This document shows, piece by piece, positions 1 to 64,000 of a stretch of 64,000 bases of DNA. How positions within the stretch are numbered: the first letter of the stretch is position 1; each line of letters opens with the position of its first letter. The notes under the pieces were generated by a model. The model did no database searches. It was not told where the DNA came from and was given only the letters and a program-made list of their open reading frames with translations. This DNA comes from a virus, in the IMG/VR virus record IMGVR_UViG_3300022927_000008, positions 32,001-96,000 of that record; one strand, written 5' to 3'. The position numbers were made by a program, and so were the translations under genes.

Positions 1-113
1 TTAGTTAGACGGTAAGTTAATTCCCCATCTTCATTAATCCCAGCTATCTCAACAAATCCTTTTTCCAATAACCCATATAGGGCGTCATTTAGTTCATTAA
101 TATCTTTAAACAT
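1..113 (-). CDS. Hypothetical protein, 3'-truncated by window edge (MFKDINELNDALYGLLEKGFVEIAGINEDGELTYRLT...)
   Basis: Manual translation from ATG at 113; open to the window edge, directly after the 116..322 gene. Confidence 0.6.
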   Translation of the reverse strand, partial: MFKDINELNDALYGLLEKGFVEIAGINEDGELTYRLT

Positions 114-115
114 AA

Positions 116-322
116 TTAAAATATATGGTGTGATCCTTCATCAAAAATATAGTTTGCTACTTTTTCTAATTTCCCTGGTACCGATATATGGTTACCATCC
201 GCCATGTAAATGTCTGTTATATCTTCATTTACGGGGCATTGTCGGATTGAGACAATTTTTTTAGCAGCTATATAGCCAGGGACCTGGTGGACCCCTCTCC
301 CCATTTTCTCAAAATAAACCAT
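116..322 (-). CDS. Hypothetical protein
   Basis: 68-aa ORF coupled to the upstream gene (TAATG overlap). Confidence 0.6.
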   Translation of the reverse strand: MVYFEKMGRGVHQVPGYIAAKKIVSIRQCPVNEDITDIYMADGNHISVPGKLEKVANYIFDEGSHHIF

Positions 323-525
323 TAATCAACGATTTTAATGTACTCACTAATACCCTCAGTCAGTGGGTAAAGATTACCTTTGGTGGGGTGAACCACCATT
401 TCGGTCTTGTCGAACTGCTTAACCAGTCCACGCTTGTTAAACACAACGCTCAGAGCGTTAACGGGCACGTAACAGCGGCCGTAGGCCCTAAACGTTTCTG
501 CTTTCTTGATCGTAACTTTCATCAT
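322..525 (-). CDS. Hypothetical early-type protein, probably leaderless
   Basis: The track start (570) lies inside a promoter; MMKVTIKK at 525 follows TATATTCA by 4 nt. Confidence 0.6.
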   Translation of the reverse strand: MMKVTIKKAETFRAYGRCYVPVNALSVVFNKRGLVKQFDKTEMVVHPTKGNLYPLTEGISEYIKIVD

Positions 526-530
526 GCCAT

Positions 531-584
531 GAATATACGAAAGGGGAGCCGGAGCTCCCCATTTTCGCATGACGTCAATATGAC
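531..584 (-). promoter_or_regulatory. Class-I promoter with GTCAT-N6-GTCAT box and palindromic spacer
   Basis: Minus strand GTCATattgacGTCAT-N7-TGGGG-N15-TTCGTATATTC. Confidence 0.75.
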
Positions 585-597
585 GCGAGAACCCCCC

Positions 598-2169
598 TTA
601 TTTTCTTTTAACTAAGCCCTTAACTGTATCTTTAAGCATTGTAGCCATTTCAGAGCTCATAGAAACTAACATTTCAGATAGTTCTTCACTGTTTTCTCTT
701 ATAAATTTATTTAATTCAATTATACTACCTATCTTACCAGCAGCAATTGCCCCTTGTACTATAGGTTCCATTTTCATTATTAGTTCCTTTTTAGCAGGGA
801 ACTTAGTAACCATTTTATCAAATATTTTCTTAACTAAAGGACCTAAAATAATAGGACCCAATACCCTTCTAAGCAAATACTGGGTTGCAAGTTTGATACC
901 AGTACCCGCTCCCATAGGGGACTCATTCATTTGCTCCTTAGCAAGGGTAGTAAGAATATTTATCTCCTCATCAGTTAAAATTTTAGCTAACTCGGCCTCA
1001 ATGGCTTTTAAGAGAGGATCACTACTTACCCCTACTTTCTCATCTAGGCTTTTTTTTTGCCTAAGTAATATAATAGCATCACTAAGAGTATCTATTTCAT
1101 CATCACTAAGTGTTGCTTCGAGATCATTTTGCATAGTATCTAACTTATTGGCTATTTCCATAGCTCTATCCAAAGCCATTTCATTTATTGCTTCATCAAT
1201 TGTTTGATCATTCACTTCTTCTAACATATCCCCATACCCCATTATTTGCATAGCTGGTACAAAAGCATCATCAAATGCTACTTTATCATCCTCTTCCATA
1301 GCGTCTGTCATTTGTAGGAAAAGAGGCTTAAGTTGCTTCTTCTTACCAGGATGTCTTGCTAACCTAGGAGCAATAAACTGGAACCTTGACTCGAGATCGT
1401 TACCAAAATCTTGGGGGTCCCCACCAAAATCCTCTTCACCACCATCATCCCTAAACTCTCTCATCATATCTCTACCTACTACTTCAGGATCATCAGCTAC
1501 GTTTTGGAACATACTTCTTCTCTCTGTTCTATCTCTATCATCTAAGTAAGCATCAATCGCCCCTGCTAATTGGGGGTGTGATTTAGCAAATACATCTTTA
1601 TAAGCATCTACTACTCTTGATTGAGCGTATGGAATATCATCTGTATCCCTAGTGGCTTCTTCAAAATCCTCTTTAAACGAGTCCATAATGGCTTTAAGGT
1701 CCCAACCTGGTTTGTCAAACTTATCCTCCTCTAGGTTATCAAAGTAATCTGCAGCGGCATCTAGATCATCTGGGGCAATCTCGTCTGCTTCAGGGTTTAT
1801 TTTTGTTCCCCCTTTCTTGAGAATACCTACAGCGTTAGAAATATCAGCACCTTCAATTGGGTTACTAGCTCCTTGACCAAATTTTTGGTGTAGATAATGG
1901 GTTTCCATTCCCTTTTTTTCTAAAGTACTGACAGCCGCATCGATAATATTTTTACCAATTTGTTGAAATTCCTGAGTACTCTCAAAAGCATCTAGGTCCT
2001 CACTCTCACCACCAGCTTCAACTGCCCTTTGGTAGTCAACATCTCTGATAATATTCATTTTCATAGCATCGTGAAAGAAGGGGATAATCTCTCCTACTCC
2101 GTCTACTTCTTCATTAACTGAGGCTTCTTCAATTATGTATTGCCTCCATTTATTCCAGCTAAAGCTCAT
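598..2169 (-). CDS. Acidic protein, probable virion-internal/late protein
   Basis: 523 aa, D/E-rich; ATATTTAT motif upstream at 2183-2190. Confidence 0.55.
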   Translation of the reverse strand: MSFSWNKWRQYIIEEASVNEEVDGVGEIIPFFHDAMKMNIIRDVDYQRAVEAGGESEDLDAFESTQEFQQIGKNIIDAAVSTLEKKGMETHYLHQKFGQGASNPIEGADISNAVGILKKGGTKINPEADEIAPDDLDAAADYFDNLEEDKFDKPGWDLKAIMDSFKEDFEEATRDTDDIPYAQSRVVDAYKDVFAKSHPQLAGAIDAYLDDRDRTERRSMFQNVADDPEVVGRDMMREFRDDGGEEDFGGDPQDFGNDLESRFQFIAPRLARHPGKKKQLKPLFLQMTDAMEEDDKVAFDDAFVPAMQIMGYGDMLEEVNDQTIDEAINEMALDRAMEIANKLDTMQNDLEATLSDDEIDTLSDAIILLRQKKSLDEKVGVSSDPLLKAIEAELAKILTDEEINILTTLAKEQMNESPMGAGTGIKLATQYLLRRVLGPIILGPLVKKIFDKMVTKFPAKKELIMKMEPIVQGAIAAGKIGSIIELNKFIRENSEELSEMLVSMSSEMATMLKDTVKGLVKRK

Positions 2170-2192
2170 GTTATTTTTGTTTATAAATATTG

Positions 2193-2759
2193 TTAAATAT
2201 TTCCGATCATTGTTTTTAACACCTCTTTCCCCCCAATCTTACGTGAGTACCACCCGTTGCCAGGTTTTTTATTTTGGGGGTGGGCTCCATACCAAGTAAT
2301 ATCTTTATTACCTAATATTGCCCTTACTTTCTCCTCATCATCAATTACAGGTACCCCACCTCTCTCGTGAAATACTCTATAAGCATCACCACTTACCTCA
2401 ACATAGTTACCAGGGGATTTTAACTCACTAGTTTTTCTAGTTAAAACGTGCTTAATATGAGGTTTCTTACCATCGTGACCCATTCCAGTGTGCTTAACAC
2501 CAAAAGATGTATTCTTACCAAAGTAAGTAACATCTAACTCAGGATCATCATCGATATCAGCGGCTCTCCAAAAACTTATATCAGGAGCCATAATATCATT
2601 AGGGGAATTAATCTTTAAATGTCCCCCAATTGGAGCATAAGCAGTTTGTACTAAATCAAATAGCTCTCCTTTTGCCTGTTCAAGCTCCTCCCCACTTAAA
2701 GGAACATACTCTCCTTTAGGGTAGTCTCTCTCCAGGAGTAAATCTATTAGCTTAATCAT
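2193..2759 (-). CDS. Hypothetical late protein with MIKLxDLLxE N-terminus
   Basis: Start moved to MIKLIDLLLE, 4 nt after an ATATTTAT motif. Confidence 0.6.
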   Translation of the reverse strand: MIKLIDLLLERDYPKGEYVPLSGEELEQAKGELFDLVQTAYAPIGGHLKINSPNDIMAPDISFWRAADIDDDPELDVTYFGKNTSFGVKHTGMGHDGKKPHIKHVLTRKTSELKSPGNYVEVSGDAYRVFHERGGVPVIDDEEKVRAILGNKDITWYGAHPQNKKPGNGWYSRKIGGKEVLKTMIGNI

Positions 2760-2770
2760 GCTAATAAATA

Positions 2771-3253
2771 TCAATCCTCCACGAAACGTTCCATAATATC
2801 AACAAAAACATCAAGTGGGGTTCTGTGTCCCATTTTCTCAACAGGAATCACACTCAAACCATCATAAAAACCATCAGAAGCAACCATGTTATACGTTTCT
2901 GTAGGGTTGATAACATCATCCTCCAACCCAAGCACTACATGGCCACTAACACTAAATTCACCATTCGTAACACCATAAGGTTCAAAACTACGAGAATGAA
3001 TAGCTGGGTTAAACAACATAACTTCAGTATCCTCAAAATGAGTTGCCAACTGGTGGGCAAAATATCCACCCATACTAGAGCCAATAATCAAATCAAACTC
3101 CTCAGCAGCACACAAGTCAATCATTTCCTCAAACAACTCATTGTTATCATAATCCATAGCAGGAGCATAACACATAAAACGATCGTTGAGGTACTTAACC
3201 TTAGAACCTCCGGGCTTGCTTTCCAAGCCATGCAAATATAATACTCTTTTCAT
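2771..3253 (-). CDS. YqiA/YcfP-family alpha/beta hydrolase (esterase)
   Basis: YLHGLES, nucleophile elbow GSSMGG, D..GH triad remainder. Confidence 0.85.
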   Translation of the reverse strand: MKRVLYLHGLESKPGGSKVKYLNDRFMCYAPAMDYDNNELFEEMIDLCAAEEFDLIIGSSMGGYFAHQLATHFEDTEVMLFNPAIHSRSFEPYGVTNGEFSVSGHVVLGLEDDVINPTETYNMVASDGFYDGLSVIPVEKMGHRTPLDVFVDIMERFVED

Positions 3254-3456
3254 TAGTTCAAAACACTTAAAATTTCCTCCTTTGATTGTACGAATGCCTC
3301 AGTAGGCATCAAACCAATCAACTCATCACCCTCGATCAATCCGTAGATTTCACGTTCACTCTCACTCATTTCACTTAACTCACGTAACTCACGGAGCATT
3401 TCCACAGTTTGGTCAATATCAACCTCACAAATCAAATTAAACATTAACTTATCCAT
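3253..3456 (-). CDS. Hypothetical protein
   Basis: Coupled 67-aa ORF. Confidence 0.6.
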   Translation of the reverse strand: MDKLMFNLICEVDIDQTVEMLRELRELSEMSESEREIYGLIEGDELIGLMPTEAFVQSKEEILSVLN

Positions 3457-3836
3457 TAGAACGGCAGGTTTTCGGTTTCAACTTCAGTTTCTTTTTCCTT
3501 CATGTTCTCAGGTACCCACTCATCCACATAGGTAACCTTTACACACTTGAGATCCTCAAAATAGAGCGTTTTGGTAATCTTGGTCCCAAAGAAATACGTT
3601 GTGGCAACCATTCCCTTACCATTCCTCATCAACTCAACATTTGCAACATACTGGTTCCAATCACTCAGAATGCAATTTCCATACTTGCGAGTGTTCAAAA
3701 TCAACGTGAACTTCTCACCATCCAAACCTCCACCACGTGGACGTTCAAACTGGATATGTGCTTCCTGGGGGTTACCTGCTTCCAACCGCTGGGTAAGTTG
3801 CTCTTGGGCGTTTTTAACTGCTTGAATCATGTTCAT
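3456..3836 (-). CDS. Hypothetical early-type protein
   Basis: The track start lies in a promoter; the likely start is MNMIQ after an A-rich leader. Confidence 0.6.
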   Translation of the reverse strand: MNMIQAVKNAQEQLTQRLEAGNPQEAHIQFERPRGGGLDGEKFTLILNTRKYGNCILSDWNQYVANVELMRNGKGMVATTYFFGTKITKTLYFEDLKCVKVTYVDEWVPENMKEKETEVETENLPF

Positions 3837-3868
3837 TTGTTTTTTCTTTCGCTTTAACCTTACCCCAT

Positions 3869-3922
3869 GAATATACGAAAGGGGATCCGAGGATCCCCAT
3901 TTTCGCATGACGTTAATATGAC
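3869..3922 (-). promoter_or_regulatory. Class-I promoter with GTCAT-N6-GTCAT box and palindromic spacer
   Basis: GTCATattaacGTCAT-N7-TGGGG-N15-TTCGTATATTC. Confidence 0.75.
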
Positions 3923-3938
3923 TAAGACTTTTATATTA

Positions 3939-4190
3939 CTATGGTAAAGGAGGGGGATTTTCTATCCCAAACTCTTCCTCCCCTACATAAACTTTACCAA
4001 GGGATTCTACTTTTACCCGTAGTTCTTCTTCTGTATCAAAGAACTCAAATTGGGGTTGACCGGTATGTACCTCACTCCCAGCTGTATAGGGACCATAATG
4101 TACGTGTTGGGGGGTATTAGTATTGGGGTCGGTTTCTCCATTCCCCCATGCTATAAAAAATCCGTCTGTTTCTCTTGTATGATGTGACAT
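3939..4190 (-). CDS. Small partner protein (MSHH family), copy 3
   Basis: Shares MSHH..HYG..GQP..EEL..VE.LG with 5922..6215 and 8744..9031. Confidence 0.8.
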   Translation of the reverse strand: MSHHTRETDGFFIAWGNGETDPNTNTPQHVHYGPYTAGSEVHTGQPQFEFFDTEEELRVKVESLGKVYVGEEEFGIENPPPLP

Positions 4191-4213
4191 TTTAATATTA
4201 TTTTATTGTTTTT

Positions 4214-5908
4214 TTATACTATTGTTATACCTGAGATAGTCCAACCTTTAGCTGTGAGTACTTGGATTGCTAAATCCATATCACTACCCACAGAATATGT
4301 TCTGGAGGTTGCAAAACTTGAAGCATTAACATTGTCAGCTGTGTTGGGGTTATCTGCCCAACCTTTTAAAGTTAACTCTAAATTAGCATCACTCATTCCA
4401 GTAGCATTACGGAACATTTGACTGGCATTTTCCAGATTAGGTAAATTCCAATTGGCTAAAGAAACATCTATAATTGGGTGATAATTGAAAGCTTTATAGA
4501 GGATCCTAACATTTGTTGTATCCCAATTAACTATACCTGCTGCTCTAGTAGCATATTCACTAGGGTTAGTAAAAAAGTCTGAACCATCATCTTCAAAATT
4601 ACCAAAAACATTATAATAAAAGAACATCTGGGACATACTATATACATTACTAGTATCCCAATTTTCTATTCCTGCGGGTAAATGATCAGCCTGTAAGAAA
4701 CAATTCTGCAGATCATTTACACTAGGCCCACACCAGTCCGAAGCATCAATATTATTTTGGTTATAAAAGTCCTCTAAACCCCAGGCAAAATTAAGTACAT
4801 TTCGCAAACCAGTGATTTGGCTTTTATCTGTATTTTTTAAATAATCTACCCAACTTTTATTAAGGCGAGCTGATGGTTTTCCTGTTACACTTCCTTGCTG
4901 AACTGCTGGTAATATATTCGCTATCGTTGATGGTTCATCCCACCCATCTAAGCTAACAACAGGTCCTAAAGGATATACCGGGGGTACGTAATAACGTGCC
5001 CCAGTACTCGCATTTAATATTTGACTTTTCGAACGGCGGAAGATATTTTGAATATGGCTGTCTTGGGTAAAAGGAATTGGGCTTAGAATGTTTAACATTT
5101 CTTTTGTCCCTTTTATAGTTATTGTATATTCCCCTAAAGGCACCCCACTATAATCATGGAATATCCAAAGGGGGAGGGAGTCTGAACCAAAAAGATAATA
5201 ATAAAATGAATCTGGGTCATCTTGGAGAGAATAATATGTTGGAGAACTATTAAATCTTCTAAAATTATAAGTACCCATATTTATTTTCTCAACTGGGCCA
5301 CCATCACCCCAATCTATAGTAATTTCTTGGTCAGCTAGAGGACCCCCAAGATAATCATCTAGCGCCTGTCTTGTTTCAGGTAGGATTGCGGGAGAAACCG
5401 TAACCTTCCACGAGGTTCCTGTTGATGCAGACCAACCATTTTCTGGGGTTCTTGGGATAGCCACCCCCCCTCTTACGGGAATAGCCCACCAATCCTGTGT
5501 TTCGGACCCTGATGAAAGAAAGCTTGTGACAATCTGACCGCTATTATAATCATAATTAGGGTTAGCTTCATTATTATTATAATGGTCTAGAGCCTCTTGG
5601 GTAGCAAAATAACCAGTTCTTATTGCAAGGGAATAAGTTACGAGTTCGCCGGAGGAGCCCCCACCTCTTGCTCCACTAGGGCCTATACTCTTTTTAGGAC
5701 CTCCACCTCCACCTGCTGAGGCAGCAGATGCTACACTAGGAGATATAGTATTTACAGTATTTAGGGTATTTAAATTGCTATAATAGTTTTCAAAAAGCAA
5801 CTGCTCCTGCATGTATCTTTTCCTGGCTTCCATAATAGGGAGACCCTTTATATCTTTTCTTTTTAAGAACTGAGGCCAGGGCTCAGGTTGGTATATTGGT
5901 TTCCACAT
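4214..5908 (-). CDS. Modular surface/virion protein: conserved N-terminal anchor, PKD-like IDWGDG, BspA/DUF285 repeats
   Basis: MWKPIYQPEPW N-terminus; WDTSNVYSMSQMF-type repeats. Confidence 0.75.
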   Translation of the reverse strand: MWKPIYQPEPWPQFLKRKDIKGLPIMEARKRYMQEQLLFENYYSNLNTLNTVNTISPSVASAASAGGGGGPKKSIGPSGARGGGSSGELVTYSLAIRTGYFATQEALDHYNNNEANPNYDYNSGQIVTSFLSSGSETQDWWAIPVRGGVAIPRTPENGWSASTGTSWKVTVSPAILPETRQALDDYLGGPLADQEITIDWGDGGPVEKINMGTYNFRRFNSSPTYYSLQDDPDSFYYYLFGSDSLPLWIFHDYSGVPLGEYTITIKGTKEMLNILSPIPFTQDSHIQNIFRRSKSQILNASTGARYYVPPVYPLGPVVSLDGWDEPSTIANILPAVQQGSVTGKPSARLNKSWVDYLKNTDKSQITGLRNVLNFAWGLEDFYNQNNIDASDWCGPSVNDLQNCFLQADHLPAGIENWDTSNVYSMSQMFFYYNVFGNFEDDGSDFFTNPSEYATRAAGIVNWDTTNVRILYKAFNYHPIIDVSLANWNLPNLENASQMFRNATGMSDANLELTLKGWADNPNTADNVNASSFATSRTYSVGSDMDLAIQVLTAKGWTISGITIV

Positions 5909-5945
5909 AATTTTGTATTTTTTAGATTAGGATATCATTTATAGT
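5662..5945. repeat. Near-identical DNA cassette encoding the conserved N-terminal domain and A/G linker (copies near 8465-8765 and 11298-11556)
   Basis: Shared strings such as ccacctcttgctccactagggcctatactc and ggccagggctcaggttggtatattggtttccacat. Confidence 0.85.
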
Positions 5946-6215
5946 CCATGTTACCCCCTTGGGATCTACCCATTCTGCGGTTTCATCCTCCATAAACATA
6001 TCTATTACAGGGGAGAGAACTCTAGGATCCTTCCACTCTTTTCCTAATTCTTCTACTCGGTTTTTTAATTCTTCTGGTGTAGTAAATGTTTCTAAGTTTG
6101 GTTGGCCTGTAATAAACTTATGATCTAAATCAGAATACCCATAGTGTACAATACCTGCATTGTTATATGCTACATAATATACGTCTTCGTTTTTTTCTAT
6201 ATGATGATGTGACAT
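5922..6215 (-). CDS. Small partner protein (MSHH family), copy 2
   Basis: MSHHHIEKNED...INDILI; paralog of 8744..9031. Confidence 0.8.
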   Translation of the reverse strand: MSHHHIEKNEDVYYVAYNNAGIVHYGYSDLDHKFITGQPNLETFTTPEELKNRVEELGKEWKDPRVLSPVIDMFMEDETAEWVDPKGVTWTINDILI

Positions 6216-6510
6216 TTTATTTTATTTTATTTTATTAAACATAAGCTTCTAAATAGAATTCACTCATGCCTGAGTGGTTTTCACAATAGGTGTATAGTTT
6301 GGGTTTGTACTCTACCTCAAATCCATTCAAGTTAGATACTATAACATCTGTATATGAACCTGAAGTACCTGGGGTACCTACAGTTGTAACGTCTGTGGTG
6401 TACTCAACTCCACCTCCATGGGTACCATCTAGTGTTTCTGAGAATTTTAGTGGGTGACCCGTATTACTAGCATCACTCTGATCAAACCTGTATGTTAGGG
6501 TAGGAGTATA
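6185..6510. repeat. Near-identical DNA cassette (large-gene C-terminus plus partner-gene start); second copy near 9000-9330
   Basis: Long shared runs, e.g. ataagcttctaaatagaattcactcatgcctgagtggttttcacaata. Confidence 0.85.
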
Positions 6511-8730
6511 TAGAGGATCGTAATTATCATAAGGTTGAATTTCTGATATGGGGAGGAAAACACTCGATGACATTACAAATTGACTTCCACTTACAGTTAC
6601 TTGTATGGGTACTTGTGTTATTCTATTAGCAGCTATAGAACCAGTTTCTAATATATCTATGTTTCCAGGCATTGACCATCCTCTACTTAATAAAGTTTCA
6701 TACGCCTGGTGGTTTGAGCTTCCACTAATAAGGGTTACACCTGTGCTATTAGAATAATTGGCAAACCATTTACGGAAATCTGCAAGATTTATGAAGTCAG
6801 TATCGTTCCAATATATGGGAGTGTCATAAGGAACAGTATTTCCATTCCCATTATTTCTTTTATCTAGGGATAATGAGGGAGTAGCACCCAAACTTATTTT
6901 ATAACCACTACTTGCATCTGACATATTCACATTAGATGCTGAACCTGAGGCCCACGCTTTAAGAGTTTCAAAGAAATCAGTATGGGACATAGCTACATGG
7001 TTAAATATGCTCTGCATATTTACTCCATCCTTTAAATTCCAGTTGGTAAGTCTTTCCTTAAAACCTGACCCACCAAACATATAACCCATACTGCTTATAT
7101 TACTTACATCCCAGTTATTAAACTGTGTATTATGTTGAAAAGCACTATTATTAAAAAACATAAGAGTTGTAGTGGTTACACTACTCAGATCCCAATTACT
7201 TAAGTCTGAGGAAAGAAAATGTCCAGTATTCTGGAATGCATATATTGTGGTCATAAACATTTGATACATAGTGGTTACATTACTTACGTCCCACTTACCT
7301 ATATCACCAGGATCACCTATCATACCTCCACTATAATTACCAAACATAGTAGACATATTGGTTACATTACTTGTATCCCAGTTGCCCAAATCATTTTGCT
7401 TGATATCTTTCCCCAACAAAAAACTCCCTCTAAACATCTCACTCATATTTGTTATATGACTTGTGTCCCAAGTACTCATATTAAGAGGGGTTAAATCTAT
7501 TAACTGTGCATCTCTAAATAAGCTACGAAATGATGTAAACTTGGAAATGTCTAAATAATGGAGTCTCCTTATTTTTCCATTATAAAAACTCCAAATGTTA
7601 CCACCCGCTAAAGGATTTCCATATATTTTAACAGATTGTGTTACAGGTGTCCAGTTATACCAATCATTAAAACGTGTTCCCCATGGAAATAATCCATTAC
7701 TTGAAGTAATAGGAGTTTCTTGGGCGTATCTATAATAAGTATTTCTAGAATACTCAGGACGAGGATAATAAGTATCAGGCTCAGGAATAAAAGGAACCCA
7801 ACTTTCAGGTACTAAATGTTCTATATCATATGCGTGATTCCATACTTTATCATTAACATAGGCAGAACCAGATTCTACACTCCATCTTGATGAGCTATCA
7901 GTACTTGAGTAAGGTATAGAATAACGAGTAGTAGTATAAAAGTGACCGTTATTTACTTGTGGGTAACCCTGGGGGCCTGAGTAATTGTTTATGTTTCCAT
8001 CTCCCCAATCAACTCTTATAGGTTCTTCTAAATCCCAAGTAATAGGTAATTTAAGCTCTCGAAGTTTTGAAGAATAAGCTTCGGTAGCATAATCATCATA
8101 TCCTGAACGTATAGAACCGCTTACTACACTAAGATAATTATCATCTGTGTTAAATACAAAGTTTTTTAATTTTTGAGTTTGAAGGTCAAAATCATCCCCA
8201 TAAGGTAATCCATTTACCCATGTATCAGGTTGGGGTAGGGGGGTTTGATCAAAATTATTTTGATAGTAAGCGCTAGTCCATGCGTTTGTTGACCATGCTG
8301 GGTCATCACTAAATGTCCATTTATTTATTGTGAATGGTTGGGGTAATTCACTTTCAAGACCTGGGGTATAATTAGAGGGGGGGTTACTGTAGCTAAGCCC
8401 TAGTGCACGATCCCAATACATTTCTGTTGGGTGGATATCCATTTCAAGGAATAGAGATAAGGCTCCTCCACCTCTTGCTCCACTAGGGCCTATACTCCTT
8501 TTAGGACCCCCACCTCCACCTCCACCTCCACCTGCTGCAGCAGCAGCAGATGCTACACTAGGAGATACAGTATTTATAGTATTTAGGGTTTGTAGATTAC
8601 TATAGTAATTCTCAAAAAGCAACTGCTCCTGCATGTACCTTTTCCTGGCTTCCATAATAGGGAGACCCTTTATATCTTTTCTTTGGAGAAATACTAGCCA
8701 TTCTCCTGGGGGTTGGATTGGTTTCCACAT
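6235..8730 (-). CDS. Modular protein: anchor, PKD-like, BspA/DUF285 repeats, C-terminal YCxxHxGM domain
   Basis: VDWGDG; WDTSNVTNMSTMF repeats; YRFDQSD..GHPL..YCENHSGM. Confidence 0.8.
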   Translation of the reverse strand: MWKPIQPPGEWLVFLQRKDIKGLPIMEARKRYMQEQLLFENYYSNLQTLNTINTVSPSVASAAAAAGGGGGGGGGPKRSIGPSGARGGGALSLFLEMDIHPTEMYWDRALGLSYSNPPSNYTPGLESELPQPFTINKWTFSDDPAWSTNAWTSAYYQNNFDQTPLPQPDTWVNGLPYGDDFDLQTQKLKNFVFNTDDNYLSVVSGSIRSGYDDYATEAYSSKLRELKLPITWDLEEPIRVDWGDGNINNYSGPQGYPQVNNGHFYTTTRYSIPYSSTDSSSRWSVESGSAYVNDKVWNHAYDIEHLVPESWVPFIPEPDTYYPRPEYSRNTYYRYAQETPITSSNGLFPWGTRFNDWYNWTPVTQSVKIYGNPLAGGNIWSFYNGKIRRLHYLDISKFTSFRSLFRDAQLIDLTPLNMSTWDTSHITNMSEMFRGSFLLGKDIKQNDLGNWDTSNVTNMSTMFGNYSGGMIGDPGDIGKWDVSNVTTMYQMFMTTIYAFQNTGHFLSSDLSNWDLSSVTTTTLMFFNNSAFQHNTQFNNWDVSNISSMGYMFGGSGFKERLTNWNLKDGVNMQSIFNHVAMSHTDFFETLKAWASGSASNVNMSDASSGYKISLGATPSLSLDKRNNGNGNTVPYDTPIYWNDTDFINLADFRKWFANYSNSTGVTLISGSSNHQAYETLLSRGWSMPGNIDILETGSIAANRITQVPIQVTVSGSQFVMSSSVFLPISEIQPYDNYDPLYTPTLTYRFDQSDASNTGHPLKFSETLDGTHGGGVEYTTDVTTVGTPGTSGSYTDVIVSNLNGFEVEYKPKLYTYCENHSGMSEFYLEAYV

Positions 8731-8743
8731 AATTTTGTATTTT

Positions 8744-9031
8744 TTAGATTAGGATATCATTTATACTAATAGTTCTATTTCCATCAGACCATGTCCCTAA
8801 TTCTTGTAATTCTTCTATTTCCAACATAGGAGGAAGGAGAGGATCTTTCCAAACTTGACCTAGCTCTTCTACTCGATTTTTTAATTCTTCTTTAGTAGAA
8901 AATCTTTCCATATAAGGTTGGCCTGAATCAATACTATCCCCAATTTCTGAATATCCATAGTGGAATATGTTAGAATTATTGTGAGTTAAATAATAGGTAT
9001 CTTCGTTTTTTTCTATATGATGATGTGACAT
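8744..9031 (-). CDS. Small partner protein (MSHH family), copy 1
   Basis: Paralog of 5922..6215. Confidence 0.8.
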   Translation of the reverse strand: MSHHHIEKNEDTYYLTHNNSNIFHYGYSEIGDSIDSGQPYMERFSTKEELKNRVEELGQVWKDPLLPPMLEIEELQELGTWSDGNRTISINDILI

Positions 9032-9045
9032 TTTATTTTATTTTA

Positions 9046-11556
9046 TTAAATATAAGCTTCTAAATAGAATTCACTCATGCCTGAGTGGTTTTCACAATAA
9101 GCATACAACTTAGGCTTATGTTCCACCTCAAATCCATTCAAGTTAGATACTATAACATCTGTATATGAACCTGAAGTACCTGGGGTACCTACAGTTGTAA
9201 CGTCTGTGGTGTACTCAACTCCACCTCCATGAGTACCATCTAGTGTTTCTGAAAGTTTTAAGGGATGACCAGTATTACTTGGGTCACTTTGATCAAATCT
9301 ATATGTTAGAGTAGGAGTATATAGAGGATCATATAAGTCATAAGGTTGAATTTCACTTATAGGTGTCCAATAAGAAGAAGACATAATATACTGGCTTCCA
9401 CTTACTAATACTTTTATGGGTAGTTGGGTTAACCGGTTTGAGGCAATAGAACCTGTATCTAATATATCGTGGTTTCCCATAATCCATCCTTTATCTAGCA
9501 AAGTTTCATATGCTTGGTGATTTATACTTCCACTAATGAGAGTTATACCCGTACCACGGACATTATTACCGAACCAAGCTTGGAAATCTTTATAATTTAT
9601 AGCCTCTGTATCTTGGGGAAAGTGTTGAGTACCTTGAGAAAGGATTGCTGGGTACGATGAAGGGATCCCATCAGGTGCTCCCAATCCTTCTGAAATTTCC
9701 GCTGAAGTTCTCTTAGTGTAAGTACGTGTATATAACTTACCAATATTGGTGGGGTAATAAGAGCTATGAGTATCTACATCAACCGCAGAACTACTAGCCC
9801 ATGCCCTAAGTGTAGCCCAATAATTAGTATGAGATATAGAAGAATCACCACACCACCTTTCCCAATTTGTTCCTGAACCCGGAACCCAATTAGTTAAAGC
9901 TTGGTTAAATGAAGTGCCCACAAATACGTAATAACCTGTTGAACCACTTATGTTCCAATTATTAAAGTTTGTGTTGTGTTGAAAAGCCCCATTATAATAA
10001 AACATCATAGATATGTTTTGGGCATTACCCATATTCCAATTGCTTAAATCCGCGTTATGATTAGTGTTAAACCAACGGGCACCGCCATTGACCAGGAACA
10101 TACCGCTAAAATTGGTACCACTACTAACATCCCACCCTCCTATTTCAGGTTGGGAGGTATCAGGTTCAGTGCTTTGCGCTCGAAACATACTATCAAAATT
10201 GGTTACATTTGAAGTATCCCAATTAGACAAATTATTTTCCTTAATGCCTTTACCTAATGTAAATCTAGAGTTATAGAACATTCGATACATACTTGTTATG
10301 TTGCTAGTATCCCAAGCAGCTATATTAAGGGGAGTTATATCAACTCCTAACGTATACCAAAACAACGAGCTGAATGAAGTGCGGTTTGATATATCAAGAT
10401 AATTTATTCTTCTCAACCCACCATAAGCTGGGTTATATGAATTAGGGTTACTTGCAGGATTAGGATCTCCATACACTTTAATATTAGTATTAGTATTGGT
10501 CCAATCCCACCAGTTATTCCAAGGACTCCCCCAAGGGAAATTACCATTACTTGAGGTAATTGCGGGTTCCATAGCGAACCTTGAATATCTATTATCTGAA
10601 GAATAAGACCTAGGTGTATATACAGGGTCAGGGATATGGGGGATCCACTCTTCGGGCACCAAGTGCTCTAAATCGTACCAATGATCCAGAGGGGTTTGAT
10701 TGTAAACGTTACTAGAGGCCGCTTCAGCAGTCCATACACTGGAGGTATCTGATACTTGTTCAATTTGCCAAGGTCCCAACTCCCTTGTATATGTACCTGC
10801 AGGATAGTCATTTACATTCCCATCCCCCCAATCAATCCTTATAGGATTTTCTAAAGTACTAGGCATTCCTGCATAGTATTTTCTTACAGAATCCACTGAG
10901 TTGTTCCTAAAGCTATCCATGTAAGAGGGGACACCATCATACATATACTCTGTGTAGTATTTACCTGGCCCACCACTAGCATCTTTATACATGGTAGTGA
11001 GTAAATCAAGAGATCCCGAACTCCAGTTGGGCATACCATTAGATCCCCATAAATCTATAGTTGGGAACCTACTAGAGCTATAAGAAGGAACAGCAGTCAT
11101 GGTACTCTCATTCCAACCAGGATTCCACATATAATCGTGGTTAGTGCCTACCTCCGCATAAGGATACTTCCATTCATAAATACTTTGTGAGGGGTATATT
11201 TCCATATACAATGTAGGATCCCTCATATCTATAAGCTTGGTGAGGACGGAAGAGGCTCCTAGATCATATACCCCATCAAAAAATAGAGGTAAGGGTCCTC
11301 CACCTCTTGCTCCACTAGGGCCTATACTCTTTTTAGGACCTCCACCTCCACCTCCACCTGCTGCAGCAGCAGCAGATGCTACACTAGGAGATACAGTATT
11401 TATAGTATTTAGGGTTTGTAGATTGCTATAATAGTTTTCAAATAGGAGTTGCTCCTCCATATATTTTTTTCTGGCTTCCATGATGGGAAGTCCTTTTATA
11501 TCTTTTCTTTTTAAGAACTGAGGCCAGGGCTCAGGTTGGTATATTGGTTTCCACAT
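9046..11556 (-). CDS. Modular protein, paralog of 6235..8730
   Basis: Same N- and C-termini, diverged middle with BspA/DUF285 repeats. Confidence 0.8.
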   Translation of the reverse strand: MWKPIYQPEPWPQFLKRKDIKGLPIMEARKKYMEEQLLFENYYSNLQTLNTINTVSPSVASAAAAAGGGGGGGPKKSIGPSGARGGGPLPLFFDGVYDLGASSVLTKLIDMRDPTLYMEIYPSQSIYEWKYPYAEVGTNHDYMWNPGWNESTMTAVPSYSSSRFPTIDLWGSNGMPNWSSGSLDLLTTMYKDASGGPGKYYTEYMYDGVPSYMDSFRNNSVDSVRKYYAGMPSTLENPIRIDWGDGNVNDYPAGTYTRELGPWQIEQVSDTSSVWTAEAASSNVYNQTPLDHWYDLEHLVPEEWIPHIPDPVYTPRSYSSDNRYSRFAMEPAITSSNGNFPWGSPWNNWWDWTNTNTNIKVYGDPNPASNPNSYNPAYGGLRRINYLDISNRTSFSSLFWYTLGVDITPLNIAAWDTSNITSMYRMFYNSRFTLGKGIKENNLSNWDTSNVTNFDSMFRAQSTEPDTSQPEIGGWDVSSGTNFSGMFLVNGGARWFNTNHNADLSNWNMGNAQNISMMFYYNGAFQHNTNFNNWNISGSTGYYVFVGTSFNQALTNWVPGSGTNWERWCGDSSISHTNYWATLRAWASSSAVDVDTHSSYYPTNIGKLYTRTYTKRTSAEISEGLGAPDGIPSSYPAILSQGTQHFPQDTEAINYKDFQAWFGNNVRGTGITLISGSINHQAYETLLDKGWIMGNHDILDTGSIASNRLTQLPIKVLVSGSQYIMSSSYWTPISEIQPYDLYDPLYTPTLTYRFDQSDPSNTGHPLKLSETLDGTHGGGVEYTTDVTTVGTPGTSGSYTDVIVSNLNGFEVEHKPKLYAYCENHSGMSEFYLEAYI

Positions 11557-11581
11557 TTATTTATTTTTTTAATTTTTTTAA

Positions 11582-12715
11582 TTAAGGTATTGGAACTACA
11601 TTAAGAAGTTTTCCTATGCTAACAACTTCACCCGAAACCCATTCCCCTGTTCCTGGGTCTATTCCTTTCCATACATCATCATAAGTAGAAGGTCCTACAA
11701 CACCGCTAAAGGAGTTCAAATCAAATAATAACCAACCACCACTGCCAGGATCCCAAGCCATTAAAAAGTTATTACCACCAGCTTGATCTCTATACTCCAA
11801 TACATCAACGAGGCTAGGGTTACTACTTAACGTGAAGACGTCGGCGGAGGTGACTTGCCAATTGGCTGTCTCAAAATTAGGACTCAAACTAGAACCCGGA
11901 GCTAAAACTACTTGGAGAGTTCTCAAATCAAGATCTCCCCTTATAACCTTTGCCCAATCTACACCAAAAAATTCACTAGATGGGGTTAGATTTTTAGTTG
12001 TTATAAATATATGTGCACTCTGCCAAGTTTCAGTCCCAACCTGATCTAATTGTGAAGACCCTATCATTTCGTTTGGATTGAAGAAGTTGTCACCATCAAC
12101 GTAGACATAAGGACGATAATAACTAGTACCTGTGAAGGGTCTAAAATCTTCATAATCCCAATCTTTATAATCTAAATCAGTGGGGAGTATATACCAATAA
12201 CCATTAAAATCAGGTCCACCTATCCAATCACCAGCTCCATCTCTTCTACCCAACTTAAATACAGTCGTTCCATCTACATCATCAGAAAATAATGGGAATC
12301 CAATCTGAGGTGTATACCCAGGATACTCAGGTGCATTAAAGAATGTAGTAGTTTCATTTAATACCCCTGCTTTAATATCCGTAAGAAGGGGATCACCTAA
12401 TCTATCAGTTGTAGATGTAAAGTTAACCCAATAGTAAGTCTTGCTACCACCCTCAACAAATTGATATTTACCCCCAGGTCCAGGTCCAGGTCCAGGTCCG
12501 GGTCCAGGTCCAGGGGTTGAGGAAGGAAGGGGACCCCCTCCTCCCGCACTGGGGGATGAAACATTTAAGGTTTGTAAAGTACTTACGTAATTCTCAAATA
12601 ATAATTGTTCTTCAAGATACCTTTTACGTACTTCCATTATAGGTACTCCTATATTCTCTTTCCTCTTTACATACTGAGGCCAAGGCTCAGGAGGATTTGT
12701 TGGCATATTCCACAT
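11582..12715 (-). CDS. Modular protein: diverged anchor domain, (PG)n linker, unrelated C-terminal domain
   Basis: PEPWPQYVKRKENIGVPIMEVRKRYLEEQLLFENY matches the shared N-terminus. Confidence 0.75.
   Translation of the reverse strand: MWNMPTNPPEPWPQYVKRKENIGVPIMEVRKRYLEEQLLFENYVSTLQTLNVSSPSAGGGGPLPSSTPGPGPGPGPGPGPGGKYQFVEGGSKTYYWVNFTSTTDRLGDPLLTDIKAGVLNETTTFFNAPEYPGYTPQIGFPLFSDDVDGTTVFKLGRRDGAGDWIGGPDFNGYWYILPTDLDYKDWDYEDFRPFTGTSYYRPYVYVDGDNFFNPNEMIGSSQLDQVGTETWQSAHIFITTKNLTPSSEFFGVDWAKVIRGDLDLRTLQVVLAPGSSLSPNFETANWQVTSADVFTLSSNPSLVDVLEYRDQAGGNNFLMAWDPGSGGWLLFDLNSFSGVVGPSTYDDVWKGIDPGTGEWVSGEVVSIGKLLNVVPIP
12474..12514. repeat. 6-bp microsatellite (CCAGGT)n encoding a Pro-Gly linker
   Basis: About 7 tandem units visible. 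Confidence 0.9.
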
Positions 12716-12726
12716 TTGTTTATTTT

Positions 12727-13002
12727 TTAATTATTTTCTTTCCAAAACCCCACTATAGCGTCTAAAAGATTCTCAATCCCCTGGTCATTTAAGGTGGGGG
12801 AAGATACTTTAAGCCCTTCTCTAACAATAGGTATTAACCTTTTATCATTCCAAAGTCCATTATCATTAACTATAGTAGTAGCCTGCTCCTGCGTAACTTC
12901 ACTATGATTGGCCACTATGTAAGTTGCCATCTCATCTTTATTATGGGTTTTTACTTGGGGATTTTCACTAGAAACCACCAAGTATTTTGTTAATTCACTC
13001 AT
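12727..13002 (-). CDS. Hypothetical protein, first gene of the modular-protein operon
   Basis: Preceded by ATATTTAT at 13021-13028. Confidence 0.65.
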   Translation of the reverse strand: MSELTKYLVVSSENPQVKTHNKDEMATYIVANHSEVTQEQATTIVNDNGLWNDKRLIPIVREGLKVSSPTLNDQGIENLLDAIVGFWKENN

Positions 13003-13020
13003 TTTTACTTTTATTTATTT

Positions 13021-13028
13021 ATAAATAT
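13021..13028 (-). promoter_or_regulatory. Class-II (putative late) promoter motif ATATTTAT; other copies at 2183, 2764, 18068, 23959, 29477, 38596, 38969, 52521, 58099
   Basis: Recurs at gene boundaries shortly upstream of start codons, here directly after a terminator. Confidence 0.6.
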
Positions 13029-13033
13029 ATACT

Positions 13034-13060
13034 AAAAAAGGAGACCCGTCAAGGTCTCCT
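13034..13060 (-). terminator. Intrinsic terminator
   Basis: AGGAGACC-TTGACG-GGTCTCCT followed by a T-run. Confidence 0.85.
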
Positions 13061-13087
13061 AGTTATATTTTATTAAACTTAACCAAG

Positions 13088-13264
13088 TTATTTACTAAAT
13101 AACTCTTTAATAAAGTGGTATACTACAAATATCCCTATAATGGGCCAAAATACCCACAATACCAAACGTTCCCAGAAGTTAAAGCTTAGATCCATAAGTT
13201 TACCAAAGTGTTCCATTAGGAATCCAAAGCAAACACCAAGTAAGATATATTCTAGTATGCCCAT
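13088..13264 (-). CDS. Small membrane protein, 58 aa, not in ORF track
   Basis: Manual translation MGILEYILLGVCFGFLMEHFGKLMDLSFNFWERLVLWVFWPIIGIFVVYHFIKELFSK. Confidence 0.7.
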   Translation of the reverse strand: MGILEYILLGVCFGFLMEHFGKLMDLSFNFWERLVLWVFWPIIGIFVVYHFIKELFSK

Positions 13265-13313
13265 TGTATATATGGATTAGGGGAGGGGGGTGGGTAATTA
13301 AAAGCTTGCTTAA

Positions 13314-13490
13314 TTAATACTCGTAGGAATCATCTCCATATTCATCCCAATTGTCGTTAAGTTCCCTTTCGGAAATAATATCAACAAAATCTTCAAACTC
13401 ATCTCCATACGAGTCATCGATCATTTCGGGGTTAATACCTTCTTTTTTAATTTGCTCACGAAGAGCGTCATTTTTAGGATCAAAGTGCAT
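13314..13490 (-). CDS. Small acidic hypothetical protein
   Basis: Likely start MHFDP. Confidence 0.55.
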   Translation of the reverse strand: MHFDPKNDALREQIKKEGINPEMIDDSYGDEFEDFVDIISERELNDNWDEYGDDSYEY

Positions 13491-13812
13491 TTCCTCTTCT
13501 TTTTTTAAATTCACGTGGGTCAATATCATCAACAAAGGCTAATTTTCCAACTTCTACATTTGACGAATTTATGACTTTATTCGTTCCATACATATAAACA
13601 GGTCCATCGTAATCTTTGTATGTGCTTGTAACATTTTCATTATCCTTAATATCACCTTCCAAATGTAGGATTCTACGCTTGCCTACAAAACTTCTAAACT
13701 CATTTGGTGTAACTCGGTGCCACCTATCTAAACCAGGTGAAAACACCTCACAACACAGGTGTTCAGGGAATGGAAACTTAAGTTTTACAGTGTTACCTTT
13801 TTTTTCAGACAT
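13480..13812 (-). CDS. Hypothetical protein
   Basis: 110-aa ORF in operon. Confidence 0.6.
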   Translation of the reverse strand: MSEKKGNTVKLKFPFPEHLCCEVFSPGLDRWHRVTPNEFRSFVGKRRILHLEGDIKDNENVTSTYKDYDGPVYMYGTNKVINSSNVEVGKLAFVDDIDPREFKKRRGNAL

Positions 13813-14336
13813 TCAATTGTTTCTTTTGCGGATGTGTGTAATATACCAATTCCTCCTTTAGATTCCCACTGCTCAATGTTATCTTTTCGATCATCAATCA
13901 AAATGTGAGAAGGAGCAGCATACTTTTGCTTGTTATGGGAATAAGCCAAATTCAACTTAACTCCTAACTTGTGGTTTCTAACCCACAACCGCTTACCTAA
14001 CCGTGAGTGTTCTGCTCTTGAAGGGGAGGAAAGCAACTCAACGTAGAAGTTTTCAGTAATAAATTTAAATAGTTCCTTACCATCTTCCATCCAATCCATT
14101 CCTACCCAAAAACCTACTCCTCTACCATCAATAAGTTCCCAAAACTCATCTTTACCGTTTTTTTCAGTAAACTTTTTGGGACCCCAAGGGTGAATTTCGC
14201 TAAACTGCTTATCAAAGTCAGTAAGCACTCCATCCATATCACAATAGATCTTGGGCCGAAACTCTTTCGATACCGTAAGTGCTTCCTCTTCGGATAGCTC
14301 CAAACTGTTCATTGTTGTAAATTGGTTTTGCTTCAT
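13785..14336 (-). CDS. HAD-family 5'(3')-deoxyribonucleotidase (NT5C-like); true start probably further downstream
   Basis: YCDMDGVLTDF (motif I), ILIDD (motif IV). Confidence 0.85.
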   Translation of the reverse strand: MKQNQFTTMNSLELSEEEALTVSKEFRPKIYCDMDGVLTDFDKQFSEIHPWGPKKFTEKNGKDEFWELIDGRGVGFWVGMDWMEDGKELFKFITENFYVELLSSPSRAEHSRLGKRLWVRNHKLGVKLNLAYSHNKQKYAAPSHILIDDRKDNIEQWESKGGIGILHTSAKETIECLKKKVTL

Positions 14337-14481
14337 TTATATCTTCACTAAAATATGGATACCCTCTCCTCAATCCGGCAAACACCCTTGCATACTCATC
14401 TATTACATAAAATGGGCGTTTGCGTTCTTCTGCTATTTTAAGGTCGATCTCGTTCTCCTGGCGCCTCAGGTCGATGTACAT
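14239..14481 (-). CDS. Hypothetical protein
   Basis: 80-aa ORF in operon. Confidence 0.5.
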   Translation of the reverse strand: MYIDLRRQENEIDLKIAEERKRPFYVIDEYARVFAGLRRGYPYFSEDINEAKPIYNNEQFGAIRRGSTYGIERVSAQDLL

Positions 14482-14638
14482 AATTCTGGGATTTACGTTG
14501 GATTTCTTCTGCTATAAACCTTATATGCTGGAGGTGGGTAAATACTTCCTCAGTAACTTCAGAGAAGTGTTTGCGGTCAATTTCATTGAGTTGGTTAAGG
14601 ATGTATTGTGCTTCCTTATAGATCTTATTCCTCTCCAT
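14438..14638 (-). CDS. Hypothetical protein
   Basis: 66-aa ORF in operon. Confidence 0.5.
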   Translation of the reverse strand: MERNKIYKEAQYILNQLNEIDRKHFSEVTEEVFTHLQHIRFIAEEIQRKSQNYVHRPEAPGERDRP

Positions 14639-14855
14639 CGAGCATCAGATTATTGTTTTCTAAAAAATACCAGAAACGTTCGAGCCATAGGGCAATTCGT
14701 ACGTCATCAATGGTGTCGTCAAATTTAGCACCTTCAGCACGGGCATCTGCTACTTTCATGATACCGAAGTCAGCTAGATCACGTGCTTTGTCTTCATCAC
14801 CACGTGCTAGTGCTTCACGTGCGTTTGCGTAACAATCAGAGACTGTCATTTTCAT
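14625..14855 (-). CDS. Hypothetical protein
   Basis: Start reassigned to MKMTVSD because the upstream region is used by the 14836..14970 ORF. Confidence 0.6.
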   Translation of the reverse strand: MKMTVSDCYANAREALARGDEDKARDLADFGIMKVADARAEGAKFDDTIDDVRIALWLERFWYFLENNNLMLDGEE

Positions 14856-14970
14856 TTTTATGTTTTGTTTTACGGGTATATTTACTTTTGTCAGTATGTA
14901 CCTTATTAGAGGGTTGGCGGAAATATTTACCCTCAGGTACACTAGCGTTTATGTTTTTCCGCTTTTTCAT
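14836..14970 (-). CDS. 44-aa basic peptide, ArfA-like (not in ORF track)
   Basis: MKKRKNINASVPEGKYFRQPSNKVHTDKSKYTRKTKHKNENDSL; first ORF after a class-I promoter. Confidence 0.65.
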   Translation of the reverse strand: MKKRKNINASVPEGKYFRQPSNKVHTDKSKYTRKTKHKNENDSL

Positions 14971-14977
14971 GCACCAT

Positions 14978-15031
14978 AAAGATACGAAAGTTCCCGGCAA
15001 AAACCACATTTTCATATGACGGGATTATGAA
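14978..15031 (-). promoter_or_regulatory. Class-I promoter with imperfect box
   Basis: TTCATaatcccGTCAT-N7-TGTGG-N15-TTCGTATCTTT. Confidence 0.7.
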
Positions 15032-16164
15032 AATTGATGATTAAAAACAAGATTTCGATTTCCTCCCCATTCATGCCACCAATGAAGGTATCCTATTGTG
15101 GAACATAATTTATCTTTTAATTTATCTACCCCACAGCAAATAGTTACTTTTTTATTATTTTTTAAGTAAAATTCTATATTTTGTTTGGTGTATTCAAGAT
15201 CTTCTTGTGTATTTACTTTAAAAAAAGCATAATCTGCATCTTCCCTAAACTTGAAATACTCTATACCATAATCAAAAAACAGCTCCCTAATTCTATTTCT
15301 AGAACGGGGATTTAATTGAGAATTGTGGATATCAAATTTAAAATTTTGGGGATAATTATAATGATCAGATAATAACATACCCACCCACACATCATAACAT
15401 TCATCATAGTAATGTTCAATAGAATCTAATTCTTCTAAGTTTATTTTAGAATTACGTTTTTCTATAAACCTACTATTTTCTTCAACCATAATTTGTAGTT
15501 CTTCACTAGGTCTTACTTTATGGGATACTGATGTGTTAGATTCTTGGGAGTAAGTATGTAATACTCTAGGGAGGAATAAGAGTTTTCCTTTAGTTTCCGT
15601 AATATACCCCTTAACAAGATCTTCTGCAAAACTATGTTTAAATTCTCCTTCTTTAGCAAATTCTTCTGTGGAACGGGTTTTTATTCTATAAGCTCTAGCA
15701 TCTCCTAAACTTCTCCACATTTTTTTTCCTTCCTCTAGGTTATAGACCCCCTTATAATGGTTATCTCTATACCACTCAATTTTCCCTTTAATATGATTCT
15801 TTTTCATTATAGAAGAACAAGATATCATTTCTACTTTGGGGAATTTATCAAAATTATACTTATAAACTTCTAATAATTTAGGATGGGGGAAATCATCAAC
15901 ATCCTGTACTAGCATAATGTCTCCTGTAGAAATCTCGACAGGGGGGTTAAAGTAAAATTCTCTTTTCCATCTAGGTTTAATGTATTTTATCTGAGGGTGG
16001 AGTGAGGTGAAATCTATTAGGGTTTTTTCTATAGAGGAATCTTCACTAAAATCATCTGATATGATCCATTCCCAATTAGTGTAGGTTTGGTTTTTTATAC
16101 CTTCCCAAACTTGATTTAAGTATTCTATATTATTATAGAACCCACTATATATAGTAAATTTCAT
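15025..16164 (-). CDS. Glycosyltransferase family 2
   Basis: QTYTNWEWIISDDFS, DVDD motif. Confidence 0.85.
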   Translation of the reverse strand: MKFTIYSGFYNNIEYLNQVWEGIKNQTYTNWEWIISDDFSEDSSIEKTLIDFTSLHPQIKYIKPRWKREFYFNPPVEISTGDIMLVQDVDDFPHPKLLEVYKYNFDKFPKVEMISCSSIMKKNHIKGKIEWYRDNHYKGVYNLEEGKKMWRSLGDARAYRIKTRSTEEFAKEGEFKHSFAEDLVKGYITETKGKLLFLPRVLHTYSQESNTSVSHKVRPSEELQIMVEENSRFIEKRNSKINLEELDSIEHYYDECYDVWVGMLLSDHYNYPQNFKFDIHNSQLNPRSRNRIRELFFDYGIEYFKFREDADYAFFKVNTQEDLEYTKQNIEFYLKNNKKVTICCGVDKLKDKLCSTIGYLHWWHEWGGNRNLVFNHQFS

Positions 16165-17102
16165 TATTTTTTAACAATACAGTTAGTTCTCCTAAATTCA
16201 ATATTATTAGTAAATACTAAATCTTCTTTATAATAATAATTCCCTTCTTTATTACTATTTAAAATAAAAATATAAGATACAGGGGTGGGTTTAAGAGGGT
16301 GTATACTTCCATCTTCATGTTCCAAACTACATGGATCTGGGAAAGTTCCCTCTTTAGGCCAAATCAAATATGAGTTTTTTTCAGAATAAAAATATATGTT
16401 TACTAAAGATTGCCCTAAAGTATATTTTCCATTAAAACTTTTATATACTCCTGAAAAGGGGATATCTTGTGTGTGTGGGAATTTTTGGTTTGAGTACTTC
16501 TCAATTGCCCATTTAAAAAAAGATTCACAGAACCAACCCTCTTTAAGGTTAGGATCATTGACTGTTCCCTCTTTATACAAATTAAGCACAGGCTCTATAG
16601 AATTTACATATGTGTTACAGGGAAGAGCAAATATATTAGTTGCAAAATTATAATCCTCCCCTTCTCCCCAAGGAAAAAATAAAGGATCTCCTTTTTCCCC
16701 TCTGTTAATAAATTTATAAAAGTTTTCTTCACTTAATTCTATATCATAGTTTAGATGATAAACATAATCATATCCTAAACTTTGACACAACTTAATTGCT
16801 TTAAGTATTTGGTGAAGATGAGCATAGCCATAATCCCATTCTACAAATTCCGCATAAAGATTTTCTCCCCACTCTATTTTAGGATCTACAAGCTCCCAAA
16901 ATACAGCATACCTATTAGGTCTAGGATTTTCTTTAATATTTAAAGTATAATCTACCTTTTGTTGTATTTCTATAGGAATGGGGAAGTTACCCGCAAATAT
17001 TACGGGTAACTTTTTATCTTGTAAAAAATCTACAAGTTTGTGAGCAATTTTTATTTTCTCACTATTGTTTATATGGGAAGTAACTAATATACAAGGACTC
17101 AT
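16164..17102 (-). CDS. Hypothetical protein, possibly glycan-modifying
   Basis: AT-rich, coupled to the GT2 gene; LGYDYVYHLNYD segment. Confidence 0.5.
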   Translation of the reverse strand: MSPCILVTSHINNSEKIKIAHKLVDFLQDKKLPVIFAGNFPIPIEIQQKVDYTLNIKENPRPNRYAVFWELVDPKIEWGENLYAEFVEWDYGYAHLHQILKAIKLCQSLGYDYVYHLNYDIELSEENFYKFINRGEKGDPLFFPWGEGEDYNFATNIFALPCNTYVNSIEPVLNLYKEGTVNDPNLKEGWFCESFFKWAIEKYSNQKFPHTQDIPFSGVYKSFNGKYTLGQSLVNIYFYSEKNSYLIWPKEGTFPDPCSLEHEDGSIHPLKPTPVSYIFILNSNKEGNYYYKEDLVFTNNIEFRRTNCIVKK

Positions 17103-17311
17103 GTCAATGTCATAACCTCAGAATGGTGATAGAATTTACCTCTTTTAAAATCGGCTTTTTTAATCCTACGACCTTTACCAGACTCTGCTTTTTGTACAAA
17201 GTAGTAAGGACCTTCCCTATCATCGTAGGCTACTTGGTTAATTTCAGCAGTAACAATATAATCATTACCCTTACGTGAGTCTGGGACTCGGACTTGTTCG
17301 AACATTTTCAT
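17099..17311 (-). CDS. Hypothetical protein
   Basis: 70-aa ORF after tRNA-Leu. Confidence 0.55.
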   Translation of the reverse strand: MKMFEQVRVPDSRKGNDYIVTAEINQVAYDDREGPYYFVQKAESGKGRRIKKADFKRGKFYHHSEVMTLT

Positions 17312-17330
17312 TTTATAACTTATTTAGTTG

Positions 17331-17410
17331 TACCTAAGGTGGGACTCGAACCCACACGCCGAAGCACTAGTTCCTAAGACTAGCGTGTATACCAATTCCA
17401 CCACTTAGGC
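17331..17410 (-). tRNA. tRNA-Leu(UAG)
   Basis: Acceptor GCCTAAG/CTTAGGT, anticodon arm CTAGT-CTTAGGA-ACTAG, long variable arm, TTCGAGT loop. Confidence 0.95.
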
Positions 17411-17419
17411 AAATAACCC

Positions 17420-17644
17420 TTAGTGGGTCATTTTAGCTGTAGGCTCAACAGCTGCAAGGCTATCAAGCAATTCACCTACAGTCTCGATTGAGTCTGTATT
17501 AAAAGGCATTTCTACACCTGTAGTGTCCCACTGTAGGCTGTCAGTTGCACAGCTATCAGCCATAGGGGTTACACAGTTTTCGTCTTCGGTTCCTCCACAA
17601 GAGGCAAGAGCAACAATTGCTCCAATAAAAAATAGTTGTTTCAT
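17420..17644 (-). CDS. Small lipoprotein
   Basis: MKQLFFIGAIVALASC lipobox. Confidence 0.7.
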   Translation of the reverse strand: MKQLFFIGAIVALASCGGTEDENCVTPMADSCATDSLQWDTTGVEMPFNTDSIETVGELLDSLAAVEPTAKMTH

Positions 17645-17847
17645 CGTTTTGTATTTTGGTTTGTTAAAATGTACCATGGTGGTACGTCTGATTTCTTTTT
17701 TGGTAGTTTTCTAAATGTTTGTACTTCGGGGTAATTATACCCTTCATGTAGTAATCTAACTGTTTTATCTTTGGTATTAATGTTAAGAACCTCTCCTTGG
17801 ACCTCCTCGCCAAATAGAAAAAAATTTATAATATCTCCTACTTTCAT
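17641..17847 (-). CDS. Hypothetical SH3/KOW-like small protein
   Basis: MKVGDII..GEV pattern. Confidence 0.5.
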   Translation of the reverse strand: MKVGDIINFFLFGEEVQGEVLNINTKDKTVRLLHEGYNYPEVQTFRKLPKKKSDVPPWYILTNQNTKR

Positions 17848-18062
17848 TACCAATCCCTTTGACATTGCTTACGGGGGACCCTAGCATATCTAGTACGAAT
17901 TCCATTGTTGTAGGAATTACCTCTTCCACTATACCTCATATGAGAAAATTTTCCATCATTAGTAAAAACAGCAGATTGGGTTCTGCTATTATAATAATAA
18001 GGAGAACAACTTGACAATCCAAGGGCAATAAACAACCCCAATAAGTAACTTAAATGTTTCAT
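17847..18062 (-). CDS. Small lipoprotein
   Basis: LGLSSC lipobox after a hydrophobic stretch. Confidence 0.65.
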   Translation of the reverse strand: MKHLSYLLGLFIALGLSSCSPYYYNSRTQSAVFTNDGKFSHMRYSGRGNSYNNGIRTRYARVPRKQCQRDW

Positions 18063-18078
18063 TTGTAATAAATATTTG

Positions 18079-18148
18079 AGGTTAGGGGTGGAATTGCACC
18101 ACCGTAATAGGATTTGCGATCCTATACCTTCTAATCGGACACCTAACC
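18079..18148 (-). tRNA. Atypical tRNA-Cys(GCA)
   Basis: Acceptor GGTTAGG/CCTAACC with U73; anticodon loop TCGCAAA; T-loop TGCAATT. Confidence 0.7.
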
Positions 18149-18150
18149 AT

Positions 18151-18396
18151 ATTGCCCCAGCCAGCGCTGAGGACTTGTCCGTCTGGTATCTCGTCGGACC
18201 ACTGAGATTCTATATTCTGGGTTATAGAAAACCTAGTCTCCCATATTAGACCAAGGGTTATTATGGGGTGATGTCTGTTCCCCTCTCTGACCCCAAGTAT
18301 CAGGCCAACTGGGAATCGAACCCAGAGACATCGACTACTAGAATACTGCCATATCCGTTCGCACTTTTACCCCTCTCCCCCTGGCAGGGGGGAAAT
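18151..18396 (-). ncRNA. Structured RNA: permuted tRNA-like domain plus tandem pseudoknots
   Basis: T-arm CTGGG-TTCGATT-CCCAG inside a GATGTCT/AGACATC helix; interleaved stems downstream. Confidence 0.6.
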
Positions 18397-18471
18397 TGGA
18401 GCCACTAGTCGGAATTGAACCAACGACCGATGCTTTACAAGAGCATTGCTCTACCGCTGAGCTATAGTGGC
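18397..18471 (-). tRNA. tRNA-Thr(UGU), CCA encoded
   Basis: ATGCT-CTTGTAA-AGCAT anticodon arm; canonical cloverleaf. Confidence 0.95.
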
Positions 18472-18491
18472 TACATTCGCCTCACACGCTG

Positions 18492-18565
18492 TGATCCCGC
18501 TGGGACTCGAACCCAGGACCCTCTCATTAAAAGTGAGATGCTCTAACCAACTGAGCTACGGGATC
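18492..18565 (-). tRNA. tRNA-Lys(UUU)
   Basis: TCTCA-CTTTTAA-TGAGA anticodon arm. Confidence 0.95.
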
Positions 18566-18568
18566 AAT

Positions 18569-18913
18569 AAATGAAGGAATGGGTAAAGAGTTATTCAGGC
18601 TCTTAAGCGCGACAAGCAGGCGGTTGTATTGGTAAATCATAATGGCACAAGAGGAGTGTTAAACCCGCATCCCATTAATCATTTCACTTCATGGCTGCTA
18701 ACCCCAATTGAAGTTCACAATATCGCTTAGTAGAATTTAGTTCCACTATCACACAACCACACCCTAATAGGCCCACACCGGGCTTTCACCCCCTACAGCG
18801 CTTGCTGTAAGTCGAGCTACCTATTAACATGTGTACTTTATTCCCCTAATCATAGGAACACATTCAGTCATACCCCCCCGTGCGTGATCAGCGCGGTAGG
18901 GTTTCCTTCATTT
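18569..18913 (-). ncRNA. Large (~345 nt) structured ncRNA of unknown class
   Basis: Perfect 11-bp terminal stem AAATGAAGGAA/TTCCTTCATTT, at least 8 internal helices, no ORF in track, raised GC. Confidence 0.65.
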
Positions 18914-18914
18914 G

Positions 18915-18988
18915 TAGGAACGGCAGGAATCGAACCTGCGACCTTCAAGATATAAGCTTGATGCTCTAACCAATTGAGCTACGTTCCC
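18915..18988 (-). tRNA. tRNA-Ile(UAU)
   Basis: TCAAG-CTTATAT-CTTGA anticodon arm, A73. Confidence 0.9.
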
Positions 18989-19062
18989 ATATTGGTGCGT
19001 CATTTTATTACGCAGTGACGTCATCAGCGAATGCTATTTATTTCAATAAGTAAAGAACCTAG

Positions 19063-19136
19063 TACTCCCTACAGGATTTGAACCTGTGACCCACAGCTTA
19101 GAAGGCTGTTGCTCTATCCAGCTGAGCTAAGGGAGC
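19063..19136 (-). tRNA. tRNA-Arg(UCU)
   Basis: ACAGC-CTTCTAA-GCTGT anticodon arm. Confidence 0.95.
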
Positions 19137-19144
19137 ATATTTTG

Positions 19145-19229
19145 TAGCGCTGGGGGGACTCGAACCCCCACGGACCTACGGTCCAACAGATTTTAAGTCT
19201 GTCGTGTCTACCACTTCCACCACAGCGCC
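19145..19229 (-). tRNA. tRNA-Leu(UAA)
   Basis: ACAGA-CTTAAAA-TCTGT anticodon arm, long variable arm. Confidence 0.95.
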
Positions 19230-19240
19230 ATATTTTTATT

Positions 19241-19330
19241 TTATTTTTTAATGTACTTAAAGTAAGTGTAAGTATTAAAAATAACCAATAAACTCAAAAA
19301 ACTCCAACAATAAATTTGAAAATCTGTCAT
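19241..19330 (-). CDS. 29-aa membrane micropeptide (not in track)
   Basis: MTDFQIYCWSFLSLLVIFNTYTYFKYIKK; paralog of 19609..19704. Confidence 0.65.
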   Translation of the reverse strand: MTDFQIYCWSFLSLLVIFNTYTYFKYIKK

Positions 19331-19354
19331 TTCTCTGCCTTAACTTTACCCCAT

Positions 19355-19385
19355 GAATATACGAACGGGATCTTACAACCCCAAA
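19355..19385 (-). promoter_or_regulatory. Class-I promoter (no box), likely driving the tRNA/ncRNA cluster
   Basis: TTTGG-N15-TTCGTATATTC. Confidence 0.75.
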
Positions 19386-19403
19386 TCCCTCGCGGGAAAT
19401 TTT

Positions 19404-19601
19404 TTATTCTTCAAGATAAAGAATAATAATAAGGGTAATGATAACTAATCCAAACAAAAGCATATAATAATTAGCAGGCTCTGGGTCTCCGCTAATGATG
19501 ATGTGCGTGTTTGCAATAAAGTTTAAAATAAAGAGTATTAATTGCAAAAGCAAAAATGCTGCCCCAAGAAAATTCAGGATATAGAAGACAAATGCATTCA
19601 T
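19404..19601 (-). CDS. Small two-TM membrane protein
   Basis: Likely start MNAFVF; two hydrophobic segments. Confidence 0.6.
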   Translation of the reverse strand: MNAFVFYILNFLGAAFLLLQLILFILNFIANTHIIISGDPEPANYYMLLFGLVIITLIIILYLEE

Positions 19602-19608
19602 TTTTATT

Positions 19609-19704
19609 TTATTTTTTAATGTACTTAAAGTAATTGTAAATATTGATAGGAATACAAACCCCAAACACAACTCCATAAATAATAATCCAAACCTGATCTG
19701 TCAT
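19609..19704 (-). CDS. 31-aa membrane micropeptide (not in track)
   Basis: MTDQVWIIIYGVVFGVCIPINIYNYFKYIKK. Confidence 0.65.
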   Translation of the reverse strand: MTDQVWIIIYGVVFGVCIPINIYNYFKYIKK

Positions 19705-19728
19705 TTCTCTGCCTTAACTTTACCCCAT

Positions 19729-19782
19729 GAATATACGAACCGGATTTTCGGATCCCACATTTTGGGATGACTTTAAGATGAC
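19729..19782 (-). promoter_or_regulatory. Class-I promoter with GTCAT-N6-GTCAT box
   Basis: GTCATcttaaaGTCAT-N7-TGTGG-N15-TTCGTATATTC. Confidence 0.75.
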
Positions 19783-19783
19783 C

Positions 19784-20119
19784 TTATTTTATTTTTCTGT
19801 AATAATAACGCTTAAGATTTAAAATCTCTGCTTTAAGATTTTCATCTACTACTTGCACTTGTTGCTTATAACTTTTAAAATCATTAATTGACTTAATATA
19901 ACGAGCATATCTGTAGACATAAACTTTATGAACGTCATCAACGAAGTCTTCTCGAACTTCATACATCATATCATTAAGTAGAGTAAACGAGAAGTATGTC
20001 TTATGATTAGGATTCCAAACTATGAACGGCTTAGCTTCATCAAATTGCTCAACGTCGTAAGCGTAATAGCTAGTACTCATTCTGTACTCATCGAACTTTG
20101 AAACGTAATTAGTACTCAT
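19784..20119 (-). CDS. Hypothetical early-type protein
   Basis: 111-aa ORF with its own promoter. Confidence 0.6.
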   Translation of the reverse strand: MSTNYVSKFDEYRMSTSYYAYDVEQFDEAKPFIVWNPNHKTYFSFTLLNDMMYEVREDFVDDVHKVYVYRYARYIKSINDFKSYKQQVQVVDENLKAEILNLKRYYYRKIK

Positions 20120-20141
20120 GTTGCTTTTTTTTCTTCGCGTT

Positions 20142-20195
20142 AAATATACGATGAAAGATCAGCAATTCCACATTTTAGGATGACTTTAAGATGAC
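20142..20195 (-). promoter_or_regulatory. Class-I promoter with GTCAT-N6-GTCAT box
   Basis: GTCATcttaaaGTCAT-N7-TGTGG-N15-ATCGTATATTT. Confidence 0.75.
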
Positions 20196-20500
20196 CTTCT
20201 TCTTCCTTTTTTAGGCTCAATACCCAACTGCCTTTCCAATTCACGCAACTCACGGTTCCGCTTGACTTTTTCCTTACCAACAGCAACCTGCTGTTTGCTA
20301 GGGACTCGGTCCTCCATCTCACCACGGAACTCCCTCATGAACTCCTCGCAGTCACGGCGGTCCATTTTTCCGCCATAACGTACTGCCTCTTTATAATGCC
20401 TAGCAACAGCTTCAGCATTTCCAGTAATCATAGCATAGGCTAGTTCAGCCATCCTACCATGGTAGTTCCGCTTACGGCGGCGATTGTTGTGATTACGCAT
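20186..20500 (-). CDS. Basic hypothetical protein
   Basis: Arg-rich termini. Confidence 0.6.
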   Translation of the reverse strand: MRNHNNRRRKRNYHGRMAELAYAMITGNAEAVARHYKEAVRYGGKMDRRDCEEFMREFRGEMEDRVPSKQQVAVGKEKVKRNRELRELERQLGIEPKKGRRRSS

Positions 20501-20921
20501 TTTTTAGTTCTTTAATATGTTTACACTCTCTAGTTTTCGATCTCCAAACACCTGGGCAGTTACAACTAAATGTAATTTTTCCAGTGGGTAAAGTCACCTT
20601 ACGTGCCTCATAGGTAATATCAGGATTACTCTTAGAAGTAAACTCCATAACTACCATATTTGGCTCTTTTGGCTTAACCTCAGGACGTTCCCATTTAATG
20701 TCACTCAATTTGGTTTCAGGATGTACCTCTGTCCAAGTAGGCATAATGTATTTTTTACCATCCATCACTATAAGTGAAGGGGGCATCCAATCGTGTTCAT
20801 GCTCATATGTCAAGCGTTGCACATTCACAAACTTGTGTCCTTTAGGTTTATACTTAAATTGTGAAGAATCTTGTACTACCTCTCGGTATTTACCGTCTTC
20901 CCAAATTTGAAAAATCGCCAT
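20493..20921 (-). CDS. SWIM zinc-finger protein
   Basis: CNCPG...CKH. Confidence 0.75.
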   Translation of the reverse strand: MAIFQIWEDGKYREVVQDSSQFKYKPKGHKFVNVQRLTYEHEHDWMPPSLIVMDGKKYIMPTWTEVHPETKLSDIKWERPEVKPKEPNMVVMEFTSKSNPDITYEARKVTLPTGKITFSCNCPGVWRSKTRECKHIKELKNA

Positions 20922-21160
20922 TGCTTAAACTTATTCCATAAATATAAGAATAAATTTTTAGGCTTCCCCGGTTTTGCTATGACGATTTTATGACTGACTT
21001 CTTTATCTTCCTTTTCTAATTGGTCTTCTAAAGTAACCATCATACACATTCCATTAAGCATCATGGGGTAATAAGCCGCTACAAAGGCTAAATCTTCATC
21101 AGACATAGCCTCCATAGCCTGCTTAGCTGTCACTATTTGGGGGTCAACGTTTACCACGCT
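20876..21160 (-). CDS. Hypothetical protein, start uncertain
   Basis: C-terminal part of track ORF 20876..21292; the upstream part is occupied by 21144..21323. Confidence 0.45.
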   Translation of the reverse strand, partial: SVVNVDPQIVTAKQAMEAMSDEDLAFVAAYYPMMLNGMCMMVTLEDQLEKEDKEVSHKIVIAKPGKPKNLFLYLWNKFKQWRFFKFGKTVNTER

Positions 21161-21323
21161 TACCACTGTAGTAATCTTCCAAGTCCTCTTCTTCTGGTGG
21201 GAGGTAACCTGGTTTTTTGGGTTTTTTCTTCTTGCGCTCCTTATAAGCAGGAGACTCATGTTCCATAAAACGATCCCATTTTTGGAACGCATCTAACCTT
21301 TGGTGTGGGCTATTTTTGCTCAT
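21144..21323 (-). CDS. 59-aa charged protein (not in track)
   Basis: MSKNSPHQRLDAFQKWDRFMEHESPAYKERKKKKPKKPGYLPPEEEDLEDYYSGKRGKR; ATGA-coupled. Confidence 0.6.
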   Translation of the reverse strand: MSKNSPHQRLDAFQKWDRFMEHESPAYKERKKKKPKKPGYLPPEEEDLEDYYSGKRGKR

Positions 21324-21460
21324 CGTCCTTGACCTCTATAGGCTTTTTTATAGTTTTTAGAATTTTTATTTTTGCTGGTTTTTGTTTTAGCGTGAACACC
21401 AGGGCGGCTCACTTTGTTGGTGCTGGGGGCATTTTCCAATGCGCTGATTTTCCTAGCCAT
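21320..21460 (-). CDS. 46-aa very basic peptide ending YRGQGR (not in track)
   Basis: MARKISALENAPSTNKVSRPGVHAKTKTSKNKNSKNYKKAYRGQGR. Confidence 0.7.
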   Translation of the reverse strand: MARKISALENAPSTNKVSRPGVHAKTKTSKNKNSKNYKKAYRGQGR

Positions 21461-21764
21461 TTTTTGATTTTAAATAGTTTATTGCTTCAGTTATTTTAAT
21501 ACAATCTTCGTATTCTTCTTCACGCTCATAATGAGCTAAGTTTGTTCCTAAGATATCAATAAATTCATCTGTTTCCATTGATAATGTATAAATAGCTCCT
21601 TCTTCCTCCACTTCTACTTCAAACACAGGAATTTGTTTTTTCTTAGTATCCAAATTATTTAGTATCTTTTCTACAATTCCTTTAGCAAGCATAAAATCTT
21701 TAGTTTTAGCCATATTAAGGAATTCTTCATACGTTCCTACCTTTATGTGTTTCACGTACGGCAT
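21453..21764 (-). CDS. Protein with C-terminal UvrB/UvrC (UVR)-like motif
   Basis: YEREEEYEDCIKI; similar to 23607..23954. Confidence 0.6.
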   Translation of the reverse strand: MPYVKHIKVGTYEEFLNMAKTKDFMLAKGIVEKILNNLDTKKKQIPVFEVEVEEEGAIYTLSMETDEFIDILGTNLAHYEREEEYEDCIKITEAINYLKSKNG

Positions 21765-21765
21765 A

Positions 21766-21921
21766 TCAAAATAGATCAAGGTAATCTCCTTTTATTTGTT
21801 TTGACTTGAATTTAAGCATCTTTTCGTCATTCTCCAAACTTTTTGTCGCAAGCTTTTCAAGATGTTTACGTTTTTGTCCATCGTAATCGTCTACTAATTT
21901 TTGATGCTTACGCTTTTTCAT
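21766..21921 (-). CDS. 51-aa hypothetical protein (not in track)
   Basis: MKKRKHQKLVDDYDGQKRKHLEKLATKSLENDEKMLKFKSKQIKGDYLDLF fills the intergenic gap. Confidence 0.6.
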   Translation of the reverse strand: MKKRKHQKLVDDYDGQKRKHLEKLATKSLENDEKMLKFKSKQIKGDYLDLF

Positions 21922-22615
21922 ACTTAAAGTATTTTATAGTAAAGTTACTAAGTGGTATTTCTGAATAGGGCATATCCTGTGTAACATGGTTATTTATTAC
22001 AACATTCATTTTAGTATTATTTACCTGTTTCATTACAACTGGATCACTTATTACACGGACTAATCTGTCATTGTAATAAAACTTTAATGAGTCTAAGCTC
22101 CAATTTAATTTGTACTTTAAGAAGTGTTTTGTGGGATCTTTAAAGCCCATAAAATGACTTTTAGGTCCCCACATTTTATTTTTACCCTCTTCAGAGTAGT
22201 GTACATTTGTATCTATATGCCTACAAGCCCAAGGTTTGTTCCAATTAAACCTATGATAATTTGGTTTTTTATGAGAATAACCTTCAAATATATCAATTTC
22301 AGGGGGCCAACTGTCCCAACTCCACATCCAAAAAGCAGGCCATAAGTTCTTACCATATGGTAATTTAGCTTTTATTTCAAATATGCCAGGACCAAATTCA
22401 GTAGCACATGATACCAAACCTACACCTACTTTAGGTCTAATTCCTAATTCTTTAAACTCCTTAGGGTTGTATTGGGTTTTTAAAGTTAAATAGTTTTTTA
22501 ATGTAATTTGAACTGCACTAGGATCATACCAACAATAGGGTTTATCCTTGTGTACCTGTCCCCACCTTTCTTGGGTTAACCATTTATATCCTGACCATTC
22601 TATTACTTTGCTCAT
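21908..22615 (-). CDS. Glycoside hydrolase family 16
   Basis: WPAFW and catalytic EIDIFE. Confidence 0.9.
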   Translation of the reverse strand: MSKVIEWSGYKWLTQERWGQVHKDKPYCWYDPSAVQITLKNYLTLKTQYNPKEFKELGIRPKVGVGLVSCATEFGPGIFEIKAKLPYGKNLWPAFWMWSWDSWPPEIDIFEGYSHKKPNYHRFNWNKPWACRHIDTNVHYSEEGKNKMWGPKSHFMGFKDPTKHFLKYKLNWSLDSLKFYYNDRLVRVISDPVVMKQVNNTKMNVVINNHVTQDMPYSEIPLSNFTIKYFKYEKA

Positions 22616-23238
22616 ATCCTTGATATCAAATCTAATTCATCTTTATCTTCTAAACCTAGTTCTTTTAGGCGTTGAAGGTGATAATCATCAATTTCCCAAT
22701 CTACTTGACCTTCATTAACTGGTTTATATTCCTCCATTGTTTGGATTTGTTTGTCACTAAATATGTCCCCAACTGTTAAAAAGTAACAATTATAACAAAG
22801 GAGTTCTACGTTATCTAATTTATAATTTTTTTTATTATTGTCTTTAAAGTTCATTATTAACGGAACTTTGTAATCTAACACCCTGCGTTCATTAAATGAA
22901 CAATTTGAACAACAATCCTCTAAATAACCCTCCCCTATCATTCTCTCACGAATTTTAGCAGCTGAAAAGTGGGAACTATCAACTCTACCTTCTATAATGT
23001 CTAACACAGCAGGTTGTTTTACACTACCATTTAAAAACTTGGGTATACCTTTACCTGCTTGGTTTTTATGTTGTTCAAATAGGTCTGGGTAACCTTCTTC
23101 AGTGGCTTCATAATTTTTGGCCCATTTTTTGTAGTGAATGTAGGAAACACCTAAGTAACGAGCGGCTGCACGGTTAGACATAGTCTTATTCATAGCTGCT
23201 TGTATCTGTTGTTTACTTAGGGGTTTTGCCTTGGGCAT
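22612..23238 (-). CDS. HTH plus degenerate HNH-like Zn-binding protein
   Basis: AAARYLGVSY HTH; CSNC...NVELLCYNC with the usual His residues absent. Confidence 0.65.
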   Translation of the reverse strand: MPKAKPLSKQQIQAAMNKTMSNRAAARYLGVSYIHYKKWAKNYEATEEGYPDLFEQHKNQAGKGIPKFLNGSVKQPAVLDIIEGRVDSSHFSAAKIRERMIGEGYLEDCCSNCSFNERRVLDYKVPLIMNFKDNNKKNYKLDNVELLCYNCYFLTVGDIFSDKQIQTMEEYKPVNEGQVDWEIDDYHLQRLKELGLEDKDELDLISRI

Positions 23239-23641
23239 TTTTATCTATTTTTATTTTTAGATCTACTAAGTATTCCCACAATTCTTCTTTAGTATTAAAC
23301 ATATATTCAACACCTTCATCATCTAAAAAGGGTACTACTCGTTTATTATCGTCAAATCTTGTGTATACATAAAATAGTATAGCTTCTGCAGCAACAGGTT
23401 CAAAGCAGAAATGGACTAGACTTTCTATAACTTGAAAGTAAATATCATCAATTGTTGATATATCTATTTTAAATTCATCGTACAATTTATGTTGACGCTG
23501 CCAAGCTTCCTCAAATAAACCTATTATACGAATAAACTCATTTTTTATTTTAGCTTCAGTGTCTGCCTTATCACTAGTAAGGTGAACAGTGGTTCCTAAA
23601 ATAGATTCAAGTATTTCCTTTATTTCTTTTTTCTGCCCCAT
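23213..23641 (-). CDS. Hypothetical protein
   Basis: 142-aa ORF in operon. Confidence 0.6.
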   Translation of the reverse strand: MGQKKEIKEILESILGTTVHLTSDKADTEAKIKNEFIRIIGLFEEAWQRQHKLYDEFKIDISTIDDIYFQVIESLVHFCFEPVAAEAILFYVYTRFDDNKRVVPFLDDEGVEYMFNTKEELWEYLVDLKIKIDKNAQGKTPK

Positions 23642-23954
23642 TAACCTTTTGTTTTAACTTAACCAATTTAGCACACTTATCATAATCTTCTTGTTTCTCG
23701 TAAAACTTAATAACTCCTTCAATAGCAGCTTTAAAATTACGTCTGTATATTATTACTGAACATTCTAAATTAGGTATGTGGATTATTTTAGCTTGAGTAA
23801 AGTTAGTCTCTAATGCTTCTTCTATCCCACTTACAACTTCATCAAATAATAGCTTGTGGAAATCCTCAGATTCAGTTAGTATATCTAAATCTTCTTTATC
23901 ATCATAAAGTATTTCCACAGCAAGGATTTCACGTTTTTTATTTTCCTTATCCAT
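23607..23954 (-). CDS. Protein with C-terminal UVR-like motif
   Basis: FYEKQEDYDKCAKL. Confidence 0.6.
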   Translation of the reverse strand: MDKENKKREILAVEILYDDKEDLDILTESEDFHKLLFDEVVSGIEEALETNFTQAKIIHIPNLECSVIIYRRNFKAAIEGVIKFYEKQEDYDKCAKLVKLKQKVNGAEKRNKGNT

Positions 23955-23966
23955 GGTTATAAATAT

Positions 23967-24743
23967 TTAGAAATCTAACATTTTAGAGTTATTGTCTGGG
24001 TTGTGTTTAGCCCATTGCCCCCATTTGTACTTAAAATATTCGTGGCAAAGTTGTTCTTTTTGCTGTTTGTTAATTTTTTCTTCATAAGTAGCTTCTGTGC
24101 CATATGAAACAAAGTGATAAAAATGGCACTCGTAAGTTCTTAACATTCTTAATCCTGCTATCTCACATTTAAGAAAAAAGTCCCAATCAACAACCCAAGC
24201 ACCAGGATAAGATTCATCCCATCCCCCTATTTTCATATAATCCCATTTATTCATAAAAATAGGTAAGGTACACCCAGTTTCTTCAACTTTACTTTCTTCT
24301 ATAATACTTTCTTCATACTCCCAAAATGCCTTTAAATCAAACTTTTTAGGATCCCTACCTAAATTTTTAATATGCATCTGTTTGAACATGCTAGGAATAG
24401 GTTCAATTTGATTGGGAGTAACTACAGATCCAGGAGAATAACTTGCTATTAATGCTATATCCCATTGGTCTGGGAATACATTGTCATCGTTGACTATAAG
24501 GATTTTGTTTGATGTAGCATTAAAAACTCCTAAGTTAGTAGCCCTGCTAAGACCCACATTTTCTTCTAAGTTAAGGATTTCAATGTGTTTTTTATACTTT
24601 TCAAGGATCTCTTTATTTAGATCATAAAAACCATCTACTACTACTATTATTTGATTCTTTTCAGTTTGACCTTCAATAGCAGATTTTAAACACAGATCTA
24701 AAACTTCAGGTTCTTTATAAGTAGGAATAATTACAGAAATCAT
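23967..24743 (-). CDS. Glycosyltransferase family 2
   Basis: ISVIIPTY, VVVDG, NDD, IGGWDE. Confidence 0.9.
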   Translation of the reverse strand: MISVIIPTYKEPEVLDLCLKSAIEGQTEKNQIIVVVDGFYDLNKEILEKYKKHIEILNLEENVGLSRATNLGVFNATSNKILIVNDDNVFPDQWDIALIASYSPGSVVTPNQIEPIPSMFKQMHIKNLGRDPKKFDLKAFWEYEESIIEESKVEETGCTLPIFMNKWDYMKIGGWDESYPGAWVVDWDFFLKCEIAGLRMLRTYECHFYHFVSYGTEATYEEKINKQQKEQLCHEYFKYKWGQWAKHNPDNNSKMLDF

Positions 24744-24760
24744 ATTTTAAAATTATTTTA

Positions 24761-25501
24761 TTAAGAAGTAATTTTTATGCTATATAGTTCACCTTCAAAT
24801 AAAGTTGTAGTAAGGTAACCTAATAACCTTTCGAACCCATGGGCTAAACTACCATAGCGGTCATATCCCTCTTCAAATTTAGGAAGGAGAGAAGGAATAT
24901 CTATTAAATTATAAAGATTTTTCATATAGAGATCATTTACTAAAAACATAGTCCCAGCAAAAAAAGGAGGGGCAAGTCTTTTATCTTTAAATACTAAAGT
25001 AGAGTCTGTGTTGAGGAGTTTTAATGCTTTTTTTATAAAGGGAAGAGCATCTAGATAATTTACGTTATCTAAAGTTTCACTAAATAACCAAGGAGCAGAA
25101 CCTACCATACAGGGGACCGTATTAGATGAAAGCTCAGAAAGAGCAGTAACATATTGCATATTACTATGTAAAAAGCTATCTACTAATTGAGTTCTCCACA
25201 TTTCTCCTAACTTAGGGGTATGAATAGACTTTTTTCCATGGATCTTTATATAATATTTATAAGGAATTGACTTAATTTGATCACAAACATGTAAGAAAGG
25301 AGCTACATCTAACCCTTTATTTTCTACTAAAAATACTTCTTTACTATACTTACTAATATCTTTTATATAGGGGGTATTTAAATTGTTTACACTAACATAC
25401 AAATCAGTTTTAGGATTATTTTGCAAAATAGATTTTAACCTAACTCTAAACCAAGGCCACAAATCTTGATAGTGTAAATGTAAAATAATAGCTACTTTCA
25501 T
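24761..25501 (-). CDS. Rhamnan synthesis F (RgpF)-like protein
   Basis: HLHY.DLW, N.G.DV.PF, KIHGKKS, FFAGTMF, AHGFER. Confidence 0.75.
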   Translation of the reverse strand: MKVAIILHLHYQDLWPWFRVRLKSILQNNPKTDLYVSVNNLNTPYIKDISKYSKEVFLVENKGLDVAPFLHVCDQIKSIPYKYYIKIHGKKSIHTPKLGEMWRTQLVDSFLHSNMQYVTALSELSSNTVPCMVGSAPWLFSETLDNVNYLDALPFIKKALKLLNTDSTLVFKDKRLAPPFFAGTMFLVNDLYMKNLYNLIDIPSLLPKFEEGYDRYGSLAHGFERLLGYLTTTLFEGELYSIKITS

Positions 25502-26118
25502 CCTATTTGTGCATATCTATTATTTTGAAAAACTTGTCGTTCTATTTCTTTATTATGAATAATACTAAAATGTTCTTCCATAGGTAAAGTAACATAAGTT
25601 TCATAACCTTTAACCATCCCATGTACTTGATGTCCTTCCCACTGAATTTTGGAGGAATTTTTATATATTCTTTTTTGAGGGTCAGGCCAGTTTACCCATC
25701 CTTCAGGTGATACCTGCCATCCCCATTGTTTAGTGTGTTGGGGGGTAAGACCTTCTACTATGTTTTTTCTGGGGGTAATTAATAAATCAACAGGGTTCTC
25801 TTTAAGGATATTTTTTAGGTTAATTAGAAGAATCTCACTAGGAATCTCATCAGCATCTAATTGAAATATGTAGTCCCCAGTACATTTAGTTTGGAGGTAA
25901 TTTTTATTTTCTAAAAAGTTTTGTTTAAAATCAAAAGGATAGTAATCAATGTCATCTTCATACTTTTCAAGAACTTCTATAGTCTCATTAGTAATCCGAT
26001 TCTTATCATATACTATTACAATTTCATCTTCATTGTCAATTTTTTCTATTAAATAAGAAATTAAATTATCTATTTCTTTATCTTCATTACATACTGTAAG
26101 GCCGTAACTTATTTTCAT
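25498..26118 (-). CDS. Glycosyltransferase family 2
   Basis: GDYIFQLDADE; W.G..H. Confidence 0.85.
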   Translation of the reverse strand: MKISYGLTVCNEDKEIDNLISYLIEKIDNEDEIVIVYDKNRITNETIEVLEKYEDDIDYYPFDFKQNFLENKNYLQTKCTGDYIFQLDADEIPSEILLINLKNILKENPVDLLITPRKNIVEGLTPQHTKQWGWQVSPEGWVNWPDPQKRIYKNSSKIQWEGHQVHGMVKGYETYVTLPMEEHFSIIHNKEIERQVFQNNRYAQIG

Positions 26119-26546
26119 TTTTTTTCTTCTTTAAACATACCAATATAATCAAGAGCTTCCATATAATCGTGTTCGGCAAAGTGTTTTAGATTTTGCATAT
26201 CCATTTTATAAGTTTTTTCACTTTGATCTTCAGAAAGAGCTTTTACAGCAGCCCATCTCCATTCTTTAACATTTTTACCATCAGCATACACCATTCCTTT
26301 TTCAGGATTATTAGTAGCAGAAGGCATCCAATTTAAACCTTTATCATCTACATAAATAAGATCCTTATACAACTCGGGAAGTATTTCTATTTGCTCACTA
26401 AGAAATGAACTGCCAGATTGCATTAAAGTATTAGTTGTAAATCCACACCCATAACATAAACTTATAACGTAATCCGCCCCCATTTCTTGTTCGTAACAAG
26501 CATCGCTTCCACAACGAGGACATATTGTTAATTTATCTTTCAACAT
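26115..26546 (-). CDS. Zn-ribbon hypothetical protein
   Basis: CPRC and CYGC. Confidence 0.6.
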   Translation of the reverse strand: MLKDKLTICPRCGSDACYEQEMGADYVISLCYGCGFTTNTLMQSGSSFLSEQIEILPELYKDLIYVDDKGLNWMPSATNNPEKGMVYADGKNVKEWRWAAVKALSEDQSEKTYKMDMQNLKHFAEHDYMEALDYIGMFKEEKK

Positions 26547-27813
26547 TTTCTAATTTTTTAAGTTTAGGTAATTTCAAACTAATTTCATTAGGGACATCAG
26601 GTAAGTGTTCTTCCATTATTACCTCTAAAGCTTGTTTCATATTTCCATAACTAAAATGGTTTTTACTTTTATGGTATTGGAGTAATGCCTGTTTTTTATA
26701 TTTAGGATAGTTATCAAAAACATCTTTTAAATAGGAAACTGCCTGAGAGGGTTCTACTGAGAACCAACTTCCTTCTTTAAGGAGAATGTTTTTTACTAAT
26801 GCACTATCATGTACTTTAGTAAGCTTTCCTTCTAACAAAGTAGTAAATTTACTATCTAAAAAATCAATATGGCCACTCCAATTAGTAGTAATAATAGGTT
26901 TTTTAGTTAAACTAAATTCTAATAAGGGTCTACCAAATCCTTCCCCTTTAGTTAAAGATATCATAGCTTTAACTTTTTTATGATTGTAAAGATTATTCAT
27001 CTCTTCATCAGTAAGTTCACCATGAAGTAAATAAATATTAGGTAAAGTGTCTGCTTCTATTGTTTTTTTAATTTCATCTATTTTATCTAAGATCATTTCT
27101 CTATCCATATAAGATGCACCCGCCCCACTAGTTTTTAAAATTAATGCAGGTGTTTTTTTCTGGTTTTTGAATGTTTCGTAGAAGAGTTTTATCATTAGGC
27201 CTACATTTTTCCTATCTTCTCCTACAACTCCTTGCATCCAATGTCCTACAAATAAGTAAGCAAATTGATCTTTTATATCTTTTAAATCAAATTTATTAGT
27301 TTCTTTTGAAGGAAAATATTTAGTTAAATCCGCTCCTTCAAATAATACTTCTATAGGTTTTTCTATATATATTTCAACAGGAGTATCTCCTTCTTTATGT
27401 TCAAATCTAAGGTTTTCAAATGTATTTTTGGAATGATTTGAAGATACTAAATTTAAATCCATTCTATTTAATCCCTGGATCCATGAGGGATCACATACGG
27501 TGGTTTCTATGCCGGCAGTAATTCCAATATTATATTCCCCTACAGGTTGGAATTCATTAGGTACACTAATTTGAGCCCACACTTGGGGTTTCGCAGGAAG
27601 TTGATTACCTGGAGGAAGAAGGTGGGGTTGTATAAATCCCCATTCCTCTAAATTATTTTCTATAAACCCCCAAGGGCAACTCCCCCATCTTTGGGGTAGA
27701 ACTTTTACATTATATTTGTCAAGCTCAATAATAGCTCTAACTAAATCTCGAGAACGTGCTCCATAACCTGAGTAAGTGTCTATGGGGCAACTTATTATAA
27801 ATAAAGGTTTCAT
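26533..27813 (-). CDS. Glycosyltransferase family 4 (GT-B)
   Basis: SGYG, GEGFGRPLLE. Confidence 0.85.
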   Translation of the reverse strand: MKPLFIISCPIDTYSGYGARSRDLVRAIIELDKYNVKVLPQRWGSCPWGFIENNLEEWGFIQPHLLPPGNQLPAKPQVWAQISVPNEFQPVGEYNIGITAGIETTVCDPSWIQGLNRMDLNLVSSNHSKNTFENLRFEHKEGDTPVEIYIEKPIEVLFEGADLTKYFPSKETNKFDLKDIKDQFAYLFVGHWMQGVVGEDRKNVGLMIKLFYETFKNQKKTPALILKTSGAGASYMDREMILDKIDEIKKTIEADTLPNIYLLHGELTDEEMNNLYNHKKVKAMISLTKGEGFGRPLLEFSLTKKPIITTNWSGHIDFLDSKFTTLLEGKLTKVHDSALVKNILLKEGSWFSVEPSQAVSYLKDVFDNYPKYKKQALLQYHKSKNHFSYGNMKQALEVIMEEHLPDVPNEISLKLPKLKKLENVER

Positions 27814-29264
27814 TAATATTCTAATTTATGGGGTGTTACTTTTGGTTTTCTAGTGTCTATTTTGATTAGTTCATACCTTTCTCGGGGCTTCCAATTTTTA
27901 AATAATGTATCTATATTATCTATAATACGGTAGGACATTTTTTCTGCAGTGAATCCTGCTTCATCACTTAGAGCCCACTTTCTTCCTATTTCTCCTTTAA
28001 TTTTTCTTTCTTTAGCCCCCATTTCCCATACCTCAAATAATCTATTAGCGGCATCACTAGAATCACATCTATCATCAAAAATATAAGGGGTAGGAGGGGA
28101 ACCTTGGATTGAAATACTTGAAGGGAAAATAGGAAAGGCCCATTCTCCATGTTGGGTATATGTTTTTCTATGGTTTGAAGGTATTTTCTCATTAGGGGTA
28201 AACCATTTTCCTTTATTATCTATAAATCTCATTTGGTCTTGCATTCCCCCGGTAACATTAGCTACTATAGGGTTACCTACAAGTAAAGCTTCGGTTAAAC
28301 TTAACCCCCACCCTTCATTAGATGTAAGTTGGATCTGAACATCAGAGCAATTATATAGAAAATTCATATGCTCAGTATCCAATTTATCCTCTACAAATAA
28401 AATGTTATACTTTTTATCATCCCCACACAAAGTTTCAATAACAGCAGGTAAATTGGTACCATTAGGATCTATCCTTTGGGTTTTTAATATTAGAAGACAT
28501 TTCTCAGCTTGCTTGGGAGTAAGTTTATCAACGAATTGTTTATAGGCCCAAATAGTATCTGGTATCTGTTTACGCCTAATGTTTCTAGAGTTGTAAAGGG
28601 TAACAAAATCATATTCTTTGCCTTTAAAAAGCTCAGTTTTAAACTCTTCAAGCTGAGTGGCTTTTTCGTGTGATTTGTCGATAGGGAAAAATATTTTATG
28701 ATTTAGCCCATGGGGAACATAAGAAATAATTTTATTTTTAGCTTTATCTCCTAATACTAATTTATTTATATTAACAGTCTGTTTTGAAATGCCCATTAAC
28801 AAATCACATGATTCATAATATTCTTTATTATACATTGGGGCTGGGAAGTCGTCCCAAATATTTAAATAAATAATAGGAATATTTTGCCTAATTTCGTTTT
28901 CCATTTGAAACAACCAAGTCCAATATCTGGGGTCAGTAAATATAAAAATGGCATCAGGCTGCTCTCTTTTTATAAAGAACCTCACTGCATCGGGGTTCCC
29001 ATACCCATTACTAGGGTATATAGTTACTGAGGTGTCTTCTAATCCTGTTATTTTATTGGTTTCAGGGCTTAAATCTATAATTTTTCCTTCTTCAGGGTGT
29101 TGTATTGCTGCTCCTATATTTACCCAATTATAGTGATGGCAGGTATGGAGCACCATTTCTTTGGCTATAGTCCCTATTCCCGAATGAGTCCTAATATCAT
29201 CACACATTAGGAGTATCTTTTTACGTTCCTCTTTGGGAACATATCCTTTCATTTTCGTAACCAT
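27813..29264 (-). CDS. Glycosyltransferase family 4 (GT-B)
   Basis: RNIRRK, NEGWGLSLTE, TGG. Confidence 0.85.
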   Translation of the reverse strand: MVTKMKGYVPKEERKKILLMCDDIRTHSGIGTIAKEMVLHTCHHYNWVNIGAAIQHPEEGKIIDLSPETNKITGLEDTSVTIYPSNGYGNPDAVRFFIKREQPDAIFIFTDPRYWTWLFQMENEIRQNIPIIYLNIWDDFPAPMYNKEYYESCDLLMGISKQTVNINKLVLGDKAKNKIISYVPHGLNHKIFFPIDKSHEKATQLEEFKTELFKGKEYDFVTLYNSRNIRRKQIPDTIWAYKQFVDKLTPKQAEKCLLILKTQRIDPNGTNLPAVIETLCGDDKKYNILFVEDKLDTEHMNFLYNCSDVQIQLTSNEGWGLSLTEALLVGNPIVANVTGGMQDQMRFIDNKGKWFTPNEKIPSNHRKTYTQHGEWAFPIFPSSISIQGSPPTPYIFDDRCDSSDAANRLFEVWEMGAKERKIKGEIGRKWALSDEAGFTAEKMSYRIIDNIDTLFKNWKPRERYELIKIDTRKPKVTPHKLEY

Positions 29265-29276
29265 TTTGTTTTTTTA

Positions 29277-29459
29277 TTATAAATCTAAACTATTGTGATT
29301 GTGGATTTGACGTTTAAAGTCTTCATCAGTAAGATACAAATGAACACAACGGTCAGCAAGTTTTTGAAAAGAAAACTTATGTCTAACACATGCTACTTTA
29401 AATTCTTCAAATAAATCACTTTGAATTTTTACGCTTGTTAATGTTAAATCTTTTTTCAT
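29277..29459 (-). CDS. Ribbon-helix-helix-like DNA-binding protein
   Basis: LTSVKI strand followed by two helices, 60 aa. Confidence 0.55.
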   Translation of the reverse strand: MKKDLTLTSVKIQSDLFEEFKVACVRHKFSFQKLADRCVHLYLTDEDFKRQIHNHNSLDL

Positions 29460-29492
29460 AGCTAATATATTTTGATATAAATATTCGCGAAA

Positions 29493-30233
29493 TTAAAAAG
29501 ATGTGTTTCGGGTATAACCCTCCTCAAAATGATCAACAGTTAACTTATTGATAAATACAGGTTTTAAATCATGTTGTTTCATCCAAGGGTTAACTCTATT
29601 ATAAAAATTTATATCTCCAGGTTCACGTCTTCCATAAAAATATAAAGGGTCTCTTCTTCTTAAAGGTATAATTCTATAGTTAATACAAGTACTAGAATTA
29701 ATTATATTAATAGGAGTTGGGGGGAGATTAGTATAAAGTTCTGGGGGGTTTTGGCGGGGTAAAACACCATTTAGGTATTTGGATTTAGTATAAAGAAATG
29801 GAGATTGAGTAGTTTCTATTGCTGTAGCTAAGGTTTCTAAATGATCAGGAAAATAAATATCATCGTGGTCTAATTTACAGATATAATCATAACCTTCGTT
29901 TATAGCATATTCTATCCCTATGTTGGTACCGTGGGCACCCCCACTATGCCATAAATCCTCTCCTCCTTTAGGATACCTTTTCCTTTCTACAGCCACTGGA
30001 AGGTTAATGGGTAGGGTTTTATTTGGGGGGCAAAGTTTAATTATTTGTTCAAATTCTGCTTTGTCTTTGTAATTATCTCCTATTAAGTATATTTTCCAAT
30101 TTTTATATGTTTGGTTAAAAACACTTTGTAAGGTATTTTTTATATAACTAAATGTTTTACCATCAGGTCTATAATAAGTAGTTACAACTATTGCTAATTT
30201 AGGGTTACTATATTTTTTATTTATAAGTTCCAT
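29493..30233 (-). CDS. Glycosyltransferase family 2
   Basis: QTYKNW, LDHDD. Confidence 0.85.
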   Translation of the reverse strand: MELINKKYSNPKLAIVVTTYYRPDGKTFSYIKNTLQSVFNQTYKNWKIYLIGDNYKDKAEFEQIIKLCPPNKTLPINLPVAVERKRYPKGGEDLWHSGGAHGTNIGIEYAINEGYDYICKLDHDDIYFPDHLETLATAIETTQSPFLYTKSKYLNGVLPRQNPPELYTNLPPTPINIINSSTCINYRIIPLRRRDPLYFYGRREPGDINFYNRVNPWMKQHDLKPVFINKLTVDHFEEGYTRNTSF

Positions 30234-31042
30234 AGTGGAATTCCTTTAAGGTTGGGTTCAATGTTTTTTTTCTTTTTAGCAGGAATTCCTATATAAACTC
30301 CACTATCTTTTATGTTTTTAATTACTACACTTCCTGCTCCTAATATTATATTATCTGATTGGAGTTCTATTCTAGGGTTTATGATGGTGGCACAACCTAA
30401 GAAACAATTATTAGATATCTTAACAGAACCCCCTATAGTAACATTATTAGCAAAATGTACATTTTCTCCAATTTTAGTTCCATGACCTATACAGCAACCA
30501 GGAGCTAAGTTAACATTGTCTTTTAAGGTTGTGTATTCATTTGCTGATCCTCTTACTATTGAAGTATTACTACCAATAATACAGTTGTTTCCTATTTTAA
30601 CTCCACCTAATTGTCTTAAAAAAACTTTAGTAGCCCCATCCCACACCCACATCATACCTTCGGTTCCAATACTGCAATTAGCATCTATCCTTGTTCCATT
30701 TCCTACTTCAGTTTTAGAATAAACTACAGAATTAGGGCCAATAATTACATTATCACCAATTACAACACCATCACCAATTACAGCTGTAGGGTCTATAGAA
30801 CAATTATCACCCTTAATATATGATTTTTTATCAAAAGTGTATGGGTATTTTACTTGATGGGATAACCTATAAAATTCTAGTTGGGGATTTTTTACAATAA
30901 CTTGTACTACATTATTTAATCCTTCAAATTTTTGTTTGCAAAATAATTTACAATTTTTTAAATGTTTTACATGTTCAGGATTATCACCTACATAATAAGT
31001 AATCATTCCTTCTTTAGTATTAGGTAAAATTGATAATATCAT
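30221..31042 (-). CDS. Hexapeptide-repeat acyltransferase (LpxD-like)
   Basis: IG.. hexapeptide repeats, QLGGVKIG, GIPAK. Confidence 0.8.
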   Translation of the reverse strand: MILSILPNTKEGMITYYVGDNPEHVKHLKNCKLFCKQKFEGLNNVVQVIVKNPQLEFYRLSHQVKYPYTFDKKSYIKGDNCSIDPTAVIGDGVVIGDNVIIGPNSVVYSKTEVGNGTRIDANCSIGTEGMMWVWDGATKVFLRQLGGVKIGNNCIIGSNTSIVRGSANEYTTLKDNVNLAPGCCIGHGTKIGENVHFANNVTIGGSVKISNNCFLGCATIINPRIELQSDNIILGAGSVVIKNIKDSGVYIGIPAKKKKNIEPNLKGIPLWNL

Positions 31043-31524
31043 TTATTGTCCTTATATTTTTTAGCGGGAATCCCATACCAAATTTCATCTGCAGGAATAT
31101 CATTTCTTACTTGGGAATTAGCACCTATAATTGAATTATTTCCAACTGATGTATCAGGCATTAAGGTTACATTTGCACCAATTAGCACAAAATTACCTAT
31201 ACCTTTTACAATTTTTGTTGAATTTTCTTCAAGGTTTGGAGTGTCGGTTAATACAAACCCATATTTAATTACACAATTTTTCCCAATAGTAGCGTTTGCT
31301 GAGATTGTGCATCTGCTTCCCATAGAGGTTCTATCACCCACTACGACGTTATTTCTAATTTCACAATAAGCAGTAAATGAACAATTCTTACCAATCTTCG
31401 CACCAGTCCTCACAATGCAAAACGGACCAATTTTAGTGTTATCACCAATTTCTACACCATCTTCTATTAGTGCTAGGGGATGAATTTCTACATTTTTACC
31501 TATTTTTGATTTGTTTGATATCAT
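31039..31524 (-). CDS. Hexapeptide-repeat sugar N-acetyltransferase
   Basis: Left-handed beta-helix repeats, WYGIPAK. Confidence 0.8.
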   Translation of the reverse strand: MISNKSKIGKNVEIHPLALIEDGVEIGDNTKIGPFCIVRTGAKIGKNCSFTAYCEIRNNVVVGDRTSMGSRCTISANATIGKNCVIKYGFVLTDTPNLEENSTKIVKGIGNFVLIGANVTLMPDTSVGNNSIIGANSQVRNDIPADEIWYGIPAKKYKDNK

Positions 31525-32150
31525 TTCTTATATATTTCAAATTTACTTAAATCGGGATAAGGTAGTTCCAAATCTTCATTGTGTTTCTTACCACCACCCA
31601 TTTCATAGAATTGTCCCATAAGTAACAACCCCCTAGCTGCAAGTTCCGGCATCATGTAAAAGTTCCAACCTAACATATCAAAGTTATCTTCGTGATATGA
31701 ACATTCTCTTCTTCCACTATATCTAGCTCTTTTAAACCATAAATAAGCCTCATGTGAGTCAGTTAATATAGCACCACCTTTAGATAGCTTAAAATGTTTA
31801 TAAGGTCCAGTGAATGAAATACACATATGTGTGTTAGGTAAATACATGTCTGCTGTAAATCTTAGAGCAGAATCCCATACGTTAGAGCCCTCTAATTGGT
31901 ATGCTCCTTTTATGGTCTTTCCTTTTACAGGTTTAAATTTAACTTTCCCCCCAGCATGAATAATTTCACAAGGGACTGATGGGTAGGTTCTAGAAGGAAT
32001 AGTAATTTCTTTTCCTTCTATATTTTCATACTTTAAAGCTAAAAATAAAGCATTAGAAGCATTATCTACCGTAATAGCATACCTTGCTCCTGTATAATCT
32101 GCGAGTTTGGCTTCAAACTCTTCAGTAATTTTATATATCCCGTTGGCCAT
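31521..32150 (-). CDS. DegT/DnrJ/EryC1/StrS aminotransferase, short form
   Basis: FE..LA.Y.G..YA, DSA, SF...K.....GG, GWNFYM. Confidence 0.8.
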   Translation of the reverse strand: MANGIYKITEEFEAKLADYTGARYAITVDNASNALFLALKYENIEGKEITIPSRTYPSVPCEIIHAGGKVKFKPVKGKTIKGAYQLEGSNVWDSALRFTADMYLPNTHMCISFTGPYKHFKLSKGGAILTDSHEAYLWFKRARYSGRRECSYHEDNFDMLGWNFYMMPELAARGLLLMGQFYEMGGGKKHNEDLELPYPDLSKFEIYKK

Positions 32151-32152
32151 TT

Positions 32153-32782
32153 TTAATATTTAACTTTAATTATAAATTCGTTGCTTAACTCTTTAGAAGC
32201 AGGTTTAGCTTTAAATTCATTTTTTAAAGTTCCAATTATTTCATAATTGGGGTCTAACTCTTTTACTATATGATCTACAGCTGGTTTTACTTCAGGGGAG
32301 TGTTTAAAATCTAAGTAATCATCAAATATAATATAGCCTCCTACAGGAACTAAATCTTTATAGTTATAAAAATCATCAATTACAGCTTGATAACTATGAT
32401 CCCCATCAATAAACAAAAGATCAATTACAGGGAATTTATTTTTTACAATATTAATAGTAGAAAGATTACGAGAACTACCTTTAAAGTATTCCCAAGTATT
32501 ATGTTCCTTTTTATATTTAGCTACATTTGCTTTAGCTATTTCTGGGGGGATGGGGCTTCCTATATCAATAGATAAGCAATTGGTAGGATAGGGGTGGGAG
32601 GTCATTAAACATGCTGACCCTCCAGCAAAACATCCTATTTCAACATAATTAATAGAATCTTTCCCTAAAAAAGTTCTTAAATCGTATAATATATGATAAT
32701 GATGATGGAAAGTATGACTCTCCATATTATTTGAAATAAATTCAACTAATTCTTTAGACTCTTGAGTAATTATTTGTTGCAT
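32153..32782 (-). CDS. Class I SAM-dependent methyltransferase (Methyltransf_24-like)
   Basis: EIGCFAGGS, DLLFIDGDHSY, GGYIIFDDY. Confidence 0.85.
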   Translation of the reverse strand: MQQIITQESKELVEFISNNMESHTFHHHYHILYDLRTFLGKDSINYVEIGCFAGGSACLMTSHPYPTNCLSIDIGSPIPPEIAKANVAKYKKEHNTWEYFKGSSRNLSTINIVKNKFPVIDLLFIDGDHSYQAVIDDFYNYKDLVPVGGYIIFDDYLDFKHSPEVKPAVDHIVKELDPNYEIIGTLKNEFKAKPASKELSNEFIIKVKY

Positions 32783-33693
32783 AACTCTTTATTATTATTA
32801 AAGGGACACCATTCACATAATTTAGATACAATTTTTGGGTGCTCCACGTTTAAATGTTTCCCTTCAGAAGAAAAACACTCAGTAATAAACTCATCTAATA
32901 TACGGTCTGCTTTTTTAAGTTTATTTCTACCTGCAGCGGGTCTATGTTGTTGTACTCTATGAATTGGGTAATCACTATTTTCCCATATTTTTCTACGCAC
33001 AATAAAGAATTCCACTTCTATATTTTCAAGCGGGATACCATATTGTTCATTAAAGAACTTCTTATAAAGCACAAGCTGCATTTGCTTGTTTTCGTCTTTT
33101 TTAGCTGTATCGTTCCATCCCCTAGTAGACGTTTTTATATCGTATACATAAAATTTGTTTGTGGGTTCATGGTATAATACGAGGTCAATAAAACCTTTGT
33201 ATACTAAATTTCTACCAACGTTCATTACAATTGGTAACTCGATTCCTGCTAGATGCCAACCACGATTACCAAAGTATTGTTTACGTTTTTTCTTAAGAAA
33301 GTCAAGTATTGCTACACCATCTTCAAAAAACTCTCGTAGTTCTTCTGGGGAGGAATAATGGGTGTCTTTATTTTGTTTGTATCCTTCTTTATACAATCCT
33401 ATAAATTTTTCTTGAAATAACTCCTCTAAATTCATAGCATCTGCTTTTACCCCTGACTGTTCATATAATACAGTAAGCCAATCTTGGATTACTTCATGCA
33501 TTGCCGTACCAAAAGTAAAATGGATAGATTGTTCATTTTGATAGTGTCCATCTTTGTACTGGAGTGCCCACTTGTGTGGGCAACTCCTGTACATAGACAT
33601 TTGCGAATAAGAAATTGTCTTTTGGTAAGCATAATTTACCTCAGGCAATTCTTTATTCTGTATCTCCTTGAGTATTTGGGGCTTCTTGGCCAT
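32770..33693 (-). CDS. PD-(D/E)XK RecB/Cas4-like exonuclease
   Basis: SYSQ..Y..CP, GTAMH, GFIDL, DIKT, C.WC. Confidence 0.85.
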   Translation of the reverse strand: MAKKPQILKEIQNKELPEVNYAYQKTISYSQMSMYRSCPHKWALQYKDGHYQNEQSIHFTFGTAMHEVIQDWLTVLYEQSGVKADAMNLEELFQEKFIGLYKEGYKQNKDTHYSSPEELREFFEDGVAILDFLKKKRKQYFGNRGWHLAGIELPIVMNVGRNLVYKGFIDLVLYHEPTNKFYVYDIKTSTRGWNDTAKKDENKQMQLVLYKKFFNEQYGIPLENIEVEFFIVRRKIWENSDYPIHRVQQHRPAAGRNKLKKADRILDEFITECFSSEGKHLNVEHPKIVSKLCEWCPFNNNKELCNK

Positions 33694-33868
33694 ATATTTT
33701 TTCTAATTTCTCTAAATAAAGTATGGCATCCATTAACTCTTCTTTCATATGAGTGACCCATTCGGGGAATTGTAGATCTCCTCGATCCATGTTAACTCCA
33801 TACTTTTGTTCACCCATTTTAGAACGGGTTTCAAATTGTTTAATTACTGAGGTAACTATGCTATCCAT
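33653..33868 (-). CDS. Small MazG-like all-alpha protein
   Basis: G..KYG and EELMDAILY. Confidence 0.5.
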   Translation of the reverse strand: MDSIVTSVIKQFETRSKMGEQKYGVNMDRGDLQFPEWVTHMKEELMDAILYLEKLEKIYGQEAPNTQGDTE

Positions 33869-34278
33869 TACTTAAATAATTCTTTAATTTCGTCTTTTTG
33901 TAAGCCCTGTTGTTGTAGTGCTTCCTTAATATACTTTTTATCAAGTATGTTTATCCAATCTACTGCTTGAGCGGTAGAAACTTCATAGAGGGAAGCAATT
34001 GTTTCCACTAATTTTTTATTGGGTTGTTTCATACTTGATTTAATGTATTTTAACCAAACATTTTGTTTAGGGAGTAAACCACAATACACTGTATAGTATT
34101 TTTTCTTATCAGTGTAAGGTATGGTTTGAACATAATTTACCAACTCAACAAAGGGTTGGTGCATAGATAAAAAACGATTAACCATATAAGGATTAAAGGA
34201 CTCCCTCTCTTTATCCGAGAAGGAGTCCCAATCTCGTTTCTTACCTGTTAACTCTTTGAGCCAATCAAAAAGTGTCAT
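33868..34278 (-). CDS. Probable clamp loader small subunit (gp62-like)
   Basis: F.PYMVNRFLS motif; near the clamp-loader ATPase. Confidence 0.65.
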   Translation of the reverse strand: MTLFDWLKELTGKKRDWDSFSDKERESFNPYMVNRFLSMHQPFVELVNYVQTIPYTDKKKYYTVYCGLLPKQNVWLKYIKSSMKQPNKKLVETIASLYEVSTAQAVDWINILDKKYIKEALQQQGLQKDEIKELFK

Positions 34279-34507
34279 ACTCGTCTCTCAATTCAGATGG
34301 GAGAGTTTCCGAGTAAATTTTTCCTGTGGCCCCATCATAAAATACTGGAATGGGGAGGACAGCATCCTCACCACCTGTAATAAAACGGGATACTTTACGC
34401 AAGACAAATCCTTGCTTAAATATTTGGTCCCCATTTTCAGTAGTGATTGAGGTAGTTTTGCTCAAATCAAGTTGTGGTTGTTGAGCTGTCATTTCTGATT
34501 TCTTCAT
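34265..34507 (-). CDS. Hypothetical protein
   Basis: 80-aa ORF. Confidence 0.6.
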   Translation of the reverse strand: MKKSEMTAQQPQLDLSKTTSITTENGDQIFKQGFVLRKVSRFITGGEDAVLPIPVFYDGATGKIYSETLPSELRDEYDTF

Positions 34508-34697
34508 AGTTTATTGTTTTAATTTCGTTGCAAAAATAATATAATTCTTCTTTTTTAAGCACTGTGTCACAATGCCAGTATTGTTTTAATATGTTAGGAT
34601 CTATTTTATCAGTAACCTTAGCGGTACGATACAATAGAAACATTCGTTCTCCAAATTCAAATATGTCTTTATATAACAACTTTACCAGAGATTTCAA
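34467..34697 (-). CDS. Hypothetical protein
   Basis: 76-aa ORF. Confidence 0.5.
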   Translation of the reverse strand: MKSLVKLLYKDIFEFGERMFLLYRTAKVTDKIDPNILKQYWHCDTVLKKEELYYFCNEIKTINYEEIRNDSSTTTT

Positions 34698-35589
34698 GTA
34701 GTTTAGAAATACATGCCATTATGTTAATTTCCTTATCAATTCGGAAATTTGAATGGTACATATATTCTTCAATAATAATAATTGCTTCTGCAGGACGTGA
34801 TGTGTATTCGTCCATACGCTCATATAAAGCTTTATATAGCGCTTCAAAATCATTTACATTGGAATCTGCAATTACTTGTCGAATTTGTTTAAATGAATTT
34901 GGATTAACCAATAATTCAATAACTTTATCAACATAATTGGATGATACAAGTGTTTGTTTATCTAATACAAGCTCACCATCTTTAGTAGACATTTGGCATA
35001 CGTTAAGCATTTTACGTACATCTGGGTAATATTGGTTTACAAGATCTTTAAGATGGTCAGTGCTATGTTGTACATTCTCTTTAGATAAGATATTAAAAAG
35101 GTGTGCAGCAACAGCACCTTTAGTTGGGGGTACAATTTTAAGTACTTGGCAACGTGACTGTAGAGGATCAATAATACGCTCTACGTAATTACAAGTTAAT
35201 ATAAACCTTGTACTTTTAGAGAACGTTTCAATGACATTGCGGAGAGAAGCTTGTGCCTGGATAGTAAGAAAATCAGCCTCATCCAGAATAACCACTTTAA
35301 GTGGTTTAAACGACATTGTGCTAGCAAACCCCGATACTTTATCCCTAATTGTTTCAATACCTCTTTCATCGCTGGCATTAATATAAAGGTGCTCACAATC
35401 AAGATTCTTAACCAAAAGTTTGGCGAGTGTAGTTTTTCCTGTACCAGCGGGTCCATAGAAGATTAGATTTTGTATATCGTTCTCTTCTAAATATCGTTTA
35501 ACAATATTTTTTAGATGCTCATTGCCTACATAATTTTCAAGTACATTGGGCCGATACTTTTCTACCCATAAACTATTATTAATAGCCAT
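34669..35589 (-). CDS. Clamp loader AAA+ subunit (RFC/gp44-like)
   Basis: WVEKYRP, GPAGTGKT, NASD, DEAD, SRC. Confidence 0.95.
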   Translation of the reverse strand: MAINNSLWVEKYRPNVLENYVGNEHLKNIVKRYLEENDIQNLIFYGPAGTGKTTLAKLLVKNLDCEHLYINASDERGIETIRDKVSGFASTMSFKPLKVVILDEADFLTIQAQASLRNVIETFSKSTRFILTCNYVERIIDPLQSRCQVLKIVPPTKGAVAAHLFNILSKENVQHSTDHLKDLVNQYYPDVRKMLNVCQMSTKDGELVLDKQTLVSSNYVDKVIELLVNPNSFKQIRQVIADSNVNDFEALYKALYERMDEYTSRPAEAIIIIEEYMYHSNFRIDKEINIMACISKLLEISGKVVI

Positions 35590-35842
35590 CTCCATAAAAA
35601 TCAAATGTTTTGATTGGTTCCTGTTCTATTTCTACTTCTACTCTATCTACAGCATACAAAGCACTTCCAATAGGATCTAAATAAAATGCTTTGTTAAATT
35701 TAGTTTTTTGAAAATATGCTTCTAATGTGTCTGTAAGTGACTCATAAATAGTACTACTATCACTAGTAAGGGACCACCGGTCTCCCGGTGGTACCCTTTT
35801 AGCGATTAGTTGCTTTTGCTCTACTGTTTCAAATTCAGCCAT
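35579..35842 (-). CDS. Hypothetical protein
   Basis: 87-aa ORF. Confidence 0.6.
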   Translation of the reverse strand: MAEFETVEQKQLIAKRVPPGDRWSLTSDSSTIYESLTDTLEAYFQKTKFNKAFYLDPIGSALYAVDRVEVEIEQEPIKTFDFYGDGY

Positions 35843-35851
35843 TGGCTAAAA

Positions 35852-37477
35852 TTAATACATTCCAGACATAGCTCCAACCTCATCTTGATTTTCTTGAGGT
35901 TTATTAACTACAGTACATTCTGTTAACAAAATAGTACCTGCAATTGAAGCTGCATTTTCGAGAGCACAACGCGTAACTTTGGTAGGATCAATAATACCTT
36001 TTTTAAGGAAATCATCAAACTTACCAGTTTTAATATTGTAACCTATATTAGCATTTTCAGCTGATGTAGTACTAAATTCGATGCGGGGAGCATCTTCTAT
36101 ACCAGCATTTATAAGGATTTGTCTAAAGGGTTTACGCAGAGCTGCATTCATAATAGCACATCCTAGTTTTTGGTCATCGTTAGTAGTTTTACACGTTACG
36201 TTTTCACTAGAACGAAGCAATGCTACTCCCCCACCAGGTACAATACCTTCTTCAATAGCCGCTTTAGTAGCTTGAAGAGCATCATCAACTCTATCTTTAC
36301 GTTCACGCATTTCAGTTTCAGTGTTCCCACCTACATGGACAACAGCTACTCCACCTGTAAGTTTAGCTAAACGCTCTTGGAGTTTTTCAGTTTCAAAAGG
36401 TGAAGTAGAATTTTCAATTTGAGATTGAAGTTGGGCACACAGCCCCTCAATAGCTTCTTCGGTACCTGCACCATCAACAAGAGTAGTTGATTCTTTAGTG
36501 ACAGTAACTGTACGGCACTCACCTAACCAATTTAGGTCAAACTTATCAAGTTTCATACCTTTGTCTTTATCAACAACAGTACCACCTGTAAGGGTAGCCA
36601 TATCATTCATAAGCAAAGTACGACGATCACCAAAATCAGGGGCTTTAACACAGCATACGTTCAAAATACCTCTCATTTTATTAACAACAAGTGTAGCAAG
36701 TGCTTCACCATCAATATCTTCAGCAACAATAAGAAGTGATTTAGCTTGCTGTGATAGATTTTCAAGGAGGGGGAGCAAATCTTTTACAGTAGTAATTCTA
36801 CCGTTATAAAAAAGAATAGCTGCATCCTTGAGTACACAACTCATATTGTCATTGTTAGTAACAAAATAAGGTGATTTATAGCCCCTATCAAATTGTAGGC
36901 CCTCTACTGTTTCAAGGTAGGTTTCACCTGTACGTGACTCTTCAATAGTTACTACACCATCACGTCCAACTTTTTCCATAGCAGTAGCAATCAACTCACC
37001 TACCTCTTCATCATTATTAGCTGAGATAGTAGCTACCTGGCGGAGTTGCTTTTCGCTAGAAATATCTTGAGATATCTCCCTAAGATAATCTACATGGGCT
37101 TTAACACATACATCAATACCACGTTTAATCTCTACAATGTTATGTCCCTTATCACTGTAGCGCATACCTGCATTTACAATTTCACGGGCCAGCAAAGTAG
37201 AAGTGGTAGTACCATCACCTGCTTGTTCAGCAGTTTTAATAGCAGCCTGCTTAACCATTTGAGCACCCGTATTTTCAACAGTATCCTCAAGTTCAATAGC
37301 TTTAGCTACAGTTACTCCATCCTTAGTACTTTGGGGAACACCTTGTTCATTTTGGATAACAACATTACGACCATTTGGCCCCAAAGTAGTTACGACTGCA
37401 TCTGCGAGTTGATTAACCCCACTAATTAATTTTTTACGGGAGTCGTCTCCGTAGTTTACGATAGTTGTTTTATTCAT
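35852..37477 (-). CDS. groEL: Chaperonin GroEL
   Basis: [29 protein letters not shown]. Confidence 0.97.
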
Positions 37478-37761
37478 TTTTCAATAATTCCTAAAATTTT
37501 ATTTTCTTCAATCATGTAGTATTCCTGCCCTTCATAGTCTACTTTAGTAGGACCCATTTGGGGAAGAAGTGCAATATCCCCTACTTTTATAGTAGTCTCA
37601 ATAAAGTGTCCCATACCTGAATAGTAACCAGGACCAACAGATACTACTTCACCTTTAAGGTTTTTTTCTTTGCCCATATCAGGAACAATAATGCTCCCAT
37701 GGACACTTTCTTCTTCTTCGATCGGTTTTATAATAACCGCGTTAAATAATGCTTTTACCAT
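37474..37761 (-). CDS. groES: Co-chaperonin GroES
   Basis: GSIIVPD, GEVVSVGPG, KVGD; adjacent to groEL. Confidence 0.93.
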   Translation of the reverse strand: MVKALFNAVIIKPIEEEESVHGSIIVPDMGKEKNLKGEVVSVGPGYYSGMGHFIETTIKVGDIALLPQMGPTKVDYEGQEYYMIEENKILGIIEK

Positions 37762-38015
37762 TACAAAAAGTGTTGTTTAAATTCGTTTTTAATATTTCTA
37801 AGTTCAATAATATAATCCTTAATACTAGTATAAGAACTTTGTTTCATTTTATTTTCAACAACCTTATTAAGTGCTGCTTCGAGGCTACTACAATGTCCTA
37901 TACAGGAATCATAAGGTGTACCACTATCTGGCATGATTGTTTTGTAAACAGAATAGTTGTAATCATCAACTTGGATGAAATACTCACCGAGGAGTGGGTC
38001 TTTAATAAAATTCAT
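37761..38015 (-). CDS. Hypothetical protein
   Basis: 84-aa ORF after a promoter. Confidence 0.6.
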   Translation of the reverse strand: MNFIKDPLLGEYFIQVDDYNYSVYKTIMPDSGTPYDSCIGHCSSLEAALNKVVENKMKQSSYTSIKDYIIELRNIKNEFKQHFL

Positions 38016-38039
38016 AACTTTGTTTTTTCTAATACGCGG

Positions 38040-38070
38040 GAATATACGAAAGGATCTTCAGGACACCAAC
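38040..38070 (-). promoter_or_regulatory. Class-I promoter (no box)
   Basis: GTTGG-N15-TTCGTATATTC. Confidence 0.7.
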
Positions 38071-38081
38071 CCTAAAGTAAA

Positions 38082-38522
38082 TTACTTAATAGTAATTGAT
38101 TTTGGTTTTGATTCAAGTGCAAACGGGATACTAATTACAAGCAAACCATTTACCATTTCAGCATTAGCTTTAGCTAGATTAAACCTACGGGAGATTTTCC
38201 AACCTAAATTGAAGTTACTTTTTTTAATACCTGAGTGGTAGTAGCGGGTTCCATTTTCTTCAGTTTGGGTTGATGGGGTGGGTTTTCCTTTGTCATAGGA
38301 AAGTCTAAGAACATCCCCTTCAATGTTAATGTTTACATCTTTTTTATCAATACCCGTACAAGCTACTTCGAGTGTAAGGCCATTTTGATCTTCAAATACA
38401 TCAATAGGATGTGTTACTGTGGGTCGACTAGGCTTATCAAATGTACCTTGTGAGTCGAAAAAATTTCTAACTAGTACATCAAGTGGACTAGTATAATTTT
38501 CATTAAATAATACGTGTGTCAT
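38082..38522 (-). CDS. Small heat shock protein Hsp20
   Basis: Alpha-crystallin motif A.M.NGLL.I.IP. Confidence 0.9.
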   Translation of the reverse strand: MTHVLFNENYTSPLDVLVRNFFDSQGTFDKPSRPTVTHPIDVFEDQNGLTLEVACTGIDKKDVNINIEGDVLRLSYDKGKPTPSTQTEENGTRYYHSGIKKSNFNLGWKISRRFNLAKANAEMVNGLLVISIPFALESKPKSITIK

Positions 38523-38628
38523 TTTGTTTTGTTTTGTGTCCCCTAAGGTGACGGTTAATAATTATAATAACTAGGTTGGTGCCCTAAAGTCACCAATAAA
38601 TATACATAATTTTTAAGAAATTACCAAA

Positions 38629-38964
38629 TTATTTGATAATTCCTGCGCGACGCTGCCATTGGCGCTTTGTCCATTCATTTAGATTTTTTTCTTCTTTAAA
38701 TCTATTATAATCCCTAATAAAATAAGCTTCTGCTTCTTGATCACTAGATTTAACAGGATTAGGTTCAGTTGAATCCCACCCTTTATAAAACCCATTATAC
38801 TCTGATCTTTCAGGGTATGTTTGTGGGGCTTCATTATATAAGAAAGCATCTATGTCTTTATCTTCATTAGGAAACTTTCTTTTAAGAAAACCTTCTATGG
38901 GACCTATTTTCCAAGTAGGGGTTCCAAATGCCATTTCCCCATACGTTGTTTCTTTTTTTTCCAT
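38629..38964 (-). CDS. Hypothetical late protein
   Basis: ATATTTAT upstream; ends LNEWTKRQWQRRAGIIK. Confidence 0.55.
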   Translation of the reverse strand: MEKKETTYGEMAFGTPTWKIGPIEGFLKRKFPNEDKDIDAFLYNEAPQTYPERSEYNGFYKGWDSTEPNPVKSSDQEAEAYFIRDYNRFKEEKNLNEWTKRQWQRRAGIIK

Positions 38965-38975
38965 GTCAATAAATA

Positions 38976-39728
38976 TTAATAATCTGCTTTTCGTACGACA
39001 AAGTACATAGAGTCTATATTCTCATCTTCGGATCTAAAGATAAGGCGAAGAAGGCCATCATCCACAAAACTCATTTGACATTCATCTGACGTTTTGTTAG
39101 CGTTAAATATTTCTCTAAGCATTTCACTACTAAAGGGAATCTTATTATCTTCTCTAACATTATCTTCAAATTTAGCTGCAACATGAAATTCTACTTTATT
39201 TGAGAAATCCATACGTTCACCAAATGTAAATTGAAGTACTGAGTTACCGATAATATCTTGTGTGGGGTTTACTGTAACAAGCTCGTTTCCTTGAATAGCT
39301 CCTGCTGCTCTAATAAACGTTTGGAAGTCTTCATTATCAAAATTAGCTCTAGCTTGCCATTGAACATCTTCATTTACCTCACCTACTTTAGGTATCATAA
39401 GTGGATCAGCAAGTGAGTAGTTAATAGTAGATTTGGCGTCTTGGATATTAAGTTTAGTAAGTATTGCTTTGGTTTTTTCAGCATCAAGTACCAAATCACC
39501 TGATAGTACATTCAATAGCCTATTAAGTTGAGTTGTGTTAAAGATAGCTAATGTGCCCTCAGTTGTGATAGGAAATTCCCAAGCAATTACCCTACCAATC
39601 ATATCCTTAGTAGGAGCCATAAAGTCGATAGTTAAAGTACCTCCTTCAATTTCCCATTTAACGGATTCTACTTTACCTCCAAGATAATACTTAGAGATAA
39701 CTGATTGTAATCTATTTTTTGATATCAT
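38976..39728 (-). CDS. Probable DNA sliding clamp (gp45/PCNA-like)
   Basis: 250 aa, YSLADP motif, directly after PolB, clamp loader nearby. Confidence 0.7.
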   Translation of the reverse strand: MISKNRLQSVISKYYLGGKVESVKWEIEGGTLTIDFMAPTKDMIGRVIAWEFPITTEGTLAIFNTTQLNRLLNVLSGDLVLDAEKTKAILTKLNIQDAKSTINYSLADPLMIPKVGEVNEDVQWQARANFDNEDFQTFIRAAGAIQGNELVTVNPTQDIIGNSVLQFTFGERMDFSNKVEFHVAAKFEDNVREDNKIPFSSEMLREIFNANKTSDECQMSFVDDGLLRLIFRSEDENIDSMYFVVRKADY

Positions 39729-40654
39729 TAGAAACTAAAAAATTTATTTATGTTTGGATTTAAATTTAATGTCCAGCCTAGGTCATTATAAAACCCTTCC
39801 AACTTAGATTGTAGTATAGTTTCAAATGATTTTTTCCTATCAGCATAGTCCTCAAGAAATATACGAAACTTATCTGGCATGTCAAAGGTTAAGAAGCCTA
39901 TTTGTTCAATTTTGTAGGGATTATCTTTTAAATAGACCCATTTGATTTTATCTCCCTGTACTATTCGGCTATGGTTTTTAATACCCCAAAAGTTAAGCAA
40001 ATCATTATACTTTACTGCTGCCTTAACATTAACAGGGGCACCTTTTTTAAGTTCAGTCATTACCTCACCTGCTCTAGGTTTACGAACTACATACTCATTT
40101 AGTGTTTTTACAGAGGTAGGATTGCCAAGTTTAGCTATATCTAAATCTTTAGACATAACATGATTCCTAAAATCTAAAATTAACTTATCAATATGTTTTT
40201 GATCTGCTCCTTTTAGAATTTGCTCTAAGATATCATTAAAGAAATCTCCAAATATAGGAGGAAAGTTAGCTTTTTTAAACTCAAGTCCTTTAACATCTAG
40301 TGATTCTTTAGCTATACCCTCTTGTTTAGTTATCCACTGAGCATATCTACGAGTTGCTCTAAAATAAGCAGAACGGATAACGCACTCTGTTTTCATTTCA
40401 AGTCGATGTGTACCGACATTGAAGCAGTCCCTAGCCAACTCATCATAATGAGAAGTAATGATGTCCTGATACTTAAGTGCGATTTGTTCAAGTAGGTTGT
40501 CTTTTTCTTCATCAGTTTTACTTTCAAAATCTGGGTAGAGATGTAGTAAGAGGGGTTCAGCGTTAAAGTAATTTGAGTCTGTGTCTACATAAGCACAGAA
40601 ATTTTTATCTCCTTCGTCACATATCCACCAAGGTGTTTCTTCTAAGTGTATCAT
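39728..40654 (-). CDS. DNA polymerase B, C-terminal half
   Basis: YVDTDS (motif C), RRYA, KGLE. Confidence 0.9.
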   Translation of the reverse strand: MIHLEETPWWICDEGDKNFCAYVDTDSNYFNAEPLLLHLYPDFESKTDEEKDNLLEQIALKYQDIITSHYDELARDCFNVGTHRLEMKTECVIRSAYFRATRRYAQWITKQEGIAKESLDVKGLEFKKANFPPIFGDFFNDILEQILKGADQKHIDKLILDFRNHVMSKDLDIAKLGNPTSVKTLNEYVVRKPRAGEVMTELKKGAPVNVKAAVKYNDLLNFWGIKNHSRIVQGDKIKWVYLKDNPYKIEQIGFLTFDMPDKFRIFLEDYADRKKSFETILQSKLEGFYNDLGWTLNLNPNINKFFSF

Positions 40655-42336
40655 AGTTTTACTTCTCCTCTAATTACTTTATTCATATGTCTATTAGCAC
40701 ACAAAGCACTTTCTTGAATAATACGCTGACCAGATAGAGTGATTGCCTCACTAAGGATTACGTTACCGTATCTAAAACTACCAAGAGCAGTTGCACCATA
40801 CAAGCTATTTAACAAAATTTTCATTGTGTGTTGACGTTGATGCCAAAACGCACCCTTTTCTTTATCACCAGCTTTATATGCTTTTTTCATATAACCTTTA
40901 TATTCCACTCGCTCATCAAACCATTTAGCAAGTATAGTTGACAAAACAGAAGGCTTATCAGTTCTAAACATTACACCATTAGCTGAGATGGCTAAGTTAT
41001 TATTTTCTATAGTTTCAATAATTTTTTTACAGGGAATATAAGTTTGTTTACGTTGTAGGTTTTCAACACACAATTCTTTATTAGGGTCCATTGCTTTAAG
41101 ATCATTTAACCCTAAACGATTATTTCGATCATCAAACAAATCCATTACTCTACCAACATATGTTTCTTTACCAATGTTAAGAGACATAATAATTGAAGGA
41201 TACAGTGAAGTTAGATCCTCATCAAACATGTACTTATACAAACCTGCAGCAGGACAAAATAGATAACCACCTGCATAACCCTTTTTATGAATTGGATTTT
41301 TATCTCTAGAAGGTGGGACAATATTTTGTCCTAACAAATAAGCTGAAATTGCTCCGTCTTGGGTTTTAGTGTTTGCATAAACCTCTCCATAATTGTGTTT
41401 TCCTTTATGTGATAGGTTTTTTACAAGGCCAATATATTCAAATTTTTCATCTAGTGCCTTAAGTATTTCTACATCTCGAAAGTTGTATTGAATAAACTTT
41501 TGGATATCATCTTCGAATAAACGATCTAGATTACCATCATATTCAACTTTACCTAAATTAACATATTTTTCTCCAATAGCATCTAGTCTCATTGAGGGTT
41601 CATCTCGGAAACTAAACTTTTTATGTAGTTTCATATAGTCTAGTGATTCAACTCCTGCAATATTGAGCCATCCGTTGCGGTTCCAAGCACTTTCGTCTTT
41701 TACAACATCTATAGGAGATAAGGCATTAGCAAAATCTTCACCTAGCACTCTACTAATCCTAAAATAAAGATAAGGAATATCAAAGTAATCACTATTCCAT
41801 CCTACAAGGATGTCTGGGTTTATTTCTCTAAATTTTTCTATAAACTTACTAAGTAGTTCTTCTTCACTAGCACAAGGGATAATTTCTTTGTGTCCCTTAG
41901 TATGTTTAATTTGATTCTTTTTATCTAAAATAAGAATTACCCATTCATCAGGTGTTTTATCATACCAAGCAATTGAAGTTACAGGTTTAGGAGCTTCTTT
42001 AATATACTCTTCTGTAAGTGCTCCACCCATTTCAATCTCAATATCAAAAAATACTTCACGGTGTCCCTTAGACACTTCATCATTAGTTCCATATTTTTCA
42101 ATAAGGAACTTTTGGTAAGCAGGCATGTCATGGAAGTGGAGGCCAGGGGTATCTTTGTCCCATTTATAGGTTTTCTTTAACCATTCCCCCTTCAAACCCT
42201 GGTATTGAGCTTCATTTTCAGAGCACTCAACATAAGCAGGATTGCTCCAAGGAATTATATTATAATTATCTTCTTCCCATAGATGTATCTTATACCGGTT
42301 TTTACCAGCATATTCAGCATAACATTTTTTGTACAT
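40651..42336 (-). CDS. DNA polymerase B, N-terminal half (exonuclease, motifs A and B)
   Basis: FDIE, GWNSDYFD, YNFRD, DLTSLYPSII, KILLNSLYG. Confidence 0.92.
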   Translation of the reverse strand: MYKKCYAEYAGKNRYKIHLWEEDNYNIIPWSNPAYVECSENEAQYQGLKGEWLKKTYKWDKDTPGLHFHDMPAYQKFLIEKYGTNDEVSKGHREVFFDIEIEMGGALTEEYIKEAPKPVTSIAWYDKTPDEWVILILDKKNQIKHTKGHKEIIPCASEEELLSKFIEKFREINPDILVGWNSDYFDIPYLYFRISRVLGEDFANALSPIDVVKDESAWNRNGWLNIAGVESLDYMKLHKKFSFRDEPSMRLDAIGEKYVNLGKVEYDGNLDRLFEDDIQKFIQYNFRDVEILKALDEKFEYIGLVKNLSHKGKHNYGEVYANTKTQDGAISAYLLGQNIVPPSRDKNPIHKKGYAGGYLFCPAAGLYKYMFDEDLTSLYPSIIMSLNIGKETYVGRVMDLFDDRNNRLGLNDLKAMDPNKELCVENLQRKQTYIPCKKIIETIENNNLAISANGVMFRTDKPSVLSTILAKWFDERVEYKGYMKKAYKAGDKEKGAFWHQRQHTMKILLNSLYGATALGSFRYGNVILSEAITLSGQRIIQESALCANRHMNKVIRGEVKL

Positions 42337-42356
42337 AACTTAATTATAATCTATTG

Positions 42357-43394
42357 TTAACTCTGAGGATTTAGGGGGAATCTTCGTTTTTTTTTTGGGA
42401 GGGGTTGGGGTTTTGATGGAGGTGGAGTTTGAATTGTTGGTGGATTTGTTTGTGGGGAAGAAAATAGGGGTTTTTCTTTTTTAGTTTCCCCATATACTTC
42501 TAAGGGTTTTTCTTCTTTTACAACTTCTTCTTTATGTCTTTCAAAAGCTTGTTTTAAAGCTTCATTAGGTTCATTTTCATCTTTATTTCTTAACTGTGCA
42601 AAAGCAAAGTTTGCAGCTACTACTAAAGATATGGCCAAAGGATCAAATACAAAAATTATTATTAAAAGAAGATAATTTATTATTTTATCCATACCTAAGC
42701 CAGTTAAACCTGATAAGTATTTAAGGGGGCCTAGTTCACTAGCAACATCACTTCCAGTTTGGATGTTTACTATTTCGGTTTCGTACTCAAATAATTGTTG
42801 ATTTAAATCGTCTACTCTAGTATTAATTTGAATTTGACGTTCAATTGCCTGGTCGAGTTGTTTTTCTAGAGCTTTACGAGTTGAACTAGAAGTAGTTGTT
42901 ATTATTTCACCCGTTTCAGGGTCTTTATACTGTATTATATTGTTAGATAAACCATCTCGCAATGAAGCCACAGCAGTATTAATAGAAGATTTTTCTTCAT
43001 TATATACCGCTAATTGTTCTTTAACATTGTCCCTTTTAGTTTCTACAAGAGCAACTTGAGCATCAATGTTACCTGCTAAAGCAGCAGTTTCTTGATATGC
43101 TGAAGATAAAAAACCATAGATGCCTGCTGAGGTAATTAAAATAAGGACAAAACAAGCTATGCCTAGGTAAGTTCTAAGTCCTTTATTAATTGTGTCCCAA
43201 TACTGATAGAGTAAGGAAGCAATTACTAGTTTAGCTACTTCTAAAGAACCTGCCATTATAAGCACTTCAGTTGAAGCACCAGCAAACAATTTACTTAATC
43301 CTGTAACTGAGTAAAATGCTGCTGATGCTGAAACTGATAGAGCGCTTAATGCTATAATGAAAGGAAATATTCTTTCTTGTAGCTTTTTAAGCAT
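42357..43394 (-). CDS. Membrane protein with coiled coil
   Basis: Three N-terminal TM segments, coiled coil, GPLKYL, IFVFDPLA TM. Confidence 0.65.
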   Translation of the reverse strand: MLKKLQERIFPFIIALSALSVSASAAFYSVTGLSKLFAGASTEVLIMAGSLEVAKLVIASLLYQYWDTINKGLRTYLGIACFVLILITSAGIYGFLSSAYQETAALAGNIDAQVALVETKRDNVKEQLAVYNEEKSSINTAVASLRDGLSNNIIQYKDPETGEIITTTSSSTRKALEKQLDQAIERQIQINTRVDDLNQQLFEYETEIVNIQTGSDVASELGPLKYLSGLTGLGMDKIINYLLLIIIFVFDPLAISLVVAANFAFAQLRNKDENEPNEALKQAFERHKEEVVKEEKPLEVYGETKKEKPLFSSPQTNPPTIQTPPPSKPQPLPKKKRRFPLNPQS

Positions 43395-43645
43395 TAGTTT
43401 TGATTATACATATCGAGGTAGGCTTGCTTTGAATGTACCCCCATTTTTCTAGTTACTTCATTACCCATACCATCAATTAAAACTACAGCAGGGATACTTC
43501 TTATCCCATAGTGGCTTGATATTTCAGGACTATTGTCTATGTTTATTTTTTGAACGTTTGCTTCTTGGGCAACTTCTTCCATTACAGGACCTAATACTTT
43601 ACAAGGAGTGCACCAAGGGGCACTAAAATAAATTAATTTTTTCAT
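43394..43645 (-). CDS. Thioredoxin
   Basis: WCTPC, I.SIP. Confidence 0.92.
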   Translation of the reverse strand: MKKLIYFSAPWCTPCKVLGPVMEEVAQEANVQKINIDNSPEISSHYGIRSIPAVVLIDGMGNEVTRKMGVHSKQAYLDMYNQN

Positions 43646-43893
43646 ACTAATTCTTCAATTATACCTACTACTTCACTTATTATAAGTAAAATAACAGCTG
43701 TTAACATATTAAAAGGAATAAAACCATACCCCAATATACGTATCCCTGATTTTATAAATGAGAGAACACGATGCCATTTTTGGTCTGGCATTTTGTCTAT
43801 GTTTTTGGCTTTAGGGGTAGTTGTGAGAATTTTTTTATATCTAGTATGGGAGTAAGTATTTCCCTTTAGGGCTTCATTTAATCCATCACTCAT
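43642..43893 (-). CDS. Small membrane protein
   Basis: Hydrophobic C-terminus. Confidence 0.6.
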   Translation of the reverse strand: MSDGLNEALKGNTYSHTRYKKILTTTPKAKNIDKMPDQKWHRVLSFIKSGIRILGYGFIPFNMLTAVILLIISEVVGIIEELV

Positions 43894-44396
43894 TTTAATT
43901 CATCTTTAGTAAAAAATTGTTTAAGATCGGGTCTAAAGTAATTTATATTTTTCATTACTTTACGATCACGCGAGCGGTAAACAATATACTTATCGCCAAC
44001 CTTTTCATAATGGCAGGGTTCACCTTGCTCTTCGGATCTCTTTTCAACTGTTGCTCGTGCCTCATCTTCACTCGAGCAAGCTTTTGATAGGTTAGAGGCT
44101 TGAACTTCTTGATAGGCGGGCCAAATTTTATCCTTAAGGCCATGTAACATAACTCCATTCCCCAATGAGACGTAAGCAATGTCGCACAAAGCGTCCAAAA
44201 CTTCAACGATGTCACCTCGTTGACATGCCTCTCTATATTCCTCAAGTTCCTCCAGTACGAAGTTGTAAACGAACTCCCACTCTTTTGTTTCGGGTATAGT
44301 AGGTTCATAATTGTTTGGTTTATTCATTAATTGATTAAACTCTTCCACTTCATCAACAAAAGGGACTTTGGTAAATAACTCTAATTGTTCACTCAT
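43890..44396 (-). CDS. MazG/PRA-PH-like NTP pyrophosphohydrolase
   Basis: EELEE...EVLDALCD, EV..SNLSK. Confidence 0.85.
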   Translation of the reverse strand: MSEQLELFTKVPFVDEVEEFNQLMNKPNNYEPTIPETKEWEFVYNFVLEELEEYREACQRGDIVEVLDALCDIAYVSLGNGVMLHGLKDKIWPAYQEVQASNLSKACSSEDEARATVEKRSEEQGEPCHYEKVGDKYIVYRSRDRKVMKNINYFRPDLKQFFTKDELK

Positions 44397-44401
44397 AACT
44401 A

Positions 44402-45097
44402 TTATATTTGATGCCCTCCGTTATTGATTTTTAAACTATCAAAAAACTCTTTACGGGCTTGATTACTATCATCTCTAAATACTCCACTTGCTTTAGTGGT
44501 AACCATCGCTGCACCTGAGTGCTTAATTCCTCTGCAACTTACACAGTTGTGGGTTGCAACTACAGTAACAATAACCCCTAAATTACCTTCACATACTTTT
44601 TCTACACCTTGGTGAATAGCAGATGTAAGCTGTTCTTGGATTGCTCCTCTACGACCAAAGTGTTCTACAATCCGGTTTAATTTAGACAAACCAATTACTC
44701 TTCCTTCTGCACCTGCAACGTAACCAATATGAACAACTCCATGAATAGTTTGGTGATGATGGGAACACATACTAGTAAGGGGAATATTACGTTCAATGAC
44801 GATACCGTCATAACCATCACTAGGAAAAGACGTAATATCAGTGAATCCATCATACCTACCCGCCCATAAATCATTTACATATGCCTTTGCTACTCGTTTT
44901 GGGGTTTCCATTGAATTGGGATCATTTCTCCAATCACATTTTAAAGCATCTAGAAACCTACTATAGGCATCTGCTGCTTCATTAATCATAACTTCTTTTT
45001 CATGGGGGGTAAGTGGACGATCCATTGCAGCCCCATTTGCATAACCTGTAGGTACACACTCAATATCGTTGTGTAACTTTCTTCGTTTGTTTTCCAT
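44402..45097 (-). CDS. folE: GTP cyclohydrolase I
   Basis: TPKRVAK, SMCSHH, GLSKLNR, HNCVSCRG. Confidence 0.95.
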   Translation of the reverse strand: MENKRRKLHNDIECVPTGYANGAAMDRPLTPHEKEVMINEAADAYSRFLDALKCDWRNDPNSMETPKRVAKAYVNDLWAGRYDGFTDITSFPSDGYDGIVIERNIPLTSMCSHHHQTIHGVVHIGYVAGAEGRVIGLSKLNRIVEHFGRRGAIQEQLTSAIHQGVEKVCEGNLGVIVTVVATHNCVSCRGIKHSGAAMVTTKASGVFRDDSNQARKEFFDSLKINNGGHQI

Positions 45098-45609
45098 TAT
45101 ATAGTATAAATTGTACTTAAATTTCTATTGTGGCCCTTATCATCATCCATACCATAACCTATATACCAAGGATCAAATACAGAATCAGTAGGTTGGTATA
45201 AGATATGATAAACTTTATCAAAATCCCCGCTTTCCTTATAAATTGCTACAACAGGAGTAACTGTTTTTGGTTCTTTAACTGAGAGGAATTTAGAGACTGC
45301 TTTCATAGTATTACCTGAATCTAAAATATCGTCTACAAGATAAACATGTTTGCCTTTAATTTTAGTTTCTAAGTCTTTACTAACTACTAAATCACCTTGT
45401 TTTCTACCAAAGTAAGATTTGCAACGAATAAAATCTATTTCAATAGGGATTGTAATTTGTTTTACCAAATCACTAAAGAACATAAATCCACCATTTAGTA
45501 TACAAACTAATACTACAGGGGTAGGATCATCTTTATGTTCGTCATTAATTTTTTTAGCTATTAACTTTAATTTAAAGTCTAAGTCTTTTTCACTTATTGC
45601 TTGTTCCAT
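45097..45609 (-). CDS. hpt: Hypoxanthine/guanine phosphoribosyltransferase-like
   Basis: ILNGG..F..DL, VDDILDSGNT PRPP loop, IGYGMD. Confidence 0.88.
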   Translation of the reverse strand: MEQAISEKDLDFKLKLIAKKINDEHKDDPTPVVLVCILNGGFMFFSDLVKQITIPIEIDFIRCKSYFGRKQGDLVVSKDLETKIKGKHVYLVDDILDSGNTMKAVSKFLSVKEPKTVTPVVAIYKESGDFDKVYHILYQPTDSVFDPWYIGYGMDDDKGHNRNLSTIYTI

Positions 45610-45630
45610 TTTACTAAAATATAAAATTTA

Positions 45631-45664
45631 GAGGGCTACTCCCCGTTAAGGGAGTAGCCTTCTT
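45631..45664. terminator. Strong hairpin, probable terminator
   Basis: GGCTACTCCC-CGTTAA-GGGAGTAGCC. Confidence 0.75.
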
Positions 45665-45689
45665 ATTTACAATTAACCTTGAGATTATT

Positions 45690-46172
45690 TTAGAATTTTA
45701 GGCCAAACCCAATTCTCAAGTTAGCGGTTCCATCTGTAGTGTTATAAACTACACGAGGGTCTAAGTACATATTATTAGTAGTAGTAGTAAACAATTTACC
45801 AACACCAATATTTAGTCCAAAGTCGGTTGTTAGGTTTTGAGTACCAATGTACCCAAAAAAACCTTTGTAAAAATAACGAGCATGGACATCTAAATTCAAA
45901 TCACCTGCTACAGTAGCACCTGTGCTATCAGTAGTGGTTCCTTGATTTAAAGAAAATCCTGCCATAACGTCATCAGTAAAAGCATACCCTACAGTGGGGG
46001 TAAGCATCCACTGAGTCCATGCAGTATTAGAGATGTCACCAGTACCTATGTACCAATCTCCTTTAGCGTTATCGTGGTTGTGGGTTTCACAACACGTAGT
46101 AGTATCACCTTGGGCGGCAGCAAATGAAGTTGCTCCCAAGATTAATGTAAGAGTTAAAAATAAATTTTTCAT
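45690..46172 (-). CDS. Outer-membrane beta-barrel protein
   Basis: Signal peptide MKNL..AAA, alternating beta strands, C-terminal Phe. Confidence 0.75.
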   Translation of the reverse strand: MKNLFLTLTLILGATSFAAAQGDTTTCCETHNHDNAKGDWYIGTGDISNTAWTQWMLTPTVGYAFTDDVMAGFSLNQGTTTDSTGATVAGDLNLDVHARYFYKGFFGYIGTQNLTTDFGLNIGVGKLFTTTTNNMYLDPRVVYNTTDGTANLRIGFGLKF

Positions 46173-46215
46173 ATTAAATTTGGTTTTATATATATATGTA
46201 ACGTGGTTAATTGTA

Positions 46216-46824
46216 TTATGTAATATCGTCTGATTCAATTAGGGTATATGTAAATGAATTACCCCAAATGTCTCTAGATTGTCTAACAAGGCCCATAAAA
46301 TCTTGCCAATCATCATTAGAAGCAATTACTTGGCAACCTGCAGACCATTTATCGATTTGAGTAGAAGTTTTACCTTCATATTTAGTTGCTCGGTGAATGT
46401 TAATTCCAAAAATACCTTTTTCAATATTTTCTTCATCTAGATCATAACAAACATCTAAGTTATTATCCCTGTAAACTTGTACAGGTTTTACTTGACGTAG
46501 TGCTTCGTATTTACCTTGGTGCAACCCAATTTGGTAAGTACTTCTATACTGATTAGGCTTTAAAATAGCAACACCTGATTCTTTCATAATATTTTCAACC
46601 CAATACTTGCCTGGGTCGGTTGTGCATCCGAAGCAACTATAATTCCACATACCATCTACCTTATAGGAGACAGTCATGTAGTCATCAAATTTATTAGTTA
46701 CTTCGTTTAATGTTTCAGAGTTTCTAACTCCTACTATGTTTAAATTGTAATCTCCACTTTCAAACCATTTGTATTCTTTAGACTTGACTGCGGTTTCAAT
46801 TTGTTCTCTTGTTGGACAATTCAT
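46216..46824 (-). CDS. YkuD/L,D-transpeptidase-like protein, possible lysin
   Basis: GINIH...WSAGC (H..SxGC catalytic pattern). Confidence 0.55.
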   Translation of the reverse strand: MNCPTREQIETAVKSKEYKWFESGDYNLNIVGVRNSETLNEVTNKFDDYMTVSYKVDGMWNYSCFGCTTDPGKYWVENIMKESGVAILKPNQYRSTYQIGLHQGKYEALRQVKPVQVYRDNNLDVCYDLDEENIEKGIFGINIHRATKYEGKTSTQIDKWSAGCQVIASNDDWQDFMGLVRQSRDIWGNSFTYTLIESDDIT

Positions 46825-46917
46825 TTTTTATCATTTTTATTCTTAATAATAGATACTATAGACAAAACTACAATTGTAAATGTCATAGCTATAAATAAAG
46901 TATCTACTAAAGAAATG

Positions 46918-47856
46918 TTAAAGTACATAATGTATTAATAATACTATTGCTACTGATACCATTAATCCTACTAATAATTTTAGGAAATCTTTAGCTACAA
47001 TAGGGAATACTTGCTTAAGATTACCCTTTTTAGTAAGGTATGTATTCAATGCTAACTCTCTACCACACAACAATCCAACAAATACCCAGGTAGTTGACAT
47101 AGGAATGTTATTTATTTGTTTAAAATAAAGTAATAGGAAAGCATACACTAAATCAATTAAAGTAGCTGATCTAACATATTTTGTATTTTGTTTGTCTAAG
47201 ACAATTTGTTGTATTTTACCTCCTTGTTGATAAAAAATCCATCCTAGACCTGCTGTAAAGAAGGTAATTACTCCTATAAGCTCTACAACTGAAAGTTGGC
47301 GAGGGAGGAATACAGCAATATTAGCTACATCATGAGACAACCAAGTAAACCATAGGAATCCTGTAGTGAACCATTGTCCTATTCTCCAATATTTTTTATT
47401 TTCTTCCTTAATATCTTTATTTTCATCAAAGAAATTAGAGATAATAAACCAAAGGGTATATGCTACTATTGCTGCTAATCCGTAACCCACTACACTTTTA
47501 AGTAGCATTTTTTCAAGTACAAAAGTAGAGGCGAATGCTGAGAGTACAAGGAATGAAGTAGATACAGGAATACCTTTTCTAGTAAGTGCAACTAGTGCTA
47601 AAGGTGCTAGTGCATGATACCACTGTACTTCTTGGAATGGTATTTTAGTTAATCTTCCATATGATATATCTCCATCATAGGCATACCACCCATAAACCAT
47701 AGTACCTATCATTACTGCAGAAGCTGCAGCCCACATAACGTACCATTTAAATTTTTCTCTGTTAGAGGCAATCCAAGTGCCTAGTGTTTGAACGCTGTCG
47801 TTAGCGATAACTGAATAACCGGCAAGGCAAAACCCTACCATTGCTAATAAACTCAT
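46918..47856 (-). CDS. PiT/PHO4-like phosphate transporter
   Basis: Multi-TM; duplicated signatures AND..GIPVSTS and HDVAN..PMSTT. Confidence 0.7.
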   Translation of the reverse strand: MSLLAMVGFCLAGYSVIANDSVQTLGTWIASNREKFKWYVMWAAASAVMIGTMVYGWYAYDGDISYGRLTKIPFQEVQWYHALAPLALVALTRKGIPVSTSFLVLSAFASTFVLEKMLLKSVVGYGLAAIVAYTLWFIISNFFDENKDIKEENKKYWRIGQWFTTGFLWFTWLSHDVANIAVFLPRQLSVVELIGVITFFTAGLGWIFYQQGGKIQQIVLDKQNTKYVRSATLIDLVYAFLLLYFKQINNIPMSTTWVFVGLLCGRELALNTYLTKKGNLKQVFPIVAKDFLKLLVGLMVSVAIVLLIHYVL

Positions 47857-47865
47857 TTTGTTGTG

Positions 47866-48309
47866 TTAAATTTTAATTGAAATTCTAAATCGTATTGTGT
47901 TTGAAGTATCCCATCCTACTCTATAAACGTAGTTTTTATATGGAATATCTGTTGCTATTGCAAAATTATATATTTCGTCGAACCAAAATTCTTGTTGTAC
48001 CCAAAGTTTAAATTTTTCAAACTTATAAATTAAACGTGGTTCCCAAGTAGGTTCGTTTTTTTCTCTTTTGTAGTGAAGTGGGACACTAAATACTACTTTG
48101 TCTGTTACTTTAAAATTGTGTCTATAAGTAAATCGATTTTCACCTAAATCAGTTTTATGTCTTAATTCAAGTCCACCTTTATTGTGTATTTTATGACTTA
48201 TAGTAAGGTATGATTTACCGTTTGTTCTTAACTCATATCCTATTTTTTGGGAATGGCAAACGCTTGCTATTATAAGAACTAAATTAAATAATATAAATAA
48301 ATGTTTCAT
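47866..48309 (-). CDS. Secreted beta-rich protein, possible small porin
   Basis: Signal peptide; aromatic/basic alternating strands; co-transcribed with the transporter. Confidence 0.5.
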   Translation of the reverse strand: MKHLFILFNLVLIIASVCHSQKIGYELRTNGKSYLTISHKIHNKGGLELRHKTDLGENRFTYRHNFKVTDKVVFSVPLHYKREKNEPTWEPRLIYKFEKFKLWVQQEFWFDEIYNFAIATDIPYKNYVYRVGWDTSNTIRFRISIKI

Positions 48310-48311
48310 GC

Positions 48312-48971
48312 TTATACGTATCCTAAAGCGTTCGAGATCACTGGGAATTTGTTTATAAAGTGTTTTTTAATCTCTTTAGCTACTAATTGGATTTCTTTTT
48401 GAGCATGTTCATCATCTCTTAGTTCAAGAAAATGAATCCAACTACGAATACTACCTGTCATATGAATTTTAGTAGTTGTAGCAAGTGGAAGAACCATACG
48501 TGCTTGTTCACGAGCTACTCCTGCTTCTAAAAGCTCATTATATAAAGCATGAGTTCTTTTTAAATGAGCATCTATAACTTCAGATGCTTTACCTTTAAAA
48601 TAACTTTGATTGTTATTAAAAATTTCAGGATTAATTATTTCTGTTGAACTTTGTCTATTATCTTCACATTGTGCTCTTAGTTCAATAGGTTCAAACATAC
48701 CTTCAAGCTTGTTAACATCTTGGTATCGTTGGCTAAACTCTTGAAATGAAAATGAACGGTGTCTGATTAATTGTATACCTATTGCTTTTGATGTTTCGAT
48801 TTCAAAAGTAACATGTCCATGTTCAAATGGAGACCAATGTTTATGTTTAATTAGGTAATTAAGAAGACCTTCAGGTTTGCTTTTTTTGTCTTTACGTGAG
48901 CTAGATACACGTGCTACTTCTACTATATGCTCTTCAGCATTTGGTGTAACATTTAATAGCGTAACTTTCAT
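48312..48971 (-). CDS. thyX: Flavin-dependent thymidylate synthase
   Basis: H.SPFEH, RHRSFSFQEFSQRY, E.AR.VLP. Confidence 0.95.
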   Translation of the reverse strand: MKVTLLNVTPNAEEHIVEVARVSSSRKDKKSKPEGLLNYLIKHKHWSPFEHGHVTFEIETSKAIGIQLIRHRSFSFQEFSQRYQDVNKLEGMFEPIELRAQCEDNRQSSTEIINPEIFNNNQSYFKGKASEVIDAHLKRTHALYNELLEAGVAREQARMVLPLATTTKIHMTGSIRSWIHFLELRDDEHAQKEIQLVAKEIKKHFINKFPVISNALGYV

Positions 48972-49022
48972 TTGGTTAATAAATTTGATATAACTTTACG
49001 AACAATTTTTGAAAAAACCAAG

Positions 49023-50498
49023 TTAACGTAAAATTATAACGTGTCCTCTTAATTCTTTTACTTCAGCTGTCCCTACTTTCCTTGCTTGGAACCACCACAA
49101 ATACATTTCATTTTGTACATAATAATCACCCCCTCTAAAATTACCATTCCAAACTAAGTTATTTACATCATAAGATTCCCATACTATATTTCCCCATCTA
49201 CTTATTACTTGAACCTTAACATCAGTCCAACATTCAGGATCTAGTACTATCTCCCACCCATCATTATACCCATCATTATCTGGGGTGAAGGCGTTAGGAA
49301 TGTAAACATTACATTCTTTATTCCTAATTTCACTACAAGGTAAACCTGTTTCACAATCTATTTCTACAAACTCATATATAGTAACTGTATCACTTTGTAT
49401 TATATAAATTGTATCTACAGAATAGATGTATTCTGTTTCAATTACAGTATCAGTTACAAAAATAAATTCTGTCTCAGTTACAGTAATTGTATCTGTTATA
49501 AATATAGTTTCAGTAACTGTGTCCGGGGGTAGTTCTATATAGAGTGTATCAATTTCAGTTACAATAATTGTATCGGGAGGTAGCTCTATATAAAGTGTAT
49601 CAATTTCAGTTACAGTAATAATAAGAGTATCTATTTCATATATAGTATCAGGGGGTAGTTCTATGTAAACAGTATCACACTCAACTTCTTCAGGACAATC
49701 AAAAGCATTAAAATAAAAATCCCAATAACCGTCTGAGTTTTGGTATTCATTACATAGTTCTTCACCATTAGGAGTATCACAATAAATACAAAACCCACCT
49801 GGTTCAAACCATTGGTTGTTGTAATTACAAGCTATTGGGTTATTACATTCATCTAATATTAATGGTTCTTCGGGTTCCTCGCAAGGTCCTACGATTATCC
49901 AATTGTCTAAAAAGTTAGTATCTTCATACAACCCACTCCCATAACTGGTCCCATCACCATTTGCCCCTACTTCTGCCCAACCCCCATCTTCAGCATACAT
50001 TGTAGGCCCATAGCTAATCTGCCATATTACTGCTTGAATGCTATAACCTTCATCATACCAATATTGTAAATTATTGGCAAGTTGAGAAGTTGTATTGATA
50101 TTTGTTGATTGATAAACATTATCCAAAGGAAAAGTTAAAGTATCCCCCGTATAGTAAGGGGGTTGTAATTCAGGACCATAGTTATTAGTCCAATTACCAA
50201 ATATTTCAGTTGTAGTAGCTGAGTATAACCATCCAGGATGATTACTGTTATCAGGGATAGATATTCCACTAGGGAAATCCCAACCAATATTCATAGCATT
50301 ACAGTTACTATCTATTGCTTGAAACCCAAATTGAATTTCAGATATACCATCAGGCCCACCTGTCCCCCCACAGTTATTTGTATTGTTAAAAGCTACAGTA
50401 ATTGTAGCATCATTAACATTAAAATCAAGTATTTCAAGATCACATTGTCCTAATATACTAAATGGTAAAAAAAGTAAAGCTAATAATAATTTCTTCAT
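49023..50498 (-). CDS. Secreted protein with T9SS type-B (CHU_C / gliding motility) C-terminal domain and DT-rich stalk
   Basis: Signal peptide; YIPNAFTPDNDGYND..I.SRWG...G.V.ILR. Confidence 0.85.
   Translation of the reverse strand: MKKLLLALLFLPFSILGQCDLEILDFNVNDATITVAFNNTNNCGGTGGPDGISEIQFGFQAIDSNCNAMNIGWDFPSGISIPDNSNHPGWLYSATTTEIFGNWTNNYGPELQPPYYTGDTLTFPLDNVYQSTNINTTSQLANNLQYWYDEGYSIQAVIWQISYGPTMYAEDGGWAEVGANGDGTSYGSGLYEDTNFLDNWIIVGPCEEPEEPLILDECNNPIACNYNNQWFEPGGFCIYCDTPNGEELCNEYQNSDGYWDFYFNAFDCPEEVECDTVYIELPPDTIYEIDTLIITVTEIDTLYIELPPDTIIVTEIDTLYIELPPDTVTETIFITDTITVTETEFIFVTDTVIETEYIYSVDTIYIIQSDTVTIYEFVEIDCETGLPCSEIRNKECNVYIPNAFTPDNDGYNDGWEIVLDPECWTDVKVQVISRWGNIVWESYDVNNLVWNGNFRGGDYYVQNEMYLWWFQARKVGTAEVKELRGHVIILR
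49380..49680 (-). repeat. Imperfect tandem repeats encoding (EIDTLYIELPPDT)-type units
   Basis: Repeated gtatcaatttcagttaca and tctatata strings. Confidence 0.8.
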
Positions 50499-52495
50499 TA
50501 ATGTTGTTGGTGATAGATTTTTTTACTAATCACAAAACCATTTGTCCATTCTTGAACTATAAAATAGATTCCTGTATCTAGATAATCATTATATTGTACT
50601 TCTTGTCCTTGCAAATTATATAGTTTTTGAGTAACAACTTCTTCTCCTGCCTCTTGTACTAATCGTCTAAAACTATCTAATGGGGGAGACATTAAACCTG
50701 TTCCACATTCAGTATCAAAATTAGCAATAGCATCTAATATATCATCTACCCCTACAACCCCATCTTGGTTGATATCAAATTGGTTACAAGGTTCTACTTC
50801 AAGTCCATAATATTGTATAATTTGTAGTATATCACTTACCCATACAAATCCATTACCATCTACATCCCATGGACAATCGTTAGGGGGACAAAAAGAGGGT
50901 ATTACATAAAAGGGTAAAGGTTCACCATCAGCCCACCCTCCTTGGATTGAGTTTAATGTATCATTCCCACTTATAATTGAGATAAGCCCATACTCATCAG
51001 GATTATCTACACAATAATAATGTAACCCATTACCAAAAATATCTTCTAACACTAAAACATAGTTACCTTCAGGTAAACAAAAACTATAAGTTTCAGATTC
51101 ACAAGAATAATCAGCATTAGTATATGTCTGGCTTCCTACCCCACTAATAGCATCTCCTATAGGATTGTTTAAACTATCAGCCTCGTATAAAACCCAATGG
51201 AATCCGTAGGGAAGGGCGTCAAATTGTATATTAATATCAATAAGAGAACCTTCATAATTGTCAAGTTGAACTGACTGAGTGTTATTATCTGCGTAGACAT
51301 CTCCTAAGGCATCTACATTAATTTCAATATCTACTAGACCATAACCTACTTCAAAATTAGGTATAGTTATAGTTTCACTTTCACCAAATCCTAAATTACC
51401 TGTCCAAATCATAAATAACTCTTCACCATTAATTGTATAATTAATAGTGGTTTCAGTTAAAGTATCACCATAACTAGTTAATATAAATTCTATATCTTGT
51501 GTAGGGTCACAACCAAGATTTGGTATAGTAACACCACTTACACCAGCATCTACACCATCAATAGCACCACAAGCTAGTGTGTTATTTACTACCCCTGGGC
51601 GAGCTGTTTCTAGTCTGCTAAGCATTCTTAAAGCTTGACCCTGGGTAAAACTATCCATGCATTGGTCATTAGAATAATCCATGAAATTCTCCACCAATGT
51701 TTCAGGACATGATAAAGGTCCACATCCCGCAGAACCTGTAGTTGGTGGGGTATCGCATACAGCATCACCTTGGCTGACGCAATTACCAGTAGGATTACAC
51801 GTAGAAGTATTGTGGAATGTATGGAATAACCCACAATAATGTCCTAGTTCGTGTACTAGTGTTCTATTTAAAGCATAATTATTTTGATACCCAGTTATTC
51901 CAAAGTAATTTGTACCTACAAATACCCCATAATTTGAAGGGGCTAAATAAGCAAATCCTAAAGGACTAGTAAAAGGTGCAACAAAAATATTACAATAATT
52001 ACTACGATCATACCCAATTAAATTAGAAACATTTACATTATTTAAGTAAAAATCAGAAATGTCACCGAAACCTAAATCATCCCAATTATAATATCTAATA
52101 CCTTCAATTGGAGCACCACTAGTAGATAAATTTGCAATACAAAAATCTATTTCTGTATTTGCTGTGGGGTCGTCACTAAACTCACCTGCAAAGTTTTGGT
52201 TGGCATTATCAATAGCTTCTTGAACATATTCAATAGGTAAATGGTTATCCACTCCATAGGGCTCACCAAGGTGAATAATATGGACAATAACCGGTACAGT
52301 TATAGGAAGATCAGGCATAGATGAAGCCCTTTTAGCTTCTTCTGCTTCCTTAGCTATTTTTTCAAGTTTTAAATAGCTTCGTTTAAATTTAGGATCTTGT
52401 AGCTGTTGCTCAAAAAGAGCATCTGTGCCACATCTTTCTTGCCCATAAAGGGGCAATGTCATAAGTAGTAAAAATAGGAAAATCAGTTTTTTCAT
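50498..52495 (-). CDS. M43 zinc metalloprotease with dockerin/EF-hand-like and CTD-like tail
   Basis: Signal peptide, RCGT cysteine switch, HELGHYCGLFHTF, NFMDY, DVDGNG/DINQDG. Confidence 0.88.
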   Translation of the reverse strand: MKKLIFLFLLLMTLPLYGQERCGTDALFEQQLQDPKFKRSYLKLEKIAKEAEEAKRASSMPDLPITVPVIVHIIHLGEPYGVDNHLPIEYVQEAIDNANQNFAGEFSDDPTANTEIDFCIANLSTSGAPIEGIRYYNWDDLGFGDISDFYLNNVNVSNLIGYDRSNYCNIFVAPFTSPLGFAYLAPSNYGVFVGTNYFGITGYQNNYALNRTLVHELGHYCGLFHTFHNTSTCNPTGNCVSQGDAVCDTPPTTGSAGCGPLSCPETLVENFMDYSNDQCMDSFTQGQALRMLSRLETARPGVVNNTLACGAIDGVDAGVSGVTIPNLGCDPTQDIEFILTSYGDTLTETTINYTINGEELFMIWTGNLGFGESETITIPNFEVGYGLVDIEINVDALGDVYADNNTQSVQLDNYEGSLIDINIQFDALPYGFHWVLYEADSLNNPIGDAISGVGSQTYTNADYSCESETYSFCLPEGNYVLVLEDIFGNGLHYYCVDNPDEYGLISIISGNDTLNSIQGGWADGEPLPFYVIPSFCPPNDCPWDVDGNGFVWVSDILQIIQYYGLEVEPCNQFDINQDGVVGVDDILDAIANFDTECGTGLMSPPLDSFRRLVQEAGEEVVTQKLYNLQGQEVQYNDYLDTGIYFIVQEWTNGFVISKKIYHQQH

Positions 52496-52529
52496 AGCGG
52501 TTTGGTTGTAACTTTCGGTTATAAATATT

Positions 52530-52557
52530 AAAAAAGGCACCCGAAGGTGCCCTTTTT
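52530..52557. terminator. Bidirectional intrinsic terminator
   Basis: AAAAAA-GGCACC-CGAA-GGTGCC-CTTTTT. Confidence 0.85.
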
Positions 52558-52576
52558 GGCATAAATTTGTAAGTCG

Positions 52577-53350
52577 TTAAACTCCACGTTCTGTATTATA
52601 AGCTATAATATGGTCTCGACCAGTCATATTATATCCATGCTCAGCGACCATTTCAAATACTTTAGGGTACATTTCAACTAGTGTTTCTCTTGTATCCCCT
52701 GCAGGCATAACAAATGTTTTATTTTTAGGAATATTCATTTTAACTCTAAATTCCTCAATTTCAGCTAAACACTCATCGGTACCATCCCAAACTGGTTTAT
52801 AATGATAATCACTATGAAAATCAATCATTTTCTGAATGTTCTCATAATGGAGTCTAAACTTGTTATGCTGAGTGACAAACCTTTCATCAACCACTTTACC
52901 ACCGGGAGTAGTAATACCCACACGAGGGACAGAATTAGAAAACTTAGGGCTAAGGGATACGAGACCAAGTGGAAAATCCGTTTCCACGAAGTGAGACCCT
53001 TCGGTTTCGATTGTAATGAGAATTCCTCTTTCGTTGGCAAAATGGGTAAGTTCATTTACAAGGGCAGCATGCATTGTTGGTGAACCCCCTGTTAACATCA
53101 TCTCTTTTACTTGAGGATTCTCATCATAAATATTGATAATGTCATTAAATGTAAACGTACCTTTTTCAGGGTGGATTGAAGTATACCACGAATCACACCA
53201 CCCACCTTCACCAAACCAACAGCGGTGGGTACATCCTGTAGTTCGAACGGCAATAGTGGGGCGCCCGAAACGGGAGCCCTCACTTTGCACGCATCGATAT
53301 ACCTCTAATACAGGTAATACTTTATCGTAATCTTCTATCCTTTTAAGCAT
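52577..53350 (-). CDS. queE: 7-carboxy-7-deazaguanine synthase (radical SAM)
   Basis: Q.EG...G.P, CTHRC..WCD, LTGG.P, IET.G, SPK. Confidence 0.9.
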   Translation of the reverse strand: MLKRIEDYDKVLPVLEVYRCVQSEGSRFGRPTIAVRTTGCTHRCWFGEGGWCDSWYTSIHPEKGTFTFNDIINIYDENPQVKEMMLTGGSPTMHAALVNELTHFANERGILITIETEGSHFVETDFPLGLVSLSPKFSNSVPRVGITTPGGKVVDERFVTQHNKFRLHYENIQKMIDFHSDYHYKPVWDGTDECLAEIEEFRVKMNIPKNKTFVMPAGDTRETLVEMYPKVFEMVAEHGYNMTGRDHIIAYNTERGV

Positions 53351-53351
53351 A

Positions 53352-53972
53352 TTATCTTTCGATCTTTAGAAACTTTTCACCATTTTTAATATAAATGGAG
53401 TTAAAGGGAATTTGATCGTAGCTATCAATTTCTTGACCCATAATATTATAGTAAATATTATTTTGTGGGGTTTTATTTTCTAGCTCTAGTATTGAATTAG
53501 TACTACTAGGTACAAGAACAGCATCAATAACATGAACAACACCATTATCTGTGACAAGGTCAGCAACTGTGACCATGGCATATTCAACTGTGACTCCTGT
53601 GCTATCTACACCAATAGTTAAAGTACCATTGTTTAGTGCTGTTACTTCCATACCATCATACAGATCAGTACTTAGAGCTGTGGTTCCCACAACATGATAT
53701 GTAAGAATATCTGCCAAGTTTTGTAACTCTAATAGATCAGTGGGTTCGAGTTGGAGTGAGGTTGCTAAAGTAATAAATGCACTATCTGTAGGTGCAAATA
53801 CTGTAAATGTTCCTGTTGTGTCGCTTAAAGCTTCAACTAATCCTGCTTCTACTACTGCAGCTTCTAACAAGGTGTGGTCTTCGCTATTTACAATAACATC
53901 AACAACAGTTGTTTGTGCAGAACTAACTAGGGTGGTTAAGGCCAACCCAAAGGCCATAATTGTTTTTTTCAT
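53352..53972 (-). CDS. Fasciclin (FAS1) secreted protein with T9SS-like tail
   Basis: TVFAPTDSAF, ILTYHVV, NGVVHVIDAVL; YNIMGQE...KNGEKF. Confidence 0.88.
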   Translation of the reverse strand: MKKTIMAFGLALTTLVSSAQTTVVDVIVNSEDHTLLEAAVVEAGLVEALSDTTGTFTVFAPTDSAFITLATSLQLEPTDLLELQNLADILTYHVVGTTALSTDLYDGMEVTALNNGTLTIGVDSTGVTVEYAMVTVADLVTDNGVVHVIDAVLVPSSTNSILELENKTPQNNIYYNIMGQEIDSYDQIPFNSIYIKNGEKFLKIER

Positions 53973-54000
53973 AATTTTGATTTTTGTTATTAACTTTTAT

Positions 54001-54459
54001 TTATTCAGCATAGATTGCTGTGTTTTTTCCGTGTTCTCTAAATTCTACTTGCATAACCTTAACACGTCCATCTGTTTCTTCTAATACAAACTTGTTAAGT
54101 TTCTCATAAATATACTGAGCAAAACGTTCTGCTCCAGTTGCTGGTATTTCTCTAAGTTGAATTACACCTGCTTCATCCATTCTACGAAATGATTCTAGGA
54201 ATGGATCGTCTTCAGCTACAAGCATAGTATGATCAAACATATGGTCCATCCAAGCTTTAGGATTCATACCATCAATTTCGGTTTTAGCACGTTTCATACC
54301 CCCAAAATCCCAAACCCAATTACGTTCGTCTAGTTCCCCTTTAAACCATACTTTAAACGAGATTCCATAACCATGGAGAAATCTACAATGTGTGCCTTCT
54401 GCTTTAGCTTGACGAAACACACAGCTAAACCCATCAAATACTTTAGTTGATATAAACAT
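54001..54459 (-). CDS. queD: 6-carboxytetrahydropterin synthase
   Basis: HCRFLHGY, DFG, FDH, AE. Confidence 0.9.
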   Translation of the reverse strand: MFISTKVFDGFSCVFRQAKAEGTHCRFLHGYGISFKVWFKGELDERNWVWDFGGMKRAKTEIDGMNPKAWMDHMFDHTMLVAEDDPFLESFRRMDEAGVIQLREIPATGAERFAQYIYEKLNKFVLEETDGRVKVMQVEFREHGKNTAIYAE

Positions 54460-55295
54460 TAGGCTTCAGCTAAAACTTGTTCAACATGTTGTTTTACAGT
54501 ATTCCATGTAACGGGTCCTCTCTCATCAGCATATTGTACCGGATCCTCTGTCCCCAACTTAATAAACGCTTCGACACGTTCCACCGAAGAAGCAGATTTA
54601 TAGTCGCTGTACCACTTATCACCAAAACTAAGGGGCTTATAAGAAGTATTTGTAAGGGAATAAACTCGGTTGAAATCAAGTCCCAATTCATCGCAGCATC
54701 TTCTTCCATCAAGCAAAATATCATACTTATCCCCACTGAGGTAAGGGGTATGATAGGTAACGCGCCCAGCGTTCCAATTACCTTCGGTGAAAGCTGCATA
54801 GTCAGCGTCCCTGAACTCTTGTCTACAATCGGGGTATATAGCATGATCACCTGCGTGAATACCCATCGCAATATGTACTTCAGTATCTTTTTCATTTGCT
54901 ATTGATAGTGCTACCGCTTGAATTATTGATGAGAAAATTTTATTTCTATTAGGAACAACTGTTTCCTTCATGTTTTCCTGTTCATAGTGTCCTTCAGGCA
55001 CCTCATCTCCACCTTCTACAAGGGCACTATTAAGCATAGGAGCCAAACCATCAAGTTTAATTACTCCATATTTAATTTCTGGGTATTTTTCCCTAAATTC
55101 ACCTAGTGGGGATTGTTCAAGTCTAACTGTATTAAGGTGGCTTACTAATTCACGAGCACGGGAGAGTTCAACTTTATGTTTTTGTCCATAATCAAAACTC
55201 AAAGCTGTAACCTCGTAGCCTTCTGCTAATAGTCTTAGCAAAACTGTGGAGCTGTCCATTCCTCCACTTAAAGATAAAACTGCTTGTTTATTCAT
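54459..55295 (-). CDS. queC: 7-cyano-7-deazaguanine synthase
   Basis: SGGMDS, FDYGQKH, VPNRN, YPDCR. Confidence 0.92.
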   Translation of the reverse strand: MNKQAVLSLSGGMDSSTVLLRLLAEGYEVTALSFDYGQKHKVELSRARELVSHLNTVRLEQSPLGEFREKYPEIKYGVIKLDGLAPMLNSALVEGGDEVPEGHYEQENMKETVVPNRNKIFSSIIQAVALSIANEKDTEVHIAMGIHAGDHAIYPDCRQEFRDADYAAFTEGNWNAGRVTYHTPYLSGDKYDILLDGRRCCDELGLDFNRVYSLTNTSYKPLSFGDKWYSDYKSASSVERVEAFIKLGTEDPVQYADERGPVTWNTVKQHVEQVLAEA

Positions 55296-56110
55296 GTTAT
55301 ATTATTAATTAATTTAAAGTATGTAGTATTATGTCGTATAGCTTCATATATGGCTTCATCAAATTTAGCATCAATTACTTCATCTATTTTAGTTTTAGGT
55401 TTAGAATCTAGACCCCAATTATTATAAAGAGTACCATCAAATGCCGCCATTACAGGATTTGAAGTGTCTATGCTTACAATTTGTTTTACATCCTTATAAT
55501 ATAAAAACTCTTGTGGGAGGGAACAACCTAAAAGATGAATTTTATCGCTTTTTCCAATAAGACCCATATTAATCATTTTGCTAATAACTAATTGACGTCC
55601 CAATGCTTTCCCAATATCCTTATTAGGATGTGGGAATATATCGTTATAATAGCTAGCTCCATATGAAAATGCAATTTTGGTGTAACCCAACCACTTATAT
55701 GTTTGATAACACTTTACTACGTCATCAAATGATTTACCTTGTACTACTGCAACTTTCTTTACTCCTTCAGGTAATTCAATAAAGCTCCATTCTTTAGCTT
55801 GGCGCATTGATTGGGTGGCGTCTTCCCAAGCATCTGGTACTATAAATTCATCGGGTTTTATTTCCTCAATAATAGAAATCATTCTACCTTTTGAGTAAGG
55901 TGCTCCAAGTTCATGGAGAGAATTATCCATTATAATGTGACGCTTACCTGCATGGTTGCTTCTTTGGAAGAATTCTTTGTACTCCTCAAATTGATCATAC
56001 AAATGAGGGAGTAAATAGTCATAGTCGTTAAATTCTAGACTAGCTTGTAGGTAAGTAAAAGGTATCTCATGTGATACTATTGCTCCCTTTGCTGATGCTT
56101 CTATACTCAT
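55292..56110 (-). CDS. TGT-fold (DpdA-like) transglycosylase
   Basis: IMDNS, FIVPD, AVVQG, IHLLG, SIDTS in TIM-barrel order; coupled to queC. Confidence 0.7.
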   Translation of the reverse strand: MSIEASAKGAIVSHEIPFTYLQASLEFNDYDYLLPHLYDQFEEYKEFFQRSNHAGKRHIIMDNSLHELGAPYSKGRMISIIEEIKPDEFIVPDAWEDATQSMRQAKEWSFIELPEGVKKVAVVQGKSFDDVVKCYQTYKWLGYTKIAFSYGASYYNDIFPHPNKDIGKALGRQLVISKMINMGLIGKSDKIHLLGCSLPQEFLYYKDVKQIVSIDTSNPVMAAFDGTLYNNWGLDSKPKTKIDEVIDAKFDEAIYEAIRHNTTYFKLINNIT

Positions 56111-56620
56111 TTAAAAATATAATTCTTTATTTTTTGGTGGTCGACCTCTACGGGGTGCTGTAGTGGGACGATTGTATTTACCGTATTTGTCTTCACAGTA
56201 ATTATAAAATTCCTCCAGTGTACCTCCAACCTCAACTACATCATGATCAAAATCTTGTTTGGTCATACGAAATGTGGTAGTAAAATCTTTACGTAATTGG
56301 GTCAGATTTTCCTTTTCATACTTTTCATGATCATCAACAAGACGACGGCGACGGTTTTTATCAAGACGGGTCTCAGCAGCTTGGGCTTGACCATCACCTT
56401 CATATTTTTTGTATTTTTGATCAATTTCCCATTGACAATAATGGATTTGCCACAAATAAGGACTTGGGTCGTAGTCACCATTACGAATTTTGTCAATCAA
56501 TGGAGCATAATTGTGTAAAGACTGACCCTTACGGCCCCATCTACGCCACCAAAAGAATTGATTGTAATTCAATTTTTGGAGTTGCGACAACTGCTCTTCG
56601 ATAACCTCAATTGTGTGCAT
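56111..56620 (-). CDS. Hypothetical protein with C-terminal AT-hook
   Basis: PRRGRPPK; first gene of the que operon. Confidence 0.6.
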   Translation of the reverse strand: MHTIEVIEEQLSQLQKLNYNQFFWWRRWGRKGQSLHNYAPLIDKIRNGDYDPSPYLWQIHYCQWEIDQKYKKYEGDGQAQAAETRLDKNRRRRLVDDHEKYEKENLTQLRKDFTTTFRMTKQDFDHDVVEVGGTLEEFYNYCEDKYGKYNRPTTAPRRGRPPKNKELYF

Positions 56621-56625
56621 GAGGT

Positions 56626-56656
56626 GAATATACGAATAAAAATTTAAAGATCCAAA
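56626..56656 (-). promoter_or_regulatory. Class-I promoter (no box), probably leaderless
   Basis: TTTGG-N15-TTCGTATATTCA-CCTC-ATG. Confidence 0.75.
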
Positions 56657-56657
56657 T

Positions 56658-57023
56658 TTATCTTTTACCCCCGTAATAAGGCACTGCTAAATTTTCAGCT
56701 AATAATTTTTCACTTAAATTAATGTGATTATGAGCGTTAGGTTCTATTCTTACATCACCCAAACATCTACCATATTTATCTACTCCTTTTGAGTAAAGGA
56801 AAAACTGGCCGTCTGTGAGAGCTAAGAGTTCCTCTACTCTTGCTTTGGCTTTTAATCCTTTTTTCTTTTCATCTAAATCCCTAGTTCGAGATTCATAGGC
56901 ATCTATTCCGTTTAACCTAATACGGACATGTTTCCATGTATCAAAACCTAAATCTACTAAGGCGTCAATAGTATCACCATCAACAACTCTATCAAGTTTA
57001 GCATTGTAATAATATAAAACCAT
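56658..57023 (-). CDS. Thermonuclease (SNase-like)
   Basis: VVDGDT, RL.GID..E, KYGR.L. Confidence 0.9.
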   Translation of the reverse strand: MVLYYYNAKLDRVVDGDTIDALVDLGFDTWKHVRIRLNGIDAYESRTRDLDEKKKGLKAKARVEELLALTDGQFFLYSKGVDKYGRCLGDVRIEPNAHNHINLSEKLLAENLAVPYYGGKR

Positions 57024-57032
57024 TTTTAAAAC

Positions 57033-57566
57033 TTAGTGAGGAAAAGTATTTTTTTTACTTAACTTTTTGTTAGTTTCTACCAATGAATCTAAATAAAAAA
57101 CCCAATTTTGTAAAGAGTCTACATAATTTAATAAATCTTGGTTTTCTTGATTTAATCTTATAATTGTAGGGTAACATTCATTACCACACTTATGTAAAGC
57201 ATGATTTAAATTGTCTTCTATTTCTTGAATTTTTTCTTCAAGAAATAAATTATTTGCTTGGTAGGCAAAAAGTAAACTATCTTTAGCTCCTAATTCTCCT
57301 GATAAATTTGTTAATAGGGCTTCTTCTTGGTTTACTGTATACTGTAATTGGAGAATCTGGTTTCTTGTTTTAATTTTGTCTTCAAGGATTTCATCAAGAG
57401 CTATATCTGCTACTTCTAAAGTAGCATCTACAGTTGCTAATAAATCTTCATTAAGTTCAACTGATGGGGATACATCTACTTTTACAGGGGTTTTTATATC
57501 TTCTCCTGCTTCTACCCCACAGCCTACTAATAGTACAGCTAGTATTAATCTCGTGTGTCTAAACAT
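57033..57566 (-). CDS. Coiled-coil lipoprotein, spanin-like
   Basis: LLVGC lipobox; overlaps the upstream membrane gene. Confidence 0.5.
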   Translation of the reverse strand: MFRHTRLILAVLLVGCGVEAGEDIKTPVKVDVSPSVELNEDLLATVDATLEVADIALDEILEDKIKTRNQILQLQYTVNQEEALLTNLSGELGAKDSLLFAYQANNLFLEEKIQEIEDNLNHALHKCGNECYPTIIRLNQENQDLLNYVDSLQNWVFYLDSLVETNKKLSKKNTFPH

Positions 57567-57811
57567 TCTAATAACTTTTCGTTAATTACTTCTAGTTTTT
57601 CTTCGTACCTAAGGATAGTTTCTTCTAAGGATTCAATCCTTTCTTTATGATCCTCAATCCTTTGCACACAAGAAGATTCTAAATTTTCGAGTTGAGCCTC
57701 ATGAATTTTCATCATGTCTACATACAAATACCCTATTACTCCTATAGCCGCGAATGCTATTGCTGCAACTGGGTTTTTAGTAAACTGCTCAAATGTTATA
57801 GGTGACTTCAT
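57545..57811 (-). CDS. Single-TM coiled-coil protein, spanin-like
   Basis: N-terminal TM plus heptads. Confidence 0.5.
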   Translation of the reverse strand: MKSPITFEQFTKNPVAAIAFAAIGVIGYLYVDMMKIHEAQLENLESSCVQRIEDHKERIESLEETILRYEEKLEVINEKLLECLDTRD

Positions 57812-57822
57812 TTATTTAATAG

Positions 57823-57866
57823 AAAAAGAGGGTCTAACCAGTATTTATGTAACTGATTAGACCCTC
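57823..57866 (-). terminator. Hairpin terminator
   Basis: GAGGGTCTAA...TTAGACCCTC followed by TTTT. Confidence 0.75.
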
Positions 57867-57887
57867 AAGTTAAGTTTTTTTGTTTTA

Positions 57888-58073
57888 TTAAGCTTCTGTT
57901 TCGGTAGCTTCTGCTTTGTTCTTATCGATCACAGACCAAACACCACCAACGAGTGTCATTACTGCACCAAATAATTCCATAAAAGTAGCGTCATCAAGGA
58001 CACCCTGTGTTACTAAAACACCACCAACAAATGTTAAAGCGTGTCTTACAATTCCTAATACTTTGTCTTTCAT
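57888..58073 (-). CDS. Putative holin (2 TM)
   Basis: IVRHALTFVGG..GVWS, charged C-terminus, late motif upstream. Confidence 0.65.
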   Translation of the reverse strand: MKDKVLGIVRHALTFVGGVLVTQGVLDDATFMELFGAVMTLVGGVWSVIDKNKAEATETEA

Positions 58074-58107
58074 AATAATTTGTTTTTAAGATTCATGTAT
58101 AAATATA

Positions 58108-59817
58108 TCACCCATCACAAGAAACGCATTCTGCAGTACGGGATCCTAAATCTCCTTTTATCACGGAATCTGTGCGAAGATAATATAAAGTTTTAACTCC
58201 TAATTTCCAAGCCTCCATATGACACTGGTTAATCCATTTAGGGGAATCAGTAGGGTCAAATGAAAGGTTTAGAGATTGTGTTTGATCAATATATTTTTGT
58301 CTAATAGCTGCTTGCCTAACTAATTCAAGTTGATTTACCTCACTAAATGTTAAATATACCTCCTTTTCGTCAGGTGATAATATATCTTCAGATAAATTTT
58401 GAACAGAACCATTGTCTGCTAAGATTTGATCCCATACTTTATCTGTGTTGTGTCCTTTACCTTCTAATAAACATTCCAATTCTTTATTTTTAACAATAAA
58501 TGTTCCTTTAGCACCATTAAAAGTGTAGATATTAGCTGGGATGGGCTCAATACCTGCTGAACAATTGTTTAGGCGAGAATTTGAGACTGTAGGTGCAATA
58601 GCAAGTAAGTGGGTATTTCTCATACCTGTACCCTTACACCAAGTAGGTTCACCATATTCTTCAGCAAGTTGTCTTGAAGTAGCTTCTGCTTTACTTCTAA
58701 TATCACTAAAAATAGTATGGGTCCAGGCTGTTGAAGCAATAGAATTAAATGGCAATCCTTTTTGTTGAAGGAATGAGTGCCAACCCATTACACCTAATCC
58801 TAATGCTCTACCTTTTTTAGCGTGTCTCCAAGTACGAATAAGTGATTCTTTACCTGCACTTTTATCAATAAACTCTTGCATTACACCATCTAAAAAGCGA
58901 ATAGATGTTTCTACTACATCAGTATCTTTCCACTCATCGTATTTTGCGAGGTTTAAAGAGCTTAAACAGCAAATAAAACTATGCTCTTCATCTGTGTGGA
59001 GTGTAATCTCAGTACAAATATTAGTCATACTGACATCAAGGTTATTCATAGCATATGCTAAAGGGTTGTTTTTATTAACATTATCCTTAAACATAATATA
59101 TGGTTCACCTGTTTCTACACGTGTTTTAAGTATCTCAAGCCAAAGTTTCATAGCATTGCTGTCCCTATCTTGTAGACGTCTCATAAAAGTATCATCTACT
59201 ACAACACATTGGTGTAGATTAAGACACTGTCTATTAGGATCACCTTTAGGTCTACGAATCTGCATAAACTCATCAATATCAAGGTGATTGATATCTAAGT
59301 TTACAGAAGCAGCACCTCTACGAACTGAACCTTGGTTAGTTGCTATGATAGCTGAGTCGTAGATTTTACACCATGGTACTACACCTTCACTTTTACCATT
59401 ACCTGTAATTGTAGTTCCTCTAGGGCGAATTCTAGAAACACTAATACCTACACCACCACCTAAAGCGGTAAGTTTCATAAGTTCAGCATTTGTTAATCCA
59501 ATTCCCCTAACGCTATCAGGTGTATCAATACCAAAACAGCTGATGGGAAGACCCCTATCGGTCCCAGTGTTAGATAACACGGGAGAAGCAAGGCCAATCC
59601 AACCGTTCCAAATATATCTGTAGAACTTATTTTCCAGATCTGGTCTATTAATACGTTCTGCGATCGCTTTCGCAACTCTTCTGTAGGCTTTCTTTGGTGT
59701 TTCATCCGGTAATAAATACCCTTTAGATATAGTTGCTACGCCTACTTCATCCATCCATTCAGGGTAATCCTTTCCTGCAACCCAATTTGTTGTATCTGCT
59801 ACTAAATTTCCGTCCAT
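58108..59817 (-). CDS. nrdA: Class I ribonucleotide reductase alpha (short, no ATP cone evident)
   Basis: PISCF, GGGVG, TNICTE, IAPT, YYLR, C-terminal CVSC. Confidence 0.95.
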   Translation of the reverse strand: MDGNLVADTTNWVAGKDYPEWMDEVGVATISKGYLLPDETPKKAYRRVAKAIAERINRPDLENKFYRYIWNGWIGLASPVLSNTGTDRGLPISCFGIDTPDSVRGIGLTNAELMKLTALGGGVGISVSRIRPRGTTITGNGKSEGVVPWCKIYDSAIIATNQGSVRRGAASVNLDINHLDIDEFMQIRRPKGDPNRQCLNLHQCVVVDDTFMRRLQDRDSNAMKLWLEILKTRVETGEPYIMFKDNVNKNNPLAYAMNNLDVSMTNICTEITLHTDEEHSFICCLSSLNLAKYDEWKDTDVVETSIRFLDGVMQEFIDKSAGKESLIRTWRHAKKGRALGLGVMGWHSFLQQKGLPFNSIASTAWTHTIFSDIRSKAEATSRQLAEEYGEPTWCKGTGMRNTHLLAIAPTVSNSRLNNCSAGIEPIPANIYTFNGAKGTFIVKNKELECLLEGKGHNTDKVWDQILADNGSVQNLSEDILSPDEKEVYLTFSEVNQLELVRQAAIRQKYIDQTQSLNLSFDPTDSPKWINQCHMEAWKLGVKTLYYLRTDSVIKGDLGSRTAECVSCDG

Positions 59818-59820
59818 AAC

Positions 59821-60807
59821 TTAAAATATTGCTTCAGCATCCCATTCCATATGGCCCTTGCTGTAATTTGTGACTCTGTTTGCGAAGAAATCAGTGTGCT
59901 GTTTACCTGCTGATAAACTATCAAACCATTTCATTCTTTTAAGTGCATTAGGGTCAATTCCATTAACTACACCCTCATATCCTAAATCCCCCATTTTGGT
60001 ATTAACTCTATGTTTAATAAATGAGATTAAATCTTCTTTAGAACACCCTTCAAGATCACCCAATTCATATACTTTCTCAATAAACTCAAGTTCGAGGTGA
60101 AGTGAAAGTAATGCAGCTTCTGTTATTGCTGTTTTGAGCTCCGGAGTGTTGAGCTCAGGGTTTTCCTGGATAAGTGTTCTAAATAACCAGCATCCTGCTT
60201 CTGAGTGCATTGATTCGTCTCTAATGCTCCACTCAACAATTTGTCCCACTCCCTTAAGCTTATTTCGCATTTTAAAAGATAGGAGTACGGCGAAAGAGGA
60301 GAATAAATTGACCCCTTCTGTGAAAGCAGAAAATATAGCGAGGGATTTAGCGATTTCGTGCCAATCTTTTTCGCCATTAAAACTATCCCTAACTGACATA
60401 AGGTTTTCAATCTTAGCCATCGTAGTTTCGTCTTCGAGAAATTCTGAAAAGTCATCAAGTCCAAGTTCTTCATTTAATAGTGAATATGCTTCCGCATGTA
60501 TTGTTTCAAAGGCCCCAAACGTTGTGGCCATCATAATTATTTCGGGTTTACGGAACCATTTAGTTACCAAACCACTCCAGTAATCGTTTACTACAGTTTC
60601 AGTTTGGGCAAAACCTTTTAAAATGGATCCTACTATATTTTTTTCGGTTTCTGTTAAGTTTTGTTTCCAATCGTTTACATCACTCATCATTGGTACTTCA
60701 GTGTGAAGCCAATGTGCCTGTTGTTGTTTTAGCCAATAATTATGTGCTTCGGGATATTCGAAGGGTTTATAGACTACTCTCTCCTGCAATAGTTTGCTGT
60801 TTGCCAT
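59821..60807 (-). CDS. nrdB: Ribonucleotide reductase beta
   Basis: ETIHAEAY, EG..LF..F, RDESMH, DFF. Confidence 0.95.
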   Translation of the reverse strand: MANSKLLQERVVYKPFEYPEAHNYWLKQQQAHWLHTEVPMMSDVNDWKQNLTETEKNIVGSILKGFAQTETVVNDYWSGLVTKWFRKPEIIMMATTFGAFETIHAEAYSLLNEELGLDDFSEFLEDETTMAKIENLMSVRDSFNGEKDWHEIAKSLAIFSAFTEGVNLFSSFAVLLSFKMRNKLKGVGQIVEWSIRDESMHSEAGCWLFRTLIQENPELNTPELKTAITEAALLSLHLELEFIEKVYELGDLEGCSKEDLISFIKHRVNTKMGDLGYEGVVNGIDPNALKRMKWFDSLSAGKQHTDFFANRVTNYSKGHMEWDAEAIF

Positions 60808-60817
60808 TTAAGTGTTT

Positions 60818-62179
60818 TTAAGAATTAAGTTGAAAAAATTGTTGTGCTAGAAGATCTCGATCTAGGGTATTCATACTTGTCCCATCAATTTGTTGTACAG
60901 GAGAGGGACCTTCACTATCGTCAAAATGGTGATCCATAACTTCAAAATGACCTGTAGATGTATCTGCGTTGACCGAAAATGTCATACCATCCATTCCGTA
61001 TCTATTTTTCATAATGTGAAATCTACCTGTGCCATTTACTTTATCTTCCTTTTTACGTGAAAGAGATATTGCAATGTCAGTAATCATAATTTTATCATAA
61101 CTGCCAGCTGCCTTATCACCTTCAATTACATCATCTTTTGCCCCTGCTCTGTTTACTTGGGAAACAGACCAAACAGGCAATTGTAACTCTTTAGCGAGAC
61201 CTTTAGTACTAATATAAATATCATCTATTTCTCCTTTACGGTCTTGAACTCGCTTTTTAGATGAAAGAAGATCTACATAATCAATAATAACTAAATCAGG
61301 TTTAAAATCTAAATCCTCGCACTTTTGGAGGTGTGAACGAAGAGTATTTATAGTTGCCTGCCCAGGAGCATATTCTTTGATAATAAGTTGGCCAGGTAGT
61401 TCTTTAACTATTTCGTCTACTCGTTCCCTATTTTTAAATAGTGTATCTACTGACTTACCTGTGAAAAATGCATCGTAGCGTCGACCTACATAATCCTCGC
61501 CAAGTTCTAACGTATAGTGAACTACATTAAAGCCTAATTTTACGGCATAGCCACCAAGCGCAACCAAAGTCCACGACTTACCTCCTCCAGGATTACCAAA
61601 TATAAGACCAAAATCTCCGTTACCCAGACCCCCCTGCATAAGGTCATTAAATTTATCCCAAGGAGTTGGTACAACTGCTCTTGCTTCTTCCCGATAACGA
61701 GCTTCAGTATCTTTAATATATTCATGTCCTATGTTTTTTTCTGCACCTGCTTTTAATGCATTATCAATAAGATTCCTAATAGACTCAAAATCACCAGAGT
61801 TAAGTAAGTCCACTGAGTTAAGTAGTGCTTTTTTGAGTTGCTGGTTCTTACAGAAAGATGAAAATTCTTTTTCAACATATTCTAAATCTTCATTTGAGGC
61901 TTGGTAAGCTTCTCTAAGTTGTTCTTTAATAGATAGCTGGAGGACATCATTTTCTACTTTTTTCATTTCTACCCTCAACACTTCCATTGTGGGTGTTGTA
62001 TGGTATTGTTCGTAATAATCTAAAATTTGTCCAATAATCCACTTGTGTGCTGAATTGTCGAAGTATTCTTCAGTTAATATATCATATATATTTTGAAGGA
62101 ATTCTTTGTGTGTAAGCAAAGAGGATAGAACCTTTACTTGAAAGGCTGTACCATATGTTGAGAGACTATTAAGCGTCAT
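60818..62179 (-). CDS. DnaB/gp41-like replicative helicase
   Basis: GNPGGGKS, TLE, IIDY, SQVNR, KNRYG. Confidence 0.92.
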   Translation of the reverse strand: MTLNSLSTYGTAFQVKVLSSLLTHKEFLQNIYDILTEEYFDNSAHKWIIGQILDYYEQYHTTPTMEVLRVEMKKVENDVLQLSIKEQLREAYQASNEDLEYVEKEFSSFCKNQQLKKALLNSVDLLNSGDFESIRNLIDNALKAGAEKNIGHEYIKDTEARYREEARAVVPTPWDKFNDLMQGGLGNGDFGLIFGNPGGGKSWTLVALGGYAVKLGFNVVHYTLELGEDYVGRRYDAFFTGKSVDTLFKNRERVDEIVKELPGQLIIKEYAPGQATINTLRSHLQKCEDLDFKPDLVIIDYVDLLSSKKRVQDRKGEIDDIYISTKGLAKELQLPVWSVSQVNRAGAKDDVIEGDKAAGSYDKIMITDIAISLSRKKEDKVNGTGRFHIMKNRYGMDGMTFSVNADTSTGHFEVMDHHFDDSEGPSPVQQIDGTSMNTLDRDLLAQQFFQLNS

Positions 62180-63206
62180 AAACTAATCTTGTAAATGTAT
62201 CTTTTAACCAAAATTCTGTATTTTTAATAATGTGGGTCATACCATCTTCGTTGTATAAACTCATGAACTCAAGTATACGGAGTTCATTTAATGGTTCCTC
62301 GGTTAGTTGAGATAAATCTTGCTTTTCTTTTTCTGATAGCATGGGTTCACTTAAGTCCATAATCTTTTTAGTGTTTAAAAGCTTGTCCCAATCTTGAATT
62401 ACCCTAGCATATACTACACTATTTTTTAGCTTTTGTTCACTAATTTTAAATAGTTGATCAAATTCAAGTTCACCCTCCCCTAACTCAGGGAAACGCTTTA
62501 GCACACCTTTTTTACCTAAGCCTTTAATACCAGGTACTTTATCAGAGGCATCACCTACTAACACTTTATAATGAATAAAGTTTTGAGGTATAATACCAAA
62601 CTTTTCCTTTACAGTACGTGGGTCATAAAATTCTCGTTCTATAGGGCGGTAAACTGTTACATTATCATCTATTAACTGAAGGAAATCCCTGTCACTAGAA
62701 ACAATATATGATTTTGTATTAAAGCGTTTAGCCATATCTTTTGACATATAAGCTATAATATCGTCTGCTTCTACTTTGTCTATTGATACCACTTTAACTG
62801 GTAAGCATTTTAGGTATTGGATTAAGCGGATGATTTGGTCTACTTTAGCATTATTTTCATCATCAATACTATCAAAAATATCCCAATTAGTAATACGAGT
62901 TAAGTTTCTACCTGTTTTGTATTCGGGGAGTAGGTACCTCCTATTAGTGGAGGCACCCACTCCATCGAATACTATATATATAGAGGTAGGTTGTATTTGG
63001 TTTATAAGAGAACCTAACGAACGTAAAAACCCAGACAACCCCCCTATATGTGTGCCTGTATGGTTAACAAATTTAAGCATAGCAAAATTACGCAAAAATA
63101 AGTTTAAACCATCAATAAACACCACCCTCTCATGTTGGCCAGGTTTAGCAGTCGGTTCCCCTTGCTCAATGTTATTGAGCATTTCCAAATAATCCTTCCT
63201 ATTCAT
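62169..63206 (-). CDS. 5'-3' exonuclease (FEN/RNase H-like)
   Basis: IDG.N, VFDG, YK.GR, EADD, DRD, GD.SD..PGI.G.G. Confidence 0.93.
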   Translation of the reverse strand: MNRKDYLEMLNNIEQGEPTAKPGQHERVVFIDGLNLFLRNFAMLKFVNHTGTHIGGLSGFLRSLGSLINQIQPTSIYIVFDGVGASTNRRYLLPEYKTGRNLTRITNWDIFDSIDDENNAKVDQIIRLIQYLKCLPVKVVSIDKVEADDIIAYMSKDMAKRFNTKSYIVSSDRDFLQLIDDNVTVYRPIEREFYDPRTVKEKFGIIPQNFIHYKVLVGDASDKVPGIKGLGKKGVLKRFPELGEGELEFDQLFKISEQKLKNSVVYARVIQDWDKLLNTKKIMDLSEPMLSEKEKQDLSQLTEEPLNELRILEFMSLYNEDGMTHIIKNTEFWLKDTFTRLVYDA

Positions 63207-64000
63207 TAATCAGGTTCTTTTTCGAAGTGAGAAATATCTTGTACTTCCTGATCTTCTTCCATGATATCAAAATCAATACCCCCTAAAATAGCTCTCCAGG
63301 CTTCTGCATGAGCGTCCTTATAGGTTTTAATTTCTTTATCATTATCATTGATAAACCCATGAGGTGTCATAACAATTTTACCTCTGGTAGTAACTCCATT
63401 AATGTGATTTTTATCAATCTGAACATTGGTACGTTTAGCGAATTCTACCTGCTTACCATCTTTGATTGCTTTAATTTTAGATGTACCTGCAGACATTACA
63501 TTGCCAAATGTTACTACAAATGTTGAATCAAACCACATAGCGTATCCACCTTTATTCATCAACTTAGGTTGACCCATAGGTGATTCAGGTTTAAGTGTCC
63601 ACACCTTATTAATACAAACTAATGTATTAGTATATGGACTACTTTCTTTACGTGAAAGTACAATACGCTGGTTTACATTATTACCGAATTGGGTAGACAT
63701 AGCACCAGCATTCCACTCATTATTATTTTTATTTGATTTAAGTGACATTTCGCATGGTACTGAGCCAATTGAGTCCCACAAGAACAATAGATCGTAAGGT
63801 AGGTTACCTTTCTTTTGTTCGTCAATCAAATCTAAAATAAACGCTGCTACGTCTTCAATAGAATTAATAGTTTCTCTATCTACATAAATAAAGTTACCAT
63901 TATAATCTGTAATTTCACCAGTTTCTTCATCAACTACTTCGTTGATTTCAAGACCCATCATTTTAGCATGTTCCCAACTCCATTTCATCTCTGTGATAAT
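63206..64000 (-). CDS. RecA/UvsX-like recombinase, 5'-truncated by window edge
   Basis: WDSIGS (Walker B region), IN.V, GG.A; frame open to the edge. Confidence 0.8.
   Translation of the reverse strand: MITEMKWSWEHAKMMGLEINEVVDEETGEITDYNGNFIYVDRETINSIEDVAAFILDLIDEQKKGNLPYDLLFLWDSIGSVPCEMSLKSNKNNNEWNAGAMSTQFGNNVNQRIVLSRKESSPYTNTLVCINKVWTLKPESPMGQPKLMNKGGYAMWFDSTFVVTFGNVMSAGTSKIKAIKDGKQVEFAKRTNVQIDKNHINGVTTRGKIVMTPHGFINDNDKEIKTYKDAHAEAWRAILGGIDFDIMEEDQEVQDISHFEKEPD

What the first reader, a model, noticed from the sequence alone, without database searches (positions are those of the whole stretch)
18151..18396. Circularly permuted tRNA-like RNA followed by tandem pseudoknots, between tRNA-Thr and tRNA-Cys
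Seen on the minus strand: a 7-bp helix GATGTCT/AGACATC (18326-18332 with 18270-18276) encloses, in order, a canonical T-arm CTGGG-TTCGATT-CCCAG (18309-18325), an acceptor-like stem closed by a loop (TTGGCCT/GGGTCAG) and a GG-containing D-loop mimic (AGAGGGGAAC). Three interleaved H-type pseudoknots follow: CCCATA/TATGGG with TTGGTCT/AGACTAG; GGTT/AACC with TTCTAT/ATAGAA (weakest); and ATCTC/GAGAT with GTCCG/CGGAC. A final hairpin closes the spacer. Known: the order T-arm, acceptor, D is that of bacterial YrlA Y RNAs and two-piece tmRNAs. It fits neither cleanly. There is no G3:U70, CCA or tag frame for tmRNA, and only a partial GTCGA Ro-type motif with no Ro/TROVE gene in the window for a Y RNA. 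Inference: a possibly new tRNA-mimic RNA released by processing of the flanking tRNAs, perhaps a decoy for tRNA-targeting defences or a ribosome-binding RNA.
Basis: partly seen in the sequence, partly recalled or inferred. Interest (0 to 1): 0.85.

Follow-up and report, generated by a model that had tools for sequence, protein, structure and literature searches.

The report
Modular structured RNA in phage tRNA array
The 248-base gap between two phage tRNA genes holds a real, modular non-coding RNA with two main parts: a tRNA look-alike found only in this phage's close relatives, and a 3' pseudoknot module that is identical letter for letter in at least five unrelated phage lineages and matches no known RNA family, so its function is unknown.

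Summary

- **tRNA-like domain (18270-18332):** a canonical T-arm, a 7-bp closed acceptor-like hairpin, a GG linker and a 7-bp closing helix. This arrangement appeared in 0 of 200,000 shuffles. It occurs only in the window's own clade, in three sequence variants, and is missing in relatives that keep the rest of the RNA.
- **Conserved core (module E, 18151-18207):** Thirty-nine bases, plus GGGGCAA, are invariant in at least five phage lineages that share no flanking proteins.
- **Untested or unsupported:** the pseudoknot 3 stems never vary, so they cannot be tested. The CCCATA/TATGGG stem of pseudoknot 1 is not general.
- **Family membership:** not a tmRNA, a strict YrlA, a tRNA or any Rfam family. 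No Ro60, SmpB or RtcB gene is in the record.

Best reading (about 0.4): a stable RNA released from the tRNA precursor by host tRNA processing, built like a Y RNA, with a factor-binding module plus a tRNA-elbow mimic. E contains GGUCCGA, the Ro60-contacted Y-RNA motif; this is a lead, not a test. Other first-stage readers of this scan noted the same stretch.

The parts
18397..18471 (-). tRNA-Thr (TGT), upstream neighbour; its 3' end is followed by an encoded CCA
   Evidence: ARAGORN; Rfam 70.4 bits; sequence
18333..18396 (-). Module A, the 5' leader: hairpin CCCCCC/GGGGG (18374-18395), a GGGGT strand (18369-18373) that can pair with ACCCC at 18265-18269, and hairpin GGATAT/GTATTC (18341-18356). 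Together with the T-arm it can also be read as a decayed normal-order tRNA (18301-18372).
   Evidence: Folds; Rfam tRNA 14.4 bits (threshold 29); variants
18270..18332 (-). Permuted tRNA-like domain: closing helix (18326-18332 / 18270-18276), T-arm (18309-18325), closed 7-bp acceptor-like hairpin (18287-18308), GG linker (18277-18286)
   Evidence: Sequence; 0 of 200,000 shuffles; three hairpin variants keep pairing; found only in this clade
18235..18252 (-). Hairpin C: GGTCT-AATATGGG-AGACT. It is a recurring module, present twice in L084 and directly abutting E in L005/L078.
   Evidence: closing pair AU:5, GU:2; G:C in L005
18208..18234 (-). Pseudoknot 2. Stem 1 is AGGTT (18230-18234) with AACCC (18219-18223), with an A:C mismatch at its outer pair. 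Stem 2 is hairpin H, TTCTATA (18223-18229) with TATAGAA (18208-18214), which abuts E. The A at 18223 is shared by the two stems.
   Evidence: Compensatory changes; a 7-bp hairpin H abuts E in three of the five lineages (in L005/L078 a 5-bp hairpin abuts E instead; L088 keeps 6 of the 7 pairs)
18169..18207 (-). Module E core: 39 invariant nt forming pseudoknot 3 (TCTC/GAGA and GTCCG/CGGAC). Contains GGTCCGA.
   Evidence: Identical in all 13 distinct sequence contexts; CM R1 about 88-90 bits, one copy per phage record; no Rfam hit
18151..18172 (-). Final hairpin P (CCTCAGC-GCTG-GCTGGGG, 18155-18172) and invariant tail CAA(T)
   Evidence: Four covarying forms
18079..18148 (-). tRNA-Cys (GCA), downstream neighbour; its 5' end (the RNase P site) lies 6 nt after hairpin P
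   Evidence: Rfam 48.4 bits; not called by ARAGORN

Best explanation
The Thr-Cys spacer encodes a modular non-coding RNA of about 245 nt, co-transcribed with the phage tRNA array. I infer that the host's tRNA-processing enzymes release it: RNase P at the 5' end of the next tRNA gives its 3' end, and 3' maturation of tRNA-Thr-CCA gives its 5' end.

Its universal functional core is the 3' unit: a 7-bp hairpin stacked on an H-type pseudoknot, followed by a second hairpin (module E). Every base of this core is under selection. I infer that it is a specific binding site for a conserved host factor.

In the window's clade a former tRNA gene has been remodelled into a permuted tRNA-like domain, ordered T-arm, closed acceptor, GG linker. 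This would give the RNA a tRNA elbow.

The whole RNA would then work like a Y RNA: one module holds a protein, and the tRNA-like module recruits or distracts a tRNA-binding partner. It would act as an adaptor or decoy during infection.

- Shown: the structure, the modularity, the conservation and the exclusion of known families.
- Inferred: the processing, the stability and the binding partner.
For: - **E is invariant where flanks have diverged.** Its 39 nt plus GGGGCAA are unchanged in at least five lineages with GC 0.34-0.56 and no shared flanking proteins. The adjoining helices have changed by compensatory substitutions (98.9% of cells paired, 4 pairs changed on both sides, slid controls 17-47% paired).
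- **RNA-level selection.** G:U pairs fit only the tRNA-sense strand. A 1-nt deletion in L068 and a 6-nt deletion in L003 argue against coding.
- **Copy number and range.** One copy per phage record. None found in 185,579 prokaryote genomes or in GenBank phages.
- **The tRNA-like arrangement is not chance**. It has the T / acceptor stem-loop / D order described for YrlA, 'circularly permuted tRNAs with closed acceptor stems' (10.1101/312249; PMC4201824). M. smegmatis YrlA, with a 7-bp acceptor stem, is cut by RNase P and gets CCA (PMC4201824).
- **Ro60 motif.** E contains GGUCCGA, the motif that paper says is contacted by Ro60, on the 5' strand of a helix. GUCGAUG, one mismatch from the bacterial GNCGAAN0-1G motif, sits just 5' of the domain's closing helix.
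- **Recurring partners.** E recurs beside D-armless tRNA-like elements in other phages.
- **No internal signals.** No sigma-70-like promoter lies inside the spacer on the minus strand. The one terminator-like match, hairpin C plus a T run, is lost in L004, and such matches are no more frequent here than in shuffled sequence.
- **Present in RNA libraries.** Salt-marsh metatranscriptome contigs cover the spacer. In one run a 244-nt contig covers it while the neighbouring ORFs have no cover (a weak hint only).
Against: - No transcript ends, abundance or partner have been shown. The RNA runs are contigs only and could contain DNA.
- No TROVE/Ro60 gene is present in G000 or three related records, and no SmpB or RtcB gene in G000. 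All these records are incomplete (32-69%).
- Ro60 occurs in only about 5% of bacteria (PMC4201824). That fits poorly with an element shared by phages of apparently different hosts.
- The GGUCCGA match has about a 1.5% chance in 248 nt, and I noticed it after looking.
- In the pseudoknot model the helix carrying the motif has no bulge, and its major groove would be crossed by a loop.
- The tRNA-like domain lacks a D stem-loop and is dispensable in relatives.
- In L005/L078, E is not followed by a tRNA-like 5' end.
- The pseudoknot 3 stems have no covariation.
Confidence: 0.4

Rival explanations
1. A cis-acting part of the tRNA precursor. The structured spacer keeps neighbouring tRNAs from misfolding. 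It sets the order or rate of RNase P and RNase E cuts, or blocks 3' exonucleases. It has no function after release.
For: - It always lies inside tRNA or tRNA-like arrays.
- In most lineages E ends 2-6 nt before the 5' end of a tRNA or tRNA-like acceptor strand.
- A hairpin at the extreme 3' end would resist exonucleases.
- Other spacers of the same array are also structured and conserved.
Against: - There is one copy per phage record although arrays hold 6-9 tRNAs.
- Simple insulation does not need 46 invariant bases.
- In L005/L078, E is followed by another structured domain rather than a tRNA.
- The neighbour tRNA changes (Cys, Val, Pro) while E stays the same.
Confidence: 0.2
2. Module E is a small ribozyme, either a new self-cleaving class or a reduced group-I-like P3/P7 pseudoknot core, that cuts the array transcript.
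For: - It is a compact pseudoknot with an invariant core and covarying peripheral stems, in several genetic contexts in phages. That is the usual signature of small ribozymes.
- HDV-like theta ribozymes sit next to phage tRNAs (PMC10879173).
- From memory only: the order TCTC, GTCCG, GAGA, CGGAC has the P3/P7 topology, and CAGACGGAC resembles the J8/7-P7 words of tRNA group I introns.
Against: - No ribozyme or group I family matched, even at E up to 10 on 121 nt.
- E cannot be threaded onto the HDV fold, because the would-be P2 partner precedes the last hairpin.
- The distance from E to the next tRNA varies (2-6 nt), so the tRNA 5' end is set by the tRNA rather than by E.
- There is no room for P4-P6 or P8.
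Confidence: 0.1
3. The tRNA-like domain is only the wreck of a tRNA gene, a pseudogene, and has no role of its own. Only hairpin C, pseudoknot 2 and E are functional.
For: - Positions 18301-18372 score 14.4 bits on the tRNA model, with a 6/7 acceptor stem, a 3-bp D stem and a 4/5 anticodon stem.
- The T-stem is the same as that of the window's tRNA-Lys.
- The domain is absent from L004 and L072 and restricted to one clade.
Against: - The closing helix and closed hairpin do not arise by chance.
- The hairpin stays paired through a 6-nt deletion plus substitution in L003.
- The normal-order anticodon stem is broken by an insertion in L003.
- The domain is nearly unchanged while the flanking tRNA genes have been swapped.
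Confidence: 0.12
4. It is a true member of a known tRNA-mimic family: a two-piece tmRNA or a YrlA Y RNA.
For: - The T-arm, acceptor, D order matches both families.
- Pseudoknots follow, as in tmRNA.
- A partial GNCGAA-type motif and an exact GGUCCGA are present.
- UCCGACGAGAU matches 9 of 11 positions of the E. coli tmRNA D-loop words UUCGACGGGAU.
Against: - ARAGORN finds no tmRNA. Rfam tmRNA_permuted matches only the T-arm at 11 bits, and the only YrlA match (18.7 bits, gathering 69) lies on the flanking tRNAs, not in the spacer.
- There is no G3:U70, no CCA and no conserved tag frame.
- There is no D stem-loop.
- There is no Ro60 or SmpB gene.
Confidence: 0.03
5. Module E is a ligand-binding aptamer, a riboswitch-like H-type pseudoknot.
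For: - Its size and topology match small pseudoknot riboswitches.
- From memory: it shares the words ACGAG, UACC and GGACAAG, in the same order, with the guanidine-III riboswitch.
- Invariant loops are typical of binding pockets.
Against: - No ykkC-III or other riboswitch model matches.
- The shared words have different structural roles in the two RNAs.
- There is no expression platform, no terminator, and usually no ORF directly controlled.
Confidence: 0.05

Closest known systems
YrlA / bacterial Y RNAs (Rfam RF02553; PMC4201824; 10.1101/312249)
   Same: - A permuted tRNA mimic in the order T-arm, closed acceptor stem-loop, D region, enclosed by an anticodon-stem-like helix.
- A two-module design, and it lies near tRNA genes.
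- A 7-bp acceptor-like stem, as in the M. smegmatis YrlA that RNase P cleaves.
- A Ro60-type motif word is present.
   Different: - No D stem-loop and no V arm.
- No covariance-model match in the spacer.
- No Ro60 gene within the record (YrlA lies within 4 kb of rsr).
- The candidate binding module is a 3' pseudoknot, not the 5'/3' terminal stem.
- The tRNA-like part is dispensable in relatives.
Two-piece (permuted) tmRNA (Rfam RF04321 and relatives)
   Same: - The gene order T-arm, acceptor 3' strand, acceptor 5' strand, D-loop without a stem, helix, then pseudoknots.
   Different: - The acceptor is closed by a 4-8 nt loop.
- No CCA, no G3:U70 and no tag reading frame.
- Not found by ARAGORN or Rfam.
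- No SmpB gene.
Stable RNAs of the phage T4 tRNA cluster (species 1 and 2, rnaC/rnaD; from my own knowledge)
   Same: - Small structured RNAs of unknown function encoded among phage tRNA genes and cut out of the same precursor.
   Different: - No sequence similarity to any GenBank phage.
- Module E is shared across unrelated phages, which is not known for the T4 RNAs.
Theta (minimal HDV-like) ribozymes next to phage tRNAs (PMC10879173)
   Same: - A small pseudoknotted RNA module adjacent to tRNAs in phage genomes.
   Different: - A different fold, and no HDV-family match.
- E lies upstream of a tRNA 5' end at a variable distance, rather than directly 3' of a tRNA.

Membership tests
tmRNA (one- or two-piece) | Detected by ARAGORN or by the Rfam tmRNA covariance models | tested here: not met
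   ARAGORN finds no tmRNA. Rfam tmRNA_permuted aligns only to the T-arm: 11 bits against a gathering score of 47.
tmRNA (one- or two-piece) | Open acceptor stem with G3:U70 and a 3' CCA for alanine charging | tested here: not met
   The stem TTGGCCT/GGGTCAG is closed by a loop. Its third pair is G:C, and no CCA follows it.
tmRNA (one- or two-piece) | Tag reading frame with a stop codon after pseudoknot 1 | tested here: not met
   Two frames are open to the end of the spacer, and the third stops after 3 codons. Relatives differ by a 1-nt indel and by compensatory changes typical of RNA helices.
tmRNA (one- or two-piece) | SmpB partner available in the phage | tested here: not met
   PF01668 is absent from the 100-kb record, which is 69% complete. 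A host SmpB cannot be excluded.
YrlA / Y RNA | Match to Rfam YrlA (RF02553) or Y_RNA | tested here: not met
   The only YrlA hit lies on the flanking tRNAs (18.7 bits, gathering 69). Nothing matches the spacer.
YrlA / Y RNA | Encoded within about 4 kb of a Ro60 (TROVE) gene on the same strand | tested here: not met
   PF05731 is absent from G000 and from three related records. The controls did detect it.
YrlA / Y RNA | Order T stem-loop, closed acceptor stem-loop, D stem-loop inside an anticodon-like helix | tested here: inconclusive
   The order and the closing helix are present. The D element is only a 10-nt GG linker without a stem.
YrlA / Y RNA | Ro60-binding motif (GNCGAAN0-1G near the 5' end, or GGUCCGA) | tested here: inconclusive
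   GUCGAUG, one mismatch from the bacterial motif, lies 5' of the closing helix. An exact GGUCCGA lies in module E (motifs from PMC4201824). Binding was not tested.
tRNA | Cloverleaf scoring above the Rfam tRNA threshold, or called by ARAGORN | tested here: not met
   14.4 bits against a threshold of 29 for 18301-18372. Not called by ARAGORN.
Known self-cleaving ribozymes (HDV-like/theta, hammerhead, twister, pistol, hatchet) and group I introns | Covariance-model match | tested here: not met
   No such family matched at E up to 10 on 801 nt or on 121 nt.
Known self-cleaving ribozymes (HDV-like/theta, hammerhead, twister, pistol, hatchet) and group I introns | Self-cleavage activity | not testable with these tools
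   This needs in vitro transcription and cleavage assays.

The most novel reading that the evidence does not exclude
Module E is a new class of phage-borne functional RNA spread by horizontal transfer among unrelated phages. It would be one of two things. Either it is a high-affinity decoy or adaptor for a conserved host RNA-surveillance or ribosome-rescue protein (Ro60/Rsr or SmpB), which would make these the first Y-RNA-like or tmRNA-mimic RNAs carried in phage tRNA arrays without a phage Ro60 gene. Or it is a new small ribozyme. The permuted tRNA-like domain would be a lineage-specific effector module, created from a tRNA gene.
Probability: 0.2. Interest if true: 0.85.

Novelty: new variant of a known kind. 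Interest (0 to 1): 0.62.

Why it matters
Phage tRNA arrays are usually read only as codon supplements or as spare tRNAs against anticodon nucleases. Here an array carries a structured RNA whose 46-base core is frozen across unrelated phages from salt-marsh, estuarine and marine samples. That degree of conservation points to a precise molecular partner or a catalytic fold that nobody has described.

If the partner is a host factor such as Ro60 or SmpB, this would be a new way for phages to interfere with RNA quality control or ribosome rescue.

The window's clade also appears to show a tRNA gene being turned into a permuted tRNA mimic. That is the route proposed for the origin of Y RNAs.

The module is small, about 75 nt with its hairpin, and easy to test at the bench.

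Tried and rejected
- **Thermodynamic tests.** Z-scores ranged from -0.1 to -1.5 for every module, so they are uninformative.
- **Short pattern scans.** The 15- and 16-mer scans of IMG/VR gave almost only chance hits in coding DNA (L006-L066). The same holds for L070, L071, L077, L079-L081, L087 and L090 from the metagenome scan.
- **Wider searches that found nothing new:**
  - a looser scan for the tRNA-like domain returned only L002;
  - GenBank phages: no match;
  - prokaryote genomes: no match;
  - distant relatives found through the 312-aa neighbour protein have neither a tRNA array nor E;
  - the downstream lipoprotein has only close homologues, and a locus search with it returned the same two contigs.
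- **RNA runs.** They are Logan contigs only. Cover of the spacer is continuous with ORFs in three runs, and no ends, strand or level can be read. Parts without cover are not evidence.
- **Signals inside the spacer.** No sigma-70-like promoter lies in it on the minus strand. The single terminator-like hit (hairpin C plus TTTTCT) is lost in L004, and such hits are no more frequent than in shuffles.
- **Resemblances I recalled and could not turn into tests:**
  - guanidine-III words (ACGAG, UACC, GGACAAG);
  - the group I J8/7-P7 words;
  - a tRNA D-arm look in TCTC-AGTGGT..-GAGA;
  - the 16S 790-loop word AGAUACC;
  - a CsrA-like GGA;
  - type III antitoxin pseudoknots, for which no E-like repeats occur in bacteria.
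- **tmRNA D-loop match.** The 9 of 11 match to E. coli ssrA (verified) has about a 3% chance and is only a lead.
- **Published catalogue.** I could not check whether the IMG/VR catalogue of candidate structured RNAs (PMC10690425) already lists this motif, because no supplement is held.

Full report
**Setting.** The window is part of an IMG/VR virus record of 100,680 bases, estimated 69% complete. GC is 31-40%. It carries tail-fibre, glycosyltransferase and GroEL genes. On the minus strand lies a tRNA array: Leu-TAA, Arg-TCT, Ile-TAT, Lys-TTT, Thr-TGT, Cys-GCA (Rfam only) and Leu-TAG. The finding is the 248-nt Thr-Cys spacer, 18149-18396.

**Observation.**
- The tRNA-like domain (18270-18332) has a textbook T-arm. 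A 7-bp hairpin with three G:U pairs follows it directly, then a 10-nt linker with four G, and a perfect 7-bp helix closes the whole.
- I kept the T-arm and shuffled the rest of the spacer. The hairpin arose in 0.7% of shuffles, and hairpin plus closing helix in none of 200,000.
- Folding energies are not unusual, so the case rests on comparison with relatives.

**Relatives.** Exact and degenerate pattern scans recovered the spacer or parts of it in IMG/VR and JGI/ENA metagenome contigs. After chance hits were removed there are 13 distinct sequence contexts. Flanking ORFs and GC sort them into at least five lineages:
- the window's clade (L002, L003, L068, L084 and others), with its distant relative L004 (proteins 29-64% identical);
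- L005/L078;
- L072;
- L073/L076;
- L069/L088/L089 (GC 0.55).

The last four share no detectable flanking protein with the window's genome.

**The RNA is modular.**
- The tRNA-like domain, with its 5' leader, occurs only in the window's clade. It has three variants of the acceptor-like hairpin, and all three stay paired.
- L004 and L072 lack the domain but keep hairpin C, pseudoknot 2 and the 3' module.
- L005/L078 keep only hairpin C abutting the 3' module.
- The L069 group keeps a 7-bp hairpin plus the 3' module, placed between two D-armless tRNA-like elements.
- L084 carries hairpin C twice.

**The conserved core.** Module E is TCTCAGTGGTCCGACGAGATACCAGACGGACAAGTCCTC, then a hairpin, then GGGGCAA.
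- It is identical in every context.
- The hairpin abutting its 5' end shows four different pair types at the first position.
- The final hairpin has four covarying forms.
- On the clade-level alignment, 98.9% of cells are paired, against 17-47% when the partners are slid. Four pairs change on both sides.
- If the core diverged at the roughly 40% seen in the adjoining stems, 39 unchanged bases would be expected with a probability of order 1e-9. So the core is under base-by-base selection.
- G:U pairs place the selection on the tRNA-sense RNA.
- A covariance model finds exactly one copy per phage record.
- No copy occurs in 185,579 prokaryote genomes or in GenBank phages.

- The hairpin of pseudoknot 1 and the final hairpin are supported.
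- The CCCATA strand of pseudoknot 1 is absent in several lineages that keep the loop.
- The pseudoknot 3 stems never vary, so they remain a plausible model only.

**What it is not.**
- ARAGORN finds no tmRNA.
- Rfam at gathering thresholds finds only tRNAs in the window and in twelve related loci.
- Permissive scans on 801 nt and on 121 nt give no tmRNA match beyond the T-arm, no YrlA match within the spacer, and no Y RNA, ribozyme, riboswitch or group I intron match.
- The acceptor-like stem is closed. It has G:C at the third pair and no CCA, and there is no conserved tag frame.
- TROVE, SmpB and RtcB are absent from the record, and TROVE is absent from three related records.

**Origin of the tRNA-like domain.** Positions 18301-18372 still score 14.4 bits as a normal-order tRNA. 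The T-stem equals that of the window's tRNA-Lys. An insertion in L003 breaks the would-be anticodon stem, while the permuted helices stay intact. I read this as a tRNA gene remodelled into a permuted mimic. Chen et al. and Wang et al. describe the same T / acceptor stem-loop / D order for YrlA (PMC4201824; 10.1101/312249). The difference is that the D element here is a bare GG linker.

**Mechanism.**
- *Shown:* a co-oriented, ORF-free, structured and conserved RNA between two tRNAs. No sigma-70-like promoter lies inside it, and the one terminator-like match is not conserved in relatives.
- *Inferred:* tRNA processing releases it. The encoded CCA of tRNA-Thr and the RNase P site 6 nt after the last hairpin would define its ends, leaving a hairpin-protected 3' end.
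- The invariance of E across phages with no shared neighbouring proteins points to a host-encoded, widely conserved partner, or else to a self-contained activity.
- Two leads point to such a partner.
  - E contains GGUCCGA on the 5' strand of a helix. PMC4201824 names this motif as contacted by Ro60.
  - A one-mismatch bacterial-type motif, GUCGAUG, sits where YrlA has its motif.
- Both were found by eye after the fact. The exact 7-mer has about a 1.5% chance in 248 nt.
- A 9 of 11 match to the E. coli tmRNA D-loop is weaker still.
- I therefore give about 0.4 to a Y-RNA-like adaptor or decoy built from a factor-binding module plus an optional tRNA-elbow module. The remainder is divided among the rivals listed above: a cis-acting processing element, a ribozyme, a relic tRNA-like domain, an aptamer, and strict membership of tmRNA or YrlA.

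**Expression.** Four salt-marsh metatranscriptome runs hold the stretch, but only as assembled contigs. In three runs the cover runs on into ORFs. In one run a 244-nt contig covers 18117-18360 while the neighbouring ORFs have none. This shows presence in RNA libraries. It does not show a discrete transcript.

**Novelty.** No published or curated family matches. A large catalogue of IMG/VR candidate RNAs exists (PMC10690425), but I could not search it. The kind of object is known: tRNA mimics and stable RNAs in tRNA clusters. The E module and its distribution are new.

Noticed in passing
window 18566-18913 (minus strand): The Ile-Lys spacer is a second ORF-free conserved RNA of about 345 nt. 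It is 95.7% identical in the distant relative L004, whose proteins are only 29-64% identical. In RNA run X18, contigs over it have depth 56-63 while neighbouring ORFs have none. No Rfam match.
   Followed up: partly
L069 730-815 and 881-936; L072 about 460-545; L005 6309-6395: These are D-armless tRNA-like elements next to module E in unrelated phages. Each has a 7-bp acceptor stem, a GG linker, one arm and a canonical T-arm. The first one in L069 ends in CCA. None is called by ARAGORN or by Rfam tRNA at threshold.
   Followed up: partly
window 17847-18062 (minus); L078 8234-8416; L089 5520-5666: Small ORFs with a signal peptide and a lipobox cysteine (48-71 aa) follow the tRNA/E region in three unrelated lineages. 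The window's protein has only close homologues, 64-99% identical, and no Pfam match.
   Followed up: partly
L078 about 7975-8120: After module E, a 13-bp long-range helix (AGGAGGGTCGGTG with CACCGGCCCTCCT) encloses about 150 nt of ORF-free sequence before tRNA-Met. This looks like another structured domain.
   Followed up: no
L084 3234-3290 (minus): A 52-nt insert separates two copies of hairpin C in this close relative, so hairpin C behaves as a repeatable module.
   Followed up: no
G000:C1:92507 (outside the window): An eighth T-arm-like motif (GGGGG-TTCRANN-CCCTC) lies in the same genome, away from the tRNA array.
   Followed up: no
window 18397-18565 compared with L002, L003: Close relatives carry different tRNA-Thr and tRNA-Lys gene bodies, and have Val in place of Cys, around a nearly unchanged spacer. 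The tRNA genes are exchanged while the spacer RNA is kept.
   Followed up: partly

Follow-up and report, generated by a model that had tools for sequence, protein, structure and literature searches.

A phosphoribosyltransferase coupled to GTP cyclohydrolase I in a predicted DpdA3-type 7-deazaguanine DNA-modification module of an uncultured marine phage

Introduction

To our knowledge, phages that encode the guanine transglycosylase DpdA3 are the only ones to replace every guanine of their DNA with a 7-deazaguanine base, and we know of no precedent for complete replacement through post-replicative exchange. In the published model the free base is inserted through DpdA3, an enzyme whose activity on DNA was never demonstrated and for which attempts in E. 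coli failed; with DpdA3 not reconstituted, how these phages reach 100% replacement was left as a question (PMC10516641). Flavobacterium phage immuto, the isolate closest to the phage described here, carries 100% fdPreQ1 (PMC10516641). Among Queuovirinae relatives, dPreQ0 is specific to GA/GGC motifs (PMC10484667), and this motif specificity indicates that the modification is post-replicative. A phosphoribosyltransferase (PRTase) acting on a deazapurine is exemplified by TubE, which is validated as CDG-specific and has S. solfataricus GpT-2 (4Z1O) as its nearest solved homolog, and ToyH was proposed to act on preQ0 (PMC6112128 and its supplement).

The window analysed here is a stretch of 64,000 nucleotides from an uncultured marine phage (positions 32,001 to 96,000 of IMG/VR record IMGVR_UViG_3300022927_000008, which is 100.7 kb long and about 69% complete). 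A sequence-only reading of this window had singled out contiguous hpt, folE and MazG-like genes and had proposed that the phage converts a base such as preQ0 to its nucleotide and polymerises it while removing dGTP; the precedent of a deazapurine PRTase on which it relied is borne out by TubE. Our analysis indicates that the three genes form the downstream half of a putative DpdA3-type 7-deazaguanine DNA-modification module of a phage predicted to infect Bacteroidota, and that the PRTase is most likely a guanine-type salvage enzyme, which would recycle expelled guanine rather than build a modified nucleotide. Recycling of guanine would account for a base-exchange reaction that runs to completion, while the alternative outcome is a modified nucleotide built for the polymerase; the two readings differ sharply and are testable. 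The coupling of the PRTase to FolE is an accessory step unmentioned in the literature searched, in which no paper was found that joins a PRTase with DpdA, FolE and phage.

Results

Organization of the gene cluster

The PRTase, FolE and MazG-like ORFs lie on the minus strand and are packed into a single operon, with a split PolB following about 1.5 kb downstream (Table 1), and both the coordinates in the ORF list and the family matches agree with the arrangement described in the sequence-only reading. The stop codon of the PRTase and the start codon of FolE overlap in the junction TAATG, as read from the sequence, and the MazG-like gene is continued by an overlapping or abutting run composed of an 83-aa ORF, a thioredoxin gene and a 345-aa ORF, with about 1.55 kb between the end of the MazG-like gene and the start of PolB (42336). 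The hairpin and AT-rich box preceding the PRTase were not listed by the consensus scan. The 83-aa membrane protein, which had no match in a Pfam search, is syntenic in 51 PRTase loci, and the 345-aa protein, to which a Pfam search assigned no family, is 51% identical to immuto26A_86. The first PolB ORF contains PF00136 and PF03104, and the second gives weak PolB matches.

Table 1. Features of the module and its surroundings in the 64,000-nucleotide window.
Feature	Coordinates	Strand	Evidence
Family B DNA polymerase, two ORFs (561 aa + 308 aa)	39728..42336	-	phrog_262, E 3.7e-116
Membrane and coiled-coil protein, 345 aa, role unassigned	42357..43394	-	translation
Thioredoxin, 83 aa	43394..43645	-	PF00085, E 9.7e-15
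Small membrane protein, 83 aa, overlapping the MazG-like stop (ATGA)	43642..43893	-	ORF list, translation
MazG-like all-alpha NTP pyrophosphohydrolase, 168 aa	43890..44396	-	PF01503, E 4.2e-10
FolE (GTP cyclohydrolase I), 231 aa, with translational coupling to the PRTase	44402..45097	-	PF01227, E 2.7e-41
HPRT-family 6-oxopurine PRTase, 170 aa, leading the operon	45097..45609	-	PF00156, E 5.7e-24
GC-rich terminator-like hairpin, then AT-rich promoter-like box, shortly before the PRTase start	45634..45659	-	sequence read directly
ThyX thymidylate synthase (dUMP consumer)	48312..48971	-	PF02511, E 1.1e-53
QueE-like radical SAM enzyme (CDG synthase)	52577..53350	-	TIGR03365, E 8e-15; 67% identical to immuto QueE
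QueD (CPH4 synthase)	54001..54459	-	PF01242, E 6e-16; 69% identical to immuto QueD
QueC (preQ0 synthase)	54459..55295	-	PF06508, E 2.8e-36; 63% identical to immuto QueC
DpdA3-type guanine transglycosylase, 272 aa	55292..56110	-	immuto DpdA3, 39% identity, E 4e-58
Protein of 169 aa with C-terminal AT-hook (RGRP), immediately preceding DpdA3	56111..56620	-	translation
Class I ribonucleotide reductase, NrdA + NrdB	58108..60807	-	PF02867, E 1.4e-102; PF00268, E 4.9e-63

The proximity to PolB was considered as a meaningful feature and rejected: the same block adjoins PolA in immuto and the Queuovirinae clusters also abut a polymerase, so that this position marks only the replication module. The succession of PRTase, cyclohydrolase and putative PRA-PH was also examined as an echo of HisG/HisI/HisE and was discarded, FolE being unrelated to HisI.

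The que genes and DpdA3

QueE, QueD, QueC and the DpdA3 transglycosylase are encoded 7-10 kb upstream of the triplet, and the genes of a DpdA3-type system are all present, namely a transglycosylase of the DpdA3 subfamily together with phage FolE, QueD and QueE. The transglycosylase is 36% identical to gp056 of Campylobacter phage CP220, gives a weak match to DUF6610 and contains the conserved motifs DNS, HLLGC and DTSNP. The gene for the 169-aa protein is syntenic with DpdA3, and the RGRP core of its AT-hook, a DNA-binding motif, occurs in 31/31 distinct homologs; a complex prediction of this protein with DpdA3 scored 0.00 and is uninformative either way.

The 100.7-kb record (about 69% complete) contains no homolog of the QueF, DpdN and kinase of immuto, nor of the HD/P-loop protein and kinase of CP220. 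This record yielded neither a nucleotide kinase nor any small P-loop ORF; its P-loop ORFs are limited to DnaB, the clamp loader, a 359-aa ORF and, beyond the window, a 263-aa ORF. A search for DpdL likewise yielded no homolog. Since QueF, DpdN and DpdL homologs were not found, dPreQ0 or its amide (preQ0/ADG) is predicted as the modified base, and not fdPreQ1. Judging from this gene content, the phage probably replaces guanine in its DNA with a 7-deazaguanine base; the DpdA3-type module is a known kind of system, and the phage adds to a large marine group, in which the PRTase alone accounts for more than 1,300 protein clusters.

The phosphoribosyltransferase

The PRTase matched the HGPRTase model TIGR01203 (E 2.4e-34) with 118.5 bits where the equivalog cutoff is 150, and was for this reason filed as a divergent family member and not as an equivalog; for PF00156 its score of 84.7 is above the Pfam cutoff of 26.3. 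The best structure matches are bacterial Hpt (1j7j and 1g9s, E about 1e-24 to 5e-24), against an E of 3.9e-7 for the GpT-2 structure 4z1o.

Residue conservation was assessed over 61 homologs having 45-100% identity. In the PRPP motif V-D93-D94-I-L-D97-S-G-N-T101, residues D93, D94, D97, G99 and T101 are invariant; these comprise the acidic pair for PRPP (D93-D94) and the Asp contacting purine N7 (D97). The Ser-Tyr dyad of catalytic loop II (K64-S65-Y66) is found in 61/61 homologs and the stacking W148 in 59/61, while G151, G153 and D155 of the purine-binding G-Y-G-x-D are kept and R162-N163 is invariant or nearly so. The O6-binding position is occupied by Lys (33/61) or Arg (28/61), and the Arg makes some change of specificity possible.

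A search of 50,697 GenBank phage records with an HPRT-type query returned 18 matches, of which many are short fragments lacking annotation or records of bacterial type, and true HPRT homologs are essentially absent from this collection.

Conservation of gene order and exchange of the PRTase type

Synteny was examined at 80 loci from IMG/VR, which belong to related phages and each encode a homolog of the PRTase (45-100% identity). FolE is present in 63/70 loci with enough downstream DNA, 56 times directly adjacent, and the MazG-like gene in 52/55 loci. QueC/D/E were found in 50 of the 51 loci having at least 5 kb upstream, the co-occurrence of hpt and que genes that the sequence-only reading had put forward as a check, and DpdA3 in 33 of the 36 with 10 kb upstream; two contigs with a PRTase and no detectable DpdA3 are fragments that are 23% and 40% complete. 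The arrangement is not due to chance, although the compared contigs, coming from related phages, are not independent samples and part of the synteny is inherited.

Conversely, among 36 DpdA3 loci with a visible FolE, 35 carry a PRTase in the same slot, which is either HPRT-type or Gpt-type and never both. On the DpdA3 tree (68 rows) the PRTase type changes seven times, at least five of these changes being forced by well-supported branches. Guanine is the substrate common to the HPRT and Gpt subfamilies. Both types occur almost only within que/DpdA3 clusters. The PRTase is not universal, as two DpdA3 contigs (47% and 75% complete) are without it and no PF00156 PRTase is present in CP220, a 100% dADG phage.

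FolE and its fusions with a Gpt-like domain

FolE of the window matched phrog_2197 (E 4e-56) and is 62% identical to the FolE of immuto. In about 34 cultured Queuovirinae-like phages, including VpKK5, PaMx25, NP1, Stenotrophomonas ply2008005c and MMDA13, a FolE of about 300 aa, annotated only as GTP cyclohydrolase I, bears an N-terminal XGPRT-like domain, which retains RGG, VDDIxDSGxT, DK and WVVFPW, and the profile of which matches XGPRT structures (E 3e-19). In the Gpt-type PRTases of immuto and of the FolE fusions, the catalytic flexible loop is shorter by about 22 residues.

The MazG-like protein

The MazG-like protein matched phrog_671 (E 2e-27) and PF01503 (40.3 bits, cutoff 21.3), is 82% identical to the NTP-PPase of immuto, and has the metal-binding motifs E49-E50-x-x-E53 and D68-x-x-x-D72, which are invariant over 20 homologs. 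A HisE-type (PRA-PH) reading was rejected, the PF01503 match marking the MazG superfamily only. The AlphaFold2 model (pLDDT 76) has a helical core, and the protein carries a conserved C-terminal beta extension. A sequence search of the PDB gave nothing significant, and Foldseek and VIA-align returned only weak matches to DR2231, HisE and Sulfolobus MazG among generic helical hairpins; the nearest solved fold, the dUTP-specific DR2231, is itself a weak match (E about 0.1, TM 0.4-0.5, Z 7.0).

Members of the family were found in 252 phage records, and many of these have no que genes. No Pfam match to a trimeric or dimeric dUTPase was obtained in the 100.7-kb record (about 69% complete), and the complete immuto and phiST genomes contain no trimeric dUTPase. 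Given this absence of a dUTPase from the record, the presence of ThyX and the DR2231 fold, the protein is most plausibly a general phage dNTP-pool enzyme that would stand in for a dUTPase and feed ThyX, and not the remover of dGTP proposed in the sequence-only reading.

Discussion

A putative guanine-recycling loop and its alternatives

In the best reading of this locus, which we regard as somewhat better than an even bet, guanine that DpdA3 expels would be returned by the PRTase to GMP, and from there to GTP for FolE. GTP would be converted to the free base preQ0 via FolE, QueD, QueE and QueC; DpdA3 would swap guanine of the phage DNA for a preQ0-type base, releasing free guanine; the HPRT-family PRTase coupled to FolE would join this guanine with PRPP to give GMP, which host kinases would bring back to GTP, the substrate of FolE. 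Such a loop would halve the extra guanine-nucleotide cost and would remove a poorly soluble product whose build-up would inhibit the exchange or drive it backwards. The substrates throughout, the flux direction and the action of DpdA3 on DNA are predicted here, next to gene identities, catalytic motifs, operon structure, synteny, PRTase-type swaps and PRTase-FolE fusions that were observed. Recycling is favoured by the presence of DpdA3, QueC, QueD and QueE in the same module, by the canonical Hpt-like purine apparatus of the PRTase, by the interchange of HPRT and Gpt types in one slot with guanine as their shared substrate, by the fusion of a Gpt-like domain to FolE in phages with motif-specific relatives, by the gene order Gpt-type PRTase, FolE, MazG, DpdA3 in immuto with its 100% fdPreQ1, and by the invariant AT-hook of the protein next to DpdA3. 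Against it count the failure to obtain DpdA3 action on DNA in E. coli and the ADG nucleoside from CP220-infected cells, a report cited in PMC10516641, as well as the sub-cutoff score and O6-site Arg of the PRTase, its non-universal occurrence and the loss of the flexible loop in the Gpt types.

The route of the sequence-only reading is, in our judgment, unlikely. It would have the PRTase, shifted in specificity to a 7-deazaguanine base such as preQ0, CDG or ADG, make the NMP of that base, host kinases and RNR/thioredoxin take it to the dNTP, PolB polymerise it, the MazG-like protein destroy dGTP and DpdA3 only polish residual G, so that complete G replacement in DpdA3 phages would be made largely by the polymerase. 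The CDG-specific TubE and the proposed role of ToyH (PMC6112128) lend it plausibility, as do the 100% replacement in phages whose DpdA3 activity is unproven (PMC10516641), the gathering of PRTase, MazG-like protein, thioredoxin, RNR and PolB in one replication/nucleotide module, the divergence and K/R variation of the PRTase, and an identity between window and immuto that is far higher for the MazG-like protein than for DpdA3. However, the N7-contacting Asp is invariant and the canonical purine-binding residues are kept apart from the K/R variation at the O6 site, the similarity to the TubE reference GpT-2 is far below that to bacterial Hpt, and PRTases of two guanine-type subfamilies take each other's place in the slot. 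It is the first enzyme, FolE, to which the Gpt-like domain is joined, rather than a position after QueC, in phages whose relatives are motif-specific (PMC10484667), and CP220 does without a PRTase. Neither an NMP kinase nor ToyE/F/G-like tailoring genes were found in the 100.7-kb record (about 69% complete), a ribonucleotide route would be expected to load RNA with the analogue too, and the MazG-like family is often met with in phages that have no que genes. Insertion by the polymerase is also disfavoured by a base-exchange enzyme, DpdA3, within the same module.

Ordinary purine salvage, which the sequence-only reading offered as the simpler alternative and in which the PRTase would raise the IMP/GMP supply next to a FolE gene inherited without any tie to modification, appears quite unlikely. 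The canonical Hpt-like character of the PRTase, the many auxiliary nucleotide-metabolism genes of phages and the relatedness of the compared contigs fit it, but the near absence of true HPRT homologs from GenBank phage records and the near confinement of both PRTase types to que/DpdA3 clusters tie hpt so tightly to the que genes that a free-standing salvage function loses its appeal. The repeated replacement of the PRTase type and the fusion to FolE in an unrelated lineage argue for a functional link, and nucleases would be expected to give nucleotides and not free bases, which leaves base exchange as the obvious source of free guanine. Very unlikely, in turn, is an exchange at the nucleotide level, in which the MazG-like protein would convert dGTP to dGMP, DpdA3 would swap the base on dGMP, kinases would rebuild the dNTP, and the PRTase would still recycle the released guanine. 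Here the compact size of DpdA3 (260-275 aa), the 100% replacement and the neighbours of DpdA3 in cultured phages are suggestive: HD-phosphohydrolase/P-loop and thymidylate-kinase-like proteins flank it in CP220, and in immuto its neighbours are MazG and a homologous kinase (32% identity, E 9e-20). The clade of the window, however, has an AT-hook protein in place of a kinase or HD gene beside DpdA3, the nearest fold of the MazG-like protein is dUTP-specific, and we know of no TGT-family enzyme acting on mononucleotides. MazZ, which supplies dGMP to PurZ in Z-genome phages (PMC8342488), provides an analogy for such an exchange.

Comparison with known systems

The TubE/ToyH clusters resemble the module in encoding a purine-type PRTase with FolE, QueD and QueE homologs, and both have a nucleotide hydrolase, the Nudix TubG in the tubercidin cluster and the MazG-like protein in the phage. 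The tubercidin and toyocamycin clusters possess GMP-reductase and decarboxylase tailoring genes and no nucleic-acid insertion enzyme (PMC6112128), whereas the module of the window includes DpdA3, and GMP reductase, decarboxylase/adenylosuccinate and phosphatase tailoring families were not found among the window ORFs scanned. At the protein level, the comparison was an indirect one via GpT-2 (4Z1O), the structural reference of TubE and a weak match to the PRTase. A MazG-like pyrophosphohydrolase beside base-modification genes and a polymerase also recalls S-2L (PurZ/MazZ/DatZ) and T4 (dCTPase and hydroxymethylase); unlike these pre-replicative systems, the 100.7-kb record (about 69% complete) has no identified nucleotide-level synthetic enzyme, and its MazG-like family is also found in phages without que genes.

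Bacterial Hpt of E. coli and Salmonella (PDB 1G9S, 1J7J) is the best sequence match of the PRTase, with catalytic and purine-binding motifs kept; the differences are a score below the NCBIfam equivalog cutoff, the K/R variation at the O6 site, and an enzyme that is phage-encoded and translationally coupled to FolE. The Gpt-FolE fusion phages likewise join a 6-oxopurine PRTase module to FolE, within a queE-queC-queD-folE-dpdA cluster adjoining a polymerase. Their domain is XGPRT-like, of about 115 aa, without flexible loop and covalently attached, in contrast to the separate HPRT-type gene of the window, and they have another DpdA type and relatives with partial, motif-specific modification. 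Phage immuto possesses QueF, DpdN and a kinase in addition, and differs in its short Gpt-type PRTase (HPRT-type in the window phage), in its PolA (a split PolB in the window phage) and in the position of DpdA3, which in the window phage follows the AT-hook gene at the far end of the module. The gene families are otherwise the same, and the local order of PRTase, FolE and NTP-PPase near a replicative polymerase is common to both phages, so that immuto, which is cultured and has the same arrangement, offers a ready test system.

Organization of the triplet and of the que/DpdA3 module

The source record of the window is a 100,680-bp IMG/VR contig with a completeness of about 69%, and nearly all genes in the window are located on the minus strand. 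The hpt-folE-MazG triplet described in the sequence-only reading was confirmed, to the nucleotide, as three ORFs encoding a phosphoribosyltransferase (PRTase), FolE and a MazG-like pyrophosphohydrolase. The FolE start codon overlaps the PRTase stop codon in a TAATG junction, and a GC-rich hairpin and an AT-rich box, as read from the sequence, are located before the PRTase. Closely packed downstream of MazG are genes for an 83-aa membrane protein, a thioredoxin, a 345-aa membrane/coiled-coil protein and a split PolB; the split is common to related IMG/VR loci, where PolB_N always adjoins PolB_C.

Upstream of the triplet are located the genes for preQ0 synthesis (QueE, QueD, QueC) and for the guanine transglycosylase DpdA3, which shows 36% identity with its homolog in Campylobacter phage CP220, and farther upstream the ribonucleotide reductase genes (NrdA, NrdB) together with those for DnaB and a flap endonuclease. 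Between the triplet half and the que half of the module lie ThyX and several genes for type IX secretion cargo. The CHU_C secretion-signal domain and matches to Flavobacterium and Cellulophaga phages point to a host among the Bacteroidota.

Features of the window and of comparison loci (prefix L, coordinates within the locus)
Feature	Coordinates	Strand	Description
Sugar-metabolism block	21908-33693	-	large; GT2 and GT4 glycosyltransferases, RgpF-like protein, DegT aminotransferase fragment, two hexapeptide acyltransferases, methyltransferase, GH16 hydrolase; PD-(D/E)XK nuclease at upper end
Chaperones	35852-38522	-	GroEL (541 aa), Hsp20-family small heat-shock protein
PolB	39728-42336	-	two ORFs, 561 aa and 308 aa, 4-nt overlap
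MazG-like pyrophosphohydrolase	43890-44396	-	168 aa; PF01503, E 4.2e-10; phrog_671, E 2e-27
FolE (GTP cyclohydrolase I)	44402-45097	-	231 aa; PF01227, E 2.7e-41
PRTase	45097-45609	-	170 aa; PF00156, E 5.7e-24; top NCBIfam model TIGR01203 (HGPRTase), E 2.4e-34
Two ORFs near PHO4-like ORF	45690-46238, 47866-48309		signal peptides; resemble outer-membrane beta-barrel proteins
PHO4-like ORF	46918-47856	-	312 aa; C-terminal third matches PF01384 (PHO4 phosphate transporters, E 2.2e-9); possible auxiliary gene for phosphate uptake, truncated or divergent
Secreted-protein genes	49023-53972	-	within and between module halves; CHU_C (type IX secretion signal) protein, M43 metallopeptidase, fasciclin-domain protein (inserted between QueD and QueE)
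QueE	52577-53350	-	with QueD and QueC, 7-10 kb upstream of triplet
QueD	54001-54459	-	same strand as triplet
QueC	54459-55295	-	same strand as triplet
DpdA3	55292-56110		guanine transglycosylase
AT-hook protein	56111-56620	-	169 aa; directly upstream of DpdA3; C-terminal PRRGRPPKNK
CP220 DpdA3 and flanking genes	L158:10865-13358		gp055-gp057
Immuto kinase-like gene 68	L002:12762-13286		near DpdA3
Vibrio phage VpKK5 gp32	L084:5998-6900		Gpt-FolE fusion
Stenotrophomonas phage ply2008005c gp47	L083:5754-6647		Gpt-FolE fusion

Conservation and replacement of the PRTase

Homologs of the window PRTase were found on 116 IMG/VR contigs, 80 of which were examined (45-100% identity). FolE was present near the homolog in 63 of the 70 loci with at least 900 nt downstream (directly adjacent in 56), MazG in 52/55 with at least 3.5 kb downstream, QueC/D/E in 50/51 with at least 5 kb upstream, and DpdA3 in 33/36 with 10 kb upstream, the compared contigs being related phages whose synteny is partly inherited. 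The check proposed earlier, co-occurrence of hpt with que genes, came out positive. Among the best 80 of at least 559 contigs with DpdA3 relatives, 35 of the 36 DpdA3 loci with a visible FolE possess a PRTase in the same position; each has either an HPRT-type or a Gpt-type enzyme, and the two were never found together. A quick maximum-likelihood tree built from 68 DpdA3 sequences (rows without PRTase or with partial DpdA3 excluded) shows seven changes of PRTase type. Well-supported branches force at least five of them, and some sister pairs differ in type. Such repeated non-orthologous replacement argues for selection on function. HPRT-type PRTases are essentially absent from GenBank phages, and no discussion of a link between PRTase and deazaguanine module was found in the searchable literature.

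No PF00156 PRTase was found on the whole assembled contigs of two loci with DpdA3 and QueC/D/E, L120 (3300030085_004825, 122 kb) and L155 (3300027631_000014, 77 kb), which are natural comparison cases for the dispensability of the PRTase helper.

The nearest solved relatives of the window PRTase are the bacterial Hpt enzymes 1J7J and 1G9S (E about 1e-24). Invariant or nearly so in 61 phage homologs are K64-S65-Y66 in the catalytic loop, D93-D94 at the PRPP site, D97, which by established enzymology would be the Asp contacting purine N7 in HGPRTs, G99, T101, W148, G151, G153, D155 and R162-N163. At the O6-binding site, 33 homologs have Lys and 28 have Arg. TubE, a deazapurine PRTase with proven activity, is CDG-specific (PMC6112128) and was aligned by its authors to S. 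solfataricus GpT-2, 4Z1O; the comparison with TubE was made through this structural reference, which the window PRTase matches at E 3.9e-7 only.

The MazG-like enzyme

The MazG-like protein, to which removal of dGTP had been tentatively attributed, contains the EExxE and DxxxD metal motifs and has relatives in 252 GenBank phage records. Many matches come from phages of Microbacterium, Corynebacterium and Polaribacter, groups that were not among the results of the FolE search, and the family is therefore not deazaguanine-specific; Xp12 and PhiW-14 are also among the matches. Its AlphaFold2 model (pLDDT 76) is nearest, weakly, to the dUTP-specific MazG-like enzyme DR2231 (Foldseek E about 0.1, TM 0.42-0.5, Z 7.0). 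A canonical dUTPase was found neither in the window's record nor in the complete genomes of Flavobacterium phage immuto, the closest isolate, and phiST; CP220 has one. dUMP is needed by ThyX, and a dUTPase-like role would be the most economical reading of the modelled enzyme.

Proposed guanine recycling and alternative mechanisms

The mechanism that we consider most likely, with moderate confidence, comprises preQ0 synthesis, its exchange for G in DNA by DpdA3, and recycling of the expelled guanine by the PRTase. FolE, QueD, QueE and QueC would convert GTP to preQ0, DpdA3 would introduce preQ0 into phage DNA and release guanine, the PRTase would use PRPP to turn this guanine into GMP, and phosphorylation by host kinases would restore GTP for FolE. 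By a rough estimate, ~17% of ~290,000 nucleotides per genome, at a burst of 50-100, would amount to millions of guanines per cell, and the expelled guanine would reach millimolar amounts, against a solubility only in the micromolar range; its removal would spare purine and help to drive the exchange. Homologs of the immuto QueF, DpdN formyltransferase and kinase were not found in the whole 100,680-bp record, so that the DNA is predicted to carry preQ0 or its amide.

The sequence-only reading rightly placed the triplet in a deazaguanine pathway, but its route, in which the PRTase makes a preQ0 nucleotide that is reduced by RNR and inserted by PolB, appears unlikely; the evidence favours guanine recycling. 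CP220, with 100% dADG and no PF00156 PRTase, and the two PRTase-less DpdA3 contigs (47% and 75% complete) count against the PRTase as the basis of full replacement. Exchange at the DNA level is favoured by the AT-hook protein, a possible DNA-binding partner or regulator of the exchange enzyme, whose RGRP core is kept in 31/31 distinct homologs, including those at 30-40% overall identity. Generic purine salvage, weighed beside the linkage of hpt to the que genes, is quite improbable. Base exchange by DpdA3 at the nucleotide level seems very unlikely: the HD-phosphohydrolase/P-loop and thymidylate-kinase-like proteins next to CP220 DpdA3, the latter homologous to the immuto kinase (32% identity, E 9e-20), support a step of some kind at the nucleotide level in other DpdA3 phages, but the window phage's record contains no counterpart of either protein.

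Comparison with known DpdA3 phages and Gpt-FolE fusions

The module belongs to the DpdA3 kind already described in the literature. Immuto carries fdPreQ1 in place of all G, and substitution is reported to be complete in the three DpdA3 phages immuto, phiST and CP220; a post-replicative origin was proposed for all such modifications, DpdA3 function could not be shown in E. coli, and a PRTase is not mentioned (PMC10516641). The immuto gene order is PRTase (60), FolE (61), DUF4494 (62), NTP pyrophosphohydrolase (63), a small ORF, DpdA3 (65), DpdN, kinase-like and QueF. The local PRTase-FolE-MazG order is common to both phages and their MazG-like proteins are 82% identical, whereas the PRTases are barely alike (E 1e-4), that of immuto being a short XGPRT/Gpt-type and that of the window an HPRT-type. 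Like the window phage, immuto carries GroEL, and also GroES, both near its polymerase.

Homologs of the immuto Gpt-type PRTase are encoded by a separate gene near RNR in the phiST group, and also match the N-terminal ~115 residues of a ~300-aa "GTP cyclohydrolase I" in ~34 cultured phages, including VpKK5, PaMx25, NP1, JG012, Stenotrophomonas ply2008005c, Sphingomonas MMDA13, and Xanthomonas and Variovorax phages. This protein, annotated in the records as FolE only, is a fusion of an N-terminal XGPRT-like PRTase domain with FolE. The fused domain has its PRPP and purine motifs intact (RGG, VDDIxDSGxT, DK and WVVFPW), and the profile of its alignment matches XGPRT structures (E 3e-19). As ~22 residues of the flexible loop are missing, the domain may be inactive. 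The carriers have the Queuovirinae-type order queE-queC-queD-folE-dpdA, and their relatives CAjan and iggy contain dPreQ0 at GA/GGC motifs only (PMC10484667), a pattern that a polymerase route cannot produce. FolE occurs in ~385 GenBank phage records, where PRTase-linked forms are a minority (roughly 11%), in contrast to the near-universal linkage in the DpdA3 group of the window phage.
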